Sequence record: NC_103192.1
DNA length: 64,000 nucleotides
Strand: one strand, 5' to 3'
From: a phage
Shown: piece after piece, positions 1 to 64,000 of the stretch
How positions within the stretch are numbered: the stretch's first letter is position 1
Layout: every line of letters starts with the position of its first letter
The notes under the pieces: model-generated
What the model saw: the letters and a program-made list of their open reading frames with translations, nothing else
The model's database searches: none
What the model was told of the DNA's origin: nothing
Position numbers and translations under genes: made by a program

Positions 1-37
1 CACTATCTTCAACGAGCGAGAGTATCAACTTATTCTT

Positions 38-1351
38 ATGGCAGCATCTGTATACGCATCGCAGACGCTGTATGGGGCAGAAGGTATTTACCTGGATGAG
101 CTTCTTGGAAGACAGGGTATTTACCGAAGAGGCCGTTCTAAATCATCAGGTACCTGCCAGTTGACAATCAACACAACTGTGCCGTACAATATGATTTATG
201 ATTCCAAAACTTATACGCTGGACAGTGGCAACTTTGTTCTTAGCAACGATGTGCAAGTAGCAGGGAATCTTATTGCTCACAGAATAAATGCTCCAGACCT
301 AAGGATTGGGAAATACAACTTTCAAATTACCAACCAGACAGATGGAAGCATCAAAACAAAAAGTCTGGTTTTAACCGATAAGTCTCTGGACTCTTCTGAT
401 TTACCAAGCTTTTACGGCGAGATTAAGCAATTCATTGTAGATAATACAACCCTGTTGAACGACGATTTGATTCAGATCGATATGTTGACAGGAACGTTGT
501 GGATAGGATACAATTCGAATCTTGATCAAGTTGGGCTTAATAGCAGAGTAGATTTCAGAGTATCCCCGATTGTAGGTGAAAGAACTATCACCCTAGATGT
601 TATCGCTAACGAGGCTGGTGAGCTGTCAAGAGAGGCAGAAACCGTGACAACAATGTCGCCTACTCCCAGCGGATTTATCAAGCTTACCAACCGAGAAAGA
701 TTCAATGAGGGCAGGGATGTTGAGAAGGACTCAGAGTATCGCTTAAGAGCTTCCAGCACTAAACAGTTGACATCTAAAGCTACCCGTCCTGCAATCCTTA
801 GCGCTGTAAGCGAGGTGAAAGGTGTTGAGAAAGTAAGAGTGTTCTCTAACAACACCGATAAAACGGATGCGAAAGGTATACCACCTTATAAGTTTCAAGT
901 GGTGGTGTTTGGTGGTGCAACAGAGGATATCTGTCAGGCGCTGTATCAAACCATAGCTTGCACAAACAGAACTTATGGGAATATCTTCTACGATATTACC
1001 ACATCAGACGGTCAAACTGAAAGGATTTATTACTCCAAGGCAAATACCTACCGCCTAGATGTAAGAATTACCTACTCAGGTGCTGCGCTTTCCACAACCG
1101 AAAAAGATGCCATTACAGAGGCTCTTTTGCAGGTTGTTAACGGCTTGGATGTTGCCGATACGTTGTACAATATCCAATTGGTCGGTGCTGCATCAGCTGC
1201 TGTGTCAATAGGCAGATTTAACAGACTGGTAATTCAAGTTAAACCTGTTGGAGCCTCTGATGAAGCTTACACTACAAACGATATTGTTGCGAACATGACC
1301 GAGGTGTTTGACCTCGATGAAAGTAATATAACTTTCCAACAAACTATTTAA
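38..1351 (+). CDS. virion structural protein, putative baseplate component (may start upstream of window)
   Basis: 437-aa ORF heading a co-directional tail-fiber gene block; no stop in frame upstream to position 2, so N-terminus may be truncated by the window; product assigned by position only. Confidence 0.55.
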   Translation: MAASVYASQTLYGAEGIYLDELLGRQGIYRRGRSKSSGTCQLTINTTVPYNMIYDSKTYTLDSGNFVLSNDVQVAGNLIAHRINAPDLRIGKYNFQITNQTDGSIKTKSLVLTDKSLDSSDLPSFYGEIKQFIVDNTTLLNDDLIQIDMLTGTLWIGYNSNLDQVGLNSRVDFRVSPIVGERTITLDVIANEAGELSREAETVTTMSPTPSGFIKLTNRERFNEGRDVEKDSEYRLRASSTKQLTSKATRPAILSAVSEVKGVEKVRVFSNNTDKTDAKGIPPYKFQVVVFGGATEDICQALYQTIACTNRTYGNIFYDITTSDGQTERIYYSKANTYRLDVRITYSGAALSTTEKDAITEALLQVVNGLDVADTLYNIQLVGAASAAVSIGRFNRLVIQVKPVGASDEAYTTNDIVANMTEVFDLDESNITFQQTI

Positions 1352-1362
1352 GGCGGCGGGAT

Positions 1363-2049
1363 ATGGCAGAGATTAAGTCGGATGTTAACCACATCCACAC
1401 TCTGCCAGATTTTGTTCAGGGGGGTCTTGATTACCTCCCTGGGGATTTTCTGGCTGAGAAGGTTAATTTAGTCACATTCTTAACCGTATACCTTAAAAGG
1501 TTGGAGAATGTTGATAAAATGCTGGTAGGCTTGGCTGAAGGAAGATTGCTTAACAATGCCAGCGGGAGATACCTTGACGAAGTTGGTAATCAACTTGGTA
1601 TTCTTAGGAATGGTCTTTCAGACGCGGATTTTCGTGCTACGCTGATTATTCAGCAGGCAGCATCATCAAGAGGTGGTACTCGCGAAGATGTCATCTCCAC
1701 CTTGCGACAATTGTTCGGAAGAGACAATTTCGATACGTGGAAAGGTGACAACTTTAGATTTGACATAAATATTAGAAAAACTTGCTTCGACATATTACAG
1801 TCCATCGATCAGATCTTAGATATGCTGCCATTGCCTTGTCATTTGCGTCTTACAGAATCGCAAGGGCAAGCTTTTGGTTTTGAAGGAGACTCTACAGCTC
1901 TTGGCTTCGGATCAGTGTGGGAAGAAAACCAGTTCGGAGTTGGTGGGCTGGCTACTTTGCTGTATGTTCCTGACGTAAGACCTGATTGGGACACCACAAC
2001 TATTTATTGTGAAAGTATTACAGTAAACGCAACTAGACAGGAGGGTTAA
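1363..2049 (+). CDS. virion structural protein (baseplate/tail module)
   Basis: 228-aa ORF tightly packed between structural ORFs; no diagnostic motif. Confidence 0.5.
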   Translation: MAEIKSDVNHIHTLPDFVQGGLDYLPGDFLAEKVNLVTFLTVYLKRLENVDKMLVGLAEGRLLNNASGRYLDEVGNQLGILRNGLSDADFRATLIIQQAASSRGGTREDVISTLRQLFGRDNFDTWKGDNFRFDINIRKTCFDILQSIDQILDMLPLPCHLRLTESQGQAFGFEGDSTALGFGSVWEENQFGVGGLATLLYVPDVRPDWDTTTIYCESITVNATRQEG

Positions 2050-4121
2050 TGGCAACAGCTGTTTTTAAACCTTACCGTGATTACTCTACGATGGCTGCAC
2101 GGTTTCATTACCGCACAGTTCAGGATACTGCAGTTCCAGGTAGGGATTATGATCATGTTGAGGGAGATGTAACTATCCCGGTTGGAGCAACCAGTATTGA
2201 GATCCCTGTAGAAATTGTTGACAAATTGCCAAACAGGTTGCCAAGAAGCTTCTTTATGGAGTTTTCATCAAACTCCCAAGGGGTTATGATTGGAACACAA
2301 AGAGCGAAATGTACAATAGTTTCAGATGAGAATCTTGACAGAATATCTTGGGATACCGTTGAGGAGAGAATGTTTCACCCAAGATATTGGGTTACAACCA
2401 CACAGCAGACTGAAAGCACCTGCATTGTTGCGGATAATAACTGCTGTATTAACCGTTTAGTGTCAAGAACATATGGAGGCATGGCTGGGTGCATTTGGGA
2501 AACAGTTGACAAGTATGACCATTTCGGCATTGGATTTGATGATCACTACGAGATGAGAAACACCAAGCTTTGGTTCAGAATGTCAATAACCAATGCCAGC
2601 AACTTCTCCACCCCTGAAAAGATGATTATGACTGTAGACCTTGTTGACGGCACAATCATCTATGTTCCTTTAGCTCAATATGCTGTCAGCATCTCAGAGG
2701 ATAAGAATGTTGCAGAAATTCATATTGATTTCGAGGACTGCGTCGGGATGGACCAGAACAACAATATGATGGGTGTTGATCCTCGGCAGGTGAGAAAGAT
2801 TTTAATACCGCTTATGCCTAAAGATTGGGTAAGTAATAGCACAGACCCAAGAACGGAAAATGTAGAGTGCGAGTTGCGTCTAGATCTGCTTCAGCCGGAC
2901 ACAGGCTGGAAAATGATGCAACTTAACAATATCCAGGTGAAAGAGCACGACGTCGGGATCTGCACAGCATATGACGATATGTGGAACGTATCCCCTTTAA
3001 GGGTGTTGAGCAATATCAAGCGTCTGGGCTATACCGGAACCATAAATCATTATGTTGGTATGAGTCATTATTATGACTACACATGGTCAGGAACCCAATG
3101 GTCTATAAACAAAACAGGGGCTCTAAACGCTGCAGCTTATAAATGGCATGATGATTTTATGTACAATGCCAAACGACATGACTTCGACGTTATGCAGTCT
3201 GTAAGCTTCGAGCTTTATAGCGATGCCTGTCCGTTGGAATGGACCCAGAGAGACTGGAACGATAACTACGCTAAAACAGGATATACACCTTGTAGCTACC
3301 TCCTGTCTCCAACCATTGAAGAGGGTATGAATTTCCTTACTGCAGTATTTAAGAATTTTGCATCAGCCGCTATGAGAAACAACCTGCCAGTGATTATGCA
3401 GGTTGGTGAACCGTGGTGGTGGTACAATACCGATACTCGTAGACCTTGTATTTATGATTACCCTACAAAGCAGGCGTTTTATGATGAGACAGGTGAGTAT
3501 GCATTAGATATTGGGACTATTGACGATCCTAAAACTGGTGGTGTTTACGACAAGTATGTAGCATTTTGTCGTGGTAAGCTTGGCGCTCGTATTGCGGCTA
3601 TTTCAAAGGCAATAAAAGCACACGCTGCATCGGCTCAGATGACAGCTTTACTGTTTTTCCCCACTATTATGGAAACCGAGCTTACGCAAAAACTGAACCT
3701 TGCTGACCAATATAAAAAGGAAGCAGGCGCTCTTGATTTCTTCTGCACTGAGTGCTACGATTGGGTGATGCAGGGAGGTATTGAAAAGGCAAAAGAGTCT
3801 GTAAACATACCTATCGTTAAGTTAGGTTGGAAACCGTCTGAAATACAATACCTTGCAGGGTTCGTTCCTAGCAAAGAGCTTGCTCCGGTATATGGCTACG
3901 ACCCAACCAGGAATTACCAAGAATTTTTATGGAGATGTATTTGCGGAAACATGGCAACCATAGAGTATAGATACCCTGAGGTAAAACAGTATGTGTGGGC
4001 ATACCCGCAAGTAATGTCTGACAGCATCACTGTTACCGCCAGAGATTCTACCGTGCTTCATATGGGACAGGTTGCTCTGAAAGGGTATGTAGAAGATGTT
4101 GTCCCGCCAGACTTCTCATAA
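2049..4121 (+). CDS. virion structural protein, tail/baseplate associated
   Basis: 690-aa ORF, start overlaps previous stop (ATGA-type coupling), directly upstream of tail fiber gene. Confidence 0.6.
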   Translation: MATAVFKPYRDYSTMAARFHYRTVQDTAVPGRDYDHVEGDVTIPVGATSIEIPVEIVDKLPNRLPRSFFMEFSSNSQGVMIGTQRAKCTIVSDENLDRISWDTVEERMFHPRYWVTTTQQTESTCIVADNNCCINRLVSRTYGGMAGCIWETVDKYDHFGIGFDDHYEMRNTKLWFRMSITNASNFSTPEKMIMTVDLVDGTIIYVPLAQYAVSISEDKNVAEIHIDFEDCVGMDQNNNMMGVDPRQVRKILIPLMPKDWVSNSTDPRTENVECELRLDLLQPDTGWKMMQLNNIQVKEHDVGICTAYDDMWNVSPLRVLSNIKRLGYTGTINHYVGMSHYYDYTWSGTQWSINKTGALNAAAYKWHDDFMYNAKRHDFDVMQSVSFELYSDACPLEWTQRDWNDNYAKTGYTPCSYLLSPTIEEGMNFLTAVFKNFASAAMRNNLPVIMQVGEPWWWYNTDTRRPCIYDYPTKQAFYDETGEYALDIGTIDDPKTGGVYDKYVAFCRGKLGARIAAISKAIKAHAASAQMTALLFFPTIMETELTQKLNLADQYKKEAGALDFFCTECYDWVMQGGIEKAKESVNIPIVKLGWKPSEIQYLAGFVPSKELAPVYGYDPTRNYQEFLWRCICGNMATIEYRYPEVKQYVWAYPQVMSDSITVTARDSTVLHMGQVALKGYVEDVVPPDFS

Positions 4122-4133
4122 TCAGGAGATAAA

Positions 4134-5174
4134 ATGTCAAAACCTAGTTTTCCATTAGAGATTTGGGCAGAGGAGGATCAGGTTCTGCCTAACACCCACA
4201 GACAGAACAGGCTACGCCCGATTGATGATTTGTGGAGAAAAGGTTGGGATCTTGGTCAAAAGCCATCCTGTGAAGAACTTAACTATATTTTCAATATGCT
4301 CGGGACTTGGGCAAAATACATTGCTGACGAGCAGATCCCCGCTCAAGAAGGCCGTTATCTGGTACGTGATAATAACTTGAGTGATCTTTTGAACATCCCT
4401 GTTGCCCGTAGAAACCTTGGTATTATTACTAAGGAAGAGGCAGACGCCAGGTATGTGAAAGTTGCAGGTGATACAATGACAGGCCCATTGGGTTTGCAAC
4501 GTATCAACTTTAAAGCTGCCGATACAGATAAGGCTTGGATAGAGACAACTATTGGCCCAGATAAGACAACCCTTGACTTTGGGTTAAGTGATAATATTGG
4601 GGCGTTCGATGATGGTGGCACATCTACAGTAGATGCGTTCCGTTGGAGATTCCAGCCAACTCAGCCGGACATTAACCCAGAGTTCACTCTGATGTACCTG
4701 AACGCAATCACGGCTAATCGTGCGTTGTTGAAAGTGGTGGGCAATGTTGAAGTTGTTGATAACATGCGATGTAATAACCTCACCATTAGCAGCACAGCAA
4801 CATTCACCAACTGCAATGTAGCTAGTCAGTTGACGGCTGGGTCAGTATATGTCAATGGTGGTGCAAGTTGTGACAGTATGGTTGTAAGAAGCCAGCATTG
4901 TGTTGTCGGTAACAGAAATGTGGTGCGCTCTGTGAATGGAGTGACGGCTAACGGCAACGGAGATGTAACGATCACCATCCCGCAGACAGGTGTACAGGAT
5001 ATCAGAATCGGTGCAAGACTTGTTGACGGTGTTTCTGAATCTCCGGTTCGCAACGGTTATGTTGTCACAGGTTGGCATTTTGGTGATAAAAAAGAGATGC
5101 GTGGTTCAACCTACTGGGCAGGACCTTTACAAAAACTTGTAAATGGTCAATGGATCACTGTTAATTATGCGTAG
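4134..5174 (+). CDS. tail fiber protein (paralog A)
   Basis: 346 aa; N-terminus MSKPSFPLEIW..., GDTMTGPL collar-like motif, C-terminus QKLVNGQWITVNYA shared with ORF 6189-7232. Confidence 0.75.
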   Translation: MSKPSFPLEIWAEEDQVLPNTHRQNRLRPIDDLWRKGWDLGQKPSCEELNYIFNMLGTWAKYIADEQIPAQEGRYLVRDNNLSDLLNIPVARRNLGIITKEEADARYVKVAGDTMTGPLGLQRINFKAADTDKAWIETTIGPDKTTLDFGLSDNIGAFDDGGTSTVDAFRWRFQPTQPDINPEFTLMYLNAITANRALLKVVGNVEVVDNMRCNNLTISSTATFTNCNVASQLTAGSVYVNGGASCDSMVVRSQHCVVGNRNVVRSVNGVTANGNGDVTITIPQTGVQDIRIGARLVDGVSESPVRNGYVVTGWHFGDKKEMRGSTYWAGPLQKLVNGQWITVNYA

Positions 5175-5188
5175 ATCGGAGGACTAGC

Positions 5189-5773
5189 ATGAAAATACTT
5201 CAAGAGTTTAAACTTTACCAGCCGGGATCTGGCGAATACTACACCAACAAGGAGACCAAGGAGCTGACTCCTCAGGAGGTTGAGGATTACACAGCATACA
5301 CTGGATATTTTTTACGTAATGATGATGGCGATTGGTATGTGCAATCACGAACACTGCGACAAGAAAATCCAGGCTGTATCTTCCTACTTGTTGACGAGAA
5401 GGGTATTCTTAAGACATCTACAGAAGAACCTGATGCCTTGTGGCCTGCTCCAGGTCTTCGTGTGGTTATCGCCAAAAAAGAAGAGGTACCAGAAAACATT
5501 ATGCTCCACCACGACGCTTTGCGTTTAGTTGGTGATGAATTTGTCACAGACAATGAATTCTTTGTTCAACAGGCAGAGGGTGTCATAGAGACAGAACTTG
5601 CTTGGGCTACTGCTAGAATTGGTGCCTATCAAGACATGATTGACCTTGAATACGATCTTACTGATGACCAAAAACGCAACATCAGAGATTTGAAAATGTA
5701 CAGGGTAAAACTTCTTGAAATAGATACATCTAAAGCCCCTGACATTTTCTTCCCGGAACGACCTACCCTCTAA
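5189..5773 (+). CDS. hypothetical protein, possibly tail fiber assembly/chaperone
   Basis: 194-aa ORF immediately downstream of tail fiber gene; function by position only. Confidence 0.45.
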   Translation: MKILQEFKLYQPGSGEYYTNKETKELTPQEVEDYTAYTGYFLRNDDGDWYVQSRTLRQENPGCIFLLVDEKGILKTSTEEPDALWPAPGLRVVIAKKEEVPENIMLHHDALRLVGDEFVTDNEFFVQQAEGVIETELAWATARIGAYQDMIDLEYDLTDDQKRNIRDLKMYRVKLLEIDTSKAPDIFFPERPTL

Positions 5774-5784
5774 GAGGAGGTGTT

Positions 5785-6099
5785 GTGGAGTTGGATTTGG
5801 CGGCATTGTACGGTATCTGCATGGGTACCGTTGTCCCGATCTGTGTATGGGCTTTCAACCAGTGGCACACCAAATGGAAAGGCATTTCCAAGAGGTTGGA
5901 TGAACTGGAGAAAGACCTCATCTTAGTGAAAAACAGTATGGTTACAAAAGATAAACTTGATTCCGTTATAGAGACCCGGTTAAGCAAGCTAGAGGCCGAT
6001 ATTAACGACCTTAAGCAGGATGTCAGGACAGATGTCTCCGGTATCCGAGCCGATGTACAAAAGATTTTGCACATGCTCGTAGAGCATAGTAAAAGGTAA
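5785..6099 (+). CDS. small membrane-anchored coiled-coil protein
   Basis: GTG start 5 nt after AAGAGGAGG; hydrophobic N-terminal segment then heptad-like charged region. Confidence 0.5.
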   Translation: MELDLAALYGICMGTVVPICVWAFNQWHTKWKGISKRLDELEKDLILVKNSMVTKDKLDSVIETRLSKLEADINDLKQDVRTDVSGIRADVQKILHMLVEHSKR

Positions 6100-6188
6100 A
6101 CAAAGGTCAGAACGGAAAGGACTCCGTTCTTGCATTTTGTTCCCTAAAGTGTTAAAATAGTCCTAAGGAATTTTCTCAGGAGAACGTG

Positions 6189-7232
6189 ATGACTAAACCA
6201 GTTATCCCTCTTGATATTTGGGCCAATCAGGATGTTGTGCTTGAAAATACGGGAGAGTTGAATAAGTCTCAACCAAAAAAAGAAGAGAGATTGAAAGGTT
6301 GGGATATGACACAAAGAGTGGCATGTGAAGTTGTTAACTTTGAACTTCACATGCTTTCTGCGTGGTTAAAGCATTTAACAGAAGATGTTGTCCCAGGATG
6401 GGATAATAGATTCTTAAGGGTCACTAATAATCTAGCAGACGTTCCAGACAAAGCTGCTGCACGTCAAGTTCTCAATGTATACTCGCCTGAAGAAATGGAT
6501 GACCTTTATGTTGACAAGACTGGAGACACAATGATCCAGACTCAAACTTTAGGTCTTCAAAGAATTGAGTTTGCATCTGCGTCAACAGACAATGCGGCGA
6601 TATACACCACCATAACTCCAGACAAGACGATGATGGATTTCTGGATTATGGACAACATTGGTGGCGCTGACGGCACAGACCTTGATGATCCTTCTCACCA
6701 AATAGACGGTTTCCGTTGGAGATTTCAACCTTCTGGTGGGCAGCCTGTGTTTTCGGCTATGAAGCTCAATGCTATAACTGCCAACCGTGCAAGACTGGCT
6801 ATCCAAGGAAATCTTGAATGCAATGATGCAAAAAGCTCCTCTGCAAATGCCAATGCGGTAACGATACCAAGAGCCACTGTTAATGGACAACAATCCTGCG
6901 GCAGCGCTCAAATAGGTGGAAGAGTAGATTGTAACGATAAAACCGCCAGGGGTCAATATGCAACAGTTGGTGGAAGAAACGTGGTCCGCAGGGTAAATGG
7001 TAGTAGCGCAGATAGCAGTGGTAACCTTACCATCCCTATGCCTAGTAGAGGTGTTGAGGATGTAAGGATAGCAAACCGTTTCAGAACCACCTACAGAGAA
7101 TCGAGAGTATACCCTGGGCATGTAATGTGCTCCGGCAATTACGCCTATAAACACCCGTATCAGGGCGACTATTGGACTGGTGCTATTCAAAAATTTGTAA
7201 ACGGTCAATGGATCACTATATCTTATGCTTAA
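6189..7232 (+). CDS. tail fiber protein (paralog B)
   Basis: N-terminus MTKPVIPLDIW... parallels paralog A, GDTM motif, C-terminus QKFVNGQWITISYA; ATG at 6189 preferred over in-frame GTG at 6186. Confidence 0.75.
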   Translation: MTKPVIPLDIWANQDVVLENTGELNKSQPKKEERLKGWDMTQRVACEVVNFELHMLSAWLKHLTEDVVPGWDNRFLRVTNNLADVPDKAAARQVLNVYSPEEMDDLYVDKTGDTMIQTQTLGLQRIEFASASTDNAAIYTTITPDKTMMDFWIMDNIGGADGTDLDDPSHQIDGFRWRFQPSGGQPVFSAMKLNAITANRARLAIQGNLECNDAKSSSANANAVTIPRATVNGQQSCGSAQIGGRVDCNDKTARGQYATVGGRNVVRRVNGSSADSSGNLTIPMPSRGVEDVRIANRFRTTYRESRVYPGHVMCSGNYAYKHPYQGDYWTGAIQKFVNGQWITISYA

Positions 7233-7241
7233 AGAGGGTAA

Positions 7242-7508
7242 ATGAAATTAACTCAGTTTTTATGGGGACTGGTTGCAGCATCTGATGACCCTACAAAAGT
7301 GTCCCAATCTAAGCTATGGTCAAACATAGGCATGGCAGTGATGACTGGGGTGTTTATTCATATGGGGTATAATGATACGCTTCCTGAATGGTATGCGTGG
7401 ATATACGCACCTTCGGTAGCTTGCCCCCAGCTTATTAGCAAATTCATCTCGCTCCGGTGGGGTTGCCAACACCCTGACCACGTTAAAAACGAAGAGCAAA
7501 AAGCTTAA
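7242..7508 (+). CDS. hypothetical protein
   Basis: 88-aa ORF between tail fiber genes. Confidence 0.45.
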   Translation: MKLTQFLWGLVAASDDPTKVSQSKLWSNIGMAVMTGVFIHMGYNDTLPEWYAWIYAPSVACPQLISKFISLRWGCQHPDHVKNEEQKA

Positions 7509-7517
7509 GGAGAAATC

Positions 7518-9263
7518 ATGGCGCAAGACATGACAAGCTTCGAGCAGGCGGTAGATCAAGTAATTGTTGATTCTGAACGTTTGCACTTGATTGTCAACGG
7601 TAACGCTGTGGATGAAGTTGTCGTAGAGGATGGGACCACTATCCCTACGGTACGAAAAGCCATGCTTGACACCCTTTATTTTAAAACGCCGCCGATCCCT
7701 TGGGCGTATGGTGCATCCACAACAGTTTTTAACCAGTTGTATGAGTTTAAAGGAGATACGGGCACTCAGTGGTGGTACGCCCCAGCAGCATCAAAATCTA
7801 ACCCAGTTAGGATGCCAGCAGATCCTTCAGAATCTCCGAACTGGAGATTATATACCGATTCTGCAGTAATGGCAAAATACTACGCAAAACTTAACAGTCC
7901 AAGGTTCGAAGGTGACCCGAGAGTACCTACACCTCCAATGGACGATAAGTCCGAGTCTATAGCAAACACAGAGTTTGTTGTTGACTATGTGGATAGTATA
8001 TTCAAAGCCATGGAGGGGATGAAAGTAACTGTAGGGTCTTTGGTGGTAAAAGGTCTTACAGAACTTGCTAACACCATAGTTGGTGGCACCCTTACCTTGC
8101 ACGGGCCTGTTAATGGAGCGGATTCTACTGCACGCTTCAGGAACCTAATCCTTACTGCAAATACTTCTACATTGACTTTTGCGTGGAGCGATCCTAAGCA
8201 TGCAGACTGGAGAAGCACAGAGCTGCAACCTCATGAAGTATCCACCCACAGAGTTATAGCTGACACTATAACTTCTGGGAAACCAGTGGCTAATAACAAC
8301 GATGTGCATTTTGATGGTCTAGGTAATAACTTTTTTGACTACGTGTACATTCGTGGTAATGCCATGAAGGCAGCCACCGAACCGACATTGCAGGTTGATG
8401 GGACCACTAGGGTTAAGAACCTTGAGGTGACAGGCACCGTTACAGGGATAACCTACTCTGTAGATGGCACCATGATCTACCCTAGCTATATTGAAAGCAC
8501 GGGAGATGCACTGATCAATGGAGATTTAGAGGTTGGCGGGTCTGTAGTCATTCGTGGCACAGCATCTGTCCAGAACATATCTTTAAATACTCTGAGGGTG
8601 AATGAGCGTGCCACTTTTGAAGGAGAGGGGCTTACAGCCAACAAAGGTGTAATTACCGAGCTGACAACCACCACTCTAACTGCAACAACTGCAAACTCTG
8701 AAAACTGCAACGTTACCAGAAACTTGCAGGTAAATGGAGATGTTAGTTTAAACACAGCAGGGACGGGCACTACCCACCTTCACAACCTTGAAATATCAGG
8801 TACAGTGACTGGGTGGCTGCCAGACTTCTCTAATGTCAACTTTGTCTGTAATGGCATTAACTCCAGTGGCAAGATAACCACCTCTCAAGAAATTGAAGCT
8901 GGTAAAACTATTACTGCCCCTGCTTTCCATGCAGGGAAGGTGGAGTTTGACTTAGAGGAGGCTGACGCATCTAGTGGGACATGGACACCTAACGGGCAGG
9001 CCAATATGTATGTTGTCCACGCGAAAGGGGATTTTACAATAGGGCAATGGCCTGGAACATCGGCTGAAGATAAACCTTACCCGTTCACTGCAATCATCTA
9101 TGTCATTCAGGATGCTGTAGGCCACAACGTGACCTTACACGATAAATATGCCATACTGTCGGCTACTCCTGTTATTAACAACAAAGCCAACAGTGTCACC
9201 TTGCTACAATTGACATATTGTGGTGTTGGTGATATTGTGGATGTGGTTATTGCACAACGTTAA
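7518..9263 (+). CDS. tail fiber / tailspike-like protein
   Basis: 581 aa, repetitive T/G/N/V-rich segments (e.g. NLEVTGTVTG, NLEISGTVTG) typical of fibrous beta-structure proteins. Confidence 0.65.
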   Translation: MAQDMTSFEQAVDQVIVDSERLHLIVNGNAVDEVVVEDGTTIPTVRKAMLDTLYFKTPPIPWAYGASTTVFNQLYEFKGDTGTQWWYAPAASKSNPVRMPADPSESPNWRLYTDSAVMAKYYAKLNSPRFEGDPRVPTPPMDDKSESIANTEFVVDYVDSIFKAMEGMKVTVGSLVVKGLTELANTIVGGTLTLHGPVNGADSTARFRNLILTANTSTLTFAWSDPKHADWRSTELQPHEVSTHRVIADTITSGKPVANNNDVHFDGLGNNFFDYVYIRGNAMKAATEPTLQVDGTTRVKNLEVTGTVTGITYSVDGTMIYPSYIESTGDALINGDLEVGGSVVIRGTASVQNISLNTLRVNERATFEGEGLTANKGVITELTTTTLTATTANSENCNVTRNLQVNGDVSLNTAGTGTTHLHNLEISGTVTGWLPDFSNVNFVCNGINSSGKITTSQEIEAGKTITAPAFHAGKVEFDLEEADASSGTWTPNGQANMYVVHAKGDFTIGQWPGTSAEDKPYPFTAIIYVIQDAVGHNVTLHDKYAILSATPVINNKANSVTLLQLTYCGVGDIVDVVIAQR

Positions 9264-9270
9264 TATATCT

Positions 9271-9297
9271 GACCGCTCCTGACGGGGCGGTTTTCTT
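9271..9297 (+). terminator. stem-loop plus T-run (partial terminator/attenuator)
   Basis: accgctcctgacggggcggt followed by ttttctt right after the stop of 7518-9263. Confidence 0.5.
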
Positions 9298-9311
9298 ATC
9301 TGGAGAACACA

Positions 9312-12300
9312 ATGCTTCCAATCCCTTTGCTAAAACTTGGTCGTCATTTCCTCGATAAGAGGGGTGGAGTTAAGGAACTTGCTGTTCTGTCATACCCAAT
9401 AGACAACAGTGACGGTACAAGCACTACAGTAGCTTATGTAAATAGCTTAGCTATACTTTTTGACGACGGTCAGCTTAATATTACTGGCTATAACAAGTTC
9501 GGGGAGTGTCGCACTGGGGATCGTAACCCTATAAACTACCCGAGCGAGACGGCCTGGAATGTTGATCATGTGTGGAGAGCAGACCGTGCGTTTGTGATCC
9601 GGACTTTTGATAACCAGTTTTTCTACATCGGTTGCACTGCAGGTCTTATCGGATCCACTGCGGCAGGTGGTAACGATGTTTGCGTAAACGAGTGGACACC
9701 TCTTCCGGAACAGATTGTTCAAGGATTGCACCTTGACACCCACCCAGAGCGCCTTATCGAGGTAATGGGTGGTATTAACAACACTGTTTGGGTTATGGCA
9801 GAGGCTGAGGGTGACGGCATTTTACACCTGTACGGGTCTGGTAACAACACCTACGGATCTTTACATGTAGATAAGAACCAGCATGCAACTCCTGTAAAGA
9901 TTGGTGAAACATCAGAAAATCCTGAAACAGGCCCTTGGAAAAACCCAAGTATCAACTGCGAGGTGCATGACAACTCTGTTATTTTCGGTGGGCCTAGAGG
10001 TTTTTGGATTGCTGGATACGACTTTCTGAGAAACAACAGTAGAAACGACCTTGTTTGGCCCCCTGCTCAGATTACTCGCAACGATTTGAAAGGCATTCCT
10101 GCAGATGAGGAGTGGAAAGGATTCATGTGTGGTCCGAACGGGGCAGTGGTTGCAACACAAAGAATGCACAGACCTGATGACCAACAACTTGTTAACGTAT
10201 TTTATGGTCAAAACGTTTGGGGGGATGATACCTGGCGTGCTTTGAATATAACCTACACCCATGAGGTGATAATGGCTCGTGGGTACGGCACAAGTGGCAT
10301 TTTCTTCAACAATGGTACTAAGCAGTATCGTGGCTTCTCTCGAAACCTGTGCAACGATATTGGCGCACAATCTGCAAACAATAACCCCCGTGCCGATTTT
10401 GTTCATTACCAGGCCCTTGCTACGGCTAAATACGTTGAGCAACGCCTCCCAGTTAGCTGGACAGAGAGTGTTTATTTCCAAGGCATTCACAGAGAAGGTT
10501 TCTTAGGGACCTTTACTGTTGTTAATGGTAAACTTTGGTGGTCAGGCATCCCAAGGGGAAGTTTTGCAGGTTCTAATAACCTGTTTGGTGGCAGACTTAA
10601 TAGTCAAGGGTTCACAGAGGTTCCTGAGAATTGGTATAAAAATGTCCCAGTAGATAGTTGGGGTGTTGATGATATTTTTGACGTTAACGGTGTTAGCAGC
10701 GTTAGCAATATCTACATTGGTGACACGGTAAAGATGAAATTGAAGCCTCAGCCAGAGGGAGCTACGTTCATTATTGACAAGATTGAACTGGTAAATGCTG
10801 CAGGTACGGTTGTTACAGATGCAAATTACCAATTCTCCACCAACTGGAACCACGGCGGGGCCAACGAAGTTGTTGTTACTCAGTATAACAGGAATGTGAA
10901 CAGACGTGGCCTGTACTCTGTAAAAATAACCTATCATGACAAGCATGGCACAGGCAGAACGCACACGACAAGGAACTTGAACTGGAACACCATAGTTCCT
11001 GCGTATCCTTCTGACGGTAAGTGGCATACTGTCGGTAGAAACAAACAGTTCCATGTTAATGACACTGTATACTTCGGGCTGAATGGGACTCAGCCTGCGG
11101 TAGAAGGAGATACATCGTATATGGTCCGACTCCACAGAATGGATGGTGGATCAGTCACTTATGATGTTACCCAAGAGATTTATGATCAGAGACGAAATAC
11201 CTACAACAACTTAGTGCAGACACAGGCCGTATGGGAGTTCAACCCTAACGGCAGAGGTGGTAAAATGTTGCAGGTTAACGAGCAAAACGGAACGTCGTTG
11301 ACTGTCCACGAACACCCAGACCCTTGGCCTGATCCTGGAAAACCTCACCCAGGTGCTCGTACACTGAAAATTGTCAGCCATGATGCAGGATATTTCGGAA
11401 TACGCTGGGAAGCCACAGTAAGATATGCCGACGGGACAACAAACAACATAGGGATTACACTTGGGGGCACCAGTGAGGATAACTCACTGAAAATTGCCTA
11501 CACCCCTAGAGGCATCTCTATTGACAATATGGATGTTGTTCGCAACGGTTACGGAGATGTGAACATCAAAGTTACTCTTGGTGAACATCTTGGCGGGGAA
11601 AGGATCATCATGTACGCCTTTGATCACGACCCACGCACTGACGGAACCTATGCAGACCAAGCGTGGAGCTACCTGATAAGCGCACCTGAGCCAAATACCA
11701 AAGAATTCTACTACGGTATGAAACGGGATGTGTGCAAGAAAACAGGGACACATGACTGGATTGCAATCTGCGTTAAAGATGAACGTACCGCTTGGGACGA
11801 GCCTGTTAACAGATGGTTCATAGGAATTCCCACTCGAAGTGATAAATACGTTGAAGAATATATTGTATGCATGGGCGGCACCAACCTCAACATGTGTTGG
11901 AACGAGGATGCAAACAAATACTCTGATTACGATTATATGAGGGATTACTCTTGCAATCAATGGTTTAACCAAACCGGGTATGCTAATCGACAGTCAAGAG
12001 TAAACCCTGCAATCTTTACAGATACGCAGGTTTTCTTGACAAAACAGGCCAACGAGGTTCAGACCTTCAAGAACAAATACGACCCTAACAAGTGGTTTTA
12101 TAACTGTTATGGCGCATTTTTCTGGGGGCCAGGGGAACTGCCTAACGGGGGATCTTGCTTCGAGGCTGCAACTTACGCCAGTGACAGGTTCATGGGGCAG
12201 GTTAAGAAGTACAAGATAATCCCCGGGCCTGAAACTTTAGGCAACGCTGTTGACCCATATATCATCATGACAGCACTAAGATCGAACATGGACGGAACAT

Positions 12301-14945
12301 CCCTATCTATGCAAGTTCCAGTAACAAACGGGTACAAACGTGTTGTGATGATCATTAAGTGCGACTTAATAGGTAAGCAAGTTCTTGCAGAAAACGGAAC
12401 CTCAACACATCTATTCGAGACTGCTCTGCATTATCAGTTTGCTGATTCACCTTTTGCAGGGGATAAGAGAATATCTGATACAGACAATACTCGATGCAAG
12501 AAATTTATGCTTGGTGGTGGATGGTGGTGGTATGAATTTGATTTAACAGACAAATTCACTGACACGTCTAAAGTGGTGACAGGGCTTCGTCTAGATCTTG
12601 GCGAAAACATGCACAAAAGTGTTTGTGATGGCACCTACGGTGACCCAACAATCTACTTAAAGTATGTCTCTTTTGAGCATCCGGAAGATGTTGTTTACGG
12701 TCCAAAACTGAGATTGTTTGGCAGTTGGATTGCAAAAGACAGGGTAGGCATGGGTAAAAAGGTAAGAGGGTTCTTGGTTGATGCAGGAACAGAAGACATG
12801 CTGGTTAATGCAGTGTGGCCTGAATTACCTGGGACTCAGTGGGATAACTCAGCCAAGTCCATAAACTGGTTCAACATTCACAGAGCTATGTGGACAACTA
12901 ACTGCTACCTGTGGAAAGAGTTGAATGACGGCGCTTTCGGGTTTACAGGTGGCAGAAGAATGGCAATCATTTGCTGGACAACGCTGCAAAGATGTTATGA
13001 CCATGACTACGAGATTGGGGGTAGGGCATGGAAAAATATTAGGGATAGAATCATAACTAACTTCGCAGACCCTAATGGTGGTGGAGCGTATGGCTTCGAC
13101 TGCAGCAGGCTCATCCATTTGAACGGGTCCTCTGCATATAAGAAAGAGGGTTACTCTGGATCTATGATTGAGTGGGGCCTGGTGAAAGATGCTCGCGTAT
13201 TGATGGGTCAACAACTTGCTGCTGCAATAGGACCTAACGCAGTGCAGTCTGTTAAACCAGCGTGGTTCGATATCCCAATATGGTCATCTGGAACACCAGG
13301 AACTGCGGCAATCAACCCTACCACTGGGGATCTGGAAATCTCTTGGGAGGACTTGAAGCAGGTTGGTGGCTGGGATAAGACAGGCTACCAGGTACAATGG
13401 TGGAGATCTGACGGATCGTTAGCGGCTGATGAGTTTGTTAAGGACAATTTCTACACTATGTCCTCTGCAAAAGCACAGCAATTGTTTGGTCAGGCAACTC
13501 CGTCAACGATCACCATGTCCATGTGCTGTAAAGACAACAGGACTGGAGCCTTGGGACCGAGGGTTGCTAAAGTTTTCTCAGGTATTAAATGGAATCTCCC
13601 TGTTCAAAGTGTTTCATGGAAGCAAATAGGTGATAACAAGCTGCTGGTTACTCCTGCCTGTCAGTTCAACGCAACTCTTAACGTTGATCCTGCTGTTGCG
13701 GCAAACTCAGCTAAAGCTTCTGACTTCTCTGTGTCTAACACTGCTATGGCAGATGTGAGGAAGATTGACACACTGAACGCCAGAATTACCTGTAAAAACA
13801 CTTATGGCACATTCCAGATCATCAACAACTTCACAGATGCTGATTCTAAGGTAGTGAGGACAGCAAGCCAGACTATGCAGTTGGGCACTCTGGCATACTC
13901 TGCCCGGATCACTGAACAATCTCCTACTCTTCAGGGTGGGGGTGTTGGTAAGTTGATCACAACACCTGTGTGGAAGCCAAATGAGTGGGTTGTGTTTGAT
14001 TTGACTGTAGACTTCTCCAGTGACAATAACTGGACATGGGTAAGGAATTGCTTGTCACAGTTGATGGGTGGTCCAAGCTCTGTTAGTGATAGCCACGACT
14101 CTACTGACCCCAGCGTGTTCCAGGTTGGTAAAACTCACCCAGAGACGGGAGCAACGTTGCCTGACAGGAAGTATGCTTTGGTTTGCATCTCTTACGGAAA
14201 AGCAGATGTCACCTTCTCAGGGACGCACACTTATAACGGAACTTACAACTTCTCAAGGAAGTATAGTCTCAAGGCAGGTAACATTATAGATGAAGTTGGT
14301 GCGTTGTATAACCCAGGTAACGGCATAGGGATTGTGGGTGGTAAACTGCAGATGCAGGAACCTTCTATTACCCCTTCCAATGTGTCTGGGATTAGAAAGA
14401 CTTGGGAAAGCAGTAATACCAACATTGCAACAGTGGATGCCACCACAGGACTGGTAACATTTAAAGCTACTGGGAATGTCACCATAAAGTTTGTAGTTAC
14501 TGATGATGCAGGGCGCAAAACGTCTTCAACATCTTTTACTGTCAAACAGATGGCACCACAGTGGAGAATGTGGATAGGTACAGCAACAAACGGGGCATAC
14601 CCTAATCCGGCAGGTACTTCTGGTATGAAGACTTTCTCTACAAGCAAACCGATGGAGTACGGCAGCGGTCCTAAGGTAGGGCAGATGGTGTACTTTGGTG
14701 CGTATATTCCTGAAATTATAGGGCTTCCGAGAAGTCAGCTTCAGTTGCTGTTTGGGGCTGGTGTTGACGATCTTGCCACTTTCGGGTATAGCGACAACAT
14801 CGAGGCTGCAAGGAGTTCAGGATGGGTAGGGTTCAGAATGGAGTCTGGAAAGGAAGGCAGGATTCTAGGGACAGCCTCTATAGGTGTTATGTTCCCTGGT
14901 GACCAGCAGTATCGTCTGGGAGCCTACGCGACTTTCTCTCTTTAA
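9312..14945 (+). CDS. giant virion protein (putative long fiber/adhesin) with Ig-like Big_2 domain
   Basis: 1877-aa uninterrupted ORF; Big_2-like segment WESSNTNIATVDATTGLVTFKATGNVTIKFVVTDDAG near C-terminus; last gene of structural block. Confidence 0.75.
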   Translation: MLPIPLLKLGRHFLDKRGGVKELAVLSYPIDNSDGTSTTVAYVNSLAILFDDGQLNITGYNKFGECRTGDRNPINYPSETAWNVDHVWRADRAFVIRTFDNQFFYIGCTAGLIGSTAAGGNDVCVNEWTPLPEQIVQGLHLDTHPERLIEVMGGINNTVWVMAEAEGDGILHLYGSGNNTYGSLHVDKNQHATPVKIGETSENPETGPWKNPSINCEVHDNSVIFGGPRGFWIAGYDFLRNNSRNDLVWPPAQITRNDLKGIPADEEWKGFMCGPNGAVVATQRMHRPDDQQLVNVFYGQNVWGDDTWRALNITYTHEVIMARGYGTSGIFFNNGTKQYRGFSRNLCNDIGAQSANNNPRADFVHYQALATAKYVEQRLPVSWTESVYFQGIHREGFLGTFTVVNGKLWWSGIPRGSFAGSNNLFGGRLNSQGFTEVPENWYKNVPVDSWGVDDIFDVNGVSSVSNIYIGDTVKMKLKPQPEGATFIIDKIELVNAAGTVVTDANYQFSTNWNHGGANEVVVTQYNRNVNRRGLYSVKITYHDKHGTGRTHTTRNLNWNTIVPAYPSDGKWHTVGRNKQFHVNDTVYFGLNGTQPAVEGDTSYMVRLHRMDGGSVTYDVTQEIYDQRRNTYNNLVQTQAVWEFNPNGRGGKMLQVNEQNGTSLTVHEHPDPWPDPGKPHPGARTLKIVSHDAGYFGIRWEATVRYADGTTNNIGITLGGTSEDNSLKIAYTPRGISIDNMDVVRNGYGDVNIKVTLGEHLGGERIIMYAFDHDPRTDGTYADQAWSYLISAPEPNTKEFYYGMKRDVCKKTGTHDWIAICVKDERTAWDEPVNRWFIGIPTRSDKYVEEYIVCMGGTNLNMCWNEDANKYSDYDYMRDYSCNQWFNQTGYANRQSRVNPAIFTDTQVFLTKQANEVQTFKNKYDPNKWFYNCYGAFFWGPGELPNGGSCFEAATYASDRFMGQVKKYKIIPGPETLGNAVDPYIIMTALRSNMDGTSLSMQVPVTNGYKRVVMIIKCDLIGKQVLAENGTSTHLFETALHYQFADSPFAGDKRISDTDNTRCKKFMLGGGWWWYEFDLTDKFTDTSKVVTGLRLDLGENMHKSVCDGTYGDPTIYLKYVSFEHPEDVVYGPKLRLFGSWIAKDRVGMGKKVRGFLVDAGTEDMLVNAVWPELPGTQWDNSAKSINWFNIHRAMWTTNCYLWKELNDGAFGFTGGRRMAIICWTTLQRCYDHDYEIGGRAWKNIRDRIITNFADPNGGGAYGFDCSRLIHLNGSSAYKKEGYSGSMIEWGLVKDARVLMGQQLAAAIGPNAVQSVKPAWFDIPIWSSGTPGTAAINPTTGDLEISWEDLKQVGGWDKTGYQVQWWRSDGSLAADEFVKDNFYTMSSAKAQQLFGQATPSTITMSMCCKDNRTGALGPRVAKVFSGIKWNLPVQSVSWKQIGDNKLLVTPACQFNATLNVDPAVAANSAKASDFSVSNTAMADVRKIDTLNARITCKNTYGTFQIINNFTDADSKVVRTASQTMQLGTLAYSARITEQSPTLQGGGVGKLITTPVWKPNEWVVFDLTVDFSSDNNWTWVRNCLSQLMGGPSSVSDSHDSTDPSVFQVGKTHPETGATLPDRKYALVCISYGKADVTFSGTHTYNGTYNFSRKYSLKAGNIIDEVGALYNPGNGIGIVGGKLQMQEPSITPSNVSGIRKTWESSNTNIATVDATTGLVTFKATGNVTIKFVVTDDAGRKTSSTSFTVKQMAPQWRMWIGTATNGAYPNPAGTSGMKTFSTSKPMEYGSGPKVGQMVYFGAYIPEIIGLPRSQLQLLFGAGVDDLATFGYSDNIEAARSSGWVGFRMESGKEGRILGTASIGVMFPGDQQYRLGAYATFSL

Positions 14946-14957
14946 CAAGGGGTAAAT

Positions 14958-14987
14958 AAAAAGGGGCCAAACGGCCCCTTTCTTTTT
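14958..14987. terminator. bidirectional intrinsic terminator
   Basis: aaaaaggggccaaacggcccctttcttttt: GC stem flanked by A-run and T-run between convergent gene blocks. Confidence 0.7.
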
Positions 14988-14991
14988 ATAA

Positions 14992-15192
14992 TTAGTAGTA
15001 TTCCCAACACGACCCATCTTCAGACGGCTGGACACGCTTACCTTCATGATCGACATAGGTGTAACCACAGCCTTCACAAATAACAGGTGCTGCATAGCCT
15101 TCCTTCCACTGATCCTCAGTGATCAATCCTTTCAGATCTCCGCAGTCACTACCAAACAACTCTTCAGAACAGTCTTTACAAAAATCAGCCAT
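14992..15192 (-). CDS. small Cys-rich protein
   Basis: 66-aa ORF with paired CxxC-like cysteines (CKDC...CEGCG). Confidence 0.5.
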   Translation of the reverse strand: MADFCKDCSEELFGSDCGDLKGLITEDQWKEGYAAPVICEGCGYTYVDHEGKRVQPSEDGSCWEYY

Positions 15193-15261
15193 CTCTATCA
15201 GTCTCCATATTTAACCAATCTATATTACATATTGCCGAAGAAACAGTATTTCATTTCATCA

Positions 15262-15480
15262 TCACAGATCTCCAACAACTTCCCAAATACCCCAGTGAGC
15301 ATCTATATCCTTGATAAAGTATCTTTCTCCACGGTTTGTCCACACACCTATCCCAACTTTACCATCTATCCCATTGTATACATCTGCCTCATACTCTTTG
15401 CCCGGTGTAAAGTGTACACCCATCATAAGGGCTGTTATTCCATTAGGATTTTTAAATTTAACAAATTTTACTTTGCTCAT
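15262..15480 (-). CDS. hypothetical protein
   Basis: 72-aa ORF in minus-strand gene array. Confidence 0.5.
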   Translation of the reverse strand: MSKVKFVKFKNPNGITALMMGVHFTPGKEYEADVYNGIDGKVGIGVWTNRGERYFIKDIDAHWGIWEVVGDL

Positions 15481-15481
15481 A

Positions 15482-15811
15482 TTACTTAATCCTTGCAGTT
15501 ACAGTAGCGCTATACCCTATGTAGTTATGAGACATAAAGAATGTAAGCCCTTTAAGTTCAGGATTCTTTCTAAGAAATCGTTTCAATTTTCGAATGCAAT
15601 TAACACCATGATCATAATTTGAGAAATTAAATTTAATACCCTGCTCCATCATAGTACACACTTCTTCATGGGTATGCCATTGTCTATCGTGGTCACAAAA
15701 CCAGTAACCAATACCTTCTTTTTCTTGGATATGCAATCCCCAAAATACTTTATGCATTGGATATTTTGGTTTTCTACCATGATAATGTAGTTTAATATTC
15801 ACATGTGCCAT
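15482..15811 (-). CDS. hypothetical protein
   Basis: 109-aa ORF, His/Cys-containing, no assignable motif. Confidence 0.5.
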   Translation of the reverse strand: MAHVNIKLHYHGRKPKYPMHKVFWGLHIQEKEGIGYWFCDHDRQWHTHEEVCTMMEQGIKFNFSNYDHGVNCIRKLKRFLRKNPELKGLTFFMSHNYIGYSATVTARIK

Positions 15812-15979
15812 TTTTTGTTACTCCGTTCTGTATCTGTGATAATGAGAATAGCAAACTGGGGTGTGTGCTGTCAACAACATTTTTAAGCGTTTTGGGGAAG
15901 TTTTTTGAAAGGTGGGTGTAATCACAAGAGAGGGTGGAGTTGTTGAAGGCACAGGCCTCTTTTGAGGCCTTAAAATCGA

Positions 15980-16360
15980 TTATGACACTTTGACGTAGCG
16001 CTCTGACAGAGCTGGAAAGCCAAAAGCAGTACCTATACTACCGTATGCTACCCACCATTGAAGTTCATCGTGACACCATTTTCCGATCAGGAAGGTGCTG
16101 GGGTAGCGGGTCAGTATTTTGGCATAAGCTTTAGGATCTGCATCCTCTGGGATAATGATACTTGGAACATCTTTGTTATGACCACAGCAGCAGTTTAGAG
16201 TTTTCAATCCTGCCGCCCATAGACTCATGATAGGCTTAGCCATGCACTTATCAAGGCACACACGTTTTTTGCCGTCACGGAGCTTTTTAGGCACATCAAC
16301 GATAACATTTTGATGCTTGGCACCTTTCACTTTCCAATTATAGGATTTACACTTGCACAT
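15980..16360 (-). CDS. hypothetical Cys-rich protein
   Basis: 126-aa ORF with CCCGHN cluster; function unknown. Confidence 0.5.
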   Translation of the reverse strand: MCKCKSYNWKVKGAKHQNVIVDVPKKLRDGKKRVCLDKCMAKPIMSLWAAGLKTLNCCCGHNKDVPSIIIPEDADPKAYAKILTRYPSTFLIGKWCHDELQWWVAYGSIGTAFGFPALSERYVKVS

Positions 16361-16390
16361 TTAATCAGTCTCCATCTAGAAAGCAATACT

Positions 16391-16561
16391 TTACTTAAAG
16401 TCTTTATCACCTGCCACGATTGCATGAATCCACTCATTGTGATGCTCAATAGCGGTGAGATGTAACATGATGTAGTGATCGTCATTGCCAAACATGATAT
16501 GATAGGCTTTGGCAGCATTTTGATATAACTTCCACATCAGGTAATGATATCTTCGCCTCAT
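16391..16561 (-). CDS. small hypothetical protein (56 aa, below ORF-track cutoff)
   Basis: ATG 5 nt downstream of stop of 16567-17037 with GGAG upstream; translation MRRRYHYLMWKLYQNAAKAYHIMFGNDDHYIMLHLTAIEHHNEWIHAIVAGDKDFK. Confidence 0.4.
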   Translation of the reverse strand: MRRRYHYLMWKLYQNAAKAYHIMFGNDDHYIMLHLTAIEHHNEWIHAIVAGDKDFK

Positions 16562-16566
16562 GGCTC

Positions 16567-17037
16567 TTACTCCGGTTCAGGATCTGGGTAATCTTCGATA
16601 ATAAAGGGCCATCCGTTCCGCTTAGCCGCAGACTTATACTCGATCTCCTTCATTGCAAACTCTAACTGATTCTTAGCCGGAATACATGCCGGAGAATCAT
16701 CAATCCAGATATCTGGGTAGATATCAAACTGCGCCAGATAGGCTGCCTTCTGGACACCACCAGTATAAAACACACCAACATCGAGATCCTTACGCCAATA
16801 CTCAATGTCTACATTATCTTGAGTAATGAATCGGAAAGTCACAAGGTATACTGTCCACCCTTCCTTTTTCAAGTCCCTAATCAGGCGGGAGAAGATGAAA
16901 GGACTCGCATTAAATGTTCCATCAAAGTCAATGGCAATGATGTGTGTGCCGTGGCGTGTCTCATATGGATTGCTTGTGGTAAGATTGCTGTAGTTAAAAG
17001 GAACTTCTTCCCCGCAGTAGCTGTAGTCCATATTCAC
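16567..17037 (-). CDS. HAD-superfamily phosphatase (5'-nucleotidase-like)
   Basis: motif I IIAIDFDGT (DxDGT) near N-terminus. Confidence 0.6.
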   Translation of the reverse strand: MNMDYSYCGEEVPFNYSNLTTSNPYETRHGTHIIAIDFDGTFNASPFIFSRLIRDLKKEGWTVYLVTFRFITQDNVDIEYWRKDLDVGVFYTGGVQKAAYLAQFDIYPDIWIDDSPACIPAKNQLEFAMKEIEYKSAAKRNGWPFIIEDYPDPEPE

Positions 17038-17309
17038 ACCTTCTCGTTGATAAATTTACGGGCGGTTTGGTGAGTTGTTTCTGCTGTCTTCAGAATGATA
17101 TTAATCTTATTGTCAAGATCATTCATCTCTGCAGTTAATTCAGGAATCTCTCCGGCATGCATAGTGAAATCATACATAGACATGCCCAGAATCTCATTGA
17201 TTCGGCGGTTGCATTCTGCAGCACGCTGGTTCATTTTCCAAGCTAACACCAGAGCCTCTTGCGTAGCCTCCAGTGCAAAGTCTAATACGTCAGCTTCTTC
17301 TTTCGTCAT
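17034..17309 (-). CDS. hypothetical protein
   Basis: 91-aa ORF, stop/start overlap with next gene. Confidence 0.5.
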   Translation of the reverse strand: MTKEEADVLDFALEATQEALVLAWKMNQRAAECNRRINEILGMSMYDFTMHAGEIPELTAEMNDLDNKINIILKTAETTHQTARKFINEKV

Positions 17310-17364
17310 CTCAGTCTCTCTTGTTGTATTGTTGGTAGGTGCATGAACACCTTATATCTCACTT

Positions 17365-17931
17365 TTATTCAAACTGCAATAGCAAGTCCACCACCGCACT
17401 AGGCCTGTCAACAAATTCCCCAGGCCCACATGCCCATAGAGGGTATCCATCAACATACCGCCATATCCAACCTGCAGTGTGAAGCTCAAGCAGGGCAGTG
17501 CCGTCCTTACTGTCAACCACCCTTTCCCACAGTGTTGGGCAGCGAAGCTTGAGAATCGGGTCCCCGCCCTTATACCCGTCCATGTAGATACCCATTGCAA
17601 AGTTCAGCATCATCTTTTTGTGCACTGATCTTTTACTGAGGGTGCTCATCACTTCCTCTTTGTGAATGTTTGTAAGCTTCTCTTTGGCTACCCGCAGATC
17701 ATTGCAACCATTGTTCAGCAGATCTTCCAGACACTTGATCCGAAGGTCGTGAATGTCTTTGTCGTGTACCGTTGGCACAGGGTCGTAGCGGTATAGCACT
17801 GTTGATACAAGGTTGCTCGGGTGTGGGTCTGACAGCAACCCATAACCCCAATACTCCTCTGTATCTGAAAGGACAAGACACCCAATGTCTCTGTCAAGCT
17901 TTCCTGTGTTGTAAGCCACATTGACCGCCAT
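17365..17931 (-). CDS. hypothetical protein
   Basis: 188-aa ORF. Confidence 0.55.
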   Translation of the reverse strand: MAVNVAYNTGKLDRDIGCLVLSDTEEYWGYGLLSDPHPSNLVSTVLYRYDPVPTVHDKDIHDLRIKCLEDLLNNGCNDLRVAKEKLTNIHKEEVMSTLSKRSVHKKMMLNFAMGIYMDGYKGGDPILKLRCPTLWERVVDSKDGTALLELHTAGWIWRYVDGYPLWACGPGEFVDRPSAVVDLLLQFE

Positions 17932-17933
17932 GA

Positions 17934-18179
17934 CTATAGCTCCACTAGCAAAGTGCTTTCAAAGTGCCGTTCATGCAAACCATTGTAAGGGACCACTTCT
18001 ACAACGCCATCACGGACATATGGGGCCATCATAGTGGTATAATCTCCAAACGGGTTGGTATTGTCACTAACCACAACCACCTTCTGCCCTTCCTTGGCAG
18101 AGTGCCAAATAGATCTGCACTTCATCAGGTGTTCGAGAGCTCCAGGTAAAATTTTGTTACGTTCTTTACGAGTCTTCAT
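17934..18179 (-). CDS. hypothetical protein
   Basis: 81-aa ORF. Confidence 0.5.
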   Translation of the reverse strand: MKTRKERNKILPGALEHLMKCRSIWHSAKEGQKVVVVSDNTNPFGDYTTMMAPYVRDGVVEVVPYNGLHERHFESTLLVEL

Positions 18180-18625
18180 AACAGGTATAGCTCCTTATGA
18201 AAGTGATCTTTTAATTTCTCACTGAGAAACTTCTTGATACCTTCCTCTAAAGTGTTTTCGATGTAGTCCAGCTTAACTGCTTCGATGGACATATCATAGA
18301 TCGCCAGCTCTAAGCTGTCAAGTCCCATCATAGCATGAACCATAAGATTTTCATCTTCAGATACATTCAGGGGGCTTCCTATAACATCTGGAGGCAGAAT
18401 AGTTTCCCAATTATTCTGGGTGGTAGTTCTCCCTCCCTCTACTTTACGGCGCAGTTCGAATGTGTTCTTAGTGTAGAACACTTCATAAGAAACGATACGA
18501 CTGTCGCTCTCATAATAAACGAAGTTCAGGTAGGAGCCTAGCCGCAGTCGGCAAACTTCCACCCCAAACCATTGTTTCTTATAAGAATTCAGGCTAATGC
18601 TGTCGCATTCACGTTTGCTCAACAC
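18176..18625 (-). CDS. hypothetical protein
   Basis: 149-aa ORF overlapping the neighbouring gene by 4 nt. Confidence 0.55.
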   Translation of the reverse strand: MLSKRECDSISLNSYKKQWFGVEVCRLRLGSYLNFVYYESDSRIVSYEVFYTKNTFELRRKVEGGRTTTQNNWETILPPDVIGSPLNVSEDENLMVHAMMGLDSLELAIYDMSIEAVKLDYIENTLEEGIKKFLSEKLKDHFHKELYLL

Positions 18626-18641
18626 GGCTCTCTCCTTCTTG

Positions 18642-18875
18642 TTAATCTTCGTAAATAATGATTTCTGCTTTAGGTTTTCGTGCTTTCAGGTCCAGCTCTA
18701 TCCAGTGCACCATCGCTGTTTCAAGAAAAACAGCCTGGATGCATCCGTCTTCAGCGTGCCCTACCAGCATAACAAGATCTTCACATTCATCATCTGCATC
18801 ACGGACATACAAGATCTCTCCAGATTCAAAGTCTTTCACAACCTGATTGCTGGATAATTTACGAATTTTTGCCAT
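18642..18875 (-). CDS. hypothetical protein
   Basis: 77-aa ORF. Confidence 0.5.
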   Translation of the reverse strand: MAKIRKLSSNQVVKDFESGEILYVRDADDECEDLVMLVGHAEDGCIQAVFLETAMVHWIELDLKARKPKAEIIIYED

Positions 18876-18876
18876 A

Positions 18877-19140
18877 TCAGAAACCCTCTAAAAAGCTCTT
18901 GTAGAAAATAATCTCAGTATCCACACCAGTCACGATCTTGTCGTTCCAGATTTCATCTGTAAGATAGGTGTCAAAACGCAGCACCTGTGTGGTATTGTCA
19001 CACATCCACTCGGCTGTGACCATGGCAAAAATCTTGGCATCTTCATTATCTGGTGTGAATGTTACCACCTCGCCGCACTTAAACTTTTCGATAGGTTGAG
19101 TGTTAGCTTTCGGTTCTGCGATAGTGATTTTCGTGGTCAT
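18877..19140 (-). CDS. hypothetical protein
   Basis: 87-aa ORF. Confidence 0.5.
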   Translation of the reverse strand: MTTKITIAEPKANTQPIEKFKCGEVVTFTPDNEDAKIFAMVTAEWMCDNTTQVLRFDTYLTDEIWNDKIVTGVDTEIIFYKSFLEGF

Positions 19141-19406
19141 TACTCTTCCTCCATAGTTTCACCAAATACTTCGATACGAGCATCGAGCTCGGTTGCTTTC
19201 AGCTCACCAACAAAATCTTTTAGTTCTTTCTCGTCCAGATCGTAAGCCCACACACAAGAAGAACATGCAGATTTCACAATCAGCAGCGTAGATACACGAC
19301 CTGACTCCGTGATCATGCTCACAATGGTTCCTACAGGGAACGTGTTGATAGCTTTTTTAACTGGGCGTTCAGCTTTGATTACTACCTCTGTTGCCATAAA
19401 TAACAT
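19140..19406 (-). CDS. hypothetical protein
   Basis: 88-aa ORF. Confidence 0.5.
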   Translation of the reverse strand: MLFMATEVVIKAERPVKKAINTFPVGTIVSMITESGRVSTLLIVKSACSSCVWAYDLDEKELKDFVGELKATELDARIEVFGETMEEE

Positions 19407-19412
19407 CCTCTC

Positions 19413-20894
19413 TTATTTAGCGTACCCGATCAATTCTACAGTTTTCCCAAAGCTTGGGATATAATTTTTATTATACCCTTCGGTGAGAACCCATAAAGTA
19501 TCGTACTTTTTCCACTTGTTGTCAACAACCTTTTGTTCAAAGTTGTGCTCAAAGTAGAGGTCGGTCAGGACGATGACATCTTTTGCATTTGGTATGTTAG
19601 CGTCCAGATACTCGAACACGCAAGCGGCTGTTGTGCCCCATGTTGAGTGGACCTCGTAGTTGATCATCTCGTCGATGTTCCCGCGAGTGTATACTTTAAC
19701 CTCTCCAACCTCAGTTGACCAACAGAACATCGTAACCTTGAACTCTTTATACAGATTGCACAACCCAGTGATCTCATTGAACATTTTCTTTAAAGTTCTT
19801 TGTGAGATCGATCCAGAAACGTCTAAAGCCACCACAATATCTATAGTGTTTTCCGGATTACGACCAGGAACAACAACGTGCTGATTCTTGTTTATAGCTC
19901 CAACTTTTCGCATTGTGCTGGTCAAAGACCCAGATCGGCGACCAGGTTTTCTGTAGGTTAGTTCAGCCTTTCGTTTAGACAGCATACGTTGCTTAATGAT
20001 GTCTATATAATTGATTACAGGCTTGCCTCTGTTTTTGACAAACTCGCGCACAGCCTCAGGGCAACGACCTCCGGAAGCTTGCATTGCTGCTTCCAACATG
20101 TCACCAGAGTCCTGCATGGCCTGATCTTTATCAGATTGACTGATCACGGGTTGTGGCTGATCATACCCCATAGCCTTTCCAAGATCGTCACTTGTGCCAC
20201 CGTTCCCACTCATGTGATCATCGGTTTGTCGTTTATCTCCTTGAGAGTTCTCGCCTTTACCGTTCTTACTTTTACCACTATTCTGATCTCTTTGCTTATC
20301 AAGAACTGCATAGACGTTCTCAGCAATCCATCCATGGAACCTCATGTCACAGTAGCAACTAGCTAAGAAGCCAAAAGGCTTACCTTTTACGAACGTAGTG
20401 CTTTTCCCCTTCGGAAAGAAAACACAAGGGGGCTTGCTAAAGTCAACCACAAGACCTGTGTTGATAACATGATCACAGGCAATATTGAACAGTTCCGGCT
20501 CAAAGCTTTTACCACGGACCAGATGATCGCAGATAATATGCCCCACTTCATGCGATAGAAGAAAGGCCACCTCTTTCACAGATTTGGGGGAATAGAAAAC
20601 CTCAGCCATCTCAAACTGCTCGTCAGTCAGAGATGCTTTAAGAATGGTTTTGCGCTCATCAGCCAGTCCCATAATGAACTCGGGACTGTAATAAATGCGT
20701 TTATGGTCTGTTGCCATGGTGGAGCACCATGTGTGGTTTTCTACGAACTGCAGCCCTGACAATAGTGTGCCATAAAACGGCAGTTTTTCAAGAAGATACA
20801 TGCGTGCTGCCTGCAGCATTCGCAAGGCGTCATCTTTTTGTGCGGCAATGATTTCTGAACTTCTGCTATCCATTAAAACTCCAGAAGGGGCCAA
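19413..20894 (-). CDS. metallopeptidase-like / von Willebrand factor A domain protein (CobT-like)
   Basis: HEVGHIICDH (HExxH) in N-terminal half; vWA MIDAS-type start IVVALDVSGSIS in C-terminal half. Confidence 0.75.
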   Translation of the reverse strand: MAPSGVLMDSRSSEIIAAQKDDALRMLQAARMYLLEKLPFYGTLLSGLQFVENHTWCSTMATDHKRIYYSPEFIMGLADERKTILKASLTDEQFEMAEVFYSPKSVKEVAFLLSHEVGHIICDHLVRGKSFEPELFNIACDHVINTGLVVDFSKPPCVFFPKGKSTTFVKGKPFGFLASCYCDMRFHGWIAENVYAVLDKQRDQNSGKSKNGKGENSQGDKRQTDDHMSGNGGTSDDLGKAMGYDQPQPVISQSDKDQAMQDSGDMLEAAMQASGGRCPEAVREFVKNRGKPVINYIDIIKQRMLSKRKAELTYRKPGRRSGSLTSTMRKVGAINKNQHVVVPGRNPENTIDIVVALDVSGSISQRTLKKMFNEITGLCNLYKEFKVTMFCWSTEVGEVKVYTRGNIDEMINYEVHSTWGTTAACVFEYLDANIPNAKDVIVLTDLYFEHNFEQKVVDNKWKKYDTLWVLTEGYNKNYIPSFGKTVELIGYAK

Positions 20895-20902
20895 CGGCCC
20901 CT
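20886..20902. other. GC stem-loop between two minus-strand genes
   Basis: aggggccaacggcccct; no T-run on the minus strand, so more likely a processing/stability hairpin than a terminator. Confidence 0.4.
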
Positions 20903-20906
20903 GTCA

Positions 20907-21962
20907 TTATTTAACGTGCTTGAAAATACCAGCCAACTCGGTCATTGTCATGCGAGTGGTCTTCATAAGGTCTGTCATAGCCTTCTCCATAATTGGAGAT
21001 ACTACCATAAAGTTACCTTTGGTGAAACCTTTATTCCAGTCGGTCACTAATAACGGTTTAAGTCCTGCCCCGAAACGCTCACCAGTTAAAGCACAGCATT
21101 TTCGAATGTACGTGCTCTTAAATTGGCTGAATGACAGATCAACTTTCATACCTGCATCGTAGAACGTCTGGCAATAGAAAGTGTAGGCTTTAGCAATCTC
21201 AACATCGTCAGGCAGTGCAGGAACCTCTTCTGTAAGCCCTTCTTCGACCTTTTGAGGCTCTTTTTCCTCTTCGTGAGCCTGTTGCGTCATTTCTTCAATC
21301 TCTTCTGTTACAGGCTCATTTACGATGTCAGAAATGTGCTTGTTGGCTTCACGATTAGCCATGAAGTTTTTAAAATCCTGCATTGGTGACATATCTTCCT
21401 CCCATTCTTCGTCAAAGAGTGCCAGTTTATCCTCTTCCGTTCCATATTGCAAGATGAAATCTTCAAAAGTGTAATCACCTTTCAATTTCTCCATGCGCTC
21501 TTCGCTCAGGTGAAGCATCATCTGCTGGACAATTTTTCGATCAGTTTTGTCTTTAATCAAGACTGCGGTCTTTTTATCTACCAGACAGTCCTTCAGGGAG
21601 TTGCACCTTAACCCAACCACACAACAGTTATCAATTGCGTAAGGACCTTCATCATCTATCCGCTCTAAGGATGGATAGAAAGGATTGCCCAACCCGTTTT
21701 CATCTGTGTGCATGTCAAAAGGTATAAGGGTATAGTCGCACACCCCCTCTCCTAAAAGTTTTTTACCAAATAGGAGGTATTCTTCCCATGACAGGTTGAA
21801 CTCTATATCTCGTTTCCGTGCATTATTTTGTTTGCGTCTGTATTTTTTGAGCAGGCGCTCTAACTCTTCTGGTGTATAATATTTTTCAAGATTCATAAGT
21901 CGTCTCTTGTGCTTTGTAGGTGAAGAAATCTTATCAAGTGCCTCAACAGATGTCAACCTCAA
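20907..21962 (-). CDS. hypothetical protein with two HNH_3-like repeats
   Basis: SLERIDDEGPYAIDNCCVV resembles HNH_3 core, second degenerate copy near C-terminus; product tentative. Confidence 0.45.
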   Translation of the reverse strand: MRLTSVEALDKISSPTKHKRRLMNLEKYYTPEELERLLKKYRRKQNNARKRDIEFNLSWEEYLLFGKKLLGEGVCDYTLIPFDMHTDENGLGNPFYPSLERIDDEGPYAIDNCCVVGLRCNSLKDCLVDKKTAVLIKDKTDRKIVQQMMLHLSEERMEKLKGDYTFEDFILQYGTEEDKLALFDEEWEEDMSPMQDFKNFMANREANKHISDIVNEPVTEEIEEMTQQAHEEEKEPQKVEEGLTEEVPALPDDVEIAKAYTFYCQTFYDAGMKVDLSFSQFKSTYIRKCCALTGERFGAGLKPLLVTDWNKGFTKGNFMVVSPIMEKAMTDLMKTTRMTMTELAGIFKHVK

Positions 21963-22038
21963 AAACGTGTTGACTTTACTCTAAATCCACGATATAGTGC
22001 ACCCATTCTAAAGAAAACGAACACAGGATCACTTAATC

Positions 22039-22938
22039 ATGTCAAATCTTAACAGCTTTAGCACTCGGTGGAAACAAGATATCACAACCAATCTCTCAGC
22101 AGGGGATATCCTTTCTGCAATTTACGAGGCCTTGGATGATAAAGCTACTTCAAAATCGGTCTGTACCAACCCGCTAATTCCTATAGTAATGAAGGTGATT
22201 GAACGTAGGTTGGTATCCGGATCTGATAAGTGGACATATCTGGATAATGGAGGCCACACTTACTCCAACGGATATGTTGATATAAAAGTGGAATACGCAG
22301 TATCATATCGCCGGAGCGGCTCTGTAACTTTCAACTTCTCTGGTGGTTTCCGATCTCTGGCAACTTCACCTTTTGTTTCCTCAGAGGAGAAGTTTGAACT
22401 TCCGTTCCTTTGGATGATGGCTAACGCGACAGGCAAAACCCCTGTAAGCATTCGCGTAAAATACAACTACAACGGATCTAGTAAGATCTATGCCGAGAGT
22501 GTCTCAGCAAGTTTTTATTTTGTGATGGGAGATGGAATCCTCAAACATATAAAGATGTGTGATATGCATGATGTTATAAATGAAGTAACTGATAAGAATG
22601 TTCTAGTAAAAGACCTCAACAATTTTTATACACCTGGAGACTATTACGTCAACCGTCCACTGTGCATCTTTAATGCCGCACACCCTTTAGGTGAGTATTT
22701 GATCGCCAATAGCGATATTGCCAATAACCGCTTCGAGGTAGCAAGAGTACAGAATGAGGTGTTGACATCTTGCAAGAGTGGTGATAAGTTTACCGAAGAA
22801 GAGATGAGTGTTTTAGAAATGATGGGATATAAGTGTAGCCTTTGGGTAGATGAGGTGTTTAATGACGGCATCTATGGACAGGATATTTACCCGTTAAAGA
22901 AGTATACTGATTCCAGTTTAATTTACGCGGAGATTTGA
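22039..22938 (+). CDS. hypothetical protein
   Basis: 299-aa ORF, first gene of plus-strand block after divergent intergenic region. Confidence 0.6.
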   Translation: MSNLNSFSTRWKQDITTNLSAGDILSAIYEALDDKATSKSVCTNPLIPIVMKVIERRLVSGSDKWTYLDNGGHTYSNGYVDIKVEYAVSYRRSGSVTFNFSGGFRSLATSPFVSSEEKFELPFLWMMANATGKTPVSIRVKYNYNGSSKIYAESVSASFYFVMGDGILKHIKMCDMHDVINEVTDKNVLVKDLNNFYTPGDYYVNRPLCIFNAAHPLGEYLIANSDIANNRFEVARVQNEVLTSCKSGDKFTEEEMSVLEMMGYKCSLWVDEVFNDGIYGQDIYPLKKYTDSSLIYAEI

Positions 22939-23213
22939 CTATGATGAAGTCATGTGGTAGTGTATATTATGTTGGTGAGGATGTTCAGGCAGATAGTGTG
23001 TGGAAATCCATTAAGTCCACCACCGACGATGCCTTCTTGAGCGGGTTATGTTTCCCCAATCCAGGAGACATTCTCCCTCACCCTGGAGATTTTGTTGTCA
23101 ACAAGACGGACGGTTATACCGTGTGCCTGATGGTTGAAAAAATCTTTTTAGACACTAGACACAATCACCGTCTTGTGCTAAAATTTCAAGAATGTAAAAT
23201 GACAGTTGCCTAA
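22935..23213 (+). CDS. hypothetical protein
   Basis: 92-aa ORF. Confidence 0.45.
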   Translation: MTMMKSCGSVYYVGEDVQADSVWKSIKSTTDDAFLSGLCFPNPGDILPHPGDFVVNKTDGYTVCLMVEKIFLDTRHNHRLVLKFQECKMTVA

Positions 23214-23226
23214 GGAGGCCTTACCG

Positions 23227-23583
23227 ATGTCCAAAGTTACTTATCGTGCAGCTATTTACTGCAATGAACAACCAATCAATAATGACGGTCACTGCCTTTT
23301 TAAAGAAAATCAGTTGGGCTGTATTGTCCTCCCTGATGAAGGGGAAGGTTATCTGATTGCATTGACAGGGTTTGAGCCTGAAGCCTTGGAAGCCAATCTG
23401 GACTACCTGGTAGAGAAGGGTGCTGCAGACCTGGTTGCCAATGGCCTCTCCATAAGCCTTGAAGAAGTGGAGCGCTTCATGGGCAATTACCGTGTAGTGC
23501 GTGAGTTTACTGTCGAGGTGGAAACTCCAGAGTGGGGTAGCACTGAAACTAATGCTGAAGAAAAAGAAGAGGAGGTAGAATAA
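23227..23583 (+). CDS. hypothetical protein, acidic C-terminus
   Basis: ATG 8 nt after AAGGAGG; C-terminal EEKEEEVE. Confidence 0.5.
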   Translation: MSKVTYRAAIYCNEQPINNDGHCLFKENQLGCIVLPDEGEGYLIALTGFEPEALEANLDYLVEKGAADLVANGLSISLEEVERFMGNYRVVREFTVEVETPEWGSTETNAEEKEEEVE

Positions 23584-23840
23584 TGAAAGTGCAAATCTTG
23601 ACTAATGCCGAGAAGATGTTTATCGAAGATACGCCTTTTGAAACTGGTGAGCTACAGTTTGTATATTTTGTTGACTTAGATAAGGTTTTTCCTGCGCTGA
23701 ATCTGGGTTTGGAGAAAGTACCTTATAAAACTCTATGCCAGGTTGTCCGTGCCTTAGCGGCAGATGGGGAGTTCCGCACCCTTGAAGATATCCAGACCTG
23801 TGGGTATCTTGAACTGCAACGAGAAGAAGAGGTGGACTGA
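23583..23840 (+). CDS. hypothetical protein
   Basis: 85-aa ORF, ATGA overlap with upstream gene. Confidence 0.5.
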   Translation: MKVQILTNAEKMFIEDTPFETGELQFVYFVDLDKVFPALNLGLEKVPYKTLCQVVRALAADGEFRTLEDIQTCGYLELQREEEVD

Positions 23841-23842
23841 TA

Positions 23843-24223
23843 ATGGCCCAGTGGAAGACAACAGTTGACCTTCATGATCAGTGGTTAGGACGCATCACCG
23901 AAGACGGGAAACTAGTGGAGTGGGACAACAAGCATGTTAGCGAGTTGGCAAGCATTGTGGCTGGTAAATTACGCTCCAAGTTCCCTGAACAACTGGATCC
24001 TGATAGTTCAAAGTTCGATCCTGAGTTGGAGGATGTTGTATACTACTTCGACACCGTTGATGACTACGACGCGTGGTTTGCAGCACGGGAGCTTTACCCA
24101 CAAGGCTCTGCTATGCGCCAGATGGAAGAAGATTATCCTCCGTGTGAGCAATTCAATAGTGCAATGACTTGCCTCTATGATTGGGCAGATAAGAACCTTG
24201 TCTGGATTCGGACTGCATTTTAG
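23843..24223 (+). CDS. hypothetical protein
   Basis: 126-aa ORF. Confidence 0.5.
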   Translation: MAQWKTTVDLHDQWLGRITEDGKLVEWDNKHVSELASIVAGKLRSKFPEQLDPDSSKFDPELEDVVYYFDTVDDYDAWFAARELYPQGSAMRQMEEDYPPCEQFNSAMTCLYDWADKNLVWIRTAF

Positions 24224-24267
24224 TGGGCAGGAATGGCGGCAAGGATGCTGCTTAAGGAGTAGTAGAG

Positions 24268-24537
24268 ATGTTATACCAGCAATATGAACTTCGTGCAGAA
24301 AAAGAGTTAAATTTTGACAAAGATATTCACAGATATTATTATGGGAAAGTTAGAGGGCAAGCAAGAAAGTGTACTCCAACACTCTTTTATGCCAGCAGAC
24401 GACTAGCGCCAGAAGAGGCAACAGCAGAAAGGGTTGCATATGGCTGGAGAGTTGCGTATGATATTGACAGATCCGATGTGATGTCTGTTTTGGAAAACTT
24501 TGAAAACACTTACACACAAGTAGAGGACTTTTACTAA
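24268..24537 (+). CDS. hypothetical protein
   Basis: 89-aa ORF directly coupled to the ATPase gene. Confidence 0.5.
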   Translation: MLYQQYELRAEKELNFDKDIHRYYYGKVRGQARKCTPTLFYASRRLAPEEATAERVAYGWRVAYDIDRSDVMSVLENFENTYTQVEDFY

Positions 24538-25721
24538 TGTCAAGAAACGTATTCGAAAGTGGTCAAATCACTGTCCGCGAGTTGCCAGCTATTATTCAAT
24601 TTGCCCAGCGTCATAACCGATCTGTCCTGATTTTAGGACCGATGGGTGTGGGGAAGAGCCAGGTGATGAAGCAGATTGCTGATAATATGTTCGGTGAGCG
24701 AGATGACAACCTGGTTGACGTGCGGCTGTCAGATAAAGATCCTGCTGACTTGTCTGGACTACCTATCCCTGTAGAGGCAGATGGAACTACACGCACAGTG
24801 TTTGCAATTCCAGAATTTTGGCCTGCAGACTCGGACTGGAGCGGAATTATCTTTCTGGATGAGCTTACTCATGCAGATAACTACCTGCAGAAGGTTGCAA
24901 TGCAAATTATGCTCGACCACAAGTGCGGCACCTATGCATTTCCTAAGGGCTCTGTTTTTGTAGCTGCAGGTAACCGTTCTACAGATGGTACGGTTCTTTC
25001 GGCGCTCGAAGCTCCTCTGGCTAACCGCTTTATCATTGTAGAAGTTACAAGCAATGCAGAGGTGTTTATTGAGGACTATGCATTCCTTAATGGGGTGCAC
25101 TCCTCTGTAATTGGATATTTGAAAAGAGTTCCATCAGCTATTGATAATTATGAGGCTATGGCTGAGATTAATTGTCCATCTTTTGCCACACCGCGATCTT
25201 GGGTTGCTGCATCTGATATCTTGCACGATTTTGACAGCGGTATTATTTCTGACGCTATGGCCCGTGTTCTTCTGCAAGGTGCTATTGGTCACACTGCAGC
25301 GGTAGAGATCTGGACTTACCACACCAAGAAACGCAATTTACCGGAAATCGGTCGGATTATGGCAGGTGGCTGCAAAGAATACGTAGGTCCTAAGCAGCCA
25401 GACATTTTGTGGATTCTTGGATCTGAAGGTTGTATCGCTATTCGTAATATGATGGAAAATGCAAGTATCTCAGACGAAGATCTTGTCAGCTGCGTGGCAA
25501 ACTTCCTCGATTTCCTTTGGGAAAACTTCAAGGACGAGAACCGAGATTTTGTATTCTCAGTCTTTATGGCGATGATGAAACCTAATGCCTTAGGAAATGC
25601 CTTGCTTATCGGTAAAGGGCGTGACAAGATTGTTGCTCAGCTGATCAAAGCATACCCAAACCTGATGAAGATTGTAAAAGAGTTTGGTGAAGAGTTTAGC
25701 GCCATTTTGGCTAAAGCTTAA
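24537..25721 (+). CDS. AAA+ ATPase, MoxR/CobS-like
   Basis: Walker A GPMGVGKS, Walker B IIFLDELTHA, sensor-like AAGN. Confidence 0.8.
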   Translation: MSRNVFESGQITVRELPAIIQFAQRHNRSVLILGPMGVGKSQVMKQIADNMFGERDDNLVDVRLSDKDPADLSGLPIPVEADGTTRTVFAIPEFWPADSDWSGIIFLDELTHADNYLQKVAMQIMLDHKCGTYAFPKGSVFVAAGNRSTDGTVLSALEAPLANRFIIVEVTSNAEVFIEDYAFLNGVHSSVIGYLKRVPSAIDNYEAMAEINCPSFATPRSWVAASDILHDFDSGIISDAMARVLLQGAIGHTAAVEIWTYHTKKRNLPEIGRIMAGGCKEYVGPKQPDILWILGSEGCIAIRNMMENASISDEDLVSCVANFLDFLWENFKDENRDFVFSVFMAMMKPNALGNALLIGKGRDKIVAQLIKAYPNLMKIVKEFGEEFSAILAKA

Positions 25722-25730
25722 GGGGGTTGT

Positions 25731-26111
25731 ATGGCTAAAGTAGGTAAGCGGGGAAACTACCTGGTGGTATTGACCGAGGAGCCGGAGAAGGAGTACGAAT
25801 GCAGCTCCACTTGCGTGATCGATATCCGAGAAAAAGATGTAGATGAAATCTGGTTTAAAATATTGGACGCTTGCGATAGCAGTGATTATTTCTTCATCTA
25901 TGTCAACGATAAGGCTGGGTTCTTCCATGACGACGGAGAGTTGCCGTATGAAATCTATGAACTTGTAGAGGCTTGCCATCGTGGAGATGCGGAGTTATTT
26001 GGCTTACGGCTGAAAAGCGGTAAATTCTTCTACCAAGACGAGTGCATGAATCTTCACAACTTCGTAGAGGGAACTTGCAACGATGGAGAGATTTTGGCAC
26101 ACTACGACTAA
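25731..26111 (+). CDS. hypothetical protein
   Basis: 126-aa ORF. Confidence 0.55.
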   Translation: MAKVGKRGNYLVVLTEEPEKEYECSSTCVIDIREKDVDEIWFKILDACDSSDYFFIYVNDKAGFFHDDGELPYEIYELVEACHRGDAELFGLRLKSGKFFYQDECMNLHNFVEGTCNDGEILAHYD

Positions 26112-26123
26112 TTTCTAAGACCA

Positions 26124-26150
26124 CCCCCGCTTCGGCGGGGATTTTCTATT
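26124..26150 (+). terminator. intrinsic terminator
   Basis: cccccgcttcggcgggg (UUCG loop) followed by attttctattt. Confidence 0.6.
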
Positions 26151-26160
26151 TGGAGCTATT

Positions 26161-26661
26161 GTGAAAATTAAAATCTTTGCTATTATTTTGAGCGCATTTT
26201 TATCGCTGCCTGTTGTTGCAGCACCCAAACAAAAAGTATATCACACCTGCAAGCCATCGGATACTAAGGAGAACATTCTGGCATGCAATATCTACAGGGA
26301 AGCCAGAGGAGATGGCACGATGGGTATGCTGGCATCAGGGTTTGCCACACTAAACAGGAAATCTCACCCCAAATACCCGGACACCATAAGAAAGATTGTC
26401 TACCAACCTAACCAGTTTTCGTGGACAAACCACGGCAAAACTTTTAAGGTGACAGAAAAAGATTCATGGGATCACGCTAAAAGTCTTGCAAAGATGCTTC
26501 TAAAGGTCTATAATAACAACCATGTTGCATACATGGCTATGGATATAACAGGTGGAGCAACGCACTATCATACAACAAAAGTACGACCGAAATGGGCAAA
26601 AAAGATGCAGAGGACAGCTCAATTCGGGAGTCATATCTACTACAAGGAGCGCAATAAATGA
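26161..26661 (+). CDS. SleB-type cell wall hydrolase with signal peptide (candidate endolysin)
   Basis: N-terminal MKIKIFAIILSAFLSLPVVAAP signal-like segment; NIYREARG motif of the Hydrolase_2 family; GTG start after GGAG. Confidence 0.7.
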   Translation: MKIKIFAIILSAFLSLPVVAAPKQKVYHTCKPSDTKENILACNIYREARGDGTMGMLASGFATLNRKSHPKYPDTIRKIVYQPNQFSWTNHGKTFKVTEKDSWDHAKSLAKMLLKVYNNNHVAYMAMDITGGATHYHTTKVRPKWAKKMQRTAQFGSHIYYKERNK

Positions 26662-28640
26662 TTGTAAACAGTAATGAAACTAAAGCAGTACTAACCGGAA
26701 ATATGGAGGTCACCAGGGGCTCAATTTCTCTGAACAAAGAGACTTTTGGGCTAATCATTAAAGGGATTTACGAAGATAAGGTGCTGGCAAGCTGCCGTGA
26801 ACCAATCTTCAATGCCGTGGACTCCCATGTTGAGTCTGGACGAGGTGATGTACCGATCATTATTCACTCTCCTACAGACCTTGAACCATACTTCTTTGTG
26901 CAGGACGTTGGATTGGGCATGTCAGAAGAGATGGTCCGCAACACTTTCATGAACCTCGGGGAGTCAACCAAGCGCAACAGCAACGCTCTGGTAGGTAATA
27001 AAGGTGTAGGTTCAAAGGCCCCGTTCAGCATGGTGGACACTTTCGATGTGATCAGTGTGCACAACGGTGTTGAAAGCACATATCTGTTGTTCTTGGATCA
27101 GGGTATCCCAAACGTTACCAAGATCCGCGAGCGGAAGACTGAAGAGCACAACGGGGTAAAAGTTCAGTTCCATGTTAAGAAAGAGCATGTCCTGAAATAT
27201 CGCACTGCTATTGCATCGTGCTTACGCTATGCGAAGTTTCCGTTCACCGTCACCGACCCTATGACCAGTAAAATGCTGGAAGGTGACAAGGTTGAGGCGC
27301 AGTATCACTACGAGAAAGATGGTTGGAAAATGACTATCCTAAAGGGCTATACCAGCTCTGACGAGAGTCGTGTGGTAATGGGGCACCAACCTTACCGATC
27401 TAAATTTCTGGAAACATTGACAGACTACCCTGCAATCTGTGTAGAGATCCCTATCGGGGATTGCAATATTAACCCAGGGCGTGAATGGACTATAGAGGGT
27501 CACGACGATGGTGGATTCCAAGAGCGTCTGGAGGCTTTTGTCAAAGAGGGTATCCGCCTACGTGGGGCAGAAGTTGTTGCGGAATTAGAGACAGCAAAAA
27601 CATCCTCAGAAGCACGCGAGATGATGAAGAACAGTGGAGTGTTCGGGCACATCTTCGGTAAAAATTTTATGTGGGAACGATGGGAAGAGACAGGACTAGG
27701 AAGCTTGGGAGATTGCGAGATCTTCGCTGGCGGCTTAAATAAAGGCCGTATAGGTTACGCCTGCTACGGAAAGGTAGAATTCTTACGGGGAGTCTATTTA
27801 GTATTTAACGACGGAGACGGCAAATATAACCGAAATAAGTGTAACTACTTAAGCGAGATCACCGGACGCAACGTTTTCTATTGCCGAAACACGGATCTGG
27901 TGAAAGAGTTTAAAGAGGCGGCACACCATCCTTTCTTTGCAGATACGGTCAAATTGTTATCAGAGCTCCCTCGCCGACCTGCGAAGAAAGGTGAAACAAA
28001 AACTCATTATGAGCCAGGCTATTGGGTTAAAAAACTTGAGAAGGATGGTTACTTCCGTCGTGAGCGTATTACTAAGGCAGAGTTCAAGAAGATTAAGCAC
28101 TGCATTCCTTATGAGGGTGATATCCAACGTGGAAGTTGTTGGCTGGGACAGCTAAGTAACATCTACCAGCAAAATTATGACCGTGTGCGTGCGGCACTCC
28201 AGATTCCTGAAGGGGAAGATCTGTACCTGGTATCAGAATCTCGTCTGCTTTGGACTGATCCTGATTGCCAGTATGTTACAGAGAAAAATGTGGAACATTT
28301 GTTGAAAGAGGACGCCTGGAAATTCTTACTGACTCGCGCAGCAAATGAAACTTCATATGACAGCCTGTATAGACAATTAGGGAAAATTATCCCCATGCAA
28401 GATTTTGGAAATTATCGGCCACATTTTCACAAGTGGGAAGGTAACACCGCGTGGAAGCACAGTGAGCTAAATCATCGTGCCAAAATCTTAATCGCCAACC
28501 GAGTCAAGTGCGGGAAGGCCTATATTGCAAGATTGGAAAAGAAATATCCACTTTTGAAGCATGTGGGCTTGAAATATTGGGACACTCCTGCTATGATTGA
28601 ATACCGTGAACTGATCGACGCAAAGAATAACACCAAATAA
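26658..28640 (+). CDS. rIIA: rIIA-like protein (GHKL ATPase fold)
   Basis: DVGLGMSEEMV and GNKGVGSKAPFS match the T4 rIIA ATPase motifs; immediately followed by rIIB. Confidence 0.75.
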   Translation: MIVNSNETKAVLTGNMEVTRGSISLNKETFGLIIKGIYEDKVLASCREPIFNAVDSHVESGRGDVPIIIHSPTDLEPYFFVQDVGLGMSEEMVRNTFMNLGESTKRNSNALVGNKGVGSKAPFSMVDTFDVISVHNGVESTYLLFLDQGIPNVTKIRERKTEEHNGVKVQFHVKKEHVLKYRTAIASCLRYAKFPFTVTDPMTSKMLEGDKVEAQYHYEKDGWKMTILKGYTSSDESRVVMGHQPYRSKFLETLTDYPAICVEIPIGDCNINPGREWTIEGHDDGGFQERLEAFVKEGIRLRGAEVVAELETAKTSSEAREMMKNSGVFGHIFGKNFMWERWEETGLGSLGDCEIFAGGLNKGRIGYACYGKVEFLRGVYLVFNDGDGKYNRNKCNYLSEITGRNVFYCRNTDLVKEFKEAAHHPFFADTVKLLSELPRRPAKKGETKTHYEPGYWVKKLEKDGYFRRERITKAEFKKIKHCIPYEGDIQRGSCWLGQLSNIYQQNYDRVRAALQIPEGEDLYLVSESRLLWTDPDCQYVTEKNVEHLLKEDAWKFLLTRAANETSYDSLYRQLGKIIPMQDFGNYRPHFHKWEGNTAWKHSELNHRAKILIANRVKCGKAYIARLEKKYPLLKHVGLKYWDTPAMIEYRELIDAKNNTK

Positions 28641-28650
28641 GGAGACAGCT

Positions 28651-29856
28651 ATGATTTTCATCTACGAACATTTCAAAACTCGTAAAGAAGCACGTGACCG
28701 CCGTGCAGAGCTTGAGAAGAAGGGTTTCACATGCGCTATTGAGAAAGGTAACACAACCTGGACACTGGCAGTGGGTGCCCCAGAGTTGTTCGATCCTGAC
28801 CGTGACAGCGTCTGCTACACCCGTGAGGATTTTGAAACCCGTGAAGAGGCCCGTTTATTTCGATATGGGCTGGAAGATAACGGTAAGTACGCCATGATCT
28901 TAGACTTAGGAGAAGGTTCCGTTAAACGTTGGGGCGTGGTATATCCGCTGTGTGTTGTTCACGGTGTAGGGTTCACTGGGGTAGCAATCAAGTCAGAAGA
29001 ACCTTTAGTAGAAGTAAAAGACCCGGTGCTGGAGGTGGTGAGCAGTGTGTCTCAGCAACAGACCCGAAGCATCGAGCCTTTGGTGGTTATTTGCGGAGAA
29101 CTCCTCCAGATCACCTGTAACGAAGGCATTTTTGAAATTCGCCGCAGTGAAAGTGAGGAAGTTTACCAGAAAGTTTTCGACCATATCTCTGTTCAGGAAT
29201 ATGATGAGGCAATTGGTGAAATCCTTGTCTGGCTGGAACGCAAGAATGAGTTCACCACACTTGCAGACAACCTGATCATGAAAGATGGCAAGCTCTACTA
29301 CTACGGTGTAGAGATGCGATCCACCATTGCAAAGAAAATTGAGAAAGATTATGCAGATGGAACACTGGATGACCGCTATGTGAAATTCCTCGTTCGCCTG
29401 CTACGCAATCCTTCTGCAAAATCTGTAAACATGCTCTACGATTTTATGCAGGCCAACGATATCCAGATTGCAGAAGATGGTCGAATCATTTGCTACAAAG
29501 GGGTTCAGTTTAACGGCAGCAAATGGGTGGATTGGCACAGTGGTAAAGTTCCACAATACCAGGGTGCTTTTGTATCCATGCCTCGTAACTTTGTAGAGGA
29601 TGATCCGGAAGCTGCGTGCTCCTATGGCTTACACTGCGCCAGCAAAGAGTATGCAAAGAGCTACGGCACTGTAATGATGGTTATGGTTGATCCTGCAGAT
29701 GTGGTTAGTGTGCCATACCAACACAATAGCGCTAAGTGCCGTGCATGCCGCTATGAGATTGTGGTAGCTCCGGAAGCACGCAAAGATGGAGACCCTATCG
29801 AATATGTAGTTGATCGTGACGGTAACACTATCGACATTCTTTACGAGGAGGCGTAA
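28651..29856 (+). CDS. rIIB: rIIB-like protein
   Basis: C-terminal half (YDFMQANDIQIAEDG...SYGLHCASKEYAKSYG...VDPADVVSVPYQHNSAKCRACRYEIVV) is collinear with the T4 rIIB C-terminal region as recalled. Confidence 0.75.
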   Translation: MIFIYEHFKTRKEARDRRAELEKKGFTCAIEKGNTTWTLAVGAPELFDPDRDSVCYTREDFETREEARLFRYGLEDNGKYAMILDLGEGSVKRWGVVYPLCVVHGVGFTGVAIKSEEPLVEVKDPVLEVVSSVSQQQTRSIEPLVVICGELLQITCNEGIFEIRRSESEEVYQKVFDHISVQEYDEAIGEILVWLERKNEFTTLADNLIMKDGKLYYYGVEMRSTIAKKIEKDYADGTLDDRYVKFLVRLLRNPSAKSVNMLYDFMQANDIQIAEDGRIICYKGVQFNGSKWVDWHSGKVPQYQGAFVSMPRNFVEDDPEAACSYGLHCASKEYAKSYGTVMMVMVDPADVVSVPYQHNSAKCRACRYEIVVAPEARKDGDPIEYVVDRDGNTIDILYEEA

Positions 29857-31226
29857 TGGAAAAAGGGCAGTATGATGTAGGCACAGATGCTGCCCTCGTT
29901 GCAATCATGAGTGGTGAGAATGTCTTCGTTTCAGGACCTGCAGGTTGTGGGAAGACGTATCTCATCAACATGATCCAGTCAATGTATGGAGACTCTTGCA
30001 TAACGGTTGCCCCGACAGGGGTAGCCGCTTTAAACGTTAATGGAGCAACAGCACACCGAACATTCGATCTTGCAGCAGGTGTGAGCATGGAGTCGGACTG
30101 GACCGCAATAAGGGCAAAAACAGCAAAGCCTTTGAAAAGCAAGGCATTTACCATCCTAATTATCGATGAAATCTCTATGATCCGTGCTGATAAGTTTATA
30201 GAGATGGATAGGAAACTCCGCTTCCTTCGAAAAAATGACAAACCTTTCGGAGGCATACAGGTCATATTGTTTGGCGATTTTTACCAGGCACCTCCTGTTG
30301 TCTCTTCTATGGAGAAGGAAGCCTACTTCAACTTCTACCATACGGACCTGTGTTGCTATACCGAATCTTGGAAAGAGCTTGACCTCCACAACATAGCCCT
30401 AGTAGATCAGTTCCGACAGGAGTCTATTCGATTTGCCACAATGCTCAACTGTGTTCGTGAGGGTCGTCGCATAAAAGAGGTTGTAGCAGAACTTAATGCT
30501 CGCTGTTACAAAGGCGGTGTACCAACAGACGCTCTCACAATTTGCGCTACCAACAAACAAGCGGAGGAAGTGAACAGAAGGTTCTATGATGCCATCAACG
30601 CCCCAGAGAAGGTATACACTGGTGAAATGAAAGGTAAGTTTCCCTCCACCCTGCCAGTTGAGCAGGAGATGAAGTTGAAAATTGGCATGAAGGTCATGAT
30701 AACCGCTAACGATGTTGACCCGACTCACAAAGTACCTTATTATGTTAACGGAACACGTGCCACAATTGTTAAATTTAAGAACAAGGCGGTGGTGGTAGAG
30801 CTTGAAGATGGAACACAGGTTGACATAGAGCAGAGGTTGTGGGAGAATAACGAGTATAAGCCATCTCAGAGATACAACATTGCAGAAAGGAAGATGGAGA
30901 AGTTTATAGAGAGGGTAGTGATTGGGTCATACAAGCAACTTCCTCTGAAATCTGGGTACGCCGTAACATCTCATAAAAGTCAAGGACTTACGCTAGATTG
31001 TTACAACCTAGACCTTGGAAAGAACGGGGCTTTCTCTCCTGGGATGACGTATGTTGCTTTGAGTCGAGTTAAGACAATACAAGGAATAAACTTGTTGCGT
31101 CCACTAAGAGAAGTTGACATTATTGTTGACCCGCGAGTCGTAGAGTTTTACAATACAACATTCCCTGACTTAGACAAAATTGTCAGGAAAGATTTTGAAA
31201 CCAGAACTGAAGAGGGGGACGTATGA
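29856..31226 (+). CDS. SF1B DNA helicase, Dda/RecD-like
   Basis: Walker A GPAGCGKT, Walker B IIDEISM, GDFYQAPPV, C-terminal TSHKSQGLTLD. Confidence 0.8.
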   Translation: MEKGQYDVGTDAALVAIMSGENVFVSGPAGCGKTYLINMIQSMYGDSCITVAPTGVAALNVNGATAHRTFDLAAGVSMESDWTAIRAKTAKPLKSKAFTILIIDEISMIRADKFIEMDRKLRFLRKNDKPFGGIQVILFGDFYQAPPVVSSMEKEAYFNFYHTDLCCYTESWKELDLHNIALVDQFRQESIRFATMLNCVREGRRIKEVVAELNARCYKGGVPTDALTICATNKQAEEVNRRFYDAINAPEKVYTGEMKGKFPSTLPVEQEMKLKIGMKVMITANDVDPTHKVPYYVNGTRATIVKFKNKAVVVELEDGTQVDIEQRLWENNEYKPSQRYNIAERKMEKFIERVVIGSYKQLPLKSGYAVTSHKSQGLTLDCYNLDLGKNGAFSPGMTYVALSRVKTIQGINLLRPLREVDIIVDPRVVEFYNTTFPDLDKIVRKDFETRTEEGDV

Positions 31227-31564
31227 GTTTGTGGAGAAATATAGTTAACTACGTGTGCGGCAATCCAACTCCTGAAGAGAAGGATGTTGTGATTCACGAT
31301 TTTACTAAAAGATCTCGTGAAAAAGATCTACTGCTAACAAAGGTGACTGATAAAGATCCTGCAGTAGGGGACTGGGCAGGTTTTGCGTTCACATCGGACA
31401 AATACACCTTTAACAAAGGTGACTATCTTGTTGTGGATTTTAACGAGGACATCGAGGGTGCTGAACCTTACTATCAGACCCTTATCGTTGCAGGGTGTGT
31501 TAATCTCTCTGCAGGTATGCACAGTTTGATTCTTTTTGAGCTTGACTCTGAAGACCTCCAGTAG
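31223..31564 (+). CDS. hypothetical protein
   Basis: 113-aa ORF. Confidence 0.5.
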   Translation: MSLWRNIVNYVCGNPTPEEKDVVIHDFTKRSREKDLLLTKVTDKDPAVGDWAGFAFTSDKYTFNKGDYLVVDFNEDIEGAEPYYQTLIVAGCVNLSAGMHSLILFELDSEDLQ

Positions 31565-31625
31565 TAAGATGTGAGTATAAAGGGGAGGCACTCCTCCCCA
31601 CAAAAACTAAGGAGAGCACCAAACG

Positions 31626-32951
31626 ATGAGTAAAACCAAATTAGAACTTACCTGGATAGGTAAAAACGAGCGCAAAAAGTTAGAGCCGCACATTTTGTTA
31701 GAAGATTCTAGCAAGTCTTACCACAGCCAGAAAGTGACCGAAAACGATATTTTTGATAATAAACTGATTTTTGGAGATAACTTATTAGCATTGAAGGCGC
31801 TAGAGCAAGAGTATGCAGGCAAAGTGAAGTGTGTTTACATAGACCCACCATTCAATACTGGAAGGGCTTTTGAGCACTACGATGATAGCCTTGAGCATTC
31901 CATTTGGCTGGGCTTAATGAGGGATAGGTTAGAAATAATTCGTAATCTTCTAAGTGATGATGGGGTAATATTCGTTCACTTAGATGATTGCGAGATGGCG
32001 TATTTAAAAGTTTTGATGGACGAGATTTTTGGTCGTGCAAATCAGTTAAATACCATATCGATGACCACAAATTCCCCTTCGGGATTTAAGGCAACAGGAG
32101 CCACAGTTTTCTCCACAGCAAACTTTTTGCTAGTATATGCAAAAGATCGCACCCAGAAACCGCTTAACAAAATCTATATACCTAAAGGGTATGATACAGG
32201 ATATAACAAATACCTATTAAACCCGGATGACCATTATAAAAATTGGACGTGGTGCGGTATTGCCGATGCGTTTGCAAAGGCCAATGGCTATAAAGATGCA
32301 AAAGAAGCCAAGAAAAAACTGCCTGATACATTCGATGATGAATTAGCACAATTCGCAATTGATAATGCAGAACGTGTATTTCAATCTGTTGCAATTGGCG
32401 GTGGTGCTAAAATAAAGAGAAAAGAAACTATCGAGAAGTCAAAGAAAGACAGGGATAAGGTTTATGTACATCCAAATGAAGATGTTGAAGGATTTTATAT
32501 CGCAAATGGTAGGCAAATGGTCTTTTACTCCAACAGGCTTTTGGAAATTGACGGTGAGATGCAACCTGCGGAACTAATAACTGATGTTTGGACAGACATT
32601 AGTTGGAATGGGATAGCAAATGAAGGTGGCGTTAGTTTCAAAAATGGGAAAAAACCAGAAGCGCTTTTGAAGCGAATTTTCGAAATGTGTACGCGAGAAG
32701 GTGATTTGGTATTGGATTCATTCGGTGGTTCGGGAACTACTGCTGCTGTAGCTCACAAGATGAAAAGACGTTGGATCTCAATCGAGCTAGGTGATCATTG
32801 TCATACCCATATTATTCCGCGCTTGGAAAAAGTGATCGATGGTGAAGATCAAGGTGGTATTTCTAAGTCTGTAAACTGGCAAGGTGGTGGTGGCTTCCGT
32901 TATTACAAACTTGCCCCGACCTTAATTGCGAAAGATAAGTCTGACCAATAA
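31626..32951 (+). CDS. DNA N6-adenine (or N4-cytosine) methyltransferase, beta-class
   Basis: catalytic motif IV DPPF (VYIDPPFNTG) precedes AdoMet motif I DSFGGSGTTAAVA. Confidence 0.8.
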   Translation: MSKTKLELTWIGKNERKKLEPHILLEDSSKSYHSQKVTENDIFDNKLIFGDNLLALKALEQEYAGKVKCVYIDPPFNTGRAFEHYDDSLEHSIWLGLMRDRLEIIRNLLSDDGVIFVHLDDCEMAYLKVLMDEIFGRANQLNTISMTTNSPSGFKATGATVFSTANFLLVYAKDRTQKPLNKIYIPKGYDTGYNKYLLNPDDHYKNWTWCGIADAFAKANGYKDAKEAKKKLPDTFDDELAQFAIDNAERVFQSVAIGGGAKIKRKETIEKSKKDRDKVYVHPNEDVEGFYIANGRQMVFYSNRLLEIDGEMQPAELITDVWTDISWNGIANEGGVSFKNGKKPEALLKRIFEMCTREGDLVLDSFGGSGTTAAVAHKMKRRWISIELGDHCHTHIIPRLEKVIDGEDQGGISKSVNWQGGGGFRYYKLAPTLIAKDKSDQ

Positions 32952-33270
32952 AGAGTACAATCAAATGATGAAACGTTATAAACCATACACTTTTGAAATC
33001 GATTTCGAACTTGACGATATGTTCACTGTGGAAGCTCAGGCAGTTGTCCAGTTGCCAGACCCAGAGTGCCGTGATTCTGATGTTGACTATTACGGATTTA
33101 GACAAATTACCGATGTGCATGTTTACCACAACGGTGAAGAGGTTGACTTTCACCAACTGCCAAACGATATGCGCCACTCAATTTACAAACGTGCAGCCCG
33201 TGAACTAGAGTCCTATCTGGATGCAGCGACGACAGCAGCTGCATTTGCTGAAGAAGTGGGAGGTTTCTGA
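32926..33270 (+). CDS. hypothetical protein (start uncertain)
   Basis: 114-aa ORF; alternative ATG at about 32965. Confidence 0.45.
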   Translation: MRKISLTNKEYNQMMKRYKPYTFEIDFELDDMFTVEAQAVVQLPDPECRDSDVDYYGFRQITDVHVYHNGEEVDFHQLPNDMRHSIYKRAARELESYLDAATTAAAFAEEVGGF

Positions 33271-33668
33271 TGATTACAGGTGTGAAGATTATCCAATACC
33301 ACTTAACCAAATTGGAAGATGCTGAAAAAGAGCTTGCAGAAGTTCTGAATAGTGGATATACTTTACTATCATGCGCCTGCTCAGACACCTACGTTGTGTG
33401 GACACTTATCCGGAAGGAAGAGCCTGCAGGGATCTTGGTGCCAAACCCTAAGATTATTAGTGAGGTGGATGACTATTCCCAGGACGGCCTGCCAGAAGGC
33501 TGGGAAGTATGGGAAGGTGGTGAAAACCCTGCACCAGGTAAGTGGGTAAAATATAAACTACGTAGTGGTGCACAGTACGCTGACTACTCTGATGACCTAG
33601 ACTGGAGTCATTCTTCACCAGGATCGTCTGCAAGTTCATATGATATCGTTGCTTTTCAGGAAGAATAA
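33270..33668 (+). CDS. hypothetical protein
   Basis: 132-aa ORF. Confidence 0.5.
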   Translation: MITGVKIIQYHLTKLEDAEKELAEVLNSGYTLLSCACSDTYVVWTLIRKEEPAGILVPNPKIISEVDDYSQDGLPEGWEVWEGGENPAPGKWVKYKLRSGAQYADYSDDLDWSHSSPGSSASSYDIVAFQEE

Positions 33669-33680
33669 GGAGATAGTGTT

Positions 33681-34163
33681 ATGTCAGATTTTATGTGGAA
33701 AGTAGGTTACGCAGCTCCTGAAATGTGTGAGGCTTGCTTTGTGAAAATAGGCCGCGAGGATATCGACAAAGTGATCCTTAAGTTTCGTGATGTGGCTGTG
33801 ATCGGCAACCGAGTGCTTAAGCACTTAAAGAATCTGAAGCTCACCAAAAAGAAGTTCTTCGGACTTTTCGAAGAGAAAGTCGATGCTTGGACCCATTGCA
33901 TTCAGGAAGCTAAATCTCACTACAGTGCTATCGTTACCCCAGAACGGGTAGCCAAGATGGAAGGATTTATCAACAGCACAGAGTTTGAGTGCTTAAAGGC
34001 GGCTCTTGATAGTTATCCAAAGTGCCTCAAACACCTTGACAAGTATGTGGAAAAGGATGGGGAAATGTATCTCACCCTGGACGCATACTATGAGATGCAA
34101 GAAATTTTAAATTTAGATTTGACATTGGTATCCACCGAGTATACAATAGGTATCCGGGTTTAA
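33681..34163 (+). CDS. hypothetical protein
   Basis: 160-aa ORF. Confidence 0.55.
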   Translation: MSDFMWKVGYAAPEMCEACFVKIGREDIDKVILKFRDVAVIGNRVLKHLKNLKLTKKKFFGLFEEKVDAWTHCIQEAKSHYSAIVTPERVAKMEGFINSTEFECLKAALDSYPKCLKHLDKYVEKDGEMYLTLDAYYEMQEILNLDLTLVSTEYTIGIRV

Positions 34164-34169
34164 CACTAG

Positions 34170-34196
34170 GCCCTGCCCGAAAGGGTGGGGCTTTTT
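34170..34196 (+). terminator. intrinsic terminator (repeated hairpin, copy 1)
   Basis: ccctgcccgaaagggtgggg (GAAA loop) followed by cttttt; near-identical copy at 46250-46277. Confidence 0.6.
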
Positions 34197-34214
34197 GCAT
34201 TAGGAGACAGCAAA

Positions 34215-34979
34215 TTGAAATTTATCTACAAAGAACACCACCACAAAGGTGTTGTGTGGAGTCTATTTGACGGGTCTGGTGGTGCAGTCATTGACTGGGC
34301 TAAAGCTGGGTATCTGTGCCTGTGCTTTAACGCAGAAGGTGCTGACCATGGTAGTTATGCAGAGGTGATAACCGATCATCCTAACATTCACTACGTTGAT
34401 TATTGGATTGACCCGTGGTTCCCTCAAGAAACTTTTTGCATGTACCCAGCTCCAGACTTTATTCTTGCATTTCCTCCGTGCACGCATTTAGCAGTATCAG
34501 GTGCTGCACATTTTAAGAAAAAGCTGGCTAAGGACCCTCTGATTCAAATTAATGCTGTAAAAGATGCTCGGGTTGCAGAAGAGTTGGGAGAGATTTACGA
34601 TTGCCCGTGGCATGTAGAGAACCCTGTAGGGGTTATGTCCACACTGTGGCGAAAACCTGATTACCGTTTTCATCCTTCTGATTATGGCGGGTATTTACCA
34701 GAAGATGATGTAAACCCGTGGTTTCCTGAATTTATAGCTCCACGTGATGCCTACCCAAAAATAACTTGCGGTTGGATAGGCAATGGATTTATAATCCCAG
34801 CCACAAAACCTGTCCCGCAAATAGTGGATGCGGTTAGTGGTTATTCTATGCAACACGCTAAGCTAGGTGGAAAGAGTGCAAGGACGAAGATGATTCGAAG
34901 CCTTACACCACGTGGCTGGGCAAGAGCTGTATTCTTAGCAAACGAGACTGTAGTAAGGAGCAGAATTAATGGGCAGTAA
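34215..34979 (+). CDS. DNA (cytosine-5)-methyltransferase-like protein
   Basis: motif I LFDGSGG, PC motif AFPPCTHLAVSG, ENV-like HVENPVG; TTG start 7 nt after AGGAGA, because the upstream in-frame GTG lies inside the terminator stem. Confidence 0.5.
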   Translation: MKFIYKEHHHKGVVWSLFDGSGGAVIDWAKAGYLCLCFNAEGADHGSYAEVITDHPNIHYVDYWIDPWFPQETFCMYPAPDFILAFPPCTHLAVSGAAHFKKKLAKDPLIQINAVKDARVAEELGEIYDCPWHVENPVGVMSTLWRKPDYRFHPSDYGGYLPEDDVNPWFPEFIAPRDAYPKITCGWIGNGFIIPATKPVPQIVDAVSGYSMQHAKLGGKSARTKMIRSLTPRGWARAVFLANETVVRSRINGQ

Positions 34980-37047
34980 ATTCATGGCATCTGCATATAA
35001 CCGCTATGGAGAGCCTAACCCAGTTGCAACAAGATACAAAAGCGGAGGCAGTATGAAACGAGACTATCGTGATGAAAAAGAGGTCGAAACTGTAGAAGCT
35101 GTTTTAGAAAATACTAAAATTGTCCCTGTTCCACAACAAAATATCGGACTGATGGCTGCACAATATTTTGGGGTGCGATCAGCATTGTCTCAAGAAGACG
35201 GGGTAACGGTCACTGCAACATATTTCCCATATTACGACCGCTACGGTAATCTATCCGGTTTCAAAAAGCGCGATTGGTCTAAGCCGAAAGAGCAGAAAGG
35301 GCACTGGTCTGTAGTAGGGATCGTGAAGGCCAGCTCCCAGATGTTCGGTCAAAAGCTGTGTGCATCCTCCAACAACCGTAAACAGATTAACGTTTGCGAG
35401 GGGGAGGGTGATGTTATTGCAGCATGGCAGGCTGCATATCAGATACAAGTAAAAGGGATTCTCACCAATGCTAAAGCCCCAGCGAAGGTGAAGCAGTGGG
35501 CTAAAGAAGTCCAGGATGGGATCGATGCAGTTATCAACGGCGGCGATCTGGCAGGAAAACCCTGCCTGCCTTTTGTTGGAATTAACTGCGGGTGTGCAAA
35601 CGCCGTAGACACTTTTGCGAACAATGAGAAATTTATCCGTAGCTACGGAACAGTGGTCCTTGCAATGGACAACGATGCAGCTAACGAGGTAGAGAAGCAA
35701 AAACACGTTATCAAAGGTGTTGAAGCCACACATAATATCGCAGCATTTTTGATGGCTGATAACGTTTACCACGTGGAATACCCAGGTGAGGTAAACGACC
35801 CTGATGGTGTAAAAGATATCCGTGACATGCTGAAGGCTAAAAAGCTGGAAGATATTGTCAACATGTTCCGTCACCCAGTCAAATATGTGCCTGATGCTGT
35901 ATCTGATTTAGAAGACTTCTCCATTGAATCTCTTCGTAAGAAGACTTCTAATGGCGTAGATATCAGTGCGGAGTTCCCTAAATTGCAGAAGATGCTGAAA
36001 GGACTCCACAAAGGCACCTTGATGATGCTGACAGGACCATCTGGTGGCGGTAAAACAACTGTAGCCAAGAAGCTGGAACACTGTATTGCAAGATACTTGA
36101 TGGATCCAACATGCCCTAAAGCTGATGATTATGAAGAGGATGATCGCCTGTGCCTGATTCACCTTGAAGAGGATCCAGAGGAAGCAATCAACTCTCTATA
36201 TGCTAACCAGTTAGGGTTTGATGTTAAAGAGTTTGTTGAAGACCCCAGTCAGTTCCTGACCGATCAGGAGCATGCTGAGATTCATCAATCTTGGGCCAAG
36301 GCCGGAAAAATCAAAGTGTTCAAACATTTCGGTTCTATCCCTGTAGATGAACTGATTACCAAGCTTAAACAAATGGTATGTCTGTATCATTGCCGTTACA
36401 TTGTGCTGGATCACCTGTCCATGGTGATTTCAGGGCTTAATGTTAAGGATGAGCGCAAAGAACTTGACATGGCTATGACTCAACTAGCCGCGTTCTGTAA
36501 GCAGTTTAATGTGTTTATCCTGGTGATTGCTCACCTGAAGCGCACAGAGATTGTACCTCCGAAGGATAAGGATGGAAATCCGTTACCTTTCTGGTACCCT
36601 GTACGAAAAGAGAACCTTCGCGGTAGTGCCGGATTGGAGCAACTTAGCTGGGTGGTTGTCGGGGTAGAGGCAGAGGAGATGGTGGATCGTTCCCGTGGAC
36701 GTGTCCGACTGGTAGGTCTTAAAAACCGCCCAGCAAAAACCTTAGGTATTGCAGACACTCTAGTTATGGATCCCCACACAGGCAAGTTCCATGATGCCAG
36801 CAACTGGTACTGGGACAAAGAAATGCAGATGTTTACAGACGGGGAAGGTGGGGAGGTTGTTTGGAGACCTCAGGCTATGTTTGAGGATCAGGAGCATGCA
36901 GTTGTAGAAACACCTGTGGGCAAGGTTGTGGCTGATAAGGTTATAACTCCTGCTGTTAACCCTGTTGACACACAGGAAGATCTTCAGTACGATGATCCAT
37001 CCTCTGACCCGGTCCCTGGTTTTGAGGATGATGAAACGCCTTTTTAA
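34969..37047 (+). CDS. bifunctional primase-helicase (Toprim + DnaB-like)
   Basis: Toprim-like CEGEGD, Walker A GPSGGGKTT, DnaB-type VLDHLSMV. Confidence 0.8.
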   Translation: MGSKFMASAYNRYGEPNPVATRYKSGGSMKRDYRDEKEVETVEAVLENTKIVPVPQQNIGLMAAQYFGVRSALSQEDGVTVTATYFPYYDRYGNLSGFKKRDWSKPKEQKGHWSVVGIVKASSQMFGQKLCASSNNRKQINVCEGEGDVIAAWQAAYQIQVKGILTNAKAPAKVKQWAKEVQDGIDAVINGGDLAGKPCLPFVGINCGCANAVDTFANNEKFIRSYGTVVLAMDNDAANEVEKQKHVIKGVEATHNIAAFLMADNVYHVEYPGEVNDPDGVKDIRDMLKAKKLEDIVNMFRHPVKYVPDAVSDLEDFSIESLRKKTSNGVDISAEFPKLQKMLKGLHKGTLMMLTGPSGGGKTTVAKKLEHCIARYLMDPTCPKADDYEEDDRLCLIHLEEDPEEAINSLYANQLGFDVKEFVEDPSQFLTDQEHAEIHQSWAKAGKIKVFKHFGSIPVDELITKLKQMVCLYHCRYIVLDHLSMVISGLNVKDERKELDMAMTQLAAFCKQFNVFILVIAHLKRTEIVPPKDKDGNPLPFWYPVRKENLRGSAGLEQLSWVVVGVEAEEMVDRSRGRVRLVGLKNRPAKTLGIADTLVMDPHTGKFHDASNWYWDKEMQMFTDGEGGEVVWRPQAMFEDQEHAVVETPVGKVVADKVITPAVNPVDTQEDLQYDDPSSDPVPGFEDDETPF

Positions 37048-37105
37048 TGTTTAACAAAGAGTGGGAGGGGTAGTACAACCGCCTCCCCTTTAAGGAGAAC
37101 TGTAT

Positions 37106-40100
37106 ATGAGCATGTATAGCTTCGATTTTGAGGCCTCCGGGCTTTTGGAAGATCCAGATCTTTATTATCACTGCGGCCTGTTTAAAGAGCTGAATAAGAA
37201 CCGTTTTATGCTGTTCCTCCCTCTAAATGACCGCACACACTACTCCGAGGAGGATATAGAGAAGGCTAAGAACTTTATTCTGGCAAAGAAAACTCTTTAT
37301 AAAGATTTTGAAGTTCGCATAGCAGATTTTTCAGAGTTGGAAGGTTGGCTTACAGGCAATTCTGACTGGTCACCAACAGCTTTGAACTGCCATAACTGCT
37401 ACAGTTATGACTTTATGCTGATGGAGAGATTATCCGGTATTCATTTTGATATGTTCCGTGATCCTAAATGCATGGGTACTATCAACGATCACCAGGTTAA
37501 CCTGTTTGATACGTTGGCGATGAGCCGAATCTTGTGGCCTGATCGCCCTTTACCAAAAGGTTGCCCGGACGCTGTATTCAACCCGGTTACTAAGAAAATG
37601 CAGCCTGTTGGTCCTCACGGCCTTATGGCATGGGGCTACGCTCTTGGTAACCAGAAAGTTCAAATTGATGACTGGCGCGATCTTCCGCTGTGGAAGTATG
37701 TGGATCGTGTATTTGAGGACGTTATCATCCAGGAGCTGCTCTGGAAAGAGCTAGTAGCGGAATCAAAAGGTGTATTCTACGGCAAATCTGACATGCAGAA
37801 CTTCATGTATGACCCTGCCAAAGAGAAGCCTAAAGGATTCAAGAAGATTACCTGGAAGAATGCATTACGCCGAGGCATGCTGCAGCACTTCCTGATGGAG
37901 CTGCAGGCCCGTCAGGGTGTGTATTTCGACATAGATGGGGCTATTGCTTTACGTGACCGTTGCGATGCGTGGATGAAAGAGATCGCTGATCGTGTTGAAC
38001 CTCAACTCCCTTTAAAAGAGTTGTCAATATCTCAGCGGCCCAAGTTCCCTGAAAAGCCGTTTAACCAAGATGGGACAATCTCCAATAATGGTTGGAAATG
38101 GTTAAAAGATAAGCTTGGCTACCCTGTGGACATGAGCGCTTTAGATTTCAAAGCCCCACCTAAGCGAGCATTTACCTCCACAGGAGATGTCAGTAAGATG
38201 GGGATAAAATGGTGTGAAGAGATGGGCTGCAAAGACCCCGATAAGATGGCTGCTTTCTTGAGAGGCTATATTAAGGGCACTTCCACACCACAACCTTTAC
38301 CTAAAGAGCTGATGGATCAGGCAATAAGTGATCTACAGCAGAAGCGAATGCCTGACTGCAAGATACCTATGAAAATCAGCAATCAGGACGACATTAAGCG
38401 ATACCTGATCAGTGCTGGTTGGCTTCCGACAATGTGGAGAACTAAGGATGTAACTAAAGACAGCAAGAAGAAAGCTCTACCTGATGCAGATGTTGATGCA
38501 CGAGTATATGCATATATGGACGAGCTTTTAGAGTCAGAGTATTGTGACCTAATTATCAACTTCTGGAACAAAACTGATGCTAAGTTTCAGACAACAGTGC
38601 ACAAGTTCCGAAGCTTTCCTAACTCCGAAAGGATTAAAAAGGAAGTATTCGGGAAAATACGCAGAAAAGCTAGGGCACTTATTACTTCCCCGCAACTGAA
38701 AGATACGTTTGGACACCTATGCCCGAATCTTGAAAGATTGAACGGAGAGATGGCTAAAGATATCGTCTTGTGGTTATCATTGCGAAACCGCAGATCGGTA
38801 CTTGATCCAATCAAGGAGGATAAGGTTGATACTGGTCTTCTTAATCACCCACGTTTGAAGATTGACCATAAGCTTCCTGCTAAAAGCTCTGGATTAACAA
38901 ACACTTCCCGACAGAAACACAGTATTTGTGCAAACATGCCTAAACCATCTCCTAAAGTGGTTATGGGTAAAGAGATGCGTAGTCTGTGGGGTGTTCCTCC
39001 AGGATACTTTGAGATCGGTATTGACGGGTCTAACTTGGAGCAGCTTATCGGGGCTTGGGGTGCCTTTGAGTTCGACAACGGCCTGTATTACGATGTTGTA
39101 AGTAACGGCGATGCACACTGTTATTCAGGAGATACACAAATTCTCACGGAGAAAGGGTGGGTGAGGTTTGAAGATCTTGATCCGGGAACACAAGTGTTCC
39201 AGTACGATCACAACACCTCGTCGATGAACCTTGTTACTCCATTAAATTACGTTAAGCGTAGTTATTGTGGGGATATGTATCATTTCCACAACAGCGGTGT
39301 GGATTTTATGGTTACAGATCAACACAGGATGCTGACCGTGGATCACAGAAGCAATAAATTGTTTGAAGATTTGGCAAAAGACCTGAAAGCAGGTAAAGGG
39401 TCTAATTCAGGAAGAAGGTTTATCCATGCGGCAGAGTTTTATGGGAATACAACCTTATCTCCTGCCCAGGTTAATTTGCTTATTGCTATTCACGATGATG
39501 GGCACTTGCATACAAATAAGGACGGCAGCATCGTGTGCAGGATTCAGGTCGGGAAGGGCAGAAAAGTTGCAACGCTTTTAGATACTTTTTCTGCTCTAAG
39601 CCTTAGTTATGTAGAGCAGAGCGGGAAAACCACAAAAGGGGGCTTACTGGCGAGAAGGTTCCAATTCCACGTTCCGTCCTGGGTATTTGAGTTTTTGGAC
39701 AGCAATAAGGATTTCACCTACAACCTGATGGACCTTGATAAAGAATCTAAAAACCTGTTTATAGCTTCTTTATCTAACTGGGACGGGTGGGTATCTTCCG
39801 AAGGTGGAAAAGTTGCCTACTACTCTCAGGCCGAGTGCAGGAAGAAATCTGTAGAGGTTGTGTCTGCGCTGGCTACTCAGTGTGGTTTACGGAATAATAC
39901 GGTAGCGATTCACAAAAAAGGTCGTTCCGTACAGCACAGAATCACGATTGGTAGCAAACAGAGAGCAGGGTTGCTGACACTATCTAAAGAGTCTGTCGAG
40001 GTGAGCGGTTCTTTGGTTTATTGCGTTACCGTCCCTTCTGGAGCAATCATTGTGAGAAGGAATGGTAAAGTGGCAGTGTGCGGTAACTGTAATAACGCCA

Positions 40101-41180
40101 AAGCTTACTCTTCTGTAGCAGGCAAGGAGATTTCCCGTAACGATGGTAAGCCTGTCACGTACGGTGTTATGTACGGGGCACAAAAAGATAAAGTTGCAGA
40201 TATGCTGGACATCTCTCCAGAGTTGGGACAAAGGGTAATCGATGCGCTTTGGGATGCCAACCCCGGTCTTAAGGGGCGTAAAGAGGATCTGGAGAAATTC
40301 TGGGAAGCAACTGGTAAGAAGTTTATCTACTCTTTTGATGGTCATGCCATCTGGACCCGATCTAAACACTCTTTACTTAATGCATACCAACAAAATGGTG
40401 GTGCATCGTTGTGTGACTTAGTTGGGATACTCATGCACCACCAAATGGTGAAGCGTGGGTGGTACGATGAAGGTGTTCGCCGTATTATCTATTACCATAA
40501 ATAACATTGTGGCTTCGTGCAGTGATGCACGTCGAAAACCTCTTTAATTGACGGGAAGGCTAAGTTGACTTTTACACCTAAACATGGTAAAAGCTCGATA
40601 TGCTAATCCGCAGCGAAGCATCCGAGAGGATGAACGTTCAGAGACTATCGAAAGCATAGCTCCAGCATAGTTTGGTGTGAAGAAGCGAGTAGAGTAGGCC
40701 AGCAAGTGCGGTCGAAATGAGAGGTGCCTTGGTAACAAGGCAGTGAGATAGTCCGATCCATACGGGAAACTGTATGGCTATGCACGTAATGGTGCGGGGT
40801 AGCTTAACGACCTACCTGAACTATTGGATGAGTACCAACTTCAAGTACCTGACACACCGAAGTATAAGACTGTGTACACCTTCGACACAATCGAAGAACT
40901 GGAAGCATTTAAGGCAGAGCAGGAGGCCAAACTTCATGTGTTCGACGGTCATAAGTACAAAAAGGCACGCAAGGATGAGGACGGAAACGAAGTGGTTGAC
41001 AGAGACGGAAACACGGTGTACGATCCTATCCTGAACGATGACGGAAAGCTTGAACTTATCTGGAGCCCTGTGGGTGAAATGGTGGTGCATTGCTTCTGGC
41101 AAGCTTCTAAAATGATGGGCGTCCCATTCCAGATCACAGGTGAATACTTGTGTGGGGCTAATTGGGGTAGTTGTCACTAA
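37106..41180 (+). CDS. family A DNA polymerase, exons 37106-40498 and 40827-41180, containing an intein
   Basis: N-terminal exo motif FDFEASGL; motif A IDGSNLEQL; KPVTYGVMYGAQ (motif B region); HDE motif split across the intron (YYH | DEYQL); C-terminus GANWGSCH. Confidence 0.85.
39119..40087 (+). mobile_element. intein (323 aa) with LAGLIDADG-like homing endonuclease domain
   Basis: begins CYSGDTQILTEKGW (block A), block B TDQH, LAGLIDADG-like LLIAIHDDGHL and LFIASLSNWDGW, ends ...VCGN followed by Cys +1; extein flanks GDAH/CNNAK fit the family A pol O-helix region. Confidence 0.7.
40499..40826 (+). ncRNA. group I self-splicing intron (ORF-less)
   Basis: core elements P aattgacgggaagg (40546-40559), Q aatccgcagc (40605-40614), R gttcagagacta (40636-40647), S agatagtcc (40746-40754); 5' exon ends in U, intron ends in G; restores the HDE motif in frame. 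Confidence 0.8.
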
Positions 41181-41229
41181 TGTAAACTATCAACACATGG
41201 AAGTGTTGTTGAGCAAAGAGGAGACTTTT

Positions 41230-41514
41230 ATGGTAGTAGAACCAACAAAAACATTTACATCCATGACTATCCCTGTTATTATGCAGGTGGAGTGTGTTCA
41301 GGTATCTCAAGTGTGGCCTGGCACTAAAATCCCAACAGGGCCTGATTTCTTTCAGGTTGGGAAAGTGTATAATGTCTGGAAGGCACCAGATTGTTACCCT
41401 TTCATTAAAGATGACCGTGGGATGCTGTGGTATCTTGGAAATGATTTGACACTGCACCTTGGGAATGCTATTATTGCAGTATTCAGACTTAACAAGAAGG
41501 AGACCGATCAATGA
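41230..41514 (+). CDS. hypothetical protein (small paralog family)
   Basis: ATG 6 nt after AGAGGAG; shares a KDD.G..W(Y/F)L motif with the next two ORFs. Confidence 0.5.
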   Translation: MVVEPTKTFTSMTIPVIMQVECVQVSQVWPGTKIPTGPDFFQVGKVYNVWKAPDCYPFIKDDRGMLWYLGNDLTLHLGNAIIAVFRLNKKETDQ

Positions 41515-41738
41515 CAACTTTGGTTAAAGCTACTTTTGTAGAAGAAAAGATGACAGACCTGTCCTTCTTTAAAGAAGGAAAGACCTACGAGGTTTATTAC
41601 GATAAAAATCGTGCAAACAAGATGATTAAAGACGAGGAAGGGATTGCCTGGTTTATCTCCCATCTGGCAAACGGTGAGTATCATATCTACGGAACCACCC
41701 TGCTTGCCAAGTTTGTAGCTGTTGAAGAGGATCTATGA
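41511..41738 (+). CDS. hypothetical protein (small paralog family)
   Basis: 75 aa, motif IKDEEGIAWFISH. Confidence 0.5.
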   Translation: MTTLVKATFVEEKMTDLSFFKEGKTYEVYYDKNRANKMIKDEEGIAWFISHLANGEYHIYGTTLLAKFVAVEEDL

Positions 41739-41929
41739 AAGTAAAGTATCTGGCTGAAGGTATGAGTAGGTATTTTACCCTCGGAGAGGAGTATTGGCCC
41801 TTTACGGAAAATGGAGATGTATACGTGAAGGATGACCAAGGTGTGCCGTGGTTTCTGCACCATAATGGGTTGGGGTATTCCATCTACTGTGGTGCAGTGA
41901 ACAATACAACCCTTGCAGAGTTTGTCTAG
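41735..41929 (+). CDS. hypothetical protein (small paralog family)
   Basis: 64 aa, motif VKDDQGVPWFLHH. Confidence 0.5.
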   Translation: MKVKYLAEGMSRYFTLGEEYWPFTENGDVYVKDDQGVPWFLHHNGLGYSIYCGAVNNTTLAEFV

Positions 41930-41939
41930 AGGAGGCAGA

Positions 41940-42311
41940 ATGTTAGTAAAAGGTACCCACACAGTCAAGCAACGTATTGAAGTTGAGATCGATGATTGTG
42001 AGCTGAAGCATATTTTGCGGTCATGCTCCAACGTTTTGCTCCTTAGTGTTCTCCAGGAGCGAGCGGAGAACGAGTTCTTAAATGCACTGGCAGGCCGTCC
42101 TGGTGACTTCTGTGTACGTAAACGTGGAAATAACAAACCGTGGCTATGGGAAATCGATGCCAGCTGGGATTACCACAAAAATGAGGGTATAGATGAGCCT
42201 ATTCGCGAACTGACTGAAAACGAAGTTCAGATGTACGAAGATGTTTGCCAGTGGGCAAAAAGTCAACAAACCTACCTTGATCCTTGGTGGATGATTGAAA
42301 ATAGTCGTTGA
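41940..42311 (+). CDS. hypothetical protein
   Basis: ATG after AGAGGAGG. Confidence 0.5.
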   Translation: MLVKGTHTVKQRIEVEIDDCELKHILRSCSNVLLLSVLQERAENEFLNALAGRPGDFCVRKRGNNKPWLWEIDASWDYHKNEGIDEPIRELTENEVQMYEDVCQWAKSQQTYLDPWWMIENSR

Positions 42312-42387
42312 CAACAGGTCGGGGTAGATGTAAGATACCCCACACAAACAGAGCGTTGATTTTTAAATAACTAAGGAGACTGCCAAG

Positions 42388-42642
42388 ATGAAAATTACTT
42401 TGAAGCCAGAATGCGTTGCAAATGACCTAGCTTTTAAGGATTGCACAGTCGGTGCAATTTATGAAGCAGAGTTTTGTGAGAACCCTCTGGTAAAAGCCCT
42501 TCTGGAAGAAGGGGCCCCTTTATCACAAGAAGAGATTGATGAGCTGGAAAACTCAGCCCAGTGCCTTACCTTTAAAGATGATGAAGGAGACTCTGTCTGG
42601 TGCACTGTTAATGAAGTAGTTTTTGTAAAACCTGAGCATTAA
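42388..42642 (+). CDS. hypothetical protein (paralog of 42673-42966)
   Basis: 84 aa; KPECVANDLAFKDCTVGAIY parallels KPDYLEKDSAFRDCTADKVY in the next ORF. Confidence 0.5.
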   Translation: MKITLKPECVANDLAFKDCTVGAIYEAEFCENPLVKALLEEGAPLSQEEIDELENSAQCLTFKDDEGDSVWCTVNEVVFVKPEH

Positions 42643-42672
42643 TACTTGACAACATCGATAGGGCCTAATACA

Positions 42673-42966
42673 ATGGCTCTATCAAAACGGAAGGGGACCA
42701 CAGCAATGACCAAACAATATCAACGAATTAAAGCCAAGGTTAAGCCAGACTACTTGGAGAAGGACTCTGCTTTTCGGGACTGCACCGCAGACAAAGTTTA
42801 CACAGGTGCTGTTCTGTTAAACGATGAATTTGAAGTGGATGTTCTTGGCAAAGAGGCCGTTATCGAAGATGACAACGGGGACTGTGTTTTCTGCACCACC
42901 CGTGAGCTGGAAGTCTTAGAATACTTCGGTGAAATCTTCAACTCATTAGATGACGAGGAAGTGTGA
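42673..42966 (+). CDS. hypothetical protein (paralog of 42388-42642; start uncertain)
   Basis: conserved motif as above; ATG at 42673 or 42706. Confidence 0.4.
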   Translation: MALSKRKGTTAMTKQYQRIKAKVKPDYLEKDSAFRDCTADKVYTGAVLLNDEFEVDVLGKEAVIEDDNGDCVFCTTRELEVLEYFGEIFNSLDDEEV

Positions 42967-43367
42967 TGAAAAACATTTGGGATATTAGTATCTTTGAAGC
43001 CTCTGAGCTTGACGGTGCCGATGGGGTTATTATAGTTTCTGATGGAAAGGCAACATTGACCTCTGGACTGACCTATGAGGACACTACCTACGCATTGGGC
43101 GATCTTGCCTTGTTGAAATCAACAGGTGACTCTCTGGAAGAACGTCTGCAAGGATTTGCCTTTAAAGAAGGCACAAGCACCACACTGATGTGCACTACAC
43201 GCACTGTTCAGTTGGGCAACGGGGTCTATATGGTCATTGCTGTGTGCCCCAAATTCAGCAACATTAATAAAGATGATGCTGACGCTGTCAACGACGTGGT
43301 TGTCCTCTTCGTTGGTGACGCTATGGCAGATCTGATGAATGCAGGAGAAGCAGCAAATGAAGACTGA
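42966..43367 (+). CDS. hypothetical protein
   Basis: 133-aa ORF. Confidence 0.5.
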   Translation: MKNIWDISIFEASELDGADGVIIVSDGKATLTSGLTYEDTTYALGDLALLKSTGDSLEERLQGFAFKEGTSTTLMCTTRTVQLGNGVYMVIAVCPKFSNINKDDADAVNDVVVLFVGDAMADLMNAGEAANED

Positions 43368-43659
43368 AAACATCAACCCAACAGGATTCTTGAAAGTATA
43401 CCGTGAACTGCTATATACTACAGAGGACAGTGTTCTAGAGTACCCAGAATACCTTTTGCTGTATAAGTATCTACAGGAAGCTGGTGAAAATCTACCAGTT
43501 AGTGCAGAAGGCGGTCCAAACTGGGTCTACAGCGCATGGAGAAAGGTTGACATTCTCCCAGATCCAGGAAAAGATATGGTAGTTTGGCAGCTTATCAACA
43601 ACATCGGGATTCCAATCTTCGACGAAGCTGTTAAAATCTATTTTGAACTTGACGATTAA
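43357..43659 (+). CDS. hypothetical protein
   Basis: ATG after AGGAGA. Confidence 0.5.
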   Translation: MKTENINPTGFLKVYRELLYTTEDSVLEYPEYLLLYKYLQEAGENLPVSAEGGPNWVYSAWRKVDILPDPGKDMVVWQLINNIGIPIFDEAVKIYFELDD

Positions 43660-43676
43660 TATCAGGAGACCTTAAG

Positions 43677-43922
43677 ATGACTGAAGTAGTTGCTCGCGCA
43701 GGACAGAAAGTACGTTGTGTTGAAGTGGGTTTTGGTGGCAAAGGGTGTCAAAACTTGACTCAAGGTAAGGAATACACTGTTGTTTCTGGCGGTGGTGACA
43801 AAAGTATTGTGTTCGATGACCATATTCTGGATGTTGAAAACTTTGAAATAATTGATGATGATGGTGATCCGATCACCTGCCTGCTGGACGGGAATTGGGG
43901 AACTTTTGAAGTGATTGGCTAA
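43677..43922 (+). CDS. hypothetical protein
   Basis: 81-aa Gly-rich ORF. Confidence 0.5.
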   Translation: MTEVVARAGQKVRCVEVGFGGKGCQNLTQGKEYTVVSGGGDKSIVFDDHILDVENFEIIDDDGDPITCLLDGNWGTFEVIG

Positions 43923-44005
43923 CAAATACCTATTGTAATTTGCAGAAGGGGATGCTAAAATAGTGTCTCCTTCTATGTTGTTCAAATAAAATCGGAGATT
44001 CCATA

Positions 44006-44371
44006 ATGGAACAAATGAACGATCAAACGTCGGTTGCGATGAACGAGCAAGAACAACCTCAAGAATTTTTCTTAGGGTTAAGTAAAGATCAAGTGTCTCT
44101 TCTGCTAGTGCTTTCTTCTTTCATGGGAAGACTTCAGGAGCTTACACAACAGCCAGAGGCTGAACAATTATTCCAGGCGCTGCGTGAAGAAGAAAAATAT
44201 CGTCGTTTGGACTATGCCTTAGGTTGGGTAGCTCAACAACGAGATATGCTGATGGCCCTCTCTGGGACCACAAGTTTTGCAATGGGCCTGTTGGCTCAAG
44301 TTCAGGACAAATTAATTCAAGCAGGGTTTGCACACACAGCAAACACCAACGAAGAACAAGGAGACAAATAA
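44006..44371 (+). CDS. hypothetical protein
   Basis: 121-aa ORF, TAATG overlap with the next gene. Confidence 0.5.
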   Translation: MEQMNDQTSVAMNEQEQPQEFFLGLSKDQVSLLLVLSSFMGRLQELTQQPEAEQLFQALREEEKYRRLDYALGWVAQQRDMLMALSGTTSFAMGLLAQVQDKLIQAGFAHTANTNEEQGDK

Positions 44372-45639
44372 TGAGTGTTATTCAACAATTTGCCAACCCG
44401 ATGAATCCGCGTGAGACTGTTTTACTGGCTCACGGCATGATTAAACGTGTTAGCATCAAGCCTATCAAAGGTGCTGATCCTACAACAGGTATTAAAACCA
44501 CTGTGTGGCAAGGTAAGAAAATTGAATCCAGCCACACCATTTCTTTACTGATTTCTGAACTGGATTCCTCTGATAACCTGCTTCAAGGTGGTGAAGAAGT
44601 CTGGATCAGCATGGGTGATAAGCTGCTTAAGCCTGGTCATCAAGACTCCGTCTCTGTTAAAATTGATGACAAGTGGGAAACAGTAACGCCAGGATGGATC
44701 GTAAATATCCCTTTAAAGGCAAATGAGCATAACGGTAAGACCTACTACAAAGGCTCACTGGCTAAAATGGTTAAGTTGGGGGCAGGAGAGGCTCCAGCAG
44801 CGACTCAGCAGCAAAAACAGCAACAAGGTGCACAATCACAAGGTCAGAAGCAGAAACCTCAGCAGAATGCCAATCAGGACGTTTTACGCATCTATGGCGA
44901 TGTGACTCAGATTGTTGGCAACGTGGTTACTGTTAATGACCACAAGATTGGCGAAGGTGCCATGGTTGTCACTGATGAGCAGCTTAAAGATCTGGTGGTA
45001 GGTGGTCGTGTTGCAGCCATTGTTGACAAAGACACCGGAAACATTATCAGTGGTTTCAAAGCCTATCCACCTAAGGCAGAGAACGGCACTCAAGGCTCTG
45101 GTGGCAAGCGTAAATCCTCTTACGACCCTATTGGTGTAGAGACGGGGCACAGCATTAATGCGTTGCAGATCATCTTGGATCGCGGGTTTAAGGTAGACAA
45201 TCCTTTAGACGTAGCTAAAACACTACACGTGGTCACCATTGAGCTTAAGAAAGAGTACGCTCAAGCCACCAACCGAACCGAAGATGAAGTGGGTGCCAGT
45301 GTCGGTAATGCGGTGTTGAACGCTTGTCGCCGTATTGACAAGAAAACGAAAGTTGATGATTTTGCAGCGGCAATTACTGCAGAAGCAAAAGATGTCTTGA
45401 CTAATCTGGCTGAGCCGTTGTACGATTGGATCAAGAACGGTGCTGGAGCCACTGACCATCAAGAGCCTCAAGCTGCCAAACAGGAAGCCACCCCACAGCA
45501 AAACACTGTAGACGCTCCTCCTGTAGATGATGCGGAAGACGACCCGATGGATCAGAATCCGGCACAGTATGAGTTCGATGACATACCTTTCGCTCCGGTG
45601 GGTTTGCAATATGGCAAAAGTAGAATCCACGCATTGTAA
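44371..45639 (+). CDS. putative single-stranded DNA-binding protein (acidic DDIPF tail)
   Basis: ATG after AAGGAGA; Q-rich linker, acidic C-terminal region ...[22 protein letters not shown] resembling bacterial SSB tips; assignment tentative. Confidence 0.5.
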
Positions 45640-46234
45640 GAGGTGCATCAAGTGTGGAGAGGTGAAAAACCTCTCCGAGTTCTACAAACATCCAAAGATG
45701 TCTGACGGTCATCTTAATAAGTGCAAAGAGTGTTGCAAGAAGGCCAGCAGGGAGGCTGACCAATTTTCCCACGACTCTTCAGAAAAAGGTGTGATCCGCG
45801 TGTTGTACAAGACTCAAAAGTGCAACAGTAAGAAGAGAGGTCACCCACCTCCGACTTACACCAAAAAAGAGTTTAAGGAGTGGCTATACCTAAACGGTTA
45901 CAAAGAGTTGTATGACCAATGGGTAGCCAGCGGATACGACAAAAGGAAAAAGCCTTCTTGTGACAGGATAGATGATTTCAAAGGGTACTCTTTTGATAAT
46001 ATCCGTTTAACGACTTGGGGAGAAAATAAAGACAAGCAGACAGAGGATATTCTGTTACATAGAAGCACCAGCGGTAGACGGTGTAAAAATGTAAGGAGGC
46101 TGGACATGAATGGCAACGTTCTTAAAGAATGGGTATCCCACAATTCTTGTAGAAGAGAAACCGGAATATGTGTTGATTACTACATTCATGAAAAAATTCC
46201 AGCCCCAGATGGATACCTCTACGAATACTTTTAG
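45611..46234 (+). CDS. HNH homing endonuclease
   Basis: zinc-binding cysteines [10 protein letters not shown]...KCKECC and HNH_3-type [18 protein letters not shown]; start overlaps the 3' end of the SSB-like gene. Confidence 0.7.
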
Positions 46235-46249
46235 CACCTAACTAACATA

Positions 46250-46277
46250 GCCCTGCCCGAAAGGGTGGGGCATTTTT
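46250..46277 (+). terminator. intrinsic terminator (repeated hairpin, copy 2)
   Basis: ccctgcccgaaagggtgggg followed by catttttg. Confidence 0.6.
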
Positions 46278-46296
46278 GTATAAGGAGATCTGAAAA

Positions 46297-46713
46297 ATGA
46301 CATTAGAAGATATCATTGTTAAACCTGAGAACTATGACCAATACAACCTGTCAACTCAATCTGTAGACCTCGGATGCGCCACAGTCAGTGCATGGCTGGT
46401 TAACGGAAAAGAGCTTGACGAGTGCCTGGAAGCTCACATGTCTATTAACAAGTTTCTGGATGAAAATACTCACTGGCTTGAGGGTGCAGGAGTATATGCT
46501 TCATGGTTGGAAAGTATGGGATTCGACTACCAATCTGAAGAAGGGTGGTGGAGCTATTTAGCTATCTGCCCAGAGACGCTGCAATGCTTCATGAAATATT
46601 CTGAAGATTTGGAGTACCGGGCGGTGGTTGATAGTGCTATTGCCCGTTATAGCCGTAAACCTTTTTCCCACGACATTAAAACTGTGGAAGAATTTGTTGA
46701 AGTTTTCTGTTGA
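46297..46713 (+). CDS. hypothetical protein
   Basis: 138-aa ORF after AAGGAGA. Confidence 0.55.
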   Translation: MTLEDIIVKPENYDQYNLSTQSVDLGCATVSAWLVNGKELDECLEAHMSINKFLDENTHWLEGAGVYASWLESMGFDYQSEEGWWSYLAICPETLQCFMKYSEDLEYRAVVDSAIARYSRKPFSHDIKTVEEFVEVFC

Positions 46714-46809
46714 CACAGGTTGGAAGGTGTGTAATTATAACCTTGTAGAGCTGGAGGACGTGATGAACGAAGAAAACTGGGATGTATAACTAACAGGAGG
46801 CCACTGCCC

Positions 46810-47007
46810 ATGATTTATCGAATCCGTGTAAGAGAAGATGCACCAGGCTGTTACTTTGACTGGCGTGGGTGGTGGTTTCTCCACCCAATGGATGGACTCA
46901 CAGATAGAATGCTAGATGCTGCCCTTTACACAGATACTGACATAGAGTATAATCTTTACTTGAAGGATGGTATCGATAACGGCCTGTTTGAAGCAATTCC
47001 TGCGTAA
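46810..47007 (+). CDS. hypothetical protein
   Basis: 65-aa ORF after AGGAGG. Confidence 0.45.
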   Translation: MIYRIRVREDAPGCYFDWRGWWFLHPMDGLTDRMLDAALYTDTDIEYNLYLKDGIDNGLFEAIPA

Positions 47008-47075
47008 GAGAATGTGATCGCCATGTTTTATGATCTCCCTGTAGCACCACCACCTGTTGAACCTGGAGAACCAAG

Positions 47076-47501
47076 ATGATTTATGAAATGCCAAAACTGA
47101 TTCGTGACGATGCACGAAACGCCCACACCTTTATTATGGGCAAGCGCATGGATATTATTTGCCACAAAGATTTCTGGGAAGGGAGCTACTTCACAGAATA
47201 TTTTGGAAAAATGGATGATGGCCTACTGATCCAGTTCTACACCGATGCGGAAAACAACATTAATTGGGAGTTCGAGACCGAAGATATCCATAAACTTTTC
47301 ACCTTCCTCAATATTAAGGTTAAGGCCAAGTTTGAAGAGGGTGAGTGCGACGATTGTGGATTTTATGAGGTAACAGATTTCTATCTTCCTAGTGGTAAAA
47401 ACCTTTACTATGAAAGCCACTTCGGTAACTCCAATATGCCACAGTGCTGGACTGAGTTTTTTGAAGTTGTGGAAGAGGAGCTGGAATATCGTGATTATTG
47501 A
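47076..47501 (+). CDS. hypothetical protein
   Basis: 141-aa ORF. Confidence 0.55.
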   Translation: MIYEMPKLIRDDARNAHTFIMGKRMDIICHKDFWEGSYFTEYFGKMDDGLLIQFYTDAENNINWEFETEDIHKLFTFLNIKVKAKFEEGECDDCGFYEVTDFYLPSGKNLYYESHFGNSNMPQCWTEFFEVVEEELEYRDY

Positions 47502-47949
47502 TACTGTAGAGGGAGATTTAATCTCCCTTTTTAAGAGCGGTGCTGGTCACCTGATCCACGGTTGTAACTGCTTCCACACAATGGGTAAGGGGATAGCAAA
47601 ACAGATTGCCCGTGAGTTCCCTCAAGCATTGGCAGCTGACAAAGAGACCAGATATGGTTGCCTAAGTAAACTGGGTGCGTTCTCCCGCTGGGAGCACTTA
47701 TCTCCGAGAGGTATTGTCTACGGAATCAATCTGTATACTCAGTTCTACCCAGGACCTAATGCTGAATATTTCTCAATCCTGAAAGGCTTTGAGCTAGTCA
47801 ATAAGGTATTCAGTGGATCGACTTTACCATTCTACATCCCTAAGATCGGGTGCGGCATAGGCGGTTTGAAGTGGGAGCACGTAGAGGACGTTATTAACCT
47901 TGCCACTTTTGATATAGATATTATCGTGGTGGAGTACAAAGAGTGTTGA
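47491..47949 (+). CDS. macro domain protein, TARG1/DarG (Macro_2) type ADP-ribosyl hydrolase-like
   Basis: GDLISLF...AGHLIHGCNCFHTMGKGIAKQIAREFP and PKIGCGIGGLKWEHVEDVI align with the TARG1 motifs (GDLF...AHCIS.DCRMGAGIA; PRIGCGLDRLQWENV) as recalled; GTG start inferred. Confidence 0.7.
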   Translation: MIIDTVEGDLISLFKSGAGHLIHGCNCFHTMGKGIAKQIAREFPQALAADKETRYGCLSKLGAFSRWEHLSPRGIVYGINLYTQFYPGPNAEYFSILKGFELVNKVFSGSTLPFYIPKIGCGIGGLKWEHVEDVINLATFDIDIIVVEYKEC

Positions 47950-48003
47950 CAGATATATTTTAAGGTGGTATAGTCACCACAACGATTAAGACAGAGGAGC
48001 ACT

Positions 48004-48198
48004 ATGGAGACTAAAATCTTAATTCTAGCTGTGATAGATACAACAGAAGGAGCCATGTTTGAATCTGCAGGAGGGTATTTCTACCTGCCCTACGGAAAAA
48101 GAACTTCCGAGCCGAGTAAAGATTCAATCCTCAAAGTGTTCCCGTGTGCTTTCTGGCTGGAGATTCTGGTAGAAGATTGCAGAGGACTAGGGAGATAA
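48004..48198 (+). CDS. hypothetical protein
   Basis: 64-aa ORF after AGAGGAG. Confidence 0.4.
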   Translation: METKILILAVIDTTEGAMFESAGGYFYLPYGKRTSEPSKDSILKVFPCAFWLEILVEDCRGLGR

Positions 48199-48200
48199 TT

Positions 48201-48395
48201 ATGAGAAACAAGAAAGAGCTTTACTCTGGTGAGTGGATAAACGATCAACAGGTAGGAGAGGTAACCTGCTTCCGGTGCTTTACTCGGTACAATCTTAAAA
48301 CTGCACCAAAAAGTGTTCCAAAGACTGATGGTTATTACATAAAAGAACCTCATTGCCCAAAATGTAAATGCCGATTGTACTGGAGCAATCTGTAA
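48201..48395 (+). CDS. small zinc-ribbon protein
   Basis: CFRC...CPKCKC cysteine pairs; ATG after GGGAGA. Confidence 0.5.
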   Translation: MRNKKELYSGEWINDQQVGEVTCFRCFTRYNLKTAPKSVPKTDGYYIKEPHCPKCKCRLYWSNL

Positions 48396-48458
48396 GAGGT
48401 TGACATCTGAAAACTGTAGTGTATAATATACGCATAAACTAACAGAGAGTGATGTATT

Positions 48459-48650
48459 ATGGTAATTTTTAACCGAGATGGTATCATAGTTAGACAGCAC
48501 CCGTTCCTTGAATACTATCAAATTGAGCAATGGTGTTATGGTGATTGCAGCCATTCTTATGGGCAAAGTTGGGGATATCGTACAGTTTTTGAATCAACAG
48601 ACATTGATAAGGTAAGACAGAAAGTTTTAGAACTTATTAACAACAAGTGA
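48459..48650 (+). CDS. hypothetical protein
   Basis: 63-aa ORF downstream of a TTGACA/TATAAT promoter at 48400-48427. Confidence 0.45.
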   Translation: MVIFNRDGIIVRQHPFLEYYQIEQWCYGDCSHSYGQSWGYRTVFESTDIDKVRQKVLELINNK

Positions 48651-48657
48651 GTATGAT

Positions 48658-48990
48658 ATGGTAACATTAGAAAGACGTAAAGCTATCGCCGCCACACTGG
48701 CAGACATCTTTTGGGATTGCAACTTAAAAGATACCCGAAATTGTGGCGCATCTGTAGATGTATTATTCCCACGGCCCACCATTGTTGCAATGGGAAACCT
48801 GTTAAACGTGGTGTACGGAGCATGGGACAAAGAAGGTGGATTCTATATCTGGCAACCTGACTACGGGGCCTGGAAAGAGGTAAGGGGTGCGGATGACTTT
48901 GGGCCTACAGTTGCTAAGATGGATGGCTGGGAAATTTATGTTGGAAATGACATGAAGCTGAAAGGCGAGATTGTTTACTGGCTACCTTAA
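48658..48990 (+). CDS. hypothetical protein
   Basis: 110-aa ORF. Confidence 0.5.
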   Translation: MVTLERRKAIAATLADIFWDCNLKDTRNCGASVDVLFPRPTIVAMGNLLNVVYGAWDKEGGFYIWQPDYGAWKEVRGADDFGPTVAKMDGWEIYVGNDMKLKGEIVYWLP

Positions 48991-48999
48991 GGGTAAAGT

Positions 49000-49245
49000 A
49001 TGAACACAGAGTGGACATTTGTAGACGGCGTTAAAAACATGCCTCTTGGAAAGTATATCGTAGCCATGGCTGATAAGGATGGCAATGTGGATTTCGGAGC
49101 TTGCGAGGTTGTTCTTGCAGGATCTGGTAACTATGTGGACAAAACCGGGATAATTAACGGTCAGTTCTACTTTGATCACAACCCTGTTGTAGCGTATATG
49201 GCTATGCCAGAGTTTAAGTTCCCAAAGGAGGGTGCTGATGTTTAA
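49000..49245 (+). CDS. hypothetical protein
   Basis: 81-aa ORF. Confidence 0.5.
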   Translation: MNTEWTFVDGVKNMPLGKYIVAMADKDGNVDFGACEVVLAGSGNYVDKTGIINGQFYFDHNPVVAYMAMPEFKFPKEGADV

Positions 49246-49435
49246 GCTTAAATCCGCATGGAACATTGCTGTGGGTGATGAGATCCGTATCCCAGGGGGA
49301 AAGACCATTATGAAGATATCTCGTATCGAGTACGAAGGTGATCGTGTATTTCATATCTTTGCAGAAGATGGTCGAGAAATTTATATACAGGCAGGCTCTC
49401 ACATCTATATTCGTAAGAAAGGGGACGACAAATGA
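49238..49435 (+). CDS. hypothetical protein
   Basis: ATG 5 nt after AAAGGAGG. Confidence 0.45.
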   Translation: MFKLKSAWNIAVGDEIRIPGGKTIMKISRIEYEGDRVFHIFAEDGREIYIQAGSHIYIRKKGDDK

Positions 49436-49761
49436 CAGAGATCATCGTTTCAACTGCAGGGTATGTATTCCTGACAATCATTGCACTGACTATTTTGGTG
49501 ACAGTGTATGGGTTTGTTATCCTTCCTATCCTTGAGACATTTAGTTTGTGTCGGTGTTGGAGAAAAGCTTACGGTCCACAACCATGGAAGGACTGGCCCC
49601 ACCTGGTGCGCTTAGCGTTCTCTTATGCTTACGATCACTCCAGCAGTGCATGCATAACCGGATACCACGCCCACAACTGGAGCTGGGAAGGGTTGAGGAA
49701 ATGGAATGTTACAAAGACCATACCTCTGCGCATGTACAAACCTAAAAACAAAGACAGCTGA
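49432..49761 (+). CDS. hypothetical membrane protein
   Basis: N-terminal hydrophobic stretch VFLTIIALTILVTVYGFVILPIL. Confidence 0.5.
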   Translation: MTEIIVSTAGYVFLTIIALTILVTVYGFVILPILETFSLCRCWRKAYGPQPWKDWPHLVRLAFSYAYDHSSSACITGYHAHNWSWEGLRKWNVTKTIPLRMYKPKNKDS

Positions 49762-49799
49762 TACTTGAAAATTCCTGGCATATCAAGTATAAGGGGGAT

Positions 49800-50265
49800 T
49801 TCTAAAATGGATTTCCTCCTTTTGATATTTCACCAGGCTGGATATTTTAAAATCCTTAGAAAATCAGAAAATGGATCGAAAACTAAAATGGATTTTTTCA
49901 AGACAGGCACGATAAGCTGCGCTGCTCATTCTATCATTCGCACCGTACTTCAAATCACAGTTCCAGATTTTCCACACACACTCTCGCCCATCTAACAGGA
50001 CTTTCCCAACTTACCTTCGACCTTTTATGACAATAAGTTAATTATTATCAGTAAGTTTTGATACATCTCTCTCAGTACTCGATCTGTTTTTCATTTCAAA
50101 GATTGGATTTTCTGAAAATTTTTCTCGATAAATTTCTCAGTACTCGATCTGTTTTTCGTTTTCTGAATTGGATTTTCTGGAAATCGTTCCAGCTCTCGAC
50201 CTGAAATTTTTGGGGACGAAATCGATTTTTCGTTTTCAGAAATGGATTTTTAAAATTTCTATATG
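49800..50265. repeat. iteron-like AT-rich repeat array
   Basis: about 6 copies of (a)aatggattt(t); three imperfect tandem copies of a ~65-bp unit from 50071 containing ctcagtactcgatctgtttttc and ttggattttctg(a/g)aaat. Confidence 0.6.
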
Positions 50266-50365
50266 GGAATATTTTAGTGGATACTATTTTATAGGAAATT
50301 GTTACGGAGGGTAATTAGCATGCTAACTAAATTTATTAAATGCGAAAAGTTCTCATTTAGAATTT

Positions 50366-50690
50366 TGAATGATAATCATTCTCGTTTGCAGAATAACGGG
50401 CACCCCCGGTGATTGTCTCCCGGCCCCTGTTGCCCCGGCTTGTTATTATAGTATCACACAGGACAAAGAAAGCAAAGACTTTTTGCATAAATTTTTAAAT
50501 GATAATGATAACCGTTCTCATTTTATGCAGCGCCCATCCCCGGTGGTTGTCTCCCCCGTCACCGGTGCCTGCCGTCCTTTCGATAGGTATATTGTGCCAC
50601 CTGGCGGGGCCGCTGTCAACACTTTTCAAAAAAAAAAAATTCTAACCTGATGCGCTAACCGTTGCAACCTGGCGGGGCCAGCCTGGCAGG
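50366..50690. repeat. GC-rich repeat family (copies A1, A2 plus acctggcgggg motifs)
   Basis: aatgataat...gttctc...cccccggtg(a/g)ttgtctccc repeated at about 50366 and 50495; acctggcgggg at 50598, 50667, 50863; inverted copy at 59727-59767. Confidence 0.5.
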
Positions 50691-50986
50691 TCCGCGCTAT
50701 AAAGTAAGCAGCTACAGAAGAGGTACAAAAATGAAAAGTAATATAATCCCCTGGAAAATGTAGCGATCAATGCCGCTGAAGTTATCGCCCTGGTTGAAAA
50801 GGCTATGGCGGGAGCGTTGGAACATAAAGAAGAGTACGAAAAAATGGTGGTTAACCTGGCGGGGGGCGGCAGGTGGATTCTATCATAAAAATAATTTAAA
50901 ATAGTCGTTGACAACAAGGTTAATCATGGTATTATTACCCTACAAGGTGAACAACACCACACTAATTAACAGAGAGGATAAAAATC

Positions 50987-51184
50987 ATGAACGCCTACGG
51001 AATTAAAGTACGTCGCAACACTCGCCAGGTGGTCACCGATCAAATGGTTTGCCGGGTGGATGTAACCATCAACAACGGGCAAGGCCTTTATAAATTCTGT
51101 CGCGGTCAGAGCTATACCCTGCAACAGCTTAATCGTTGCGCCCTGACAAAAGGTCAGATCAACCACTGGTTTAATAAAAAATAA
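50987..51184 (+). CDS. hypothetical protein
   Basis: 65-aa ORF with GAGAGGA upstream and a TTGACA-type promoter at about 50907. Confidence 0.5.
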   Translation: MNAYGIKVRRNTRQVVTDQMVCRVDVTINNGQGLYKFCRGQSYTLQQLNRCALTKGQINHWFNKK

Positions 51185-51248
51185 ATATTGACATGTAGTC
51201 TGAAACAAAACATACTGAAAGCACAAAAGGCACTAAGAGGATAAAATC

Positions 51249-51647
51249 ATGAAAACCACAACCTTTAATTTTGACAATGCTGACTTCTCTTTTTCTGATG
51301 TTAAAAGCTGCCGCCGTGATCGCGGATTCTACAAGGCCTATAATCTGGTTGGCCTGGACGATGATAATAATTTGCACGAAGTAGCGGAGATCCGGTACTA
51401 TGCCGCCGCCAGCGGTAACACTCACTACTGCGTTTTTTGGATACACGACAACAAGAACAATAAGTACGGTTATACTGGCGGCAAGGCGAGCGGTCACGGT
51501 TATGATAAAGCTAACGCAGCACTTGAGAGCGCATTAAATGCTATGGGGATCACTGCCGACGGCTGGATCTACGAAGAAGGGTTTTTGTCGGCACTTGCTG
51601 ACCACCTAGGCTATAAAAAGCACATTGTAACATGTGCCCACGAATAA
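51249..51647 (+). CDS. hypothetical protein
   Basis: 132-aa ORF after AGAGGA. Confidence 0.55.
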   Translation: MKTTTFNFDNADFSFSDVKSCRRDRGFYKAYNLVGLDDDNNLHEVAEIRYYAAASGNTHYCVFWIHDNKNNKYGYTGGKASGHGYDKANAALESALNAMGITADGWIYEEGFLSALADHLGYKKHIVTCAHE

Positions 51648-51735
51648 AAAAAAAAATTATTGACACGCTGCAAAATTCAAGTAAACTATGCACAAAAGGC
51701 GGGAATGTTTCCCGCCAACACAAAGGAAAAAGATC

Positions 51736-52131
51736 ATGAATAAGAACGTACGCCGCATCATGAACGAACTGGCAAACGATGAAAAAATTATTGACATGCA
51801 TTTAGTCAACATTTGCCGCCGTTGTGTAACATATAACAACCGCGCCGCAAAAGCGCGTGAGATGAACGCAAAAGGCACCTTAAAGCCCTTTCAGGTGGTT
51901 GTAAAATCTATAACTAATGCAGCAGGCCAGGCGCATGACCACAACAACGAGAGCGCTAATATTGATCCGTCTTACGTAATGAAACGGATCCGGACTTGCA
52001 AGAATAAAGAGCAGGTGTATAACGTCATAGATTGGCTGGACTCCCTGGGCGATGTGGTTTACAATAGGTTTTCTGCAGCTATCGAGATCCAGCTTGACAG
52101 ATTGGACGGGAAAGTACTAAAAACTTATTGA
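51736..52131 (+). CDS. hypothetical protein
   Basis: ATG after AAGGAAAAAG; preceded by promoter and hairpin ggcgggaatgtttcccgcc. Confidence 0.55.
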   Translation: MNKNVRRIMNELANDEKIIDMHLVNICRRCVTYNNRAAKAREMNAKGTLKPFQVVVKSITNAAGQAHDHNNESANIDPSYVMKRIRTCKNKEQVYNVIDWLDSLGDVVYNRFSAAIEIQLDRLDGKVLKTY

Positions 52132-52178
52132 GTTTATTTTTAGATGGCCTTGACACCAGGGCCATCAATAAAGTAAAC
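52132..52178 (+). promoter_or_regulatory. repeated promoter/operator cassette, copy 1
   Basis: tttatttttagATGGCCttgacaccagGGCCATcaataaagtaaac: -35 TTGACA inside a 6-bp-arm inverted repeat. Confidence 0.5.
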
Positions 52179-52210
52179 TAATCTCAGTTAGGCTAAAAGG
52201 AGGCTTGAAG

Positions 52211-52330
52211 ATGAGCACTACACGCCAGCACACAAAGGTAACCATCATCGTTTGCATCATTGGTTACATCCTGGCGCAAATGTTGATGGGTAGCGCCAAT
52301 GATTTCGCAAAATTTTTCTTAAACTTCTAA
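52211..52330 (+). CDS. small hydrophobic peptide (39 aa, below ORF-track cutoff)
   Basis: ATG after AAAAGGAGG; MSTTRQHTKVTIIVCIIGYILAQMLMGSANDFAKFFLNF. Confidence 0.4.
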   Translation: MSTTRQHTKVTIIVCIIGYILAQMLMGSANDFAKFFLNF

Positions 52331-52358
52331 TTGACAAGCTAACTTAAATCAGTATAAT
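52331..52358 (+). promoter_or_regulatory. sigma70-type promoter
   Basis: TTGACA (52331-52336), 16-nt spacer, TATAAT (52353-52358); followed by leader hairpin and the gene at 52411. Confidence 0.6.
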
Positions 52359-52410
52359 ACTAAGCACATAAACGGGAAAACTTCCCAGAACACCAAAAGG
52401 AGAAAACATT

Positions 52411-52761
52411 ATGAATACTTCCATCACTATGACCGCCGAAGAAAAAGCCCTGCAGATCGCCGCTCTGAAAAAACAGATTGCAGAACTTGAAGACAAGATC
52501 GACAATTTTGAAATCGACGAAGACAAACACGACGATAAATATGATGAATGGTTAGACGAGATCTACGGCGAAATCATGATCGGAAACATTTCTTTTCTTC
52601 CGTCGCGTATCCTCAAGGAGCTAGATCCTATCGCTTACCGCTGCGGATTTAGCGACTACATCGACAGCCTAGATATTGAGGACGATGAAGAATACCAGGA
52701 ATTGCAGACAGAGCTCGAAGAAGTGAAAGAGGAGCTTTCAGAGCTGGAAGAAAACGAGTAA
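52411..52761 (+). CDS. highly acidic coiled-coil protein (candidate DNA mimic)
   Basis: 116 aa, rich in D/E (IEDDEEYQELQTELEEVKEELSELEENE). Confidence 0.6.
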   Translation: MNTSITMTAEEKALQIAALKKQIAELEDKIDNFEIDEDKHDDKYDEWLDEIYGEIMIGNISFLPSRILKELDPIAYRCGFSDYIDSLDIEDDEEYQELQTELEEVKEELSELEENE

Positions 52762-52808
52762 ATTTATTTTTAGATGGCCTTGACACCAGGGCCATCAATA
52801 AAGTAAAC
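52762..52808 (+). promoter_or_regulatory. repeated promoter/operator cassette, copy 2
   Basis: identical to copy 1 over about 47 nt; immediately follows a stop codon. Confidence 0.5.
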
Positions 52809-52850
52809 TTTATACTGTTAACACTTAACCAATACAGAGGAGTTAAAACC

Positions 52851-53096
52851 ATGGCCGCACTAATTACCAAATATTATGCCCCTACCAACACCAAAAGCGC
52901 CCGTATCATGGTAAAAGGCTTCGGACGTAAAAAGGTGTACACCTGGGATTATTCCCTAGACATGGAAGACAACTACACCAACGCGATGACAGATTTTATT
53001 AATGAGCTGAACACGCGGATCTTGACAAATTATAAAATTACCGATATTGCCTATGTAGGGGAAGGCGGGATCTGTTTTGTCGGTATCGTCAAATAA
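52851..53096 (+). CDS. hypothetical protein
   Basis: 81-aa ORF after AGAGGAG. Confidence 0.5.
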   Translation: MAALITKYYAPTNTKSARIMVKGFGRKKVYTWDYSLDMEDNYTNAMTDFINELNTRILTNYKITDIAYVGEGGICFVGIVK

Positions 53097-53172
53097 ACTG
53101 TTTTTTCGGTGGTCCTGGTAGCAGGGCCATCTATAAAGATAGTTTATCAACACAATGAAAGGAGAAAGTAAC

Positions 53173-53520
53173 ATGATCAGCGGGGCAAGTTTTATTATTG
53201 GCGCTATTGCTACGGCTTTAATTGTAAACAAGATCCAGGATAAAAAGGAAAGTACCGCCCTTGCAGAATATCCATTTTGGACATTCAACGATAATGAAGA
53301 TTATATTGTAAAGTATAAAAATAAAGAAGGTGACCAAGTAACACCGCGACCGATCCCGGCTTACAAAATGCAGGAAACACTGTACCGCCTGGAAGCGGGG
53401 GGCGCAAAAATTGTAGACTTTTGGGGATACGATCACACAGATCAGGAAGTTATAAAGCGCCGTATCCGGGCTATTCAGGCCAATATCGAAGTTAGTAAGG
53501 GGGGAATATATGAAGATTAA
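53173..53520 (+). CDS. hypothetical membrane protein
   Basis: ATG after AAAGGAGAAAG; N-terminal hydrophobic segment. Confidence 0.5.
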   Translation: MISGASFIIGAIATALIVNKIQDKKESTALAEYPFWTFNDNEDYIVKYKNKEGDQVTPRPIPAYKMQETLYRLEAGGAKIVDFWGYDHTDQEVIKRRIRAIQANIEVSKGGIYED

Positions 53521-53707
53521 TTTTGAAAAGATTGTAAAGCGATCTCATGATTCCGAAGAGCTGCCGGAACGCCGCCAGCGTAACAATAAACTGAATAAGC
53601 CAAAAAGATTTGGGAAGATCTGGCGGAATCATTATGATCGCAAATTACCGGGCCTGCTTTTGGAACGTGAACGACAGGCGGAACGATACCGCCACAAAGG
53701 CAAATAA
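53510..53707 (+). CDS. small basic protein
   Basis: 65-aa Arg/Lys-rich ORF. Confidence 0.45.
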   Translation: MKINFEKIVKRSHDSEELPERRQRNNKLNKPKRFGKIWRNHYDRKLPGLLLERERQAERYRHKGK

Positions 53708-53715
53708 CAACCAAC

Positions 53716-53741
53716 GCCCCGCCATTGTGCGGGGCTTTTTA
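53716..53741 (+). terminator. intrinsic terminator
   Basis: gccccgccattgtgcggggc followed by tttttatttc. Confidence 0.65.
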
Positions 53742-53952
53742 TTTCTATCCTACGAATAGCGCCCCTGGTTGGCCCCACAAACGCCACAAAAGCCCCTACC
53801 TATGCAATCCCCTTTCTTAATCTGAAAACATCACCCAGGGCCGTTTTATGGCGTTAAAAATATTATTGACAGTTATTTTATTTAAAGCTTGACACCTTGG
53901 AATAGTCCGGATATACTAGCCACATCAAAGCAAGAAGGAAGGAGTAAACGCC

Positions 53953-54213
53953 ATGCGTAAATTGAAAAATTTTGATAAGGTCGATGCAGTACTAAATAAT
54001 TTTTACTACTGCAATAATAAAGCCGTTTGGTGGCGTGATAGTTCCACCGATAAAGTTAAAGCGCGCTTTCTCCAGGGGCACTGGCAAGGCCGCCCAGTGA
54101 TTAAAATCTTGGGGCAATTGGTAGCGTTTAAAAATTGCCGCCGTGTTGATGACGTTGAAGAGATTTTAAACATTTTGCGCCACAATAATTTAAAAAATAG
54201 TGTTGACAAGTAA
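53953..54213 (+). CDS. hypothetical protein
   Basis: 86-aa ORF after GGAAGGAG. Confidence 0.5.
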   Translation: MRKLKNFDKVDAVLNNFYYCNNKAVWWRDSSTDKVKARFLQGHWQGRPVIKILGQLVAFKNCRRVDDVEEILNILRHNNLKNSVDK

Positions 54214-54285
54214 GTATCAATAAGTATACTTAAACACAGGCGGGAAAACTTCCCGCCACTAACAAAGAAAATAGGAGAAAATATC

Positions 54286-54909
54286 ATGACCACCGTTAAC
54301 ATTACCACAGGTTACAATTTAGCTTTCGACGTGCTGACCGACGAACAAAAAGAAAAAGCCGTTGAAATGGTCCGAGAAAGAGAAGAACACAGCGGGGATA
54401 ACTTTTTTGCAGAAAGTGTAATTGAAGACTATAAAGAATATGTCTTTCCAGAGTATGGCCTTGAAGATACCAAGGTACATTGGTCCGGCTTTTGGTGTCA
54501 GGGTGACGGCGCGTCAATCAGTGCGGAAAACGTGGATTTAGAAAAATTCTTGCGTAAAGTCAAGTCTCTGACTAAATTTCGCTCAATTCGTCACTTGTTC
54601 GGCACAATGCACGATGGCGAACTATCCGCAAGTGTTGAGCGTGATCCATATAGCCGCTATAGCCACGAAAACACTGTAAACGGGTACATCGATACTACAT
54701 GGCTAGACCTGACCGCCAAACAAGAAGATAAAGTGGAAGATTTGGAAGAACTGATCACCGAGACGGTACGGGAGCTATCCCGCAAGGTTTACGTAGACTT
54801 GGAAGCGGCCTATTTGGAGCAATTCACATCTGAAAACCTGATCAACCTTATTAAGGACAATGATTGGCGGTTTGATGTAGATGAACATGGCGAGATGACT
54901 TTTTCATAA
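54286..54909 (+). CDS. hypothetical protein
   Basis: 207-aa ORF after ATAGGAGA; preceded by promoter and hairpin ggcgggaaaacttcccgcc. Confidence 0.55.
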   Translation: MTTVNITTGYNLAFDVLTDEQKEKAVEMVREREEHSGDNFFAESVIEDYKEYVFPEYGLEDTKVHWSGFWCQGDGASISAENVDLEKFLRKVKSLTKFRSIRHLFGTMHDGELSASVERDPYSRYSHENTVNGYIDTTWLDLTAKQEDKVEDLEELITETVRELSRKVYVDLEAAYLEQFTSENLINLIKDNDWRFDVDEHGEMTFS

Positions 54910-54998
54910 ATAAAGTGTTGCAATAACCTAAAAACCTGCTATATTAAAACTCAAGGGGGCAAGACGTTTGCCCCACACAAAACAAAGAGGAAAACATT

Positions 54999-55379
54999 AT
55001 GAAAAACACTACTAAAGCTATTGACACCGTTATGTTTAACCTGGTTACCTTTCGCGAGGATATGAAAGATCTTCCACGTGAAACAGTGTGCGATCACATT
55101 GAAAACTATCGCAAACTAATCAAAGAGTTGCCTTTAAAACGTGACCAGTATGCGGCTAACGCTATGCTCAACGCCATGATCAAAAAGATGATTCAGTGTG
55201 ATTTAACCCTGGCCTATGATTATGCAGGTGGTCGTTTTGCAGTATATAATCAGCCCGTGCCTGGTATGGGCACCACCGAAGAATTGCACGCGCTCAATCT
55301 AAAACAAGACGTGTGGGATAGTATGCCTCGCGTGGTGGTGTGGGCAGAAAGCGGAAAGATTTACGGCGATAATTTTTAA
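54999..55379 (+). CDS. hypothetical protein
   Basis: 126-aa ORF after AAAGAGGA. Confidence 0.55.
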   Translation: MKNTTKAIDTVMFNLVTFREDMKDLPRETVCDHIENYRKLIKELPLKRDQYAANAMLNAMIKKMIQCDLTLAYDYAGGRFAVYNQPVPGMGTTEELHALNLKQDVWDSMPRVVVWAESGKIYGDNF

Positions 55380-55445
55380 TCAAGAACAGACGGCGGCATA
55401 TTTGCCGCCTTATTGTTAAACAGAACTGCAAAAGAGGTACATAGA

Positions 55446-55817
55446 ATGGAATTTATTATTTTGGCTGTATTAGTTGCCTTGTTTAACGCCTGGATCGCTG
55501 GCAAGATGGGTAGATCCGCCTTTTTATGGTTTATTATATCTATTTTCCTGGGGGTGGTTGCAACTATTGTATTAGTTATCCTTGCAATTGTTGACAAGGG
55601 CGATAATAGAAAGGGTAAAGTATTTTCAGACCTGTACGACGCTCAAACGTTTGTCAACGCATATTATAGTGATCTTCCAGTCTCCCTACGCTGCAGCCTG
55701 GCACAACAAGTTTTCGATGAGGCTAAAACCAGAGATCAAGCCCATGAGATATGTTTAACTGAGGCGGATCGCCTATTTGAGAGGAATAGAAAATATGTGG
55801 GCCAACCGTTTAAATAA
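55446..55817 (+). CDS. hypothetical membrane protein
   Basis: two hydrophobic segments at N-terminus; ATG after AGAGG. Confidence 0.5.
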   Translation: MEFIILAVLVALFNAWIAGKMGRSAFLWFIISIFLGVVATIVLVILAIVDKGDNRKGKVFSDLYDAQTFVNAYYSDLPVSLRCSLAQQVFDEAKTRDQAHEICLTEADRLFERNRKYVGQPFK

Positions 55818-56040
55818 TGCCACGTTAATTAATCCCTTTAGTGAAGATTTGAAGCCAGCCGCCTGGCGTGATGGATTCAATACCGAACGCTTTATTTTCA
55901 GGCCTGATCTTGAGGAATTTTATAACAATGGATCGAACAACGACAGAGATAATTTTTCTTGTGATGTGCGTAGTGATGGTACTCCTGGGGGCCATTGTAA
56001 ACCACGTCACTACTACCAGGAGGAAAGGGGGAGACGATGA
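55795..56040 (+). CDS. hypothetical protein
   Basis: ATG after GAGAGGAA. Confidence 0.45.
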   Translation: MWANRLNNATLINPFSEDLKPAAWRDGFNTERFIFRPDLEEFYNNGSNNDRDNFSCDVRSDGTPGGHCKPRHYYQEERGRR

Positions 56041-56156
56041 CACCCAAGGATAAGCCACGCACCGATAAGGCGCGCCGTGTTATGGTGTGGCTGGAGATCA
56101 TCGCCCTTGAAATATTGTTAGGCGTAGGGATGTACTTTATCGCTATAAGTAACTAA
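56037..56156 (+). CDS. small membrane peptide (39 aa, below ORF-track cutoff)
   Basis: ATG overlaps upstream stop (ATGA) after GGAGG; hydrophobic C-terminal half; followed by a hairpin plus T-run at 56161-56190. Confidence 0.35.
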   Translation: MTPKDKPRTDKARRVMVWLEIIALEILLGVGMYFIAISN

Positions 56157-56295
56157 GAACGGCCCCCGATCATGGGGCTTATCTTTTTAAAAAATTTTTC
56201 TTCTAGGGTGTTGCAATCCGGTCCGAGATGTGGATAATGACAATCAACGGGGAGCCAATCCCCACCAACACAAAAAACCAGAAAGGAGAAACAAA

Positions 56296-56496
56296 ATGAG
56301 CAACAATATCCGCGTTATTAACTTCAAAAAAGAAGAAAAAATTGCCGTGCTGATTGACGGTCAAGAAATCTTCAAGGGCGATTATGAAGATCATCAAACG
56401 GCGATTAGTATCACTCGCGTGATCGGTTACCATAATTTCTACCCCCAAGGCGCTGAGGCAGCAGTTAAACGAATCAAAGAGATTGTAGGCCTGTAA
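56296..56496 (+). CDS. hypothetical protein
   Basis: ATG after AAAGGAGAAA. Confidence 0.5.
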   Translation: MSNNIRVINFKKEEKIAVLIDGQEIFKGDYEDHQTAISITRVIGYHNFYPQGAEAAVKRIKEIVGL

Positions 56497-56545
56497 AATT
56501 TATTTTTAGATGGCCTTGACATCAGGGCCATCAATAAAGTAAATT
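56497..56545 (+). promoter_or_regulatory. repeated promoter/operator cassette, copy 3
   Basis: aatttatttttagATGGCCttgacatcagGGCCATcaataaagtaaat; one substitution in the spacer. Confidence 0.5.
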
Positions 56546-56581
56546 TAAACCCTGTTAAAATAATCAGTGCAAAAAGGAGTA

Positions 56582-56887
56582 ATGATCATGTTTATACCCG
56601 CCAATAATCTTTATTTCTTTGATGGTCAGATCGTAGACGGTGTGGAAGTCGAGATCACTGGATGTCAAGGCGGTCAGGCAATGATCTTTCGCAATAGTGC
56701 CTTTAACGATCAATTCATTACAATGACCATGGAAGTTAAAAAGCTGGACGATAAGAAAACGCTCATTGACTATTCCGTGAAAGATCATCCAGACTACCAC
56801 ATGATCTATGGTGATTTGTGCATTGTTGACCGTGACAAGGTGGGCGGCATTGTGATCGCTATTGTGAACGATGTTTTCTCAAACTAA
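56582..56887 (+). CDS. hypothetical protein
   Basis: ORF after AAAAAGGAG; start 56582 or 56588. Confidence 0.5.
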   Translation: MIMFIPANNLYFFDGQIVDGVEVEITGCQGGQAMIFRNSAFNDQFITMTMEVKKLDDKKTLIDYSVKDHPDYHMIYGDLCIVDRDKVGGIVIAIVNDVFSN

Positions 56888-56904
56888 TTTCAGCAGGTGA
56901 TTTT

Positions 56905-57255
56905 ATGAAAGTAAAACTATATTACCTTAATGAGCTTAACCCCCTTGCCCAGGTCCGCGCCCTGGCTAATACCTTGATTTGTGAGAAATCTGCATATTGT
57001 GTTGAGCTTAACGCCATGCGTGAACGTCTTAAAGGGGGTTACTTTGACATCCATGCTGCAATCAACGGCCTGAATATGGGATTTATACGCTTACGTAACA
57101 GCCGCCGGAATCTGGCAAGAATGGAACAAGATCCGGCCCACCTTCGTAAGCTGGTTATTGAAAACCATCTGATGTTTAATGCCGAGGGTGATTATTACCA
57201 TTTTCACCGCAAACGCTGGTACCGTGGCGGCAATACAGGCAAGAGTGCAAAATAA
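56905..57255 (+). CDS. hypothetical protein
   Basis: 116-aa ORF. Confidence 0.5.
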   Translation: MKVKLYYLNELNPLAQVRALANTLICEKSAYCVELNAMRERLKGGYFDIHAAINGLNMGFIRLRNSRRNLARMEQDPAHLRKLVIENHLMFNAEGDYYHFHRKRWYRGGNTGKSAK

Positions 57256-57290
57256 GGCCCCAGGCAGGGCCTGCAGCGATATAATCACAT

Positions 57291-57324
57291 AAAGGCTATG
57301 CGGTTGCATGGCCTTTATTATTTT
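57291..57324 (+). terminator. intrinsic terminator
   Basis: aaaggctatgcggttgcatggccttt followed by attatttt. Confidence 0.55.
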
Positions 57325-57456
57325 AGCGTTACAGCGGCCTCCAAGGCGCTTAAAAATTTTTAAAGAAGTACTTGCATCAAGCCCTACAATATGGATAATA
57401 GGACGTGTCAGGGGGGCGGCCCCCAATCATTAACCAGATAGATAGGAGTTAAAACC

Positions 57457-57741
57457 ATGGCTATTGTTACCGCTGGCGATGTAGTAGAAATGGAAGCAAA
57501 ATACTTAAAAGCTGGTATGCATATCATCCGCAATGATCTTGATCTGGTCCTCACTATGGTTGATTATAACCCTGGTCAAGATTATCCAAGCGTTGACTAC
57601 TTTTTCCAGTATGTTGATGAAGAATTAAAAGAGGATGAGGCTTATCGGGGTGAATTTTGTAATTTCTTTTGCCCTGATGAGGTTGTAAAAGTTATTTATC
57701 AACCTGGCGTACCTTTCCCGTTGCACGCTATCAATAAATAA
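57457..57741 (+). CDS. hypothetical protein
   Basis: 94-aa ORF after ATAGGAG. Confidence 0.5.
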   Translation: MAIVTAGDVVEMEAKYLKAGMHIIRNDLDLVLTMVDYNPGQDYPSVDYFFQYVDEELKEDEAYRGEFCNFFCPDEVVKVIYQPGVPFPLHAINK

Positions 57742-57807
57742 ACCTGGAGGGGCCGATAAGGCCCCCACCCAACCTGAGATTATGAAAATAAAGAGAGACA
57801 AATCATC

Positions 57808-58041
57808 ATGATGGAACAAATTAAACGCGCTGAGGCTATTAATGGCAATGTGATCTATTTTGTCAGCAAAAACGAAAAAGGCGTACCATATGCGGCGGTA
57901 ATAGTACAGCCTGACGGCAATTATTGGTTTACTGTATACGGATCTTATTCTTTCGGGCGTCCGGTGCATGATAGAATTTTGAAAGTAGCGAACCCCACCG
58001 GGAAGAATATCACGGCAGAAAAATTTTTTGAAAATAATTGA
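57808..58041 (+). CDS. hypothetical protein
   Basis: 77-aa ORF. Confidence 0.5.
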   Translation: MMEQIKRAEAINGNVIYFVSKNEKGVPYAAVIVQPDGNYWFTVYGSYSFGRPVHDRILKVANPTGKNITAEKFFENN

Positions 58042-58119
58042 CAACGTTTTAAATTAGTTTAAGATGTATCACGTAGGGGCAAGCGCCCTATTAAACGCAA
58101 CAAGAAGAGGATAAACACC

Positions 58120-58359
58120 ATGAAAAGCAGTAAAGGTTATAACGGTTGGAAAAACTTTAATCAGTGGAACGTTGTTCTGTGGATCAATAATGACGAAAGT
58201 ATGTACTTTTTCGCCCTGGGCCTGATTAATGAGTGTGGTAATAAAGGTGCGGCGGCTGATTTGATGTGCTACCGTTTGAAACAGGAAGGGATCACCCATA
58301 CCCCTGACGGTGTGCCTTATACTAAAACCAATATCCGCGCCGCTATGGTTGGAATGTGA
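58120..58359 (+). CDS. hypothetical protein
   Basis: 79-aa ORF after AGAAGAGGA. Confidence 0.5.
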   Translation: MKSSKGYNGWKNFNQWNVVLWINNDESMYFFALGLINECGNKGAAADLMCYRLKQEGITHTPDGVPYTKTNIRAAMVGM

Positions 58360-58448
58360 TAAAATAGCTTGACACTGTTTTTTATTCTGGTATAGTTTAT
58401 CACATAGGGCGGCAATAGTGCCGCTCACAACTAAAAAGGGAAATCATC

Positions 58449-58643
58449 ATGGCGCTTAAAAAACTAACAAGCAATACTCGTTGGGATGAAATCGACGGGG
58501 AAGTTTACATTTTTGCCCGTAAACCAGGGGATCAAAAATGGTCAAAGGCTTTTACTTGCCACCCTGCAACAATAGATCTAATAAAAAGTAAAGGTTTACG
58601 TGAAGCAGTAGCGAGAAGTTTACTGATCCCTTATAAAAAATAG
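58449..58643 (+). CDS. hypothetical protein
   Basis: 64-aa ORF after AAAAAGGGAAA. Confidence 0.45.
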   Translation: MALKKLTSNTRWDEIDGEVYIFARKPGDQKWSKAFTCHPATIDLIKSKGLREAVARSLLIPYKK

Positions 58644-58703
58644 TTTGACAATATCGCACTAACCTTTAAAATGTTCTCTGTTACGTATCTTTAAAGGTGT
58701 AAC

Positions 58704-58883
58704 ATGTTCCAATCAATCATTGATGTTCTATCAGTCGCTAACAACGTGATGAACGTCATTACAATGATTAAACTTGTTGCGTGGTTTGTTTCTGGGGATT
58801 ATCGCTATACTAAGTGGCGCAAGCCAACCATAAAAGACGTAGCAAAGATCTTGTTTGAAGCAATGACAGAATATTATCTATAA
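58704..58883 (+). CDS. small hypothetical protein (59 aa, below ORF-track cutoff)
   Basis: ATG after AAAGGTG; promoter-like TTGACA at about 58644. Confidence 0.35.
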   Translation: MFQSIIDVLSVANNVMNVITMIKLVAWFVSGDYRYTKWRKPTIKDVAKILFEAMTEYYL

Positions 58884-58979
58884 CGATTATTTTTTGTTGA
58901 CATCTTGGGATTGCTCTTTTACTATTAACGTGACTCGAAGGCCGTAACTGGTACGGCCTGATTCGAAAGGTGAATTAAT

Positions 58980-59180
58980 ATGAAACGTTTTACTTATGGC
59001 GTTGTTGGTGGGTATGTATCTAACCGTTTTTACAATACCGAGCGTGGTGCTAAAAATGCCGCTACCCGTGAACATGGCAATAGTGTGAATTTACAAATTG
59101 GTTATATTAGCAACATTAGTGGTATGTTTATTCCGGTTGCTCAACGCGGCATGTATTGCATAAACTGGATGCCAATGTAA
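58980..59180 (+). CDS. hypothetical protein
   Basis: 66-aa ORF. Confidence 0.45.
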   Translation: MKRFTYGVVGGYVSNRFYNTERGAKNAATREHGNSVNLQIGYISNISGMFIPVAQRGMYCINWMPM

Positions 59181-59195
59181 AAAGGAGTAATAAAA

Positions 59196-59387
59196 ATGAA
59201 TGCCGAACAAGTTAGAAAGGTATTGGCGGTACTGCGTTATCATAATCATAGAAAGGTCATAGACGATCCTGATTATGTTGATTCAAGCCTGGAAGAAGGC
59301 ACATTGCAAGCTATAAGCCATATGCAAGAATTGCTTAAGCGTATGACAGAGAAAAACAGATCTGATTATATAGGTGACGAGATCTAA
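59196..59387 (+). CDS. hypothetical protein
   Basis: 63-aa ORF after AAAAGGAG. Confidence 0.45.
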   Translation: MNAEQVRKVLAVLRYHNHRKVIDDPDYVDSSLEEGTLQAISHMQELLKRMTEKNRSDYIGDEI

Positions 59388-59471
59388 AATAGCTTGCACA
59401 ATGTATCTGATAGTGTAAGATGTATCACGTAGGGCGGCAATGGTGCCGCTCACAACTGGAAGGAAAACACC

Positions 59472-59675
59472 ATGACTACAGCTAACCGCCTGATCGCCGT
59501 CCTGAACAAAGCAAAGGCTAACCGCCTGGATGTTCAAATCAAAGATCAAGCAAATGGCGAGATCCTTGCTACGGTGTCCGATGGCGGTTATGTATCGGAA
59601 TCATTTTTATCAGGGAGCTTAGATCATCTTGTTTGGAAATTAGAAATTATCGTGGAGGATATGCAGATCATCTAA
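59472..59675 (+). CDS. hypothetical protein
   Basis: 67-aa ORF. Confidence 0.5.
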   Translation: MTTANRLIAVLNKAKANRLDVQIKDQANGEILATVSDGGYVSESFLSGSLDHLVWKLEIIVEDMQII

Positions 59676-59684
59676 TCTTTACAA

Positions 59685-59712
59685 AACAGGGCTTGCAATG
59701 GTCCTGTTTTTT
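59685..59712 (+). terminator. intrinsic terminator
   Basis: acagggcttgcaatggtcctgt followed by tttttt. Confidence 0.65.
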
Positions 59713-59726
59713 GTTATACTTATTCT

Positions 59727-59767
59727 ACGGCAGGCACCTGGCGACGGGGGGAGACAATCACCGGGCC
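59727..59767. repeat. inverted copy (A3) of the GC-rich repeat seen at 50533-50576
   Basis: cggcaggcacctggcgacggggggagacaatcaccgggcctgcc is approximately the reverse complement of ccccggtggttgtctcccccgtcaccggtgcctgccg. Confidence 0.5.
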
Positions 59768-59879
59768 TGCCTGTCATATAAGAACTATAAAAACCGTTGA
59801 CATCTGCCATGGGGTGGGGTAACATTTATCTTGAAGGGGCAAAAGTGCCCACACAACAACCAGGAGAGAGGAAAACATT

Positions 59880-60152
59880 ATGTCAAGCTGGATTAATCAA
59901 GAAGTCGAATCACGTTTTAACGCTATTTGGGATCTCATCGAAAAAGAAGACGGAACATCAAGCCCCTACCTCAACAATTTGGAATTCCATTTTGTGGAAG
60001 CGATGAACGCAGAACATGATCACGAAGGTGGTGCGGATGAGTTCGCTAAAGGTTATGGCTTCAACAGCGCCAACGAAATGATCGAGGCGGTTGTACTCCA
60101 GGCTGAGGAAGATTATCAATTAAAAACGCTTGAATTTTGCCGCCGTAAGTAA
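59880..60152 (+). CDS. hypothetical protein
   Basis: 90-aa ORF after AGGAGAGAGGAAAA. Confidence 0.5.
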   Translation: MSSWINQEVESRFNAIWDLIEKEDGTSSPYLNNLEFHFVEAMNAEHDHEGGADEFAKGYGFNSANEMIEAVVLQAEEDYQLKTLEFCRRK

Positions 60153-60211
60153 TAAGATAATGACACGGGCCAAAAGGCCCACCAAACCAGAACCGCATAG
60201 AGGTAAACATC

Positions 60212-60475
60212 ATGAAACGTCTTGACCAGCTCAAACTAGTTCAATATATGGCTTATCGTGTTCTTGAAGTACAGAAAGGTAGCAAAAAAGAGGTTTGCGA
60301 AAAAGCGTACAAGATCTTTACTCGTAAAAAAGATGATTGGATGTTACGCCAGACCAAAAAAGCCGATATCCTGGGGTACCTGGAAGAAGAGATCCGACTT
60401 GAAGAGCAAGAAGAGATCCGCCGTAGTGAGGCAGATTATCAGGCAGCTTGGGAAAACTGGATGAGCAACAAATAA
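60212..60475 (+). CDS. hypothetical protein
   Basis: 87-aa Lys/Glu-rich ORF. Confidence 0.5.
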   Translation: MKRLDQLKLVQYMAYRVLEVQKGSKKEVCEKAYKIFTRKKDDWMLRQTKKADILGYLEEEIRLEEQEEIRRSEADYQAAWENWMSNK

Positions 60476-60618
60476 TACAACAAGTTACGGTCAGGGGGTA
60501 ATAAAGCCCCTTGATCACATAAAAATTATGCTATCCCTGGTTGACAGGGATCGGCAGTTTTGCTATATTCTTTTTTGAAGGGAAGTTGTAAGAAAATTAA
60601 CTAAGAGGTAAAAACACC

Positions 60619-61038
60619 ATGAACATTAAATCTAATAATCCGGCATATAGCTTTGATAACGCTTTTTGTCACGGTCCGGCGGCGAAAGGATTCGAAATCG
60701 ATGGTAAACTAATTATTGTCAATGTTGACGGGGAAGAGGTTGCAGTATATCCGGTGGCAGACGTTAAAAGCCGTTTGCAATGCCGCATGGATGTTACCGC
60801 CTACCAGCTTGATCCGGTCCGCATAGTTGCCCTGGTCCTGGAGGAAGAGATCAAAGCAATGCACCACAGCAACAAGTTTATTGGTGACGCTCAAGATAAT
60901 ATGAAGGTGTGCCGCCATAAAGTTAATGAAGTGCTTAAAGAATATGGCTTTAAAGATCTGATGATCAAACGTGAGGAAAAATTCCGCTACCGTAACGACC
61001 TGGCAAATCGGATTTTTGAAATATACGAATCATTATAA
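60619..61038 (+). CDS. hypothetical protein
   Basis: 139-aa ORF after AAGAGG. Confidence 0.55.
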   Translation: MNIKSNNPAYSFDNAFCHGPAAKGFEIDGKLIIVNVDGEEVAVYPVADVKSRLQCRMDVTAYQLDPVRIVALVLEEEIKAMHHSNKFIGDAQDNMKVCRHKVNEVLKEYGFKDLMIKREEKFRYRNDLANRIFEIYESL

Positions 61039-61057
61039 TTTCTTAACTGAATTATCA

Positions 61058-61083
61058 AGGGGCTTAAAGGCCCCTTTCTTTTT
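61058..61083 (+). terminator. intrinsic terminator closing the small-gene module
   Basis: aggggcttaaaggcccct followed by ttcttttt. Confidence 0.65.
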
Positions 61084-61099
61084 GTCTGCTCTTCTCCTA

Positions 61100-63600
61100 C
61101 CATAAACGGCCCCACCCGGCAAGTGGAATAATTGACTAGCCAGCAATTGCCTGCACTGTACAAACATACAGGTAAAATAGTTATTGCATAACCTTTCATT
61201 GTGTGGTAGCAGTGCCATTTTTACACGTTTTTCCTTCCAAAATTGCACGTAATGCCGCTATTGCATAAATTTTAACCTGATGCATATCTTCAATATCTTG
61301 TCAACAACTAAAAATCTTTATAAGTCATACACTTACACCACCACAAAAGCGTGTTCTACGTGAAAAATCGGGTGTAACTATAGCCGCCAGATCTCAGAAT
61401 TTACGTACGCTCACCAGTCTATAGCCTGCTAAGTATTTATTCCAACCATAGAATAACGGAATAGTCAATACCTGCATAAAATAATTATTCGTGTAAACTG
61501 CATAACATAAATCAGCCAGGGTGTCAACATTTTTCGTAAACATCTCGAAATTATCACGATGAGTTATCATAAACAGAGAAATCTTTAGTCGTCTAATGTT
61601 TACTGTACATTACTATACTGGCTGGAATCATTAGATGACTAAGAGAAAGATAAGAAATAGTTAACAATGTAATTGTTTTACCTGTAACAATAAGGCAACT
61701 ATGCAAACGAATGGCATGGCGCGACGGAGTCGCGACATAATATAAAAGCAGTAACCATCACCCCCGTGATAGTTTGTCTGCAAACTATTAATCAGATCAT
61801 AGTTGCCTTGTAGTTAGTTAATCATGACACAATAAGCAAGGCAACTATAGATCTGCTAATAGTTGCCCTGCTTTTATATTATGTCATAGAAACACCCGAA
61901 GGGGTGACCGAAGGTCACCTGGCCTAGCCAGTGAAAGATTATTAACTTGTTAATTGTTAACTTGCTAATTGTTTTCATGCAAACGAATGTCATGGCTTAT
62001 CATATCTGCGTGAACAGTGAAACATGGAAATGATAAATATGTGAACAGTTATCCATGTAAACTATTAGACATGCAAACAATCAGGTGTGCAAAAGTGACA
62101 TAGTATGTCACCAGTATGTCATAGTATGTCAGACAAGTTTTTCTCCTCTTTGTCAAGTGCTGCATGGAAAATTTACAAACTGGTATGGTAGCATTTTTGC
62201 GGCCCTGTTTACATTCAGGAGTGTATGTATAATCCTTGTTGTGTGGGCGTTTAGACGTCTGGACGGTCAGAAGTCCGCAGGTTAATATCTAATCTATTGG
62301 TTGCTAACTATATCCCACACAAATAGTAAGAAATATAATTGTTATATGCGTAAACAGTAACTCATGTTATCAATCCATGTATGGATCGCCAGTGGTGCGC
62401 ATAATGGGTATTATGTTAAATTGCCCGTAATGATAACCATTCCCACAATGATAGGTATTCTCATTCACCCCCACAAGATAGGTTGCAAATGTTGTGCCAC
62501 TGTGTGAACGGCCTCACCTATTAATTTGCCCCACTGCCTCGATATTTGAGAATTGTTATAAGAATGAGAAGTATTCCCATTCCGTCCGCCTGGCAGCACT
62601 CCAGTCGCTAACGCTCTCGGGCTGAGAGCTATGCTCGATGCTACCGGCTCCTGACAGGGAGGCACTCCTGTAGGACAGGTCAAAATCGGGGCATAACTGG
62701 ACCCCCCTTCAGATATTTCTGGCTGACTCTTCAGGTCTGTGTGGGAAAAGCCAACCTCTCCGGCAGAGGGGAGGGGGTCAATTAAAAAATTTACGTGGTG
62801 TATGAAGCGCTCTTCAGGCAAGGTGTGTATTATGGGAGGAATCACTCTTCAGGTGATGATATTTGTGGGTGTGATATTTGCTGGAAAGCCAGATATGACG
62901 GGACTCCCGGCGGGGCAGGGGTAGTACAGACAGGGAAAATGTGGAGAATGTGGTGGGTAAATTGATCAGGCAGGTAGAGTATGAAATATGTTACAGGTAT
63001 GTTAAATATGGAGGGTGAATATCTGTAAGATTTGTGTGTAAAATCAAAGACTTAAGTGGTGTTGTGGTATTTTCTATAAATAATTCAAGTTTAATAGGTA
63101 ATATTTGTCTCTATCCACTTTGTGTGGTAACCAGATTCAGATGAAATTGGTTTACAAGTGTATACATAATATACAAATTAAAGATACAAGAAACCCCCCT
63201 CCCCCTTCGGCTACCATTCACCTTTTCCTCTGACTGGTACTTAAACACTTATTCAGACTCTTCAGGTTATCACCCATATATCATATGGCAGTGACTGGTG
63301 TCCTCCGGCCCCTCTTTCGTCACCCGTCCGCTTCGCCATGCTAATGCCATAGCCAAAGGTTCGGTTGTTCACCCTGTTCACTCAGGTGTATCTCCATACC
63401 CCTTCAAACCGAAGAGAACAGAAAACCCGAATTACTCGGTAAAAGAAAAGAGAAGAACTTAATTTTATCAGGATAGGCAAGAATGTCAAGGCATGACTGC
63501 TCACTAAACAAGCAAACAGTCATGTGTGGGAGGTAAGTGATTGTGGTGGTAGGAAATTTAGTTGAAAGATGTGTTATAGGTGCTTCCAGCACTTTAGCCG
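61100..63600. repeat. 2.5-kb non-coding, repeat-dense region
   Basis: no convincing ORF; ggcaactat/atagttgcc x4 in alternating orientation (61691-61879); 18-bp inverted repeat gacataatataaaagcag / ctgcttttatattatgtc; agtatgtca x3 (62098-62135); ctcttcagg x4; attgcataa x3. Confidence 0.5.
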
Positions 63601-63616
63601 GGCAGCTAATTGTGTG

Positions 63617-63832
63617 TCAGTCCAGCGGTTCATCTACTACTTCACTGAAATCAATGTTCAGAGTCTCTTCCCAACCATCGATCTCAGCACAAGAGTGGAG
63701 TTCTTTAGGGTTTACTCCCAAAGCCTCAGCAACAGAGTCTATATTTAACACCTCTGGCAGGTATGATTCATCGAATTCAAGGTAAATCAGGCCACGAGTG
63801 TTGTCAGCTCCACCAAATATTTCTATCTTCAT
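63617..63832 (-). CDS. hypothetical acidic protein
   Basis: 71-aa ORF with AGAGGAG 5 nt upstream of ATG on the minus strand. Confidence 0.5.
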   Translation of the reverse strand: MKIEIFGGADNTRGLIYLEFDESYLPEVLNIDSVAEALGVNPKELHSCAEIDGWEETLNIDFSEVVDEPLD

Positions 63833-64000
63833 AAAATCTCCTCTGGAAATGAGAGTGTGAACAGGGTTATACGTTCCAATGCACTGGAATTTATATACGT
63901 TTGCCTCTTCAGGCCATGCTTTAGCATGATAAACTTGTGTGGGCTCGGTACTTCATAGTCTGCCACCTCTGAACTCTTCGTTCTCAGGCATGATAGAGAA

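Follow-up and report, generated by a model that had tools for sequence, protein, structure and literature searches.

A pair of short-tail-fibre paralogs in the baseplate region of an rV5-like Vequintavirus

A pair of short tail fibre (STF) proteins is already known from Vequintavirus as gp33/gp30 of phage rV5, published by Kropinski 2013 and Maffei 2021. In its description of the pair, Kropinski 2013 gives an identity of 42.3% and regards the proteins as T4 gp12-like, on the basis of HHpred similarity to 1PDI (T4 gp12) for both of them. The passages of Maffei 2021 that concern short fibres assign two STF paralogs and a chaperone, homologous to Mu GpS/GpU, to the Vequintavirinae sensu stricto, and a single-copy STF to phi92-like phages. 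In phage phiTE, residues 3-92 of the STF bind wedge 1, a single-copy wedge protein. The Mu-like fibre III of phi92 (gp147, six trimers) binds the bottom of the wedge protein gp145 and rearranges on contraction. The chaperone of phage Mu (Tfa), which is needed for fibre trimerisation, attaches to the tip of the fibre and is retained in virions.

The window analyzed here, a stretch of 64,000 nucleotides from sequence record NC_103192.1, belongs to a Vequintavirus, an rV5/FV3-like E. coli myophage with 97.7% DNA identity to phage FV3. The region under study is most likely the Vequintavirus short-tail-fibre locus, coding for two complete paralogs of a trimeric short tail fibre of the Mu GpS type, here named STF1 and STF2. 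The order of the locus is wedge genes, a 690-aa protein, STF1, the tail fibre assembly protein (Tfa), a 104-aa ORF, STF2, an 88-aa ORF and a 581-aa fibre, and this order is the same in FV3, AlexBoehm and the divergent contigs L008-L010. Its features, by position in the window, are:

1363..2049, + strand: baseplate wedge protein, 228 aa, rV5 gp35 (PHROG 4056 'baseplate protein', E=2e-103)
4134..5174, + strand: STF1, 346-aa short tail fibre, ortholog of rV5 gp33 / FV3 ORF033 / BASEL bas56_0034 (PHROG 4465)
5189..5773, + strand: Tfa, tail fibre assembly protein, 194 aa, rV5 gp32 (Pfam PF02413 Caudo_TAP, E=1e-11; PHROG 136, E=1e-36)
5785..6099, + strand: 104-aa ORF, rV5 gp31 (PHROG 5345, unknown function)
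6109..6130, + strand: terminator-like hairpin, then TTGCATTTT (terminator scan)
6137..6173, + strand: predicted late promoter of STF2, rV5 'P030' (core TGTTAAAATA at 6150-6159; matches rV5 Table S4)
6189..7232, + strand: STF2, 347-aa short tail fibre paralog, ortholog of rV5 gp30 / FV3 ORF030 / bas56_0037 (PHROG 4465)
7242..7508, + strand: 88-aa ORF, rV5 gp29, annotated 'membrane protein' (PHROG 1322)
7518..9263, + strand: tail fibre, 581 aa, rV5 gp28 (PHROG 4549, E=7e-250)
9271..9292, + strand: intrinsic terminator, rV5 t028 (terminator scan: 9-bp stem, 6 GC pairs, T tail)

The orthologs in rV5 (gp33/gp30), FV3 and Bas56 are 95-100% identical in protein sequence, and gene order, Tfa and the 104-aa and 88-aa neighbours are shared. 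There is no difference of substance from these pairs, and the present locus is the same thing in another isolate. In FV3 and the BASEL phages, the orthologs of both genes carry the annotation tail fibre or short tail fibre. What is added here to the published descriptions is an asymmetric divergence of the docking domain, the replacement of a 157-aa gene, a conserved hairpin and promoter, and a homogenisation of the tips in a metagenomic relative.

The two fibre ORFs of the preliminary description are real, at 4134-5174 (346 aa) and 6189-7232 (347 aa); the start of STF2 is the conserved ATG at 6189, whereas the GTG at 6186 is not conserved in the relative L008. BLASTP aligns STF1 with STF2 over the whole length at 43% identity (E=4e-95), and both are full-length matches to the PHROG 4465 profile of 342 positions (STF1 residues 1-346, E=6.3e-171; STF2 residues 1-347, E=6.5e-164). 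With a similarity far above chance, sequence comparison identifies them as true paralogs. The shared motifs reported earlier were all found, namely PLEIWA/PLDIWA at residues 7-12, GDTM at 112-115 and the C-terminal QK(L/F)VNGQWIT(V/I)(N/S)YA. The accompanying picture of conserved ends around a divergent centre needs to be redrawn. Conservation as described holds for the N-terminal ~30 residues (50%) and the C-terminal 16 (69%), but the rest of the ends does not stand out, and the central region was wrongly said to differ: residues 101-200, at 58% identity overall and up to 60-67% in windows of 30 residues, form the longest well-conserved block. The least similar segments are 41-100 (30%), 201-250 (21%) and 291-330 (33%), and the alignment contains four indels (+2, +4, -2, and -6 then +4 residues). 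The duplication appears to be old, because third-codon-position identity between STF1 and STF2 is only 15-52% throughout.

A phmmer search of the PDB matched residues 1-108 of STF1 to the phiTE short tail fibre (9cuy_c, E=2.2e-19) and residues 286-343 to the Mu tail fibre S (5yvq_A 440-501, E=2.5e-6). Residues 1-83 of STF2 likewise matched the phiTE STF (9cuy_c, E=1.5e-8), and the same search returned no sequence-level match of the STF2 tip to Mu gpS. On the phiTE side, the matched part is residues 1-111. When low-confidence AlphaFold monomers were submitted to Foldseek, the top and sole significant match was 5yvq_A for both STF1 (pLDDT 61, E=4.3e-8) and STF2 (pLDDT 58, E=2.6e-6). With models this poor the fold matches carry little weight; a Mu GpS-like head is supported for STF1 by the sequence match, and for STF2 the model hints weakly at the same fold. 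The earlier view of the two as tail fibre paralogs of the receptor-binding type was thus borne out, with distal tips (the 291-330 segment) that differ in this lineage.

The part shared with phiTE (9cuy/9mjn), the N-terminal ~100 residues, is the one that docks there on the single-copy wedge protein, whereas the rest of the phiTE fibre, a flagellotropic shaft and head built of a coiled coil plus Ig domains, has no relation to STF1/STF2. The phiTE STF and phi92 gp147 are alike in being downward-pointing trimers, gp147 being predicted to be Mu-like; its homology to STF1/STF2 is taken from the literature and from an aligned Phapecoctavirus homolog, not from an alignment of gp147 itself. Each of these two phages has one such fibre, in contrast to two here. 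In comparison with Mu GpS and GpU/Tfa (5yvq), the C-terminal head is homologous, a Caudo_TAP gene lies immediately 3' of STF1 and a similar receptor class, LPS core glucose, has been proposed. The docking domain, however, is of the phiTE/Vequintavirinae type, one chaperone would serve two fibres, and where the S/S' tips of Mu alternate by inversion of the G segment, the present locus has two complete genes fixed on the same strand and no invertase. T4 gp12, a baseplate-bound trimer that binds the LPS core for irreversible adsorption, is a functional analogy with a different docking domain, and no gp12 chain was among the PDB phmmer matches of STF1 or STF2 at E<=1. T4 has a single gp12, and its chaperone is gp57A rather than a Caudo_TAP protein.

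Both fibre genes occur in every Vequintavirus record returned (~116 genomes) at 95-100% protein identity, and both are also kept, intact, in the divergent lineages L008-L010. Values of dN/dS (0.02-0.06 over both fibres) indicate strong purifying selection, which excludes the pseudogene outcome that had been named as a possible refutation. STF1 (dN/dS = 0.02-0.03) shares 46-51% identity with the orthologs present as single copies in Av-05, Seunavirus and Mydovirus, which occupy the same place upstream of Tfa, compared to 37-42% for STF2. Because of this closer similarity and shared position, STF1 is best regarded, by sequence, as the ancestral, canonical ortholog. STF2 (dN/dS = 0.04-0.06) has evolved about twice as fast.

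Such near-invariance does not bear out the proposal of a host-range expansion module. The statements on allelic variation in Maffei 2021 agree, in that the two STF genes are without considerable variation, which maps instead to the three largest lateral fibres. The STF pair thus probably represents conserved genus-wide tail parts and not a variable element setting strain-level host range. According to the receptor data given in Maffei 2021, none of the Vequintavirinae tested infects waaC or waaG mutants of the LPS core, and phage LL12 likewise needs waaC and waaG. The possession of two fibres therefore confers no visible redundancy on K-12, as loss of either waaC or waaG abolishes infection by all tested Vequintavirinae. 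Most likely both proteins are constitutive LPS-core-binding short fibres.

With respect to the virion, the published record is inconsistent: Kropinski 2013 names gp30, gp32 and gp33 in its main text among the proteins detected; 19 loci of its Table S5 include no entry of 346, 347 or 194 residues, and the entries of Table S3 for these genes mark 'MS evidence' for gp34 and gp41 and not for gp30 or gp33. Cryo-EM density for this fibre class is known from two BASEL Vequintavirinae, Bas49 and Bas54, at low resolution and with one STF model fitted, so that the paralogs are not distinguishable.

The paralogs also differ in the wedge-docking domain. Seven residues in the first 62 aa, P19, R28, I30, W34, G41, Y51 and Y62, are 85-100% conserved in all other family members and all kept by STF1 (7/7), whereas the STF2 clade has replaced every one (0/7), with Q28, R34, F51 and H62 fixed and the PIDDLW motif lost. 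The assumption that the two fibres are mounted on the same baseplate socket is therefore doubtful. A candidate for the docking platform is the 228-aa rV5 gp35, whose gene (1363..2049) lies directly 3' of a Baseplate_J-like wedge gene and is 63% identical to its Av-05 ortholog. It is probably the counterpart of phiTE wedge 1 and phi92 gp145, an equivalence drawn purely from gene order.

One tentative explanation for the retention of two copies is that neither paralog can stand in for the other and that each has a docking position or orientation of its own (giving 12 short-fibre trimers, or one inner and one outer set), with the STF2 N-terminus re-specialised for a second site and both fibres needed for adsorption or triggering (AND logic). 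This would fit the asymmetric divergence of the STF2 docking domain, subsequently fixed, and the lack of such changes in STF1. Segment 41-100 follows the same pattern, differing between the classes (30-37% identity) in three lineages and being conserved within each class. STF2 also has a separate predicted late promoter, and the phi92 wedge gp145 offers two fibre attachment points, upper and bottom. In the metagenomic relative L008, the STF1 and STF2 tips are identical (100% nucleotide identity over ~30 codons), which argues that the copies differ in something besides the receptor; the tips there can be read as homogenised, by gene conversion in our view. Since the L008 paralogs share one tip, two-copy retention appears to be independent of differing tips. 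Nevertheless, a second STF-type density has never been reported in the low-resolution cryo-EM of Bas49/Bas54, the locus contains one wedge-1-type gene only, and the replacements in STF2 could represent co-adaptation, or drift then purifying selection. It is possible, though less likely than not, that STF2 is a neofunctionalised copy and no spare receptor-binding option, with a docking domain re-specialised for another baseplate position or partner to give two non-redundant short-fibre sets, both of them required in irreversible adsorption and triggering. Tip specificity would then be secondary, because tips can be homogenised as in L008.

It seems unlikely that STF1 and STF2 are interchangeable alternatives competing for the same six sockets, either one sufficing (OR logic) and the two together widening host range, e.g. 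to different LPS core types. In its remarks on the pair, Kropinski 2013 did propose two LPS chemotypes, and the tips do differ in this lineage, but a single LPS-core defect (waaC, waaG) stops all tested Vequintavirinae, the genes hardly vary among phages of different host range, where the large lateral fibres vary instead, and L008 retains two copies with the same tip. As regards docking, across 32 family members 11 residues are invariant in the first 59 positions and both N termini keep all of them and match the phiTE STF docking domain, and phiTE and phi92 show one STF docking site per wedge, whereas the seven fixed replacements in STF2 fall at otherwise conserved docking residues.

Co-assembly of STF1 and STF2 into heterotrimeric fibres is very improbable. 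The paralogs are most alike in the central shaft block (58%, 101-200) and are also conserved at the very C terminus, from which Tfa drives trimerisation; the four indels would nonetheless break the three-fold register, heads and N termini are divergent, the genes apparently lie in separate transcription units and the solved homologs, Mu S and phiTE STF, are all homotrimers. The notion that one copy (most likely STF2) is silent or decaying, or that the pair acts as a phase-variable switch like the invertible G segment of Mu/P1, can be set aside at the sequence level as next to impossible, for although STF2 evolves at about twice the rate of STF1 and lacks a chaperone gene of its own, it is under purifying selection, has an intact ORF in all Vequintavirus records returned as well as in three divergent lineages, and has a conserved promoter motif and ribosome-binding site, and a switch of the Mu G segment/P1 C segment type needs opposite orientation, flanking inverted repeats and an invertase, whereas both genes here are on the + strand, two short inverted repeats at the locus (17-18 nt, 78-82%) are at chance level and the annotations of the FV3 and AlexBoehm regions show no Gin/Cin-type invertase or other recombinase among the genes of the locus.

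As for its origin, STF2 is probably an old duplicate that took the place of a membrane-protein gene between two conserved small ORFs, the STF2 slot being filled by a 157-aa membrane ORF in relatives with one fibre. It would then have gained its own late promoter, behind the conserved hairpin, and evolved faster, with replacements becoming fixed in its docking domain and, within this lineage, in its tip. The sister relationship of the STF1 and STF2 clades has 58% bootstrap in a neighbour-joining tree, a moderate support with which horizontal acquisition of STF2 from a relative is a possible alternative.

A small ORF follows each fibre gene, as noted earlier, in a literal sense, but the two sides are not equivalent: STF1 is followed by Tfa and then the 104-aa ORF, and STF2 by the unrelated 88-aa ORF. 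Because relatives with a single fibre gene carry both the 104-aa and 88-aa ORFs, the fibre gene alone was apparently duplicated, not a module of fibre plus partner, and a role of the small ORFs as fibre-specific partners is not supported. The 104-aa ORF has an N-terminal TM segment (hydrophobic residues 3-24) and a coiled-coil-like remainder; with orthologs at the same position after Tfa in Av-05 and GAP31 (tblastn, E about 1e-17), it is a conserved neighbour rather than a fibre partner. The 88-aa ORF is 50-52% identical to its Av-05 and GAP31 orthologs (E about 1e-27) and has zero nonsynonymous differences from AlexBoehm or FV3; despite its 'membrane protein' annotation, no strong TM segment was found in a simple hydropathy scan. 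Tfa is the sole Caudo_TAP chaperone in the locus (PF02413, residues 121-192), encoded immediately downstream of STF1 (5189-5773) and not of STF2. Among relatives its C-terminal half is conserved and its N-terminal half variable, the same pattern as described for Mu Tfa.

The hairpin at 6109..6130, whose pairing is maintained by compensatory changes in FV3, L009 and L008, is predicted to be a terminator-like element closing the STF1-Tfa-104aa segment; it is absent from the predicted rV5 terminator list. The core of the promoter behind it, TG(T/C)TAAAATA, is invariant in the window, AlexBoehm, FV3, L009 and L008, and the STF2 ribosome-binding site is conserved alongside it; STF2 is thus predicted to have its own conserved late promoter (P030). 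The terminator at 9271..9292 has the sequence of rV5 t028 (Table S4) and is predicted to end the STF2-88aa-581aa unit. If P030 and t028 are used, the 581-aa fibre would be co-transcribed with STF2. This fibre is 41% identical to its Av-05 ortholog, and its orthologs in L008-L010 have the PF26208/PF26209 Phage_phiTE_241 N and C domains.

In the most likely model, each paralog consists of the N-terminal ~100 residues homologous to the wedge-docking part of the phiTE STF, a conserved middle with NLxD...AR.NL / GDTMTG motifs and a Mu-S-like C-terminal head. STF1, whose gene lies among the baseplate genes and immediately precedes that of the sole Tfa chaperone, and STF2 would both be expressed late and fold from the C terminus, probably with the help of a shared Tfa that recognises the conserved C-terminal motifs. 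Both would be incorporated into the virion as downward-pointing fibres of the baseplate, and would bind conserved LPS-core sugars, leading to irreversible adsorption and helping to trigger contraction.

The STF1/STF2 locus itself is textbook for the genus, and the finding is real but ordinary. Phages of the rV5 type are common therapy and biocontrol candidates against E. coli O157 and other pathogenic E. coli, and the fibres that determine host range matter for their engineering. The evidence speaks for the published view, in which the two short fibres serve as a conserved device of terminal adsorption and the large lateral fibres set host range. It also raises the question of why this genus has two short fibres when every close relative has one, and the asymmetry of the docking domains, together with the homogenised tips in one relative, provides a concrete lead on the retention of two fibres.

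A megablast search with window positions 4000-7600 returned 116 phage records, and in 113 of them the match spans 80% or more of the query. Almost all belong to Vequintavirus (the rV5-like myophages of E. coli), and FV3 is the best match at 97.7% identity. The two ORFs that the preliminary description placed at 4134-5174 and 6189-7232 exist at those coordinates, and the motifs quoted for them are found in both proteins. FV3 annotates both as tail fiber protein (ORF033 and ORF030), and in BASEL phage AlexBoehm both carry the label short tail fiber protein and the first is followed by a tail fiber chaperone. The rV5 gene table (Kropinski 2013) lists gp33 (346 aa), gp30 (347 aa), the Tfa protein gp32, the 104-aa membrane protein gp31 and the 88-aa ORF gp29. 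The same study gave the gp33/gp30 pair an identity of 42.3% and proposed two LPS chemotypes, and Maffei 2021 reported a pair of paralogous short tail fibres together with a chaperone, with homology to Mu GpS/GpU. The pair in the window is this rV5 gp33/gp30 pair and was already known; the preliminary description was right to see duplicated fibre genes. The features of the locus are as follows.

4134-5174, first short tail fibre (STF1), 346 aa, rV5 gp33 ortholog
5189-5773, Tfa chaperone, 194 aa, rV5 gp32
5785-6099, 104-aa ORF, rV5 gp31
6109-6130, terminator-like hairpin (sequence-based) followed by TTGCATTTT, between the 104-aa ORF and STF2
6189-7232, second short tail fibre (STF2), 347 aa, same strand as STF1, rV5 gp30 ortholog
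7242-7508, 88-aa ORF, rV5 gp29
7518-9263, 581-aa fibre, rV5 gp28
9271-9292, predicted strong terminator, same as rV5 t028

STF1 and STF2 align over their full length by BLASTP (153 of 356 positions identical, 43%, E=4e-95) and each matches PHROG 4465 from end to end; by sequence they are unquestionably homologous. The description of conserved ends and a divergent middle is partly inaccurate, since the two proteins, aligned globally, share their best long block in the centre, at residues 101-200 (58% identity, up to 67% in 30-residue windows), and the poorest segments are 41-100 (30%), 201-250 (21%) and 291-330 (33%). At the ends, identity is 50% over the first ~30 residues and 69% over the last 16. 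The paralogs also differ by an insertion of 2 residues after GDTM and by one of 4 residues (GTDL). Identity at third codon positions is 15-52% along the whole length, which indicates that synonymous sites are saturated and that selection acting on an old duplicate has kept the amino acids conserved. These third-position values, and a 63-nt repeat common to the 3' ends of both genes that is only 78% identical, rule out recent gene conversion as the source of the conserved ends in the window.

Vequintavirus records carry the gene at two places by tblastn, with each paralog 95-100% identical, and Avunavirus, Seunavirus, Mydovirus, Phapecoctavirus and other relatives carry it at one. More divergent lineages have the two-fibre arrangement too: the Logan contigs L009 and L010 (identity to the window 88% for STF1, 77% for STF2) and the metagenome contig L008 (71% and 50%). 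With the single-copy orthologs STF1 shares 46-51% identity as well as its place upstream of Tfa, whereas STF2 is only 37-42% identical to them. In a neighbour-joining tree the STF1 and STF2 clades are neighbours with a bootstrap of only 58%, because the shaft of the Phapecoctavirus outgroup is too divergent. Duplication within the lineage followed by acceleration of STF2 would be the simplest reading of these sequences; acquisition of STF2 from a relative is a less simple origin, though still a viable one. An invertible-segment switch is ruled out, since, unlike in the Mu-type system, the two fibre genes lie on the same strand, without meaningful inverted repeats and without an invertase among the genes of the locus.

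A small ORF does follow each fibre gene, as had been noted, but the two are unrelated: directly after STF1 lies a Caudo_TAP Tfa (Pfam, E=1e-11) and after STF2 the 88-aa protein, so that the locus has one chaperone gene for two fibres. The 104-aa ORF, next after Tfa, has one N-terminal hydrophobic segment. Pfam and NCBIfam gave no matches for STF1, STF2 or the 104-aa, 88-aa and 157-aa ORFs, and for the 104-aa and 88-aa ORFs there were no Pfam matches even below the gathering score. We compared the single-fibre relatives Av-05 (Avunavirus), GAP31 with a related Salmonella phage (Seunavirus-like) and BIS47 (Mydovirus), and in all of them the gene order is STF, Tfa, 104-aa ORF, 157-aa polytopic membrane ORF, 88-aa-type ORF (shorter in BIS47, at 56 aa) and 581-aa-type fibre. 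Orthologs of the window's 104-aa and 88-aa ORFs were detected in Av-05 and GAP31 (tblastn, E ~1e-17 and ~1e-27), and their presence in single-fibre relatives indicates a duplication confined to the fibre gene. The 157-aa ORF lies between the 104-aa and 88-aa ORFs at these positions.

L003:5949-6422, 157-aa polytopic membrane ORF, Av-05
L005:5961-6434, 157-aa polytopic membrane ORF, GAP31
L006:5847-6320, 157-aa polytopic membrane ORF, BIS47

No counterpart of this ORF occurs in the 64-kb window, where STF2 sits exactly in its slot. Three genes of membrane-protein type (104-aa, 157-aa and 88-aa) cluster inside the tail-fibre locus of the single-fibre relatives. The 104-aa (5785-6099) and 88-aa (7242-7508) ORFs are extremely conserved, the latter with zero nonsynonymous differences from two genomes at dS 0.10-0.18. 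The remainder of the 104-aa protein after its N-terminal TM segment is coiled-coil-like, a layout suggestive of an i-spanin-like or a tethered coiled-coil protein. Upstream of STF1, window 2049-4121 encodes a 690-aa protein whose domains are Calx-beta, NCTSP_N and an NCTSP TIM barrel (E=1e-79), an N4 gp65-like protein reported as an NGR glycan binder in Vequintavirus; of the single-STF relatives compared, Av-05 alone has it.

The pairing of the hairpin at 6109-6130 is kept through compensatory substitutions in FV3, L009 and L008, and the element TG(T/C)TAAAATA that comes next, at 6150-6159, is invariant in all five sequences compared. This element is the late promoter P030 predicted by MEME for rV5; the hairpin is absent from the published rV5 terminator list. 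With a P030-like motif upstream and the next predicted strong terminator at 9271-9292, STF2 probably heads its own late unit, predicted to comprise STF2, the 88-aa ORF and the 581-aa fibre, with STF1 and Tfa in the baseplate block. A scan for sigma-70 promoters performed no better than chance, with 31 found and 27 expected, and the window yielded no tRNA genes. Further along, downstream of a bidirectional terminator at 14960-14981, a minus-strand gene block extends over ~15000-22000, where GC skew reverses, and includes a DUF2201 metallopeptidase/VWA-like protein (19413-20894).

Comparison with AlexBoehm and FV3 gave dN/dS of 0.02-0.03 for STF1 and 0.04-0.06 for STF2, in the same range as the flanking structural genes. 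Judged by this constraint both fibre genes are functional, and at the sequence level values of 0.02-0.06 rule out either copy being a pseudogene or silent. On virion proteomics, the main text of Kropinski 2013 and its supplement (Additional files 3 and 5) disagree on the detection of gp30, gp32 and gp33. According to the main text, virion proteomics found all three. The MS table totals 19 proteins; 18 come from loci 61, 60, 53, 52, 133, 79, 152, 82, 34, 237, 41, 62, 235, 106, 37, 1, 27 and 228, and the nineteenth is presumably gp64, given in the main text with 36.3% coverage. No entry of 346, 347 or 194 residues occurs in the whole table file, which places gp30, gp32 and gp33 outside it, and the gene table marks MS evidence for gp34 and gp41, not for gp30 or gp33. 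Cryo-EM of Bas49 and Bas54 has density for the fibre class at 7-9.5 A, a resolution at which the paralogs are not separable.

In PDB sequence searches, STF1 matched the phiTE short tail fibre (9cuy) over residues 1-108 (E=2e-19) and Mu tail fibre protein S (5yvq) over residues 286-343 (E=2.5e-6); STF2 matched phiTE over residues 1-83 (E=1.5e-8) and had no sequence match to Mu S. AlphaFold2 monomer models built on a 32-sequence alignment and used solely for a coarse Foldseek check were poor, as expected for intertwined trimers, with a secondary-structure layout common to both. At a mean pLDDT of 61 (STF1) and 58 (STF2), the only significant PDB Foldseek match of each model was 5yvq_A (E=4e-8 and 2.6e-6, respectively). 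The phiTE cryo-EM structure shows the STF trimer attached to wedge 1, a single-copy protein, through a joint made of STF residues 3-92. In the phi92 structure (2026), six trimers of the Mu-like fibre III, gp147, sit on the bottom of wedge protein gp145, pointing downward and rearranging upon contraction. By analogy the fibre pair may work like T4 gp12; membership in the gp12 family is undetectable by PDB sequence search. Mu Tfa, whose variable N-terminal domain binds the fibre tip and which stays in virions, resembles the window's Tfa, the N-terminal half of which is variable among relatives and the C-terminal half conserved. The STF1 tip (residues 287-344) is 57-59% identical to fibre tips of ~52-kb Salmonella/E. 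coli phages (BP63-like) and is also like that of a Phapecoctavirus fibre, although the shaft of the latter is unrelated. These matches exemplify tip-module exchange; no comparable tip-only matches were among the STF2 matches listed.

The preliminary description had both fibres mounted on a shared baseplate socket as a host-range expansion module. Of the first 59 positions, 11 hold the same residue in all 32 family members compared, and STF1 and STF2 keep every one. P19, R28, I30, W34, G41, Y51 and Y62 are 85-100% conserved in STF1, all single-copy orthologs and phiTE, yet all seven are replaced throughout the STF2 clade, usually by residues fixed within it (Q28, R34, F51, H62). The reverse test found no STF1-specific replacements at otherwise conserved docking-domain residues. 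Segment 41-100 is 30-37% identical between the classes in three lineages, yet conserved inside each class. From these sequences, a shared socket for STF1 and STF2 appears doubtful.

The two paralogs of L008 bear on the host-range claim.

L008:7001-8056 and L008:4921-5961, paralogous fibre genes on ENA metagenome contig KUNK20-1 scaffold_729

They have 100% nucleotide identity over ~30 tip codons, of STF1 type, and about 50% elsewhere, which reflects either a gene conversion in the recent past, from STF1 into STF2, or a chimeric assembly. If not an assembly artefact, the identical tips imply that two copies are kept even with the same tip, and the N-terminal half would then be what distinguishes the paralogs. 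According to published genetics, none of the Vequintavirinae tested succeeds on waaC or waaG mutants, and the STF genes are without considerable allelic variation, whereas the three largest lateral fibres vary. Paralogous short fibre genes thus stand, and the docking changes, the L008 tips, the waaC/waaG failure and the STF invariance speak against a host-range module of a simple either-or kind. The host-range interpretation of the preliminary description finds partial support. The one lead worth following is the apparently re-specialised docking domain of STF2.

Follow-up and report, generated by a model that had tools for sequence, protein, structure and literature searches.

A giant Ig-like-domain protein closing the tail-fibre cluster of rV5-like phages: domain architecture and a possible role as an accessory adhesin

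Tandem arrays of Ig-like and Big_2 domains that end in a distal binding module are a common feature of intimin, FdeC, LigB and Big-domain S-layer proteins, and a similar organization is displayed by the 1877-aa product of a gene found in the 64,000-nucleotide stretch of phage DNA analysed here in its entirety (sequence record NC_103192.1; hereafter the window). However, in contrast to the intimin/invasin adhesins, this giant protein is without LysM, a β-barrel membrane anchor or a detectable C-type-lectin-like D3 domain, and the NCBIfam model intimin_all yields 24.9 bits against a cutoff of 1400, covering residues 1695–1733 only, which falls short of full-length intimin/invasin membership. At best, the giant protein acts like an intimin-type adhesin, without being a member of that family.

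In phages, Ig-like accessory domains and proteins are said to have been covered in a 2006 review by Fraser et al., the examples being T4 Hoc, the C-terminal Ig domain of lambda gpV and N4 gp65. These have in common surface-exposed Ig-like domains that are non-essential in the laboratory and for which weak carbohydrate contacts have been proposed, whereas the giant protein is far larger, is encoded in a tail-fibre cluster and has a predicted N-terminal RCC1-like propeller as well as a 480-aa orphan domain. A conceptual model is offered by the RcGTA head spike fibre (Rcc01080, PDB 6TB9), a flexible capsule-binding adhesin that is held by its N-terminal ~10 residues only and is not strictly required, since the giant could likewise be a single flexible adhesin on a short N-terminal peptide. 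A PDB search with the giant protein gave no sequence match to the 6TB9 fibre, which is matched only by a Phapecoctavirus relative.

The gene, its orthologues and the last-slot family

The gene consists of one unbroken ORF on the + strand (9312..14945) that starts with ATG and encodes a 208 kDa protein, in agreement with the preliminary description of a single giant ORF closing the structural block. It ends the tail-fibre cluster, directly after fibre and baseplate genes on the same strand, and is the final + strand gene before a strand switch, the following genes being on the - strand and the GC skew reversing past about 15 kb. Neighbouring genes encode a TIM-barrel protein similar to N4 gp65 and a fibre of 581 aa whose N-terminus is common to the phi92-type colanidase. 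Between the 581-aa fibre gene, which lies upstream, and the giant-protein gene there is a terminator-like hairpin (9271..9292, + strand) with a 9-bp stem containing 6 GC pairs and a T-rich tail, which could curb read-through and hold expression of the giant protein low. A ribosome-binding site GGAG (9302..9305, + strand) is found 7 nt 5' of the ATG, and its equivalent is annotated in the LL12 record. Downstream, a second terminator-like hairpin (14960..14981, + strand) closes the + strand structural block, and the rV5 record has terminators annotated on both strands at the corresponding place.

The giant gene is already known and catalogued, and the domain map presented here is an incremental refinement. 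Direct orthologues are rV5 gp27, LL12 gp26 and BASEL bas49_0041 and bas54_0041 (90–99% aa identity, equal length and equal genome position), from which the window protein shows essentially no difference. It is one more allele, the closest to it being that of phage B9-1, with 97% nucleotide identity. Orthologues are labelled in databases as Ig-like domain proteins or, in BASEL, as ‘lateral tail fiber protein with intimin domain’, while in the LL12 record gp26 is a ‘hypothetical protein’ that the LL12 authors left out of their tail-fibre count. The resemblance to the N-terminus of phi92 gp150 that is reported in the LL12 paper for gp27 does not concern the giant protein, because LL12 gp27 corresponds to the 581-aa gene upstream, whereas the orthologue of the giant is gp26. 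A PHROG scan gave a full-length profile match to phrog_15684 (4442 bits, residues 1–1876 versus profile positions 1–1877 of 1878), a family without assigned function, and further matches to phrog_11922 (tail protein, residues 38–197), phrog_215 and two weak Ig-domain families.

The gene is matched by 120 phage records, 107 of which cover at least 80% of it at 80–97% nucleotide identity, and all nine orthologues that were extracted are intact (1875–1878 aa), which rules against the sequencing or assembly artefact that the preliminary description had named as a risk. Pooled dN/dS for these nine orthologues is 0.07 at a pS of 0.35, and each domain is constrained singly, with values of 0.02–0.21. 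Judging from these comparisons, the gene is preserved intact and under strong purifying selection across more than 100 Vequintavirus genomes.

In related phages, the last slot of the tail-fibre cluster is occupied by Phapecoctavirus JR319_gp042 (891 aa), PVP-SE1 gp40 (604 aa), GAP31_232 (567 aa) and phi92 gp152 (202 aa), the Phapecoctavirus and Seunavirus slot proteins being annotated as ‘tail protein’ (an untested annotation). All four share with the giant an M-x-P-I-P start and a Big_2 domain after a G-I-x-I-V-G motif, and all except phi92 gp152 have the RCC1-like propeller that is predicted for the giant, while the giant differs from these shorter proteins by about 1,230 extra residues between propeller and Big_2 and by its tip. 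Since the N-terminal peptide, propeller and Big_2 are common to the shorter slot proteins, the giant looks like an expanded member of this family. The distal parts of slot-family proteins differ between genera, and there is a conservation gradient between genera, in which the N-terminus is 70–85% identical and the distal part 10–45%. In the JR319_gp042-type Phapecoctavirus protein, the distal domain shows homology to 6TB9, the head spike fibre of RcGTA (E = 4e-14), and a Phapecoctavirus member of the family matches phrog_4219 at E = 1.7e-33.

Domain architecture from the N-terminal peptide to the tip

The first 19 residues (9312..9368, + strand), which begin with MLPIPLL, contain the M-x-P-I-P motif that is invariant in all slot-family members and occurs once within the window. 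There are zero substitutions in this peptide among the nine orthologues, synonymous ones included, and it is a candidate docking peptide. When a profile of the motif was compared with the PDB as a test of a docking mode common to the RcGTA fibre, there was no match to that fibre or to any other chain.

The region that follows (aa ~20–440; 9369..10631, + strand) is predicted to be an RCC1-like seven-bladed β-propeller (profiles PF00415, PF13540 and PF25390) by virtue of homologues that pass the RCC1 cutoff. In the giant protein itself, PF25390 (WD40_RLD) matches weakly at residues 44–199 (22.7 bits, E = 7.4e-5, below the cutoff of 150) and RCC1_2 scores 13.3 bits, below its cutoff of 22. In comparison, PF00415 (cutoff 21.7) scores 24.3 bits in JR319_gp042, 36.1 in PVP-SE1 gp40 and 32.7 in GAP31_232, and residues 17–198 and 393–438 of the giant are collinear with residues 20–186 and 360–403 of JR319_gp042. 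The region could be aligned over four genera, and slot-family homologues of the propeller match RPGR, UVR8 and HERC2 in the PDB. The seven-blade count is based on about 7 G-x-N-x-x-G-type repeats read by eye, since self-comparison of the N-terminal profile revealed one weak internal repeat only (E = 0.73). The propeller is the part most conserved between genera, with a lineage-specific variable loop at aa ~241–280.

Beyond the propeller, the architecture was read largely from two AlphaFold models, each built from a 16-sequence alignment (mean pLDDT 51 and 55), in which reliability is poor for residues 1–440 (pLDDT below 50) and for the helical parts of 851–1331. Three Ig-like β-sandwich domains at aa ~441–850 (10632..11861, + strand), a segment with no Pfam match, are modelled as all-β at 454–564, 579–730 and 737–840 with pLDDT mostly 70–86. 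The orphan central region of 480 aa comes next (aa 851–1331; 11862..13304, + strand), in which helix-rich, Trp/Cys-rich segments (851–949 and 1123–1331, pLDDT ~25) surround a β-sandwich at aa ~950–1122 (12159..12677, + strand) that is all-β in the model (model residues 100–272, pLDDT 60–85) and might be a module of the jelly-roll or CBM-like type. A profile built from residues 851–1331 recovered, among 1.84 billion representative proteins, the family itself only and found nothing in the PDB at E values up to 10, and this central region has no match in Pfam, NCBIfam or outside PHROGs. It is constrained (dN/dS 0.05–0.08), and W, C, E and D are invariant at many of its positions.

On the distal side of the central region there are an FN3-like domain (aa ~1332–1430; 13305..13601, + strand) and two more Ig-like/β-sandwich domains (aa ~1431–1665; 13602..14306, + strand; pLDDT 51–88). 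Within the latter, the segment at about 1441–1520 is the one most diverged from relatives outside Vequintavirus, with an alignment break and 12–40% identity. The Big_2 domain (bacterial Ig-like group 2; aa ~1666–1755; 14307..14576, + strand), which the preliminary description had recognized near the C-terminus, reaches 33.5 bits with PF02368, whose cutoff is 22.8 (match at residues 1681–1732), and is modelled with pLDDT 77–93. It is preceded by a GIGIVGG..Q motif, common to the Big_2 of the shorter slot-family proteins, and it aligns in a PDB sequence search with intimin Ig domains, the matches being confined to one Ig domain. The C-terminal tip domain (aa 1756–1877; 14577..14942, + strand) varies more within the genus than any other domain, with the highest dN/dS (0.205 in the nine orthologues), and is a candidate site of ligand contact.

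Three fold searches with the C-terminal model matched NUP210, cadherins, S-layer proteins, LigB, intimin, FdeC, the lambda gpV Ig domain, Hoc-like proteins and phage N4 gp65. Generic Ig-array matches dominate all three, so that the sandwich at 950–1122 and the tip are not separable from them. Full-length Pfam, NCBIfam and PDB sequence searches returned Big_2/intimin-Ig matches only, and a permissive E-value re-scan of fragments added a weak RCC1-like match and a weak fn3 match but no enzyme. Across Pfam, NCBIfam, PHROGs, PDB sequence and fold searches there is no glycosidase, lyase, esterase or β-helix signature, segments 851–949 and 1123–1331 not being modellable, and the AlphaFold monomer models contain no coiled coil, triple β-helix or intramolecular chaperone domain. 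If an enzyme or binding fold has escaped detection, the central region is the only part that could hold it. The view that nothing except Big_2 is recognizable thus gives way, under profile tools and AlphaFold, to a predicted propeller of ~440 aa and FN3- or Ig-like sandwiches through most of the rest. The giant looks like a very long, dispensable and sticky arm, in which a propeller is combined with some ten Ig-like beads and a single orphan domain, and bears no recognisable resemblance to an enzyme that degrades capsules.

Presence in the virion and the competing explanations

The product is a putative virion protein, a status that the preliminary description had stated more firmly. The sole proteomic record concerns rV5 gp27, for which 3 peptides and 9 spectra (3.1% coverage) were published. 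None of these peptides is fully tryptic (they are non- or semi-tryptic) and their ranks are poor (Sp 1, 9 and 14), the list also includes the non-structural rIIA protein, and the rV5 authors did not mark gp27 as MS-supported. The peptide table shows false-positive quality, which makes this record unreliable as support for gp27 in the virion. In Table S6 of the W70 paper, ‘PVP-SE1_gp040’ is listed as structural, with a numbering offset that makes the entry ambiguous, while RCC1-like proteins of phrog_4219 (‘regulator of chromosome condensation’) were confirmed as virion components of this related phage, with 141–233 spectra. Cryo-EM of Bas49 and Bas54 revealed only three fibres near the baseplate, the giant orthologue not being assigned, and bas54_0041 was found to tolerate disruptive transposon insertions on E. 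coli K-12, where the orthologue is therefore dispensable.

The best explanation, in which we place middling confidence, is that the gene encodes a low-copy, non-essential, monomeric and flexible beads-on-a-string accessory adhesin of the virion rather than a trimeric fibre. Virion presence and position, monomeric state, N-terminal anchoring and glycan binding are each what we infer, and the carbohydrate-binding role suggested in the preliminary description is plausible. The N-terminal end, i.e. the M-x-P-I-P peptide and the RCC1-like seven-bladed propeller, would hold the protein on the particle, although the propeller may not be the anchor since phi92 gp152 keeps the peptide without it. About 1,400 residues (three Ig-like domains, the central domain, the FN3-like domain, two Ig-like domains and Big_2) would project outward, and the variable tip would touch polysaccharides of the cell surface or the environment through weak contacts that are probably directed at glycans. 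Such contacts would speed up adsorption to certain hosts or in certain habitats, leaving the committed steps to the conserved short tail fibres and other fibres. An accessory adhesin is favoured because a conserved N-terminus combined with a variable distal part is the gradient typical of virion-anchored binders, because slot-family proteins in Phapecoctavirus, Seunavirus and phi92 keep the N-terminus and swap distal parts, and because the Phapecoctavirus member has a distal domain with homology to the capsule-binding adhesin of RcGTA. It is also consistent with the position of the gene, which closes the tail-fibre cluster on the same strand as the fibre and baseplate genes, with folds that match Ig-like/FN3/Big_2 arrays, with RCC1-like proteins being real virion parts in W70 and with the dispensability of bas54_0041, while a low copy number would agree with the upstream hairpin and with the almost complete lack of the protein in the rV5 MS.

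A trimeric lateral tail fibre or tailspike of the classical kind, with a polysaccharide depolymerase that sets host range, is an unlikely alternative when set against these data, although it comes near the BASEL annotation. The gene does lie in the tail-fibre cluster, annotated as LTF and adjoining genes for glycan-active fibres (the N4 gp65-like TIM-barrel protein and the 581-aa protein with a phi92-colanidase-type N-terminus), some Bas54 LTF genes have been published to turn conditionally essential in clinical isolates, and region 851–1331, rich in invariant acidic and aromatic residues, could hide an enzyme. However, this region is all that is left for the depolymerase or other enzymatic domain put forward in the preliminary description, since the searches above gave no GH, PL, CE or β-helix signature and the models are without the hallmarks listed there. 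As a rule, RCC1 propellers and strings of Ig domains are monomers, which counts against a trimer, and the exclusion of gp26 from the tail fibres by the LL12 authors counts against a tail fibre. A role in determining host specificity, also put forward, is doubtful because the gene shows high conservation throughout the genus rather than being allelic and because its Bas54 orthologue tolerates insertions on K-12.

It is equally improbable that the giant is mounted on the head or neck, apart from the baseplate, as a Hoc- or GTA-head-spike-like fibre or decoration tethering the particle to capsule or mucus. Its C-terminal 285 aa do match phrog_215, which is labelled ‘structural protein with Ig domain’ and placed under head and packaging, but PHROG categories come from annotation. 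Hoc-like proteins and capsid proteins that carry Ig insertions are among the structural matches, and no baseplate density has been assigned to the giant orthologue, yet the gene ends the tail-fibre cluster and lies outside the head module. As for the link with the RcGTA head spike fibre through the Phapecoctavirus member, the homologous part is a distal domain that is absent from the giant, and the N-terminal motif matches neither the GTA fibre nor another PDB chain. Less probable still is a non-virion protein, either secreted late or released by lysis, or a largely dispensable hitch-hiker (with host-debris binding, decoy or biofilm roles). This would be in accord with the quality of the rV5 MS and the decision of its authors not to accept gp27, with terminator-like hairpins that flank the gene as its own and with infective virions forming in the absence of an intact gene in Bas54. 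Nevertheless, more than 100 genomes keep this 5.6-kb ORF under strong purifying selection, as would be expected if it truly contributed to fitness, the protein sequence has no signal peptide, and the gene is on the same strand and tightly spaced behind the fibre genes with its own RBS. In addition, relatives are annotated as tail proteins, and W70 provides the precedent of RCC1-like proteins in virions.

Implications for rV5-like phages

Phages of the rV5 type, which rank among the coliphages isolated most often, are components of cocktails for therapy and biocontrol, and the genes for their ‘Swiss-army-knife’ fibre set are only partly assigned. Reading the giant as an accessory, probably monomeric adhesin rather than a depolymerase fibre would spare a 208-kDa protein from being mis-modelled as a trimer, and residues 851–1331 are the part to which structural work is directed. 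A linked pair of ideas, which we regard as a long shot, is that this region is a new glycan-active or glycan-binding fold and that M-x-P-I-P is an undescribed plug-in docking signal. If this were true, rV5-, phAPEC8-, PVP-SE1- and phi92-like myoviruses would attach exchangeable monomeric adhesins to a single socket on the virion, apart from the network of trimeric fibres, and the suggested attachment signal would be usable for grafting new binding modules.

The gene, its neighbours and its orthologs

The giant gene (9312..14945, + strand) is one ORF of 1877 codons, as the preliminary description had proposed, with an ATG start and a GGAG RBS 7 nt upstream of it. Terminator-like hairpins lie before (9271-9292) and after it (14960-14981), and it is the final + strand gene, transcription downstream being on the - strand, a switch placed here because the GC skew changes past ~15 kb. 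Its proposed location in the structural block also holds: it follows genes for a Baseplate_J protein, an N4 gp65-like TIM-barrel protein, two short tail fibres, a tail-fibre assembly protein and a 581-aa fibre, i.e. the baseplate and fibre set expected for such a phage, and is the last before the strand switch. Among these neighbours, the 690-aa product of 2049-4121 (rV5 gp34) has a Calx-beta domain and strongly matches PF23845 (9.8e-80) and PF23844 (3.6e-12), which represent the TIM-barrel and N-terminal domains of gp65, the non-contractile tail sheath protein of phage N4; this agrees with an ECA-directed deacetylase fibre common to N4, as proposed in BASEL. The 581-aa fibre (7518-9263; rV5 gp28/LL12 gp27) is a mosaic, matching a phi92 gp150-type colanidase N-terminus (residues 5-112, 5.8e-25) and a phi92 gp151-type fibre C-terminus (residues 458-580, 2.1e-30); it is this fibre, not the giant protein, that is 'gp27' in the LL12 paper.

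The giant gene is matched by 120 phage records, 107 of which span 80% or more of its length with nucleotide identities of 80-97%, the best being Escherichia phage B9-1 (97.3%). They all belong to Vequintavirus, a genus of rV5-like myoviruses, and by sequence this holds for those named 'Campylobacter phage' too. Orthologs are variously labelled 'conserved hypothetical protein, Big_2' (rV5 gp27; 1878 aa, 208 kDa), 'hypothetical protein' (LL12 gp26) and 'lateral tail fiber protein with intimin domain' (bas49_0041 and bas54_0041 of BASEL), and the full-length PHROG match, phrog_15684, is a family without functional annotation. The possibility of a sequencing or assembly artefact was considered, and all nine orthologs from independent genomes are intact (1875-1878 aa, 90-99% identical), with a pooled Nei-Gojobori dN/dS of 0.07 (pS 0.35). 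Judging from these sequences, the gene is no artefact and is clearly functional. Among the nine orthologs, single-domain dN/dS is 0.02-0.11 except in the C-terminal tip, where it is highest within the genus (0.205).

Remoter full-length relatives occur in metagenome assemblies (41-73% identity, 1711-1976 aa), and across genera identity is 70-85% at the N-terminus but 10-45% in the distal part. Two distant full-length relatives, P0007 and P0014 (1711 and 1716 aa; contigs of 130-142 kb), stop at a point equivalent to about residue 1640 of the window protein, without Big_2 and tip, so some lineages seemingly either do without this C-terminal module or encode it separately. PF26918.1 appears in the precomputed Pfam annotations of a close ortholog and several short Seunavirus-type members (P0001, P0019-P0021 and P0024).

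A positional family with an RCC1-like domain

The first ~200 aa of the giant protein match, at 30-40% identity, shorter 'tail proteins' whose genes occupy the same position, at the end of the tail-fibre cluster and just ahead of a strand switch. JR319_gp042 of Phapecoctavirus (891 aa) and, in Seunavirus, PVP-SE1 gp40 (604 aa) and GAP31_232 (567 aa) all have an M-x-P-I-P start followed by an RCC1-like domain and Big_2 domains, while phi92 gp152 (202 aa), with the start MYPIPLF and two Big_2 domains, has kept the peptide and lost the propeller. A G-I-x-I-V-G..Q motif precedes Big_2 in every member, at residue 1671 in the giant protein. The shared start, propeller, Big_2 and slot suggest that the giant protein is an expanded member of this family, in which ~1,230 residues would have been inserted between propeller and Big_2.

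Residues 1-19, starting MLPIPLL, show zero substitutions among the nine orthologs. Residues ~20-440 are predicted to form an RCC1-like beta-propeller. The giant protein's own match is sub-threshold (PF25390, E=7.4e-5) and the AlphaFold model of this region is unreliable (pLDDT below 50), but both its ends are collinear with the N-terminal 405 aa of JR319_gp042. That protein (24.3 bits) and the Seunavirus homologs (36.1 and 32.7) exceed the Pfam RCC1 cutoff of 21.7 bits, match PHROG 'regulator of chromosome condensation' families (1.7e-33), and find RPGR, UVR8 and HERC2 in the PDB. By eye, the region contains ~7 G-x-N-x-x-G-type motifs, of which self-comparison recovers one weak repeat only. 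A ~40-residue stretch of the propeller (residues 241-280, nt ~10032-10151) is missing from the Phapecoctavirus and Seunavirus homologs and is the most variable internal segment in the genus (mean pairwise amino-acid difference 23.5%); diversifying pressure on an exposed loop is one possible explanation.

In phi92 (L007:13321-14983), gp152 is followed after a 166-nt gap by gp153 (295 aa), annotated 'no RBS, weak prodigal statistics', which contains WGQGEND and weakly matches a sialate O-acetylesterase family (PF03629, E=0.008). The pair may represent a fusion that has decayed, been frameshifted or been recoded, providing an esterase module in a phage that infects polysialic-acid capsules.

Ig-like array and central region

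The AlphaFold models contain three Ig-like sandwiches (residues 441-850, pLDDT 70-86), an FN3-like domain (1332-1430), two more sandwiches (1431-1665), Big_2 (1666-1755, pLDDT 77-93) and a C-terminal tip (1756-1877). The Big_2-type segment noticed near the C-terminus is real (PF02368, 33.5 bits vs a cutoff of 22.8, residues 1681-1732), and the 'intimin' label comes from just a single Ig domain, since the NCBIfam intimin model scores 24.9 bits vs a cutoff of 1400. Between these arrays, residues 851-1331 consist of helix-rich, Trp/Cys-rich segments (pLDDT ~25) flanking a beta-sandwich (residues ~950-1122, pLDDT 60-85). A profile built from seven sequences (residues 841-1335) had no PDB match up to E=10 and, when 1.84 billion representative proteins were scanned exhaustively with HMMER, returned own-family members or fragments only; Pfam, NCBIfam and PHROGs added nothing beyond the protein's own PHROG and weak chance-level matches (E >= 0.1). 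The region is well conserved, with a dN/dS of 0.05-0.08 and numerous invariant aromatic, cysteine and acidic residues. It is the sole part of the protein that could house an unrecognised enzyme or binding fold.

Putative virion location and function

In the rV5 total-virion MS table, gp27 has 3 peptides, 9 spectra and 3.1% coverage, but the peptides are non- or semi-tryptic (XCorr 2.65-3.2; Sp ranks 1, 9 and 14), the entry stands beside non-structural rIIA, and the authors did not flag gp27 as MS-supported. In their Additional file 5, gp27, rIIA gp1 and gp228 are low-quality identifications, each listed with 2-3 non-tryptic peptides. SDS-PAGE of rV5 gave major bands at 288 and 174 kDa matched to no protein, and gp27 is the only product above 140 kDa among genes 1-88 of its gene table. 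A putative virion location is indirectly supported by gene context, the Ig-like architecture and the related phage W70, in which RCC1-like proteins are abundant in the virion (141-233 spectra; PMC11370258), and a non-virion protein, to which the poor rV5 peptides would point, is the least probable of the alternatives.

The Vequintavirinae fibre locus is mostly highly conserved, with uncertain gene-to-fibre assignment (PMC8594841); near the baseplate of Bas49 and Bas54, cryo-EM resolved just three fibres, against nine proteins annotated as such (PMC12143355), and a recent phi92 structure has one fibre without an assigned protein (PMC13450770). The C-terminal domain of JR319_gp042 is homologous (E=4e-14) to the RcGTA head spike fibre (PDB 6TB9), which binds capsule and attaches to the particle solely via its N-terminal ~10 residues. 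The M-x-P-I-P profile matched neither this fibre nor any other PDB entry, so the GTA fibre is an analogy for mechanism, not evidence; a fibre mounted on the head or neck is unlikely, the gene lying with those for baseplate and tail fibres. A trimeric depolymerase fibre is equally doubtful: sequence and fold methods alike revealed no glycoside hydrolase, lyase, esterase, beta-helix or intramolecular chaperone domain, which leaves the central region as the one place where an enzyme could hide. Of the suggestion that the protein carries carbohydrate-binding or enzymatic domains that determine host specificity, carbohydrate binding is plausible. The enzyme and host-specificity parts go too far, with no positive evidence and some against: disruptive insertions are tolerated in bas54_0041 (HIDEN-SEQ; preprint 10.1101/2025.11.20.689424), confirmed here as the ortholog, which makes the gene dispensable for E. 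coli K-12 infection and infective virion formation. The same study found some lateral fibre genes, not named, to be conditionally essential in clinical isolates.

There is about an even chance that the giant protein is a monomeric, low-copy, flexible, virion-mounted accessory adhesin that aids adsorption through glycan contacts. Its conserved N-terminal end would mount it on the virion, exposing a long chain of beta-sandwiches that would contact glycans through its variable tip and perhaps also through the central domain. Such contacts would promote adsorption in some habitats or on some hosts, while the committed steps of infection on K-12 would proceed without the protein. This adhesin would agree with the conservation gradient, from a well-conserved N-terminus to a divergent distal part, and with the tip's dN/dS. 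The gene is already catalogued and already touched experimentally, and its novelty is low. In the literature searched, the RCC1-like propeller, the invariant peptide of the positional family, the expansion model and the orphan centre were not found described; they represent incremental leads rather than discoveries.

Follow-up and report, generated by a model that had tools for sequence, protein, structure and literature searches.

The divergently encoded rV5 gp004 and gp012 homologues of a Vequintavirus (rV5-like coliphage) 96.7% identical to phage FV3 are a MoxR-class AAA+ ATPase and a zincin-like peptidase–vWA protein, and they probably form a single conserved two-subunit machine, which is most likely co-produced in early or middle infection and would act inside the cell. 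This reading is built on domain content, intact functional residues, purifying selection, the co-distribution of the two genes and their adjacency in other genomes, and on the derived state of the split seen in the window, i.e. the whole 64,000-nt stretch of record NC_103192.1 that was analysed (Table 1). The reading frames marked in the earlier note, at 19413–20894 (minus strand, 493 aa) and 24537–25721 (plus strand, 394 aa), are real, and their placement on opposite strands about 4 kb apart is accurate, the gap between the divergent genes being 3.66 kb. The vWA gene does not lie in an "accessory block" as had been supposed, since it is the second gene, after an Srd-like gene, of a leftward unit and is conserved throughout the clade. 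Domain labels of both proteins are already present in public records; genes of this kind are often mis-annotated, as "HNH endonuclease" or "anti-sigma factor".

Table 1. Coordinates of the gene pair and of neighbouring features in the window
Feature	Position	Strand	Basis
Zincin-like peptidase and vWA/MIDAS gene (rV5 gp012 homologue)	19413..20873	-	Pfam, PHROG, start and RBS check, dN/dS
C-terminal vWA domain, complete MIDAS	19431..19838	-	D358-x-S360-G-S362 (nt 19809-19823), T421, D445
N-terminal domain, zincin-like metallopeptidase (493-aa ORF, about residues 8-210)	20265..20873	-	Invariant residues, hhalign, AF2
G+C-rich hairpin located after the Srd-like stop codon and before the RBS of the vWA gene	20886..20902	.	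Sequence; function putative
Srd-like "anti-sigma" gene (rV5 gp011 homologue)	20907..21896	-	PHROG 3118, 4592, 1400; PMC3606486; relatives' annotation
Divergent sigma70-like promoter pair, predicted	21928..21998	.	Consensus scan; position matches rV5 genes 10/11 interval
89-aa ORF (rV5 gp005 homologue)	24268..24537	+	TAA stop overlaps ATPase ATG (TAATG); contains sigma70-like site
MoxR-class AAA+ ATPase gene (rV5 gp004 homologue)	24537..25721	+	PHROG, Foldseek, BLASTP, invariant motifs
Terminator-like hairpin CCCCGCTTCGGCGGGG with T-rich tail, predicted	26125..26140	+	3' of ORF 25731-26111

Domains of the peptidase–vWA partner

The vWA gene likely starts at the ATG at 20873, which has an upstream GGAG ribosome-binding site and yields 486 aa, matching the annotation of relatives, while the TTG at 20894 is only the start of the maximal ORF. 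Two Pfam families match the 493-aa ORF: DUF2201_N "putative metallopeptidase" scores 98.8 bits (E 5.5e-28; cut-off 23.2) and DUF2201 "VWA-like" 42.9 bits (E 6.5e-11; cut-off 26.4). The protein also matches PHROG 1314 (E 6e-122). The order of an N-terminal DUF2201_N followed by a C-terminal DUF2201, both above gathering thresholds, is that of the DUF2201 family (PF13203 and PF09967), and is shared by 63 of 64 homologues; the vWA protein with an N-terminal HExxH domain that had been read from the letters is therefore borne out as a DUF2201-type protein. Its C-terminal domain contains the motif DVSGS (residues 358–362) within an intact MIDAS (DxSxS...T...D), as is typical of the vWA partners of MoxR proteins, and this MIDAS is invariant among the aligned homologues.

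The N-terminal domain contains the motif HEVGH (residues 115–119; nt 20538–20552), where H115, E116 and H119, together with H124 and D141, are invariant among 30 phage and bacterial homologues, and H124 and D141 are candidates for the third zinc ligand. HExxH, conserved family-wide (30 sequences), lies on a helix, as in zincins (clan MA, M48-like), and the active-site helix HExxHxxxxHLxR aligns with that of M48 zincins such as BepA and HtpX. Against genuine M48 peptidases, hhalign assigns the domain a probability of 92% (E 5e-7), while controls reach no more than 0.2%; its Pfam M48 match is sub-threshold, and its matches to PDB profiles are weak and confined to zincins (selecase 0.011, BepA and HtpX 0.2–0.4). 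The AF2 model, with pLDDT above 90 for most of residues 11–120, predicts three strands, an HExxH helix (106–121) and a helix bearing D141 (133–151), a topology compatible with zincins; fold searches with the model of the protein gave vWA matches only.

Identity of the AAA+ ATPase

The 394-aa protein contains the Walker A motif GPMGVGKS (nt 24636–24659) and the Walker B residues D108 and E109 (nt 24858–24863). These two motifs, the sensor-1 residue N146, R164 (in PLANRF) and R220 (in TPRSW) are invariant among 18 ATPase homologues, and the full residue set of the MoxR class, namely Walker A, Walker B, sensor-1, arginine finger and sensor-2, is present. The AF2 model (pLDDT 82) has hairpins at residues 75–90 and 129–134; as modelled, the protein has the attributes of AAA+ clade 7, i.e. 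a helix-2 insert and a pre-sensor-1 beta-hairpin, with MoxR proteins as the nearest structures. In Foldseek, the 18 best matches of the predicted structure consist solely of NorQ or CbbQ2 entries (best E 8e-8; target TM 0.50–0.66), which rank before RFC, ClpC and McrB; NorQ was solved together with the VWA of NorD. Identity over the Foldseek alignments is only 15–21%, and relative to the NorQ/CbbQ type the phage protein carries an additional helical region at its C-terminus (about residues 270–394).

The protein matches PHROG 1297 (E 8.5e-110), and its Pfam AAA matches all fall under the curated cut-offs (AAA_5, 16.8 against 22; bpMoxR, 15.6 against 27). By BLASTP the ATPase is 32% identical (E 2e-37) to a Sulfurivermis ATPase that has precomputed AAA/AAA_5 hits and adjoins a DUF2201 gene, and it is 31–37% identical (database-scale E about 1e-43) to a large family of about 360 aa with precomputed AAA_3/AAA_5 hits, which are unmarked in some homologues and "weak" in others. 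Since homologues at this identity carry such hits, the sub-threshold score reflects divergence rather than exclusion from the class. The MoxR assignment, which upholds the original reading, hence derives from the NorQ/CbbQ2 matches, the Sulfurivermis match and the match to the family of about 360 aa, and not from the protein's own Pfam hits.

As the nearest solved structures are NorQ, a factor of iron insertion, and CbbQ2, and as the pair often neighbours nucleotide-metabolism enzymes, the pair might be a metal-cofactor insertion chaperone like NorQD, CbbQO, BchID or CobST, which would remodel a metalloenzyme, e.g. a phage or host enzyme of nucleotide metabolism, with HExxH holding or delivering the metal. 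This is distinctly improbable, because the catalytic glutamate of HExxH is invariant in 30 of 30 aligned homologues and its helix aligns with active M48 peptidases, a pattern expected of a hydrolase and not of a mere metal carrier; moreover, no specific metalloenzyme is conserved as a neighbour.

Gene order and distribution

The homologous genes stand immediately next to each other on one strand, the ATPase gene preceding the vWA gene, at 38 loci of phages, among them jumbo phage AR9, N4-like podoviruses and Certrevirus CR9, and at 78 loci of bacteria. Of 80 gammaproteobacterial loci, 77 have a same-strand ATPase gene directly upstream of the vWA gene (the remaining three have at most 1 kb of upstream sequence), as do Sulfurivermis (L003), all 17 N4-like contigs, 12 other viral contigs and loci L004 and L005. 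Examples are AR9 g028/g029, LIT1 gp33/gp35, CR9 gp126/gp127 and W70_34/33. Viewed reciprocally from the ATPase, a DUF2201 gene is directly downstream in 3 of 3 homologues. The window lacks the upstream ATPase gene typical of DUF2201, its ATPase gene being on the opposite strand; given the adjacency elsewhere, it is an exception in gene order and the partner has not been lost. In one related viral contig (L013) the vWA gene is present and no ATPase gene lies within 10 kb.

The vWA gene occurs in 671 of 50,697 phage records and the ATPase gene in 810, which places the module in about 1.3–1.6% of sequenced phage genomes. The two distributions are near-identical, with vWA/ATPase counts of 213/213 for Escherichia, 104/106 for Pseudomonas, 26/26 for Pectobacterium and 17/17 for Cronobacter. 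Adjacency and co-distribution together strongly support, at the level of sequence, that the two genes are genuine partners, as the earlier note had held. A search for an ATPase–vWA fusion protein found none, and no third gene is conserved at homologous loci. Nor does the pair match vWA-MoxR ternary conflict systems or other known anti-phage defence systems: PADLOC models gave only P-loop-level noise, and no VMAP or other third component was found.

Divergent order in Vequintavirinae

The divergent order is confined to Vequintavirus-like myoviruses (19 of 19 loci; vWA identity 43–98%; genes 3.5–5.3 kb apart), while adjacency is retained in the contig L022 and in CR9 and W70, which are sister taxa. 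The split is a derived inversion inside Vequintavirinae, given that the genes have stayed together in Certrevirus CR9 and phage W70; the synteny is compatible with one inversion, and a single, old event explains the divergent order. The ancestral layout was a two-gene operon, ATPase gene first and peptidase–vWA gene second, which an inversion on the branch that gave rise to Vequintavirus and its closest kin would have turned into two divergent transcription units; one putative breakpoint separates the two genes and the other is close to the cell-wall-hydrolase gene.

Opposite strands, separate predicted transcription units with their own predicted promoters, and the predicted co-transcription of the vWA gene with the Srd-like gene could indicate that the Vequintavirus proteins have become independent since the split, acting alone or with other partners and at different times, which would agree with the differential timing first suggested. 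This is highly improbable: all functional residues are kept in both genes across the split clade, down to 43% identity, both genes are under strong purifying selection (dN/dS 0.034 for the peptidase–vWA gene, compared with phage EmilHeitz, and 0.019 for the ATPase gene), and both co-occur across phage genera. MoxR ATPases and their vWA partners are not known to act separately (NorQD, RavA-ViaA, CbbQO).

Expected timing and site of action

A minus-strand sigma70-like site (21956–21928; TTGACA-17-TAAGAT, with an extended -10 TG) and a plus-strand one (21970–21998; TTGACT-17-TATAGT) form a predicted divergent promoter pair that corresponds to the annotated rV5 P11, bidirectional promoters having been reported between rV5 genes 10 and 11 (PMC3606486). 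The site within the 89-aa ORF (24314–24342; TTGACA-17-TATTAT, 11/12) is equivalent to rV5 promoter P4, and the hairpin downstream of the ATPase gene may terminate a short P4 transcript bearing it. The sites are predictions; the consensus scan returned 18 promoter sites against 13 expected in shuffles, and a search of the literature found no Vequintavirus transcriptome. The split had been taken to imply differential timing of the two partners; this is not supported, since the split is a derived inversion and both genes lie behind sigma70-type sites (P11 and P4) in the non-structural region, which makes co-expression at least as likely as staggered expression.

In AR9 an annotated early promoter lies directly upstream of the pair, and across the loci examined the neighbours are genes of replication and nucleotide metabolism, such as helicase/DNA polymerase, dUTPase, ThyX/ThyA, 5'-3' exonuclease and rIIA/B. 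Together with the bacterial chromosomal copies, these contexts favour early or middle intracellular remodelling or proteolysis over virion assembly. A morphogenetic role was predicted for the same architecture in jumbo phages by Iyer et al. in 2021, by analogy with the Acidianus two-tailed virus system (PMC7824862); the MoxR–vWA pair would serve as a chaperone of head or tail assembly, and structural proteins would be processed by the fused peptidase. This role accords with the general function of MoxR–vWA pairs as assembly and maturation chaperones, and absence from rV5 virion mass spectrometry is not decisive, since assembly factors need not be in virions. It is nevertheless unlikely here, as the pair never adjoins structural genes in the loci examined but stands beside replication, nucleotide-metabolism and host-takeover genes; the AR9 pair follows an early promoter, yet 41 of 43 virion proteins are from late genes (PMC5312081); the same two-gene module occurs in bacterial chromosomes amid housekeeping genes; and virion mass spectrometry of the related Certrevirus CB7 found a separate putative prohead core protease, CB7_5.

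Model and related systems

In the favoured reading, a binary intracellular machine, the ATPase is presumably hexameric and the 486-aa protein would be its dedicated partner, whose vWA/MIDAS domain would bind the ATPase in the way NorD docks on NorQ, would capture an acidic residue of a client, or both; the N-terminal M48-like zincin domain would cleave or process that client. A disordered Gly/Ser/Asp/Lys-rich linker (about residues 211–234) is predicted to join the two domains and may be what the ATPase pulls; in the NorQD system the VWA finger of NorD enters the NorQ pore and NorQ remodels the NorD linker (PMC13036017). Since each transcription unit appears to begin close to or at a sigma70-type promoter, the two proteins are most likely still produced jointly, and the pair would act in the cell, early or in mid-infection, and not in the virion. 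Physical interaction, proteolytic activity, timing and a client are what this model predicts.

The pair would be functionally analogous to FtsH-type metalloproteases, which combine an AAA+ motor with a zincin peptidase, but here motor and peptidase are on separate polypeptides, with a vWA bridge and no evident membrane anchor. A bolder and rather unlikely proposal would make the pair a site-specific metalloprotease that acts in trans and is driven by ATP, a vWA-bridged "FtsH in two pieces", used early by unrelated virulent lineages (Vequintavirinae, N4-like Schitoviridae and several jumbo phages) to cleave a conserved host protein, e.g. a defence, proteostasis or transcription factor; the Vequintavirus peptidase subunit, co-transcribed with the Srd-like anti-sigma gene, would then belong to a host-takeover unit.

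NorQ-NorD, CbbQ-CbbO, BchI-BchD and RavA-ViaA likewise combine a MoxR ATPase with a vWA adaptor, but their partners are without a peptidase domain and they mature specific metalloenzymes. CobS/CobT are also a MoxR-type ATPase and vWA protein pair; "CobS/CobT-like", the label first applied, is however imprecise, as neither protein matches CobS/CobT families (Pfam at E≤0.01; NCBIfam), CobT is without a peptidase domain, the partner here is a DUF2201 protein (JGI "predicted metal-dependent peptidase") that has one, and the ATPase fold is nearest to NorQ/CbbQ. Scheele et al. in 2011 reportedly described a MoxR–vWA tail-development system of Acidianus two-tailed virus, with proteins p618 and p892. 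This virus-encoded MoxR ATPase and vWA partner, likened here by description (as cited in PMC7824862 and PMC7159879), differs in belonging to an archaeal virus, in lacking a peptidase domain and in its role in extracellular tail development.

The closest described system is the MoxR–vWA–metallopeptidase pair of group 2.2 jumbo phages (Iyer, Anantharaman, Krishnan, Burroughs and Aravind 2021, Viruses 13:63; PMC7824862), which likewise has a MoxR-class ATPase and a partner with an N-terminal zincin and a C-terminal vWA domain; AR9 g028 and g029 match the HMMs built from the present families (E 8e-32 and 3e-45). There the genes are adjacent, whereas here they are divergent and reside in a 137-kb Vequintavirus, which is not a jumbo phage, and the contexts found here do not favour the virion-assembly role proposed for the jumbo-phage pair.

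Implications

The pair in the window belongs to an already described kind of system and reveals no new kind. The module spans three very different virion types as well as bacterial chromosomes, and Vequintavirus gp004 and gp012 are its two halves despite the split, which corrects their annotation. The split pair, the ancestral operon and the early/middle context make a concrete hypothesis that can be tested in a genetically tractable E. coli phage, such as the BASEL members, e.g. Bas49.

Phage identity and annotation of the two genes

The window belongs to a Vequintavirus (an rV5-like E. coli myovirus), with region 19413-25721 sharing 96.7% identity with Escherichia phage FV3 and matching 121 phage records at identities of at least 90%. 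Both ORFs singled out in the earlier note are present as homologues of rV5 gp012 and gp004 (see the table), and their identification as a DUF2201 peptidase-vWA protein (Pfam) and a MoxR-type ATPase (Foldseek, homologues) holds. Public records already carry the labels 'MoxR ATPase' and 'putative metallopeptidase / VWA-like domain-containing protein', while other records of the two genes are wrongly labelled 'HNH endonuclease' or 'anti-sigma factor'. The 'HNH endonuclease' label is widespread for the DUF2201 peptidase-vWA proteins (window 19413-20873(-), rV5 gp012, CR9 gp127 and LIT1 gp35; PHROG 1314, RefSeq), in which Pfam detects no HNH domain, and 'DNA repair ATPase' is a further label of this protein besides 'anti-sigma factor'.

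Sixteen GenBank 'Campylobacter phage' records (host C. jejuni; including MG065644, MG065690 and MG065662) match 19413-25721. Six listed records share about 94% DNA identity and 97-99% protein identity with this E. coli Vequintavirus region, and the C. jejuni host label looks doubtful, through either contamination or mislabelling. In RefSeq, rV5 gp012 (NC_011041, locus L141; 7756-9217) has only 441 aa, with gp013 overlapping it. The window and other relatives encode 486 aa, and the shorter version probably reflects a sequencing error or frameshift in the reference record.

Features of the window in and around the two genes
Feature	Position	Strand	Description
vWA gene	19413-20894	-	rV5 gp012 homologue; likely start ATG 20873
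G+C-rich hairpin	20886-20902		AGGGGCC-AAC-GGCCCCT, perfect 7-bp stem; between Srd-like stop codon and vWA-gene ribosome-binding site
Srd-like gene	20907-21896	-	rV5 gp011 homologue
89-aa ORF	24268-24537	+	rV5 gp005; PHROG 13164, labelled 'ATPase'
Predicted sigma70-like site	24314-24342		11/12 consensus; corresponds to rV5 promoter P4
ATPase gene	24537-25721	+	rV5 gp004 homologue
Cell-wall hydrolase gene	26161-26661	+	SleB-type; 3' of ATPase gene; Pfam Hydrolase_2, E 2e-19; hydrophobic N-terminus
rIIA	26658-28640	+	After hydrolase gene; HATPase_c_3, PHROG 612; rIIB and helicase genes next in relatives
Leftward unit			Srd-like gene, then vWA gene (second)
Rightward unit			gp10-like gene, small ORFs, ATPase, hydrolase, rIIA, rIIB, helicase

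The peptidase-vWA protein

The vWA protein contains, in order, the Pfam domains DUF2201_N ('putative metallopeptidase', E 5.5e-28) and DUF2201 ('VWA-like', E 6.5e-11), both scoring far over the curated cut-offs. Translation is likely to start at ATG 20873, which is preceded by a GGAG ribosome-binding site and gives a protein of 486 aa, matching the annotation in relatives. TTG 20894 lies inside the G+C-rich hairpin, for which attenuation, RNA processing or RNA stabilisation within the leftward unit are conceivable roles.

Among 30 phage and bacterial homologues, H115-E116-x-x-H119, H124 and D141 of the peptidase domain and the MIDAS residues of the vWA domain (D358-x-S360-G-S362, T421 and D445) are invariant. 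Direct sequence search of the protein against solved structures gives no match, and fold searches are swamped by vWA matches and do not probe the peptidase domain. The isolated N-domain profile retrieves only zincins from the PDB (selecase at E 0.011, then BepA and HtpX). Pfam M48 is below threshold in 7 of 13 members; hhalign comparison of the N-domain with 20 genuine M48 peptidases, which lay by chance within the fetched bacterial loci, yields 92% probability (E 5e-7) across the HExxHxxxxHLxR helix, as against at most 0.2% for each of four unrelated control families. The zincin matches and the M48 alignment thus support the putative peptidase assignment at the level of the active site, not of the overall fold or of a third zinc ligand. 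The linker (residues ~211-234) is of low complexity and disordered (pLDDT <50).

The ATPase

All AAA+ catalytic residues are present in the ATPase, but its Pfam AAA scores stay under every threshold. Its AlphaFold2 model (pLDDT 82) contains the helix-2 insert as well as the pre-sensor-1 hairpins. In a Foldseek search of the PDB, the best 18 matches of the model are without exception MoxR proteins with vWA partners, namely NorQ (including NorQ-NorD complexes) and CbbQ2 (best E 8e-8; target-normalised TM 0.50-0.66), which outrank RFC, ClpC and McrB. With NorQ and CbbQ2 as the nearest ATPase folds and DUF2201 as the partner, the earlier term 'CobS/CobT-like' is imprecise. Direct sequence search against solved structures finds only the P-loop of ClpB/ClpC. 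The ATPase shares 32% identity (BLASTP E 2e-37) with a Sulfurivermis fontis ATPase that has precomputed AAA/AAA_5 hits and adjoins a DUF2201 gene, and 31-37% identity (database-scale E ~1e-43) with a large family of ~360-aa proteins with precomputed AAA_3/AAA_5 hits.

The preceding 89-aa ORF ends in a TAA stop that overlaps the ATPase start codon ATG (TAATG). This ORF has no Pfam match, and its 'ATPase' label is probably annotation spill-over.

Genomic evidence for a partnership of the two proteins

HMMs were built for both proteins and every fetched locus was scanned. In gammaproteobacteria, the ATPase homologue lies directly upstream of the DUF2201 gene on the same strand in 77 of 80 loci, the three exceptions having at most 1 kb of upstream sequence, and the same arrangement is found in Sulfurivermis; the typical gap in bacteria is 40-300 bp. 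The genes are also adjacent in all 17 N4-like podovirus contigs and in 12 further viral contigs plus loci L004 and L005. Named phages with the adjacent pair are Bacillus jumbo phage AR9 (g028/g029), Pseudomonas N4-like phage LIT1 (gp33/gp35), Cronobacter phage CR9 (gp126/gp127) and coliphage W70. A gene with DUF2201_N and DUF2201 is directly downstream of three out of three independently retrieved ATPase homologues.

The two genes are distributed almost identically over 50,697 phage records (vWA gene in 671, ATPase in 810; vWA/ATPase counts of 213/213 in Escherichia, 104/106 in Pseudomonas, 26/26 in Pectobacterium and 17/17 in Cronobacter). Purifying selection on both genes of the window is strong, with dN/dS values against phage EmilHeitz of 0.034 (vWA gene) and 0.019 (ATPase). 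Comparative genomics therefore gives a clear answer: adjacency in bacteria and phages, together with the matching distribution, bears out the partnership claimed in the earlier note, and the ATPase and the peptidase-vWA protein are, on genomic grounds, well supported as partners.

No ATPase-vWA fusion protein was found; an 819-aa homologue (P0026), considered as a Rosetta-stone fusion, merely has a longer N-terminus and linker, with no ATPase part. The 136-kb viral contig L013 (IMGVR_UViG_3300045988_163358) encodes a vWA/peptidase protein (9953-11512) 46% identical to that of the window; the 10 kb to its left and to its right contain no ATPase homologue.

Split arrangement and expression

A divergent pair, 3.5-5.3 kb apart, is found only in Vequintavirus-like myoviruses (the window plus 18 further loci, which share 43-98% identity with the window in the vWA protein). 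Two phages of the same subfamily, Certrevirus CR9 and W70 (unclassified), still have the genes side by side, and they are adjacent in the 152-kb contig L022 too. Since an operon occurs in every outgroup, bacteria included, the split is, as judged from gene order, the derived state. Compared at the protein level, the gene orders of the window and CR9 are consistent with one inversion, with one breakpoint between the two genes and the other near the cell-wall-hydrolase gene; such an event would place the ATPase in the rightward unit and the vWA gene second in the leftward unit. In the N4-like Vibrio phage 1.026.O (MG592410 / NC_049430), about 6 kb separates the two genes (53217-54317 and 60474-61187), which share one strand; here the pair has come apart a second time, independently.

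The differential timing that the earlier note had read from the split is unsupported by the sequence, as sigma70-like sites are predicted upstream of both units. The 142-bp gap between the Srd-like gene and ORF 22039 contains predicted back-to-back sigma70-like sites and corresponds to the bidirectional promoters described between rV5 genes 10 and 11 (PMC3606486), with annotated promoter P11, while another predicted site lies within the 89-aa ORF immediately 5' of the ATPase gene. The late structural genes of rV5 (gp27-66) have a different motif (PMC3606486). In AR9, an annotated early promoter is followed by the adjacent pair, and late genes encode 41 of the 43 virion proteins (PMC5312081). 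Timing is thus judged from promoter predictions and analogies; the literature search found no Vequintavirus transcriptome.

Proposed function and significance

NorQD inserts a finger of its vWA domain into the pore of its ATPase, which remodels a linker of the vWA protein (PMC13036017). By analogy, the MoxR hexamer would offer a docking site to the vWA domain, whose MIDAS would engage a client, which the M48-like zincin domain, tethered by the disordered linker, would cleave or process. The pair would then form a two-component, ATP-dependent metalloprotease, the most likely activity on this analogy. A role in metal insertion is less likely, as it fits poorly with the invariant catalytic glutamate.

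The sole published proposal for the MoxR plus metallopeptidase-vWA architecture is a role in virion assembly (Iyer et al. 2021; PMC7824862). The genomic contexts argue instead for an early or middle intracellular role of the putative protease, because of the neighbouring genes (helicase/DNA polymerase, dUTPase, thymidylate synthases, 5'-3' exonuclease, rIIA/B and Srd), the structural genes that never adjoin the pair in the loci examined, and the bacterial copies. As weak evidence, gp004 and gp012 are unlisted in rV5 virion mass spectrometry. Chromosomal neighbours in bacteria include thioredoxin, Hsp15-like, BepA-like, Lon and ferrochelatase genes, and in Chromatiales/Thiohalomonadaceae-type genomes (L053-L132) the pair lies among proteostasis and housekeeping genes, adenylate kinase too. 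Among 78 bacterial loci, a BepA-like M48+TPR peptidase is near the pair in 20, and an unannotated 371-aa ORF, the most frequent third gene, is directly downstream in 33; no third gene or substrate is universal among these loci. Searches of known defence systems and curated names (PADLOC, NCBIfam) return only P-loop noise.

The kind of system is already known from jumbo phages, and the labels of the two genes from public Vequintavirus records. Literature searches under 'DUF2201' and on N4-like phages with von Willebrand found no relevant paper, and the CRISPRi-ART paper and transposon-mutagenesis preprints do not mention the pair. The papers searched do not state that rV5 gp004 and gp012 are two halves of one module, that the split arose from an ancestral operon by an inversion specific to this clade, or that the distribution reaches N4-like phages and bacterial chromosomes. 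The analysis is chiefly of value for correcting the annotation and for offering a hypothesis that can be tested in a tractable coliphage.
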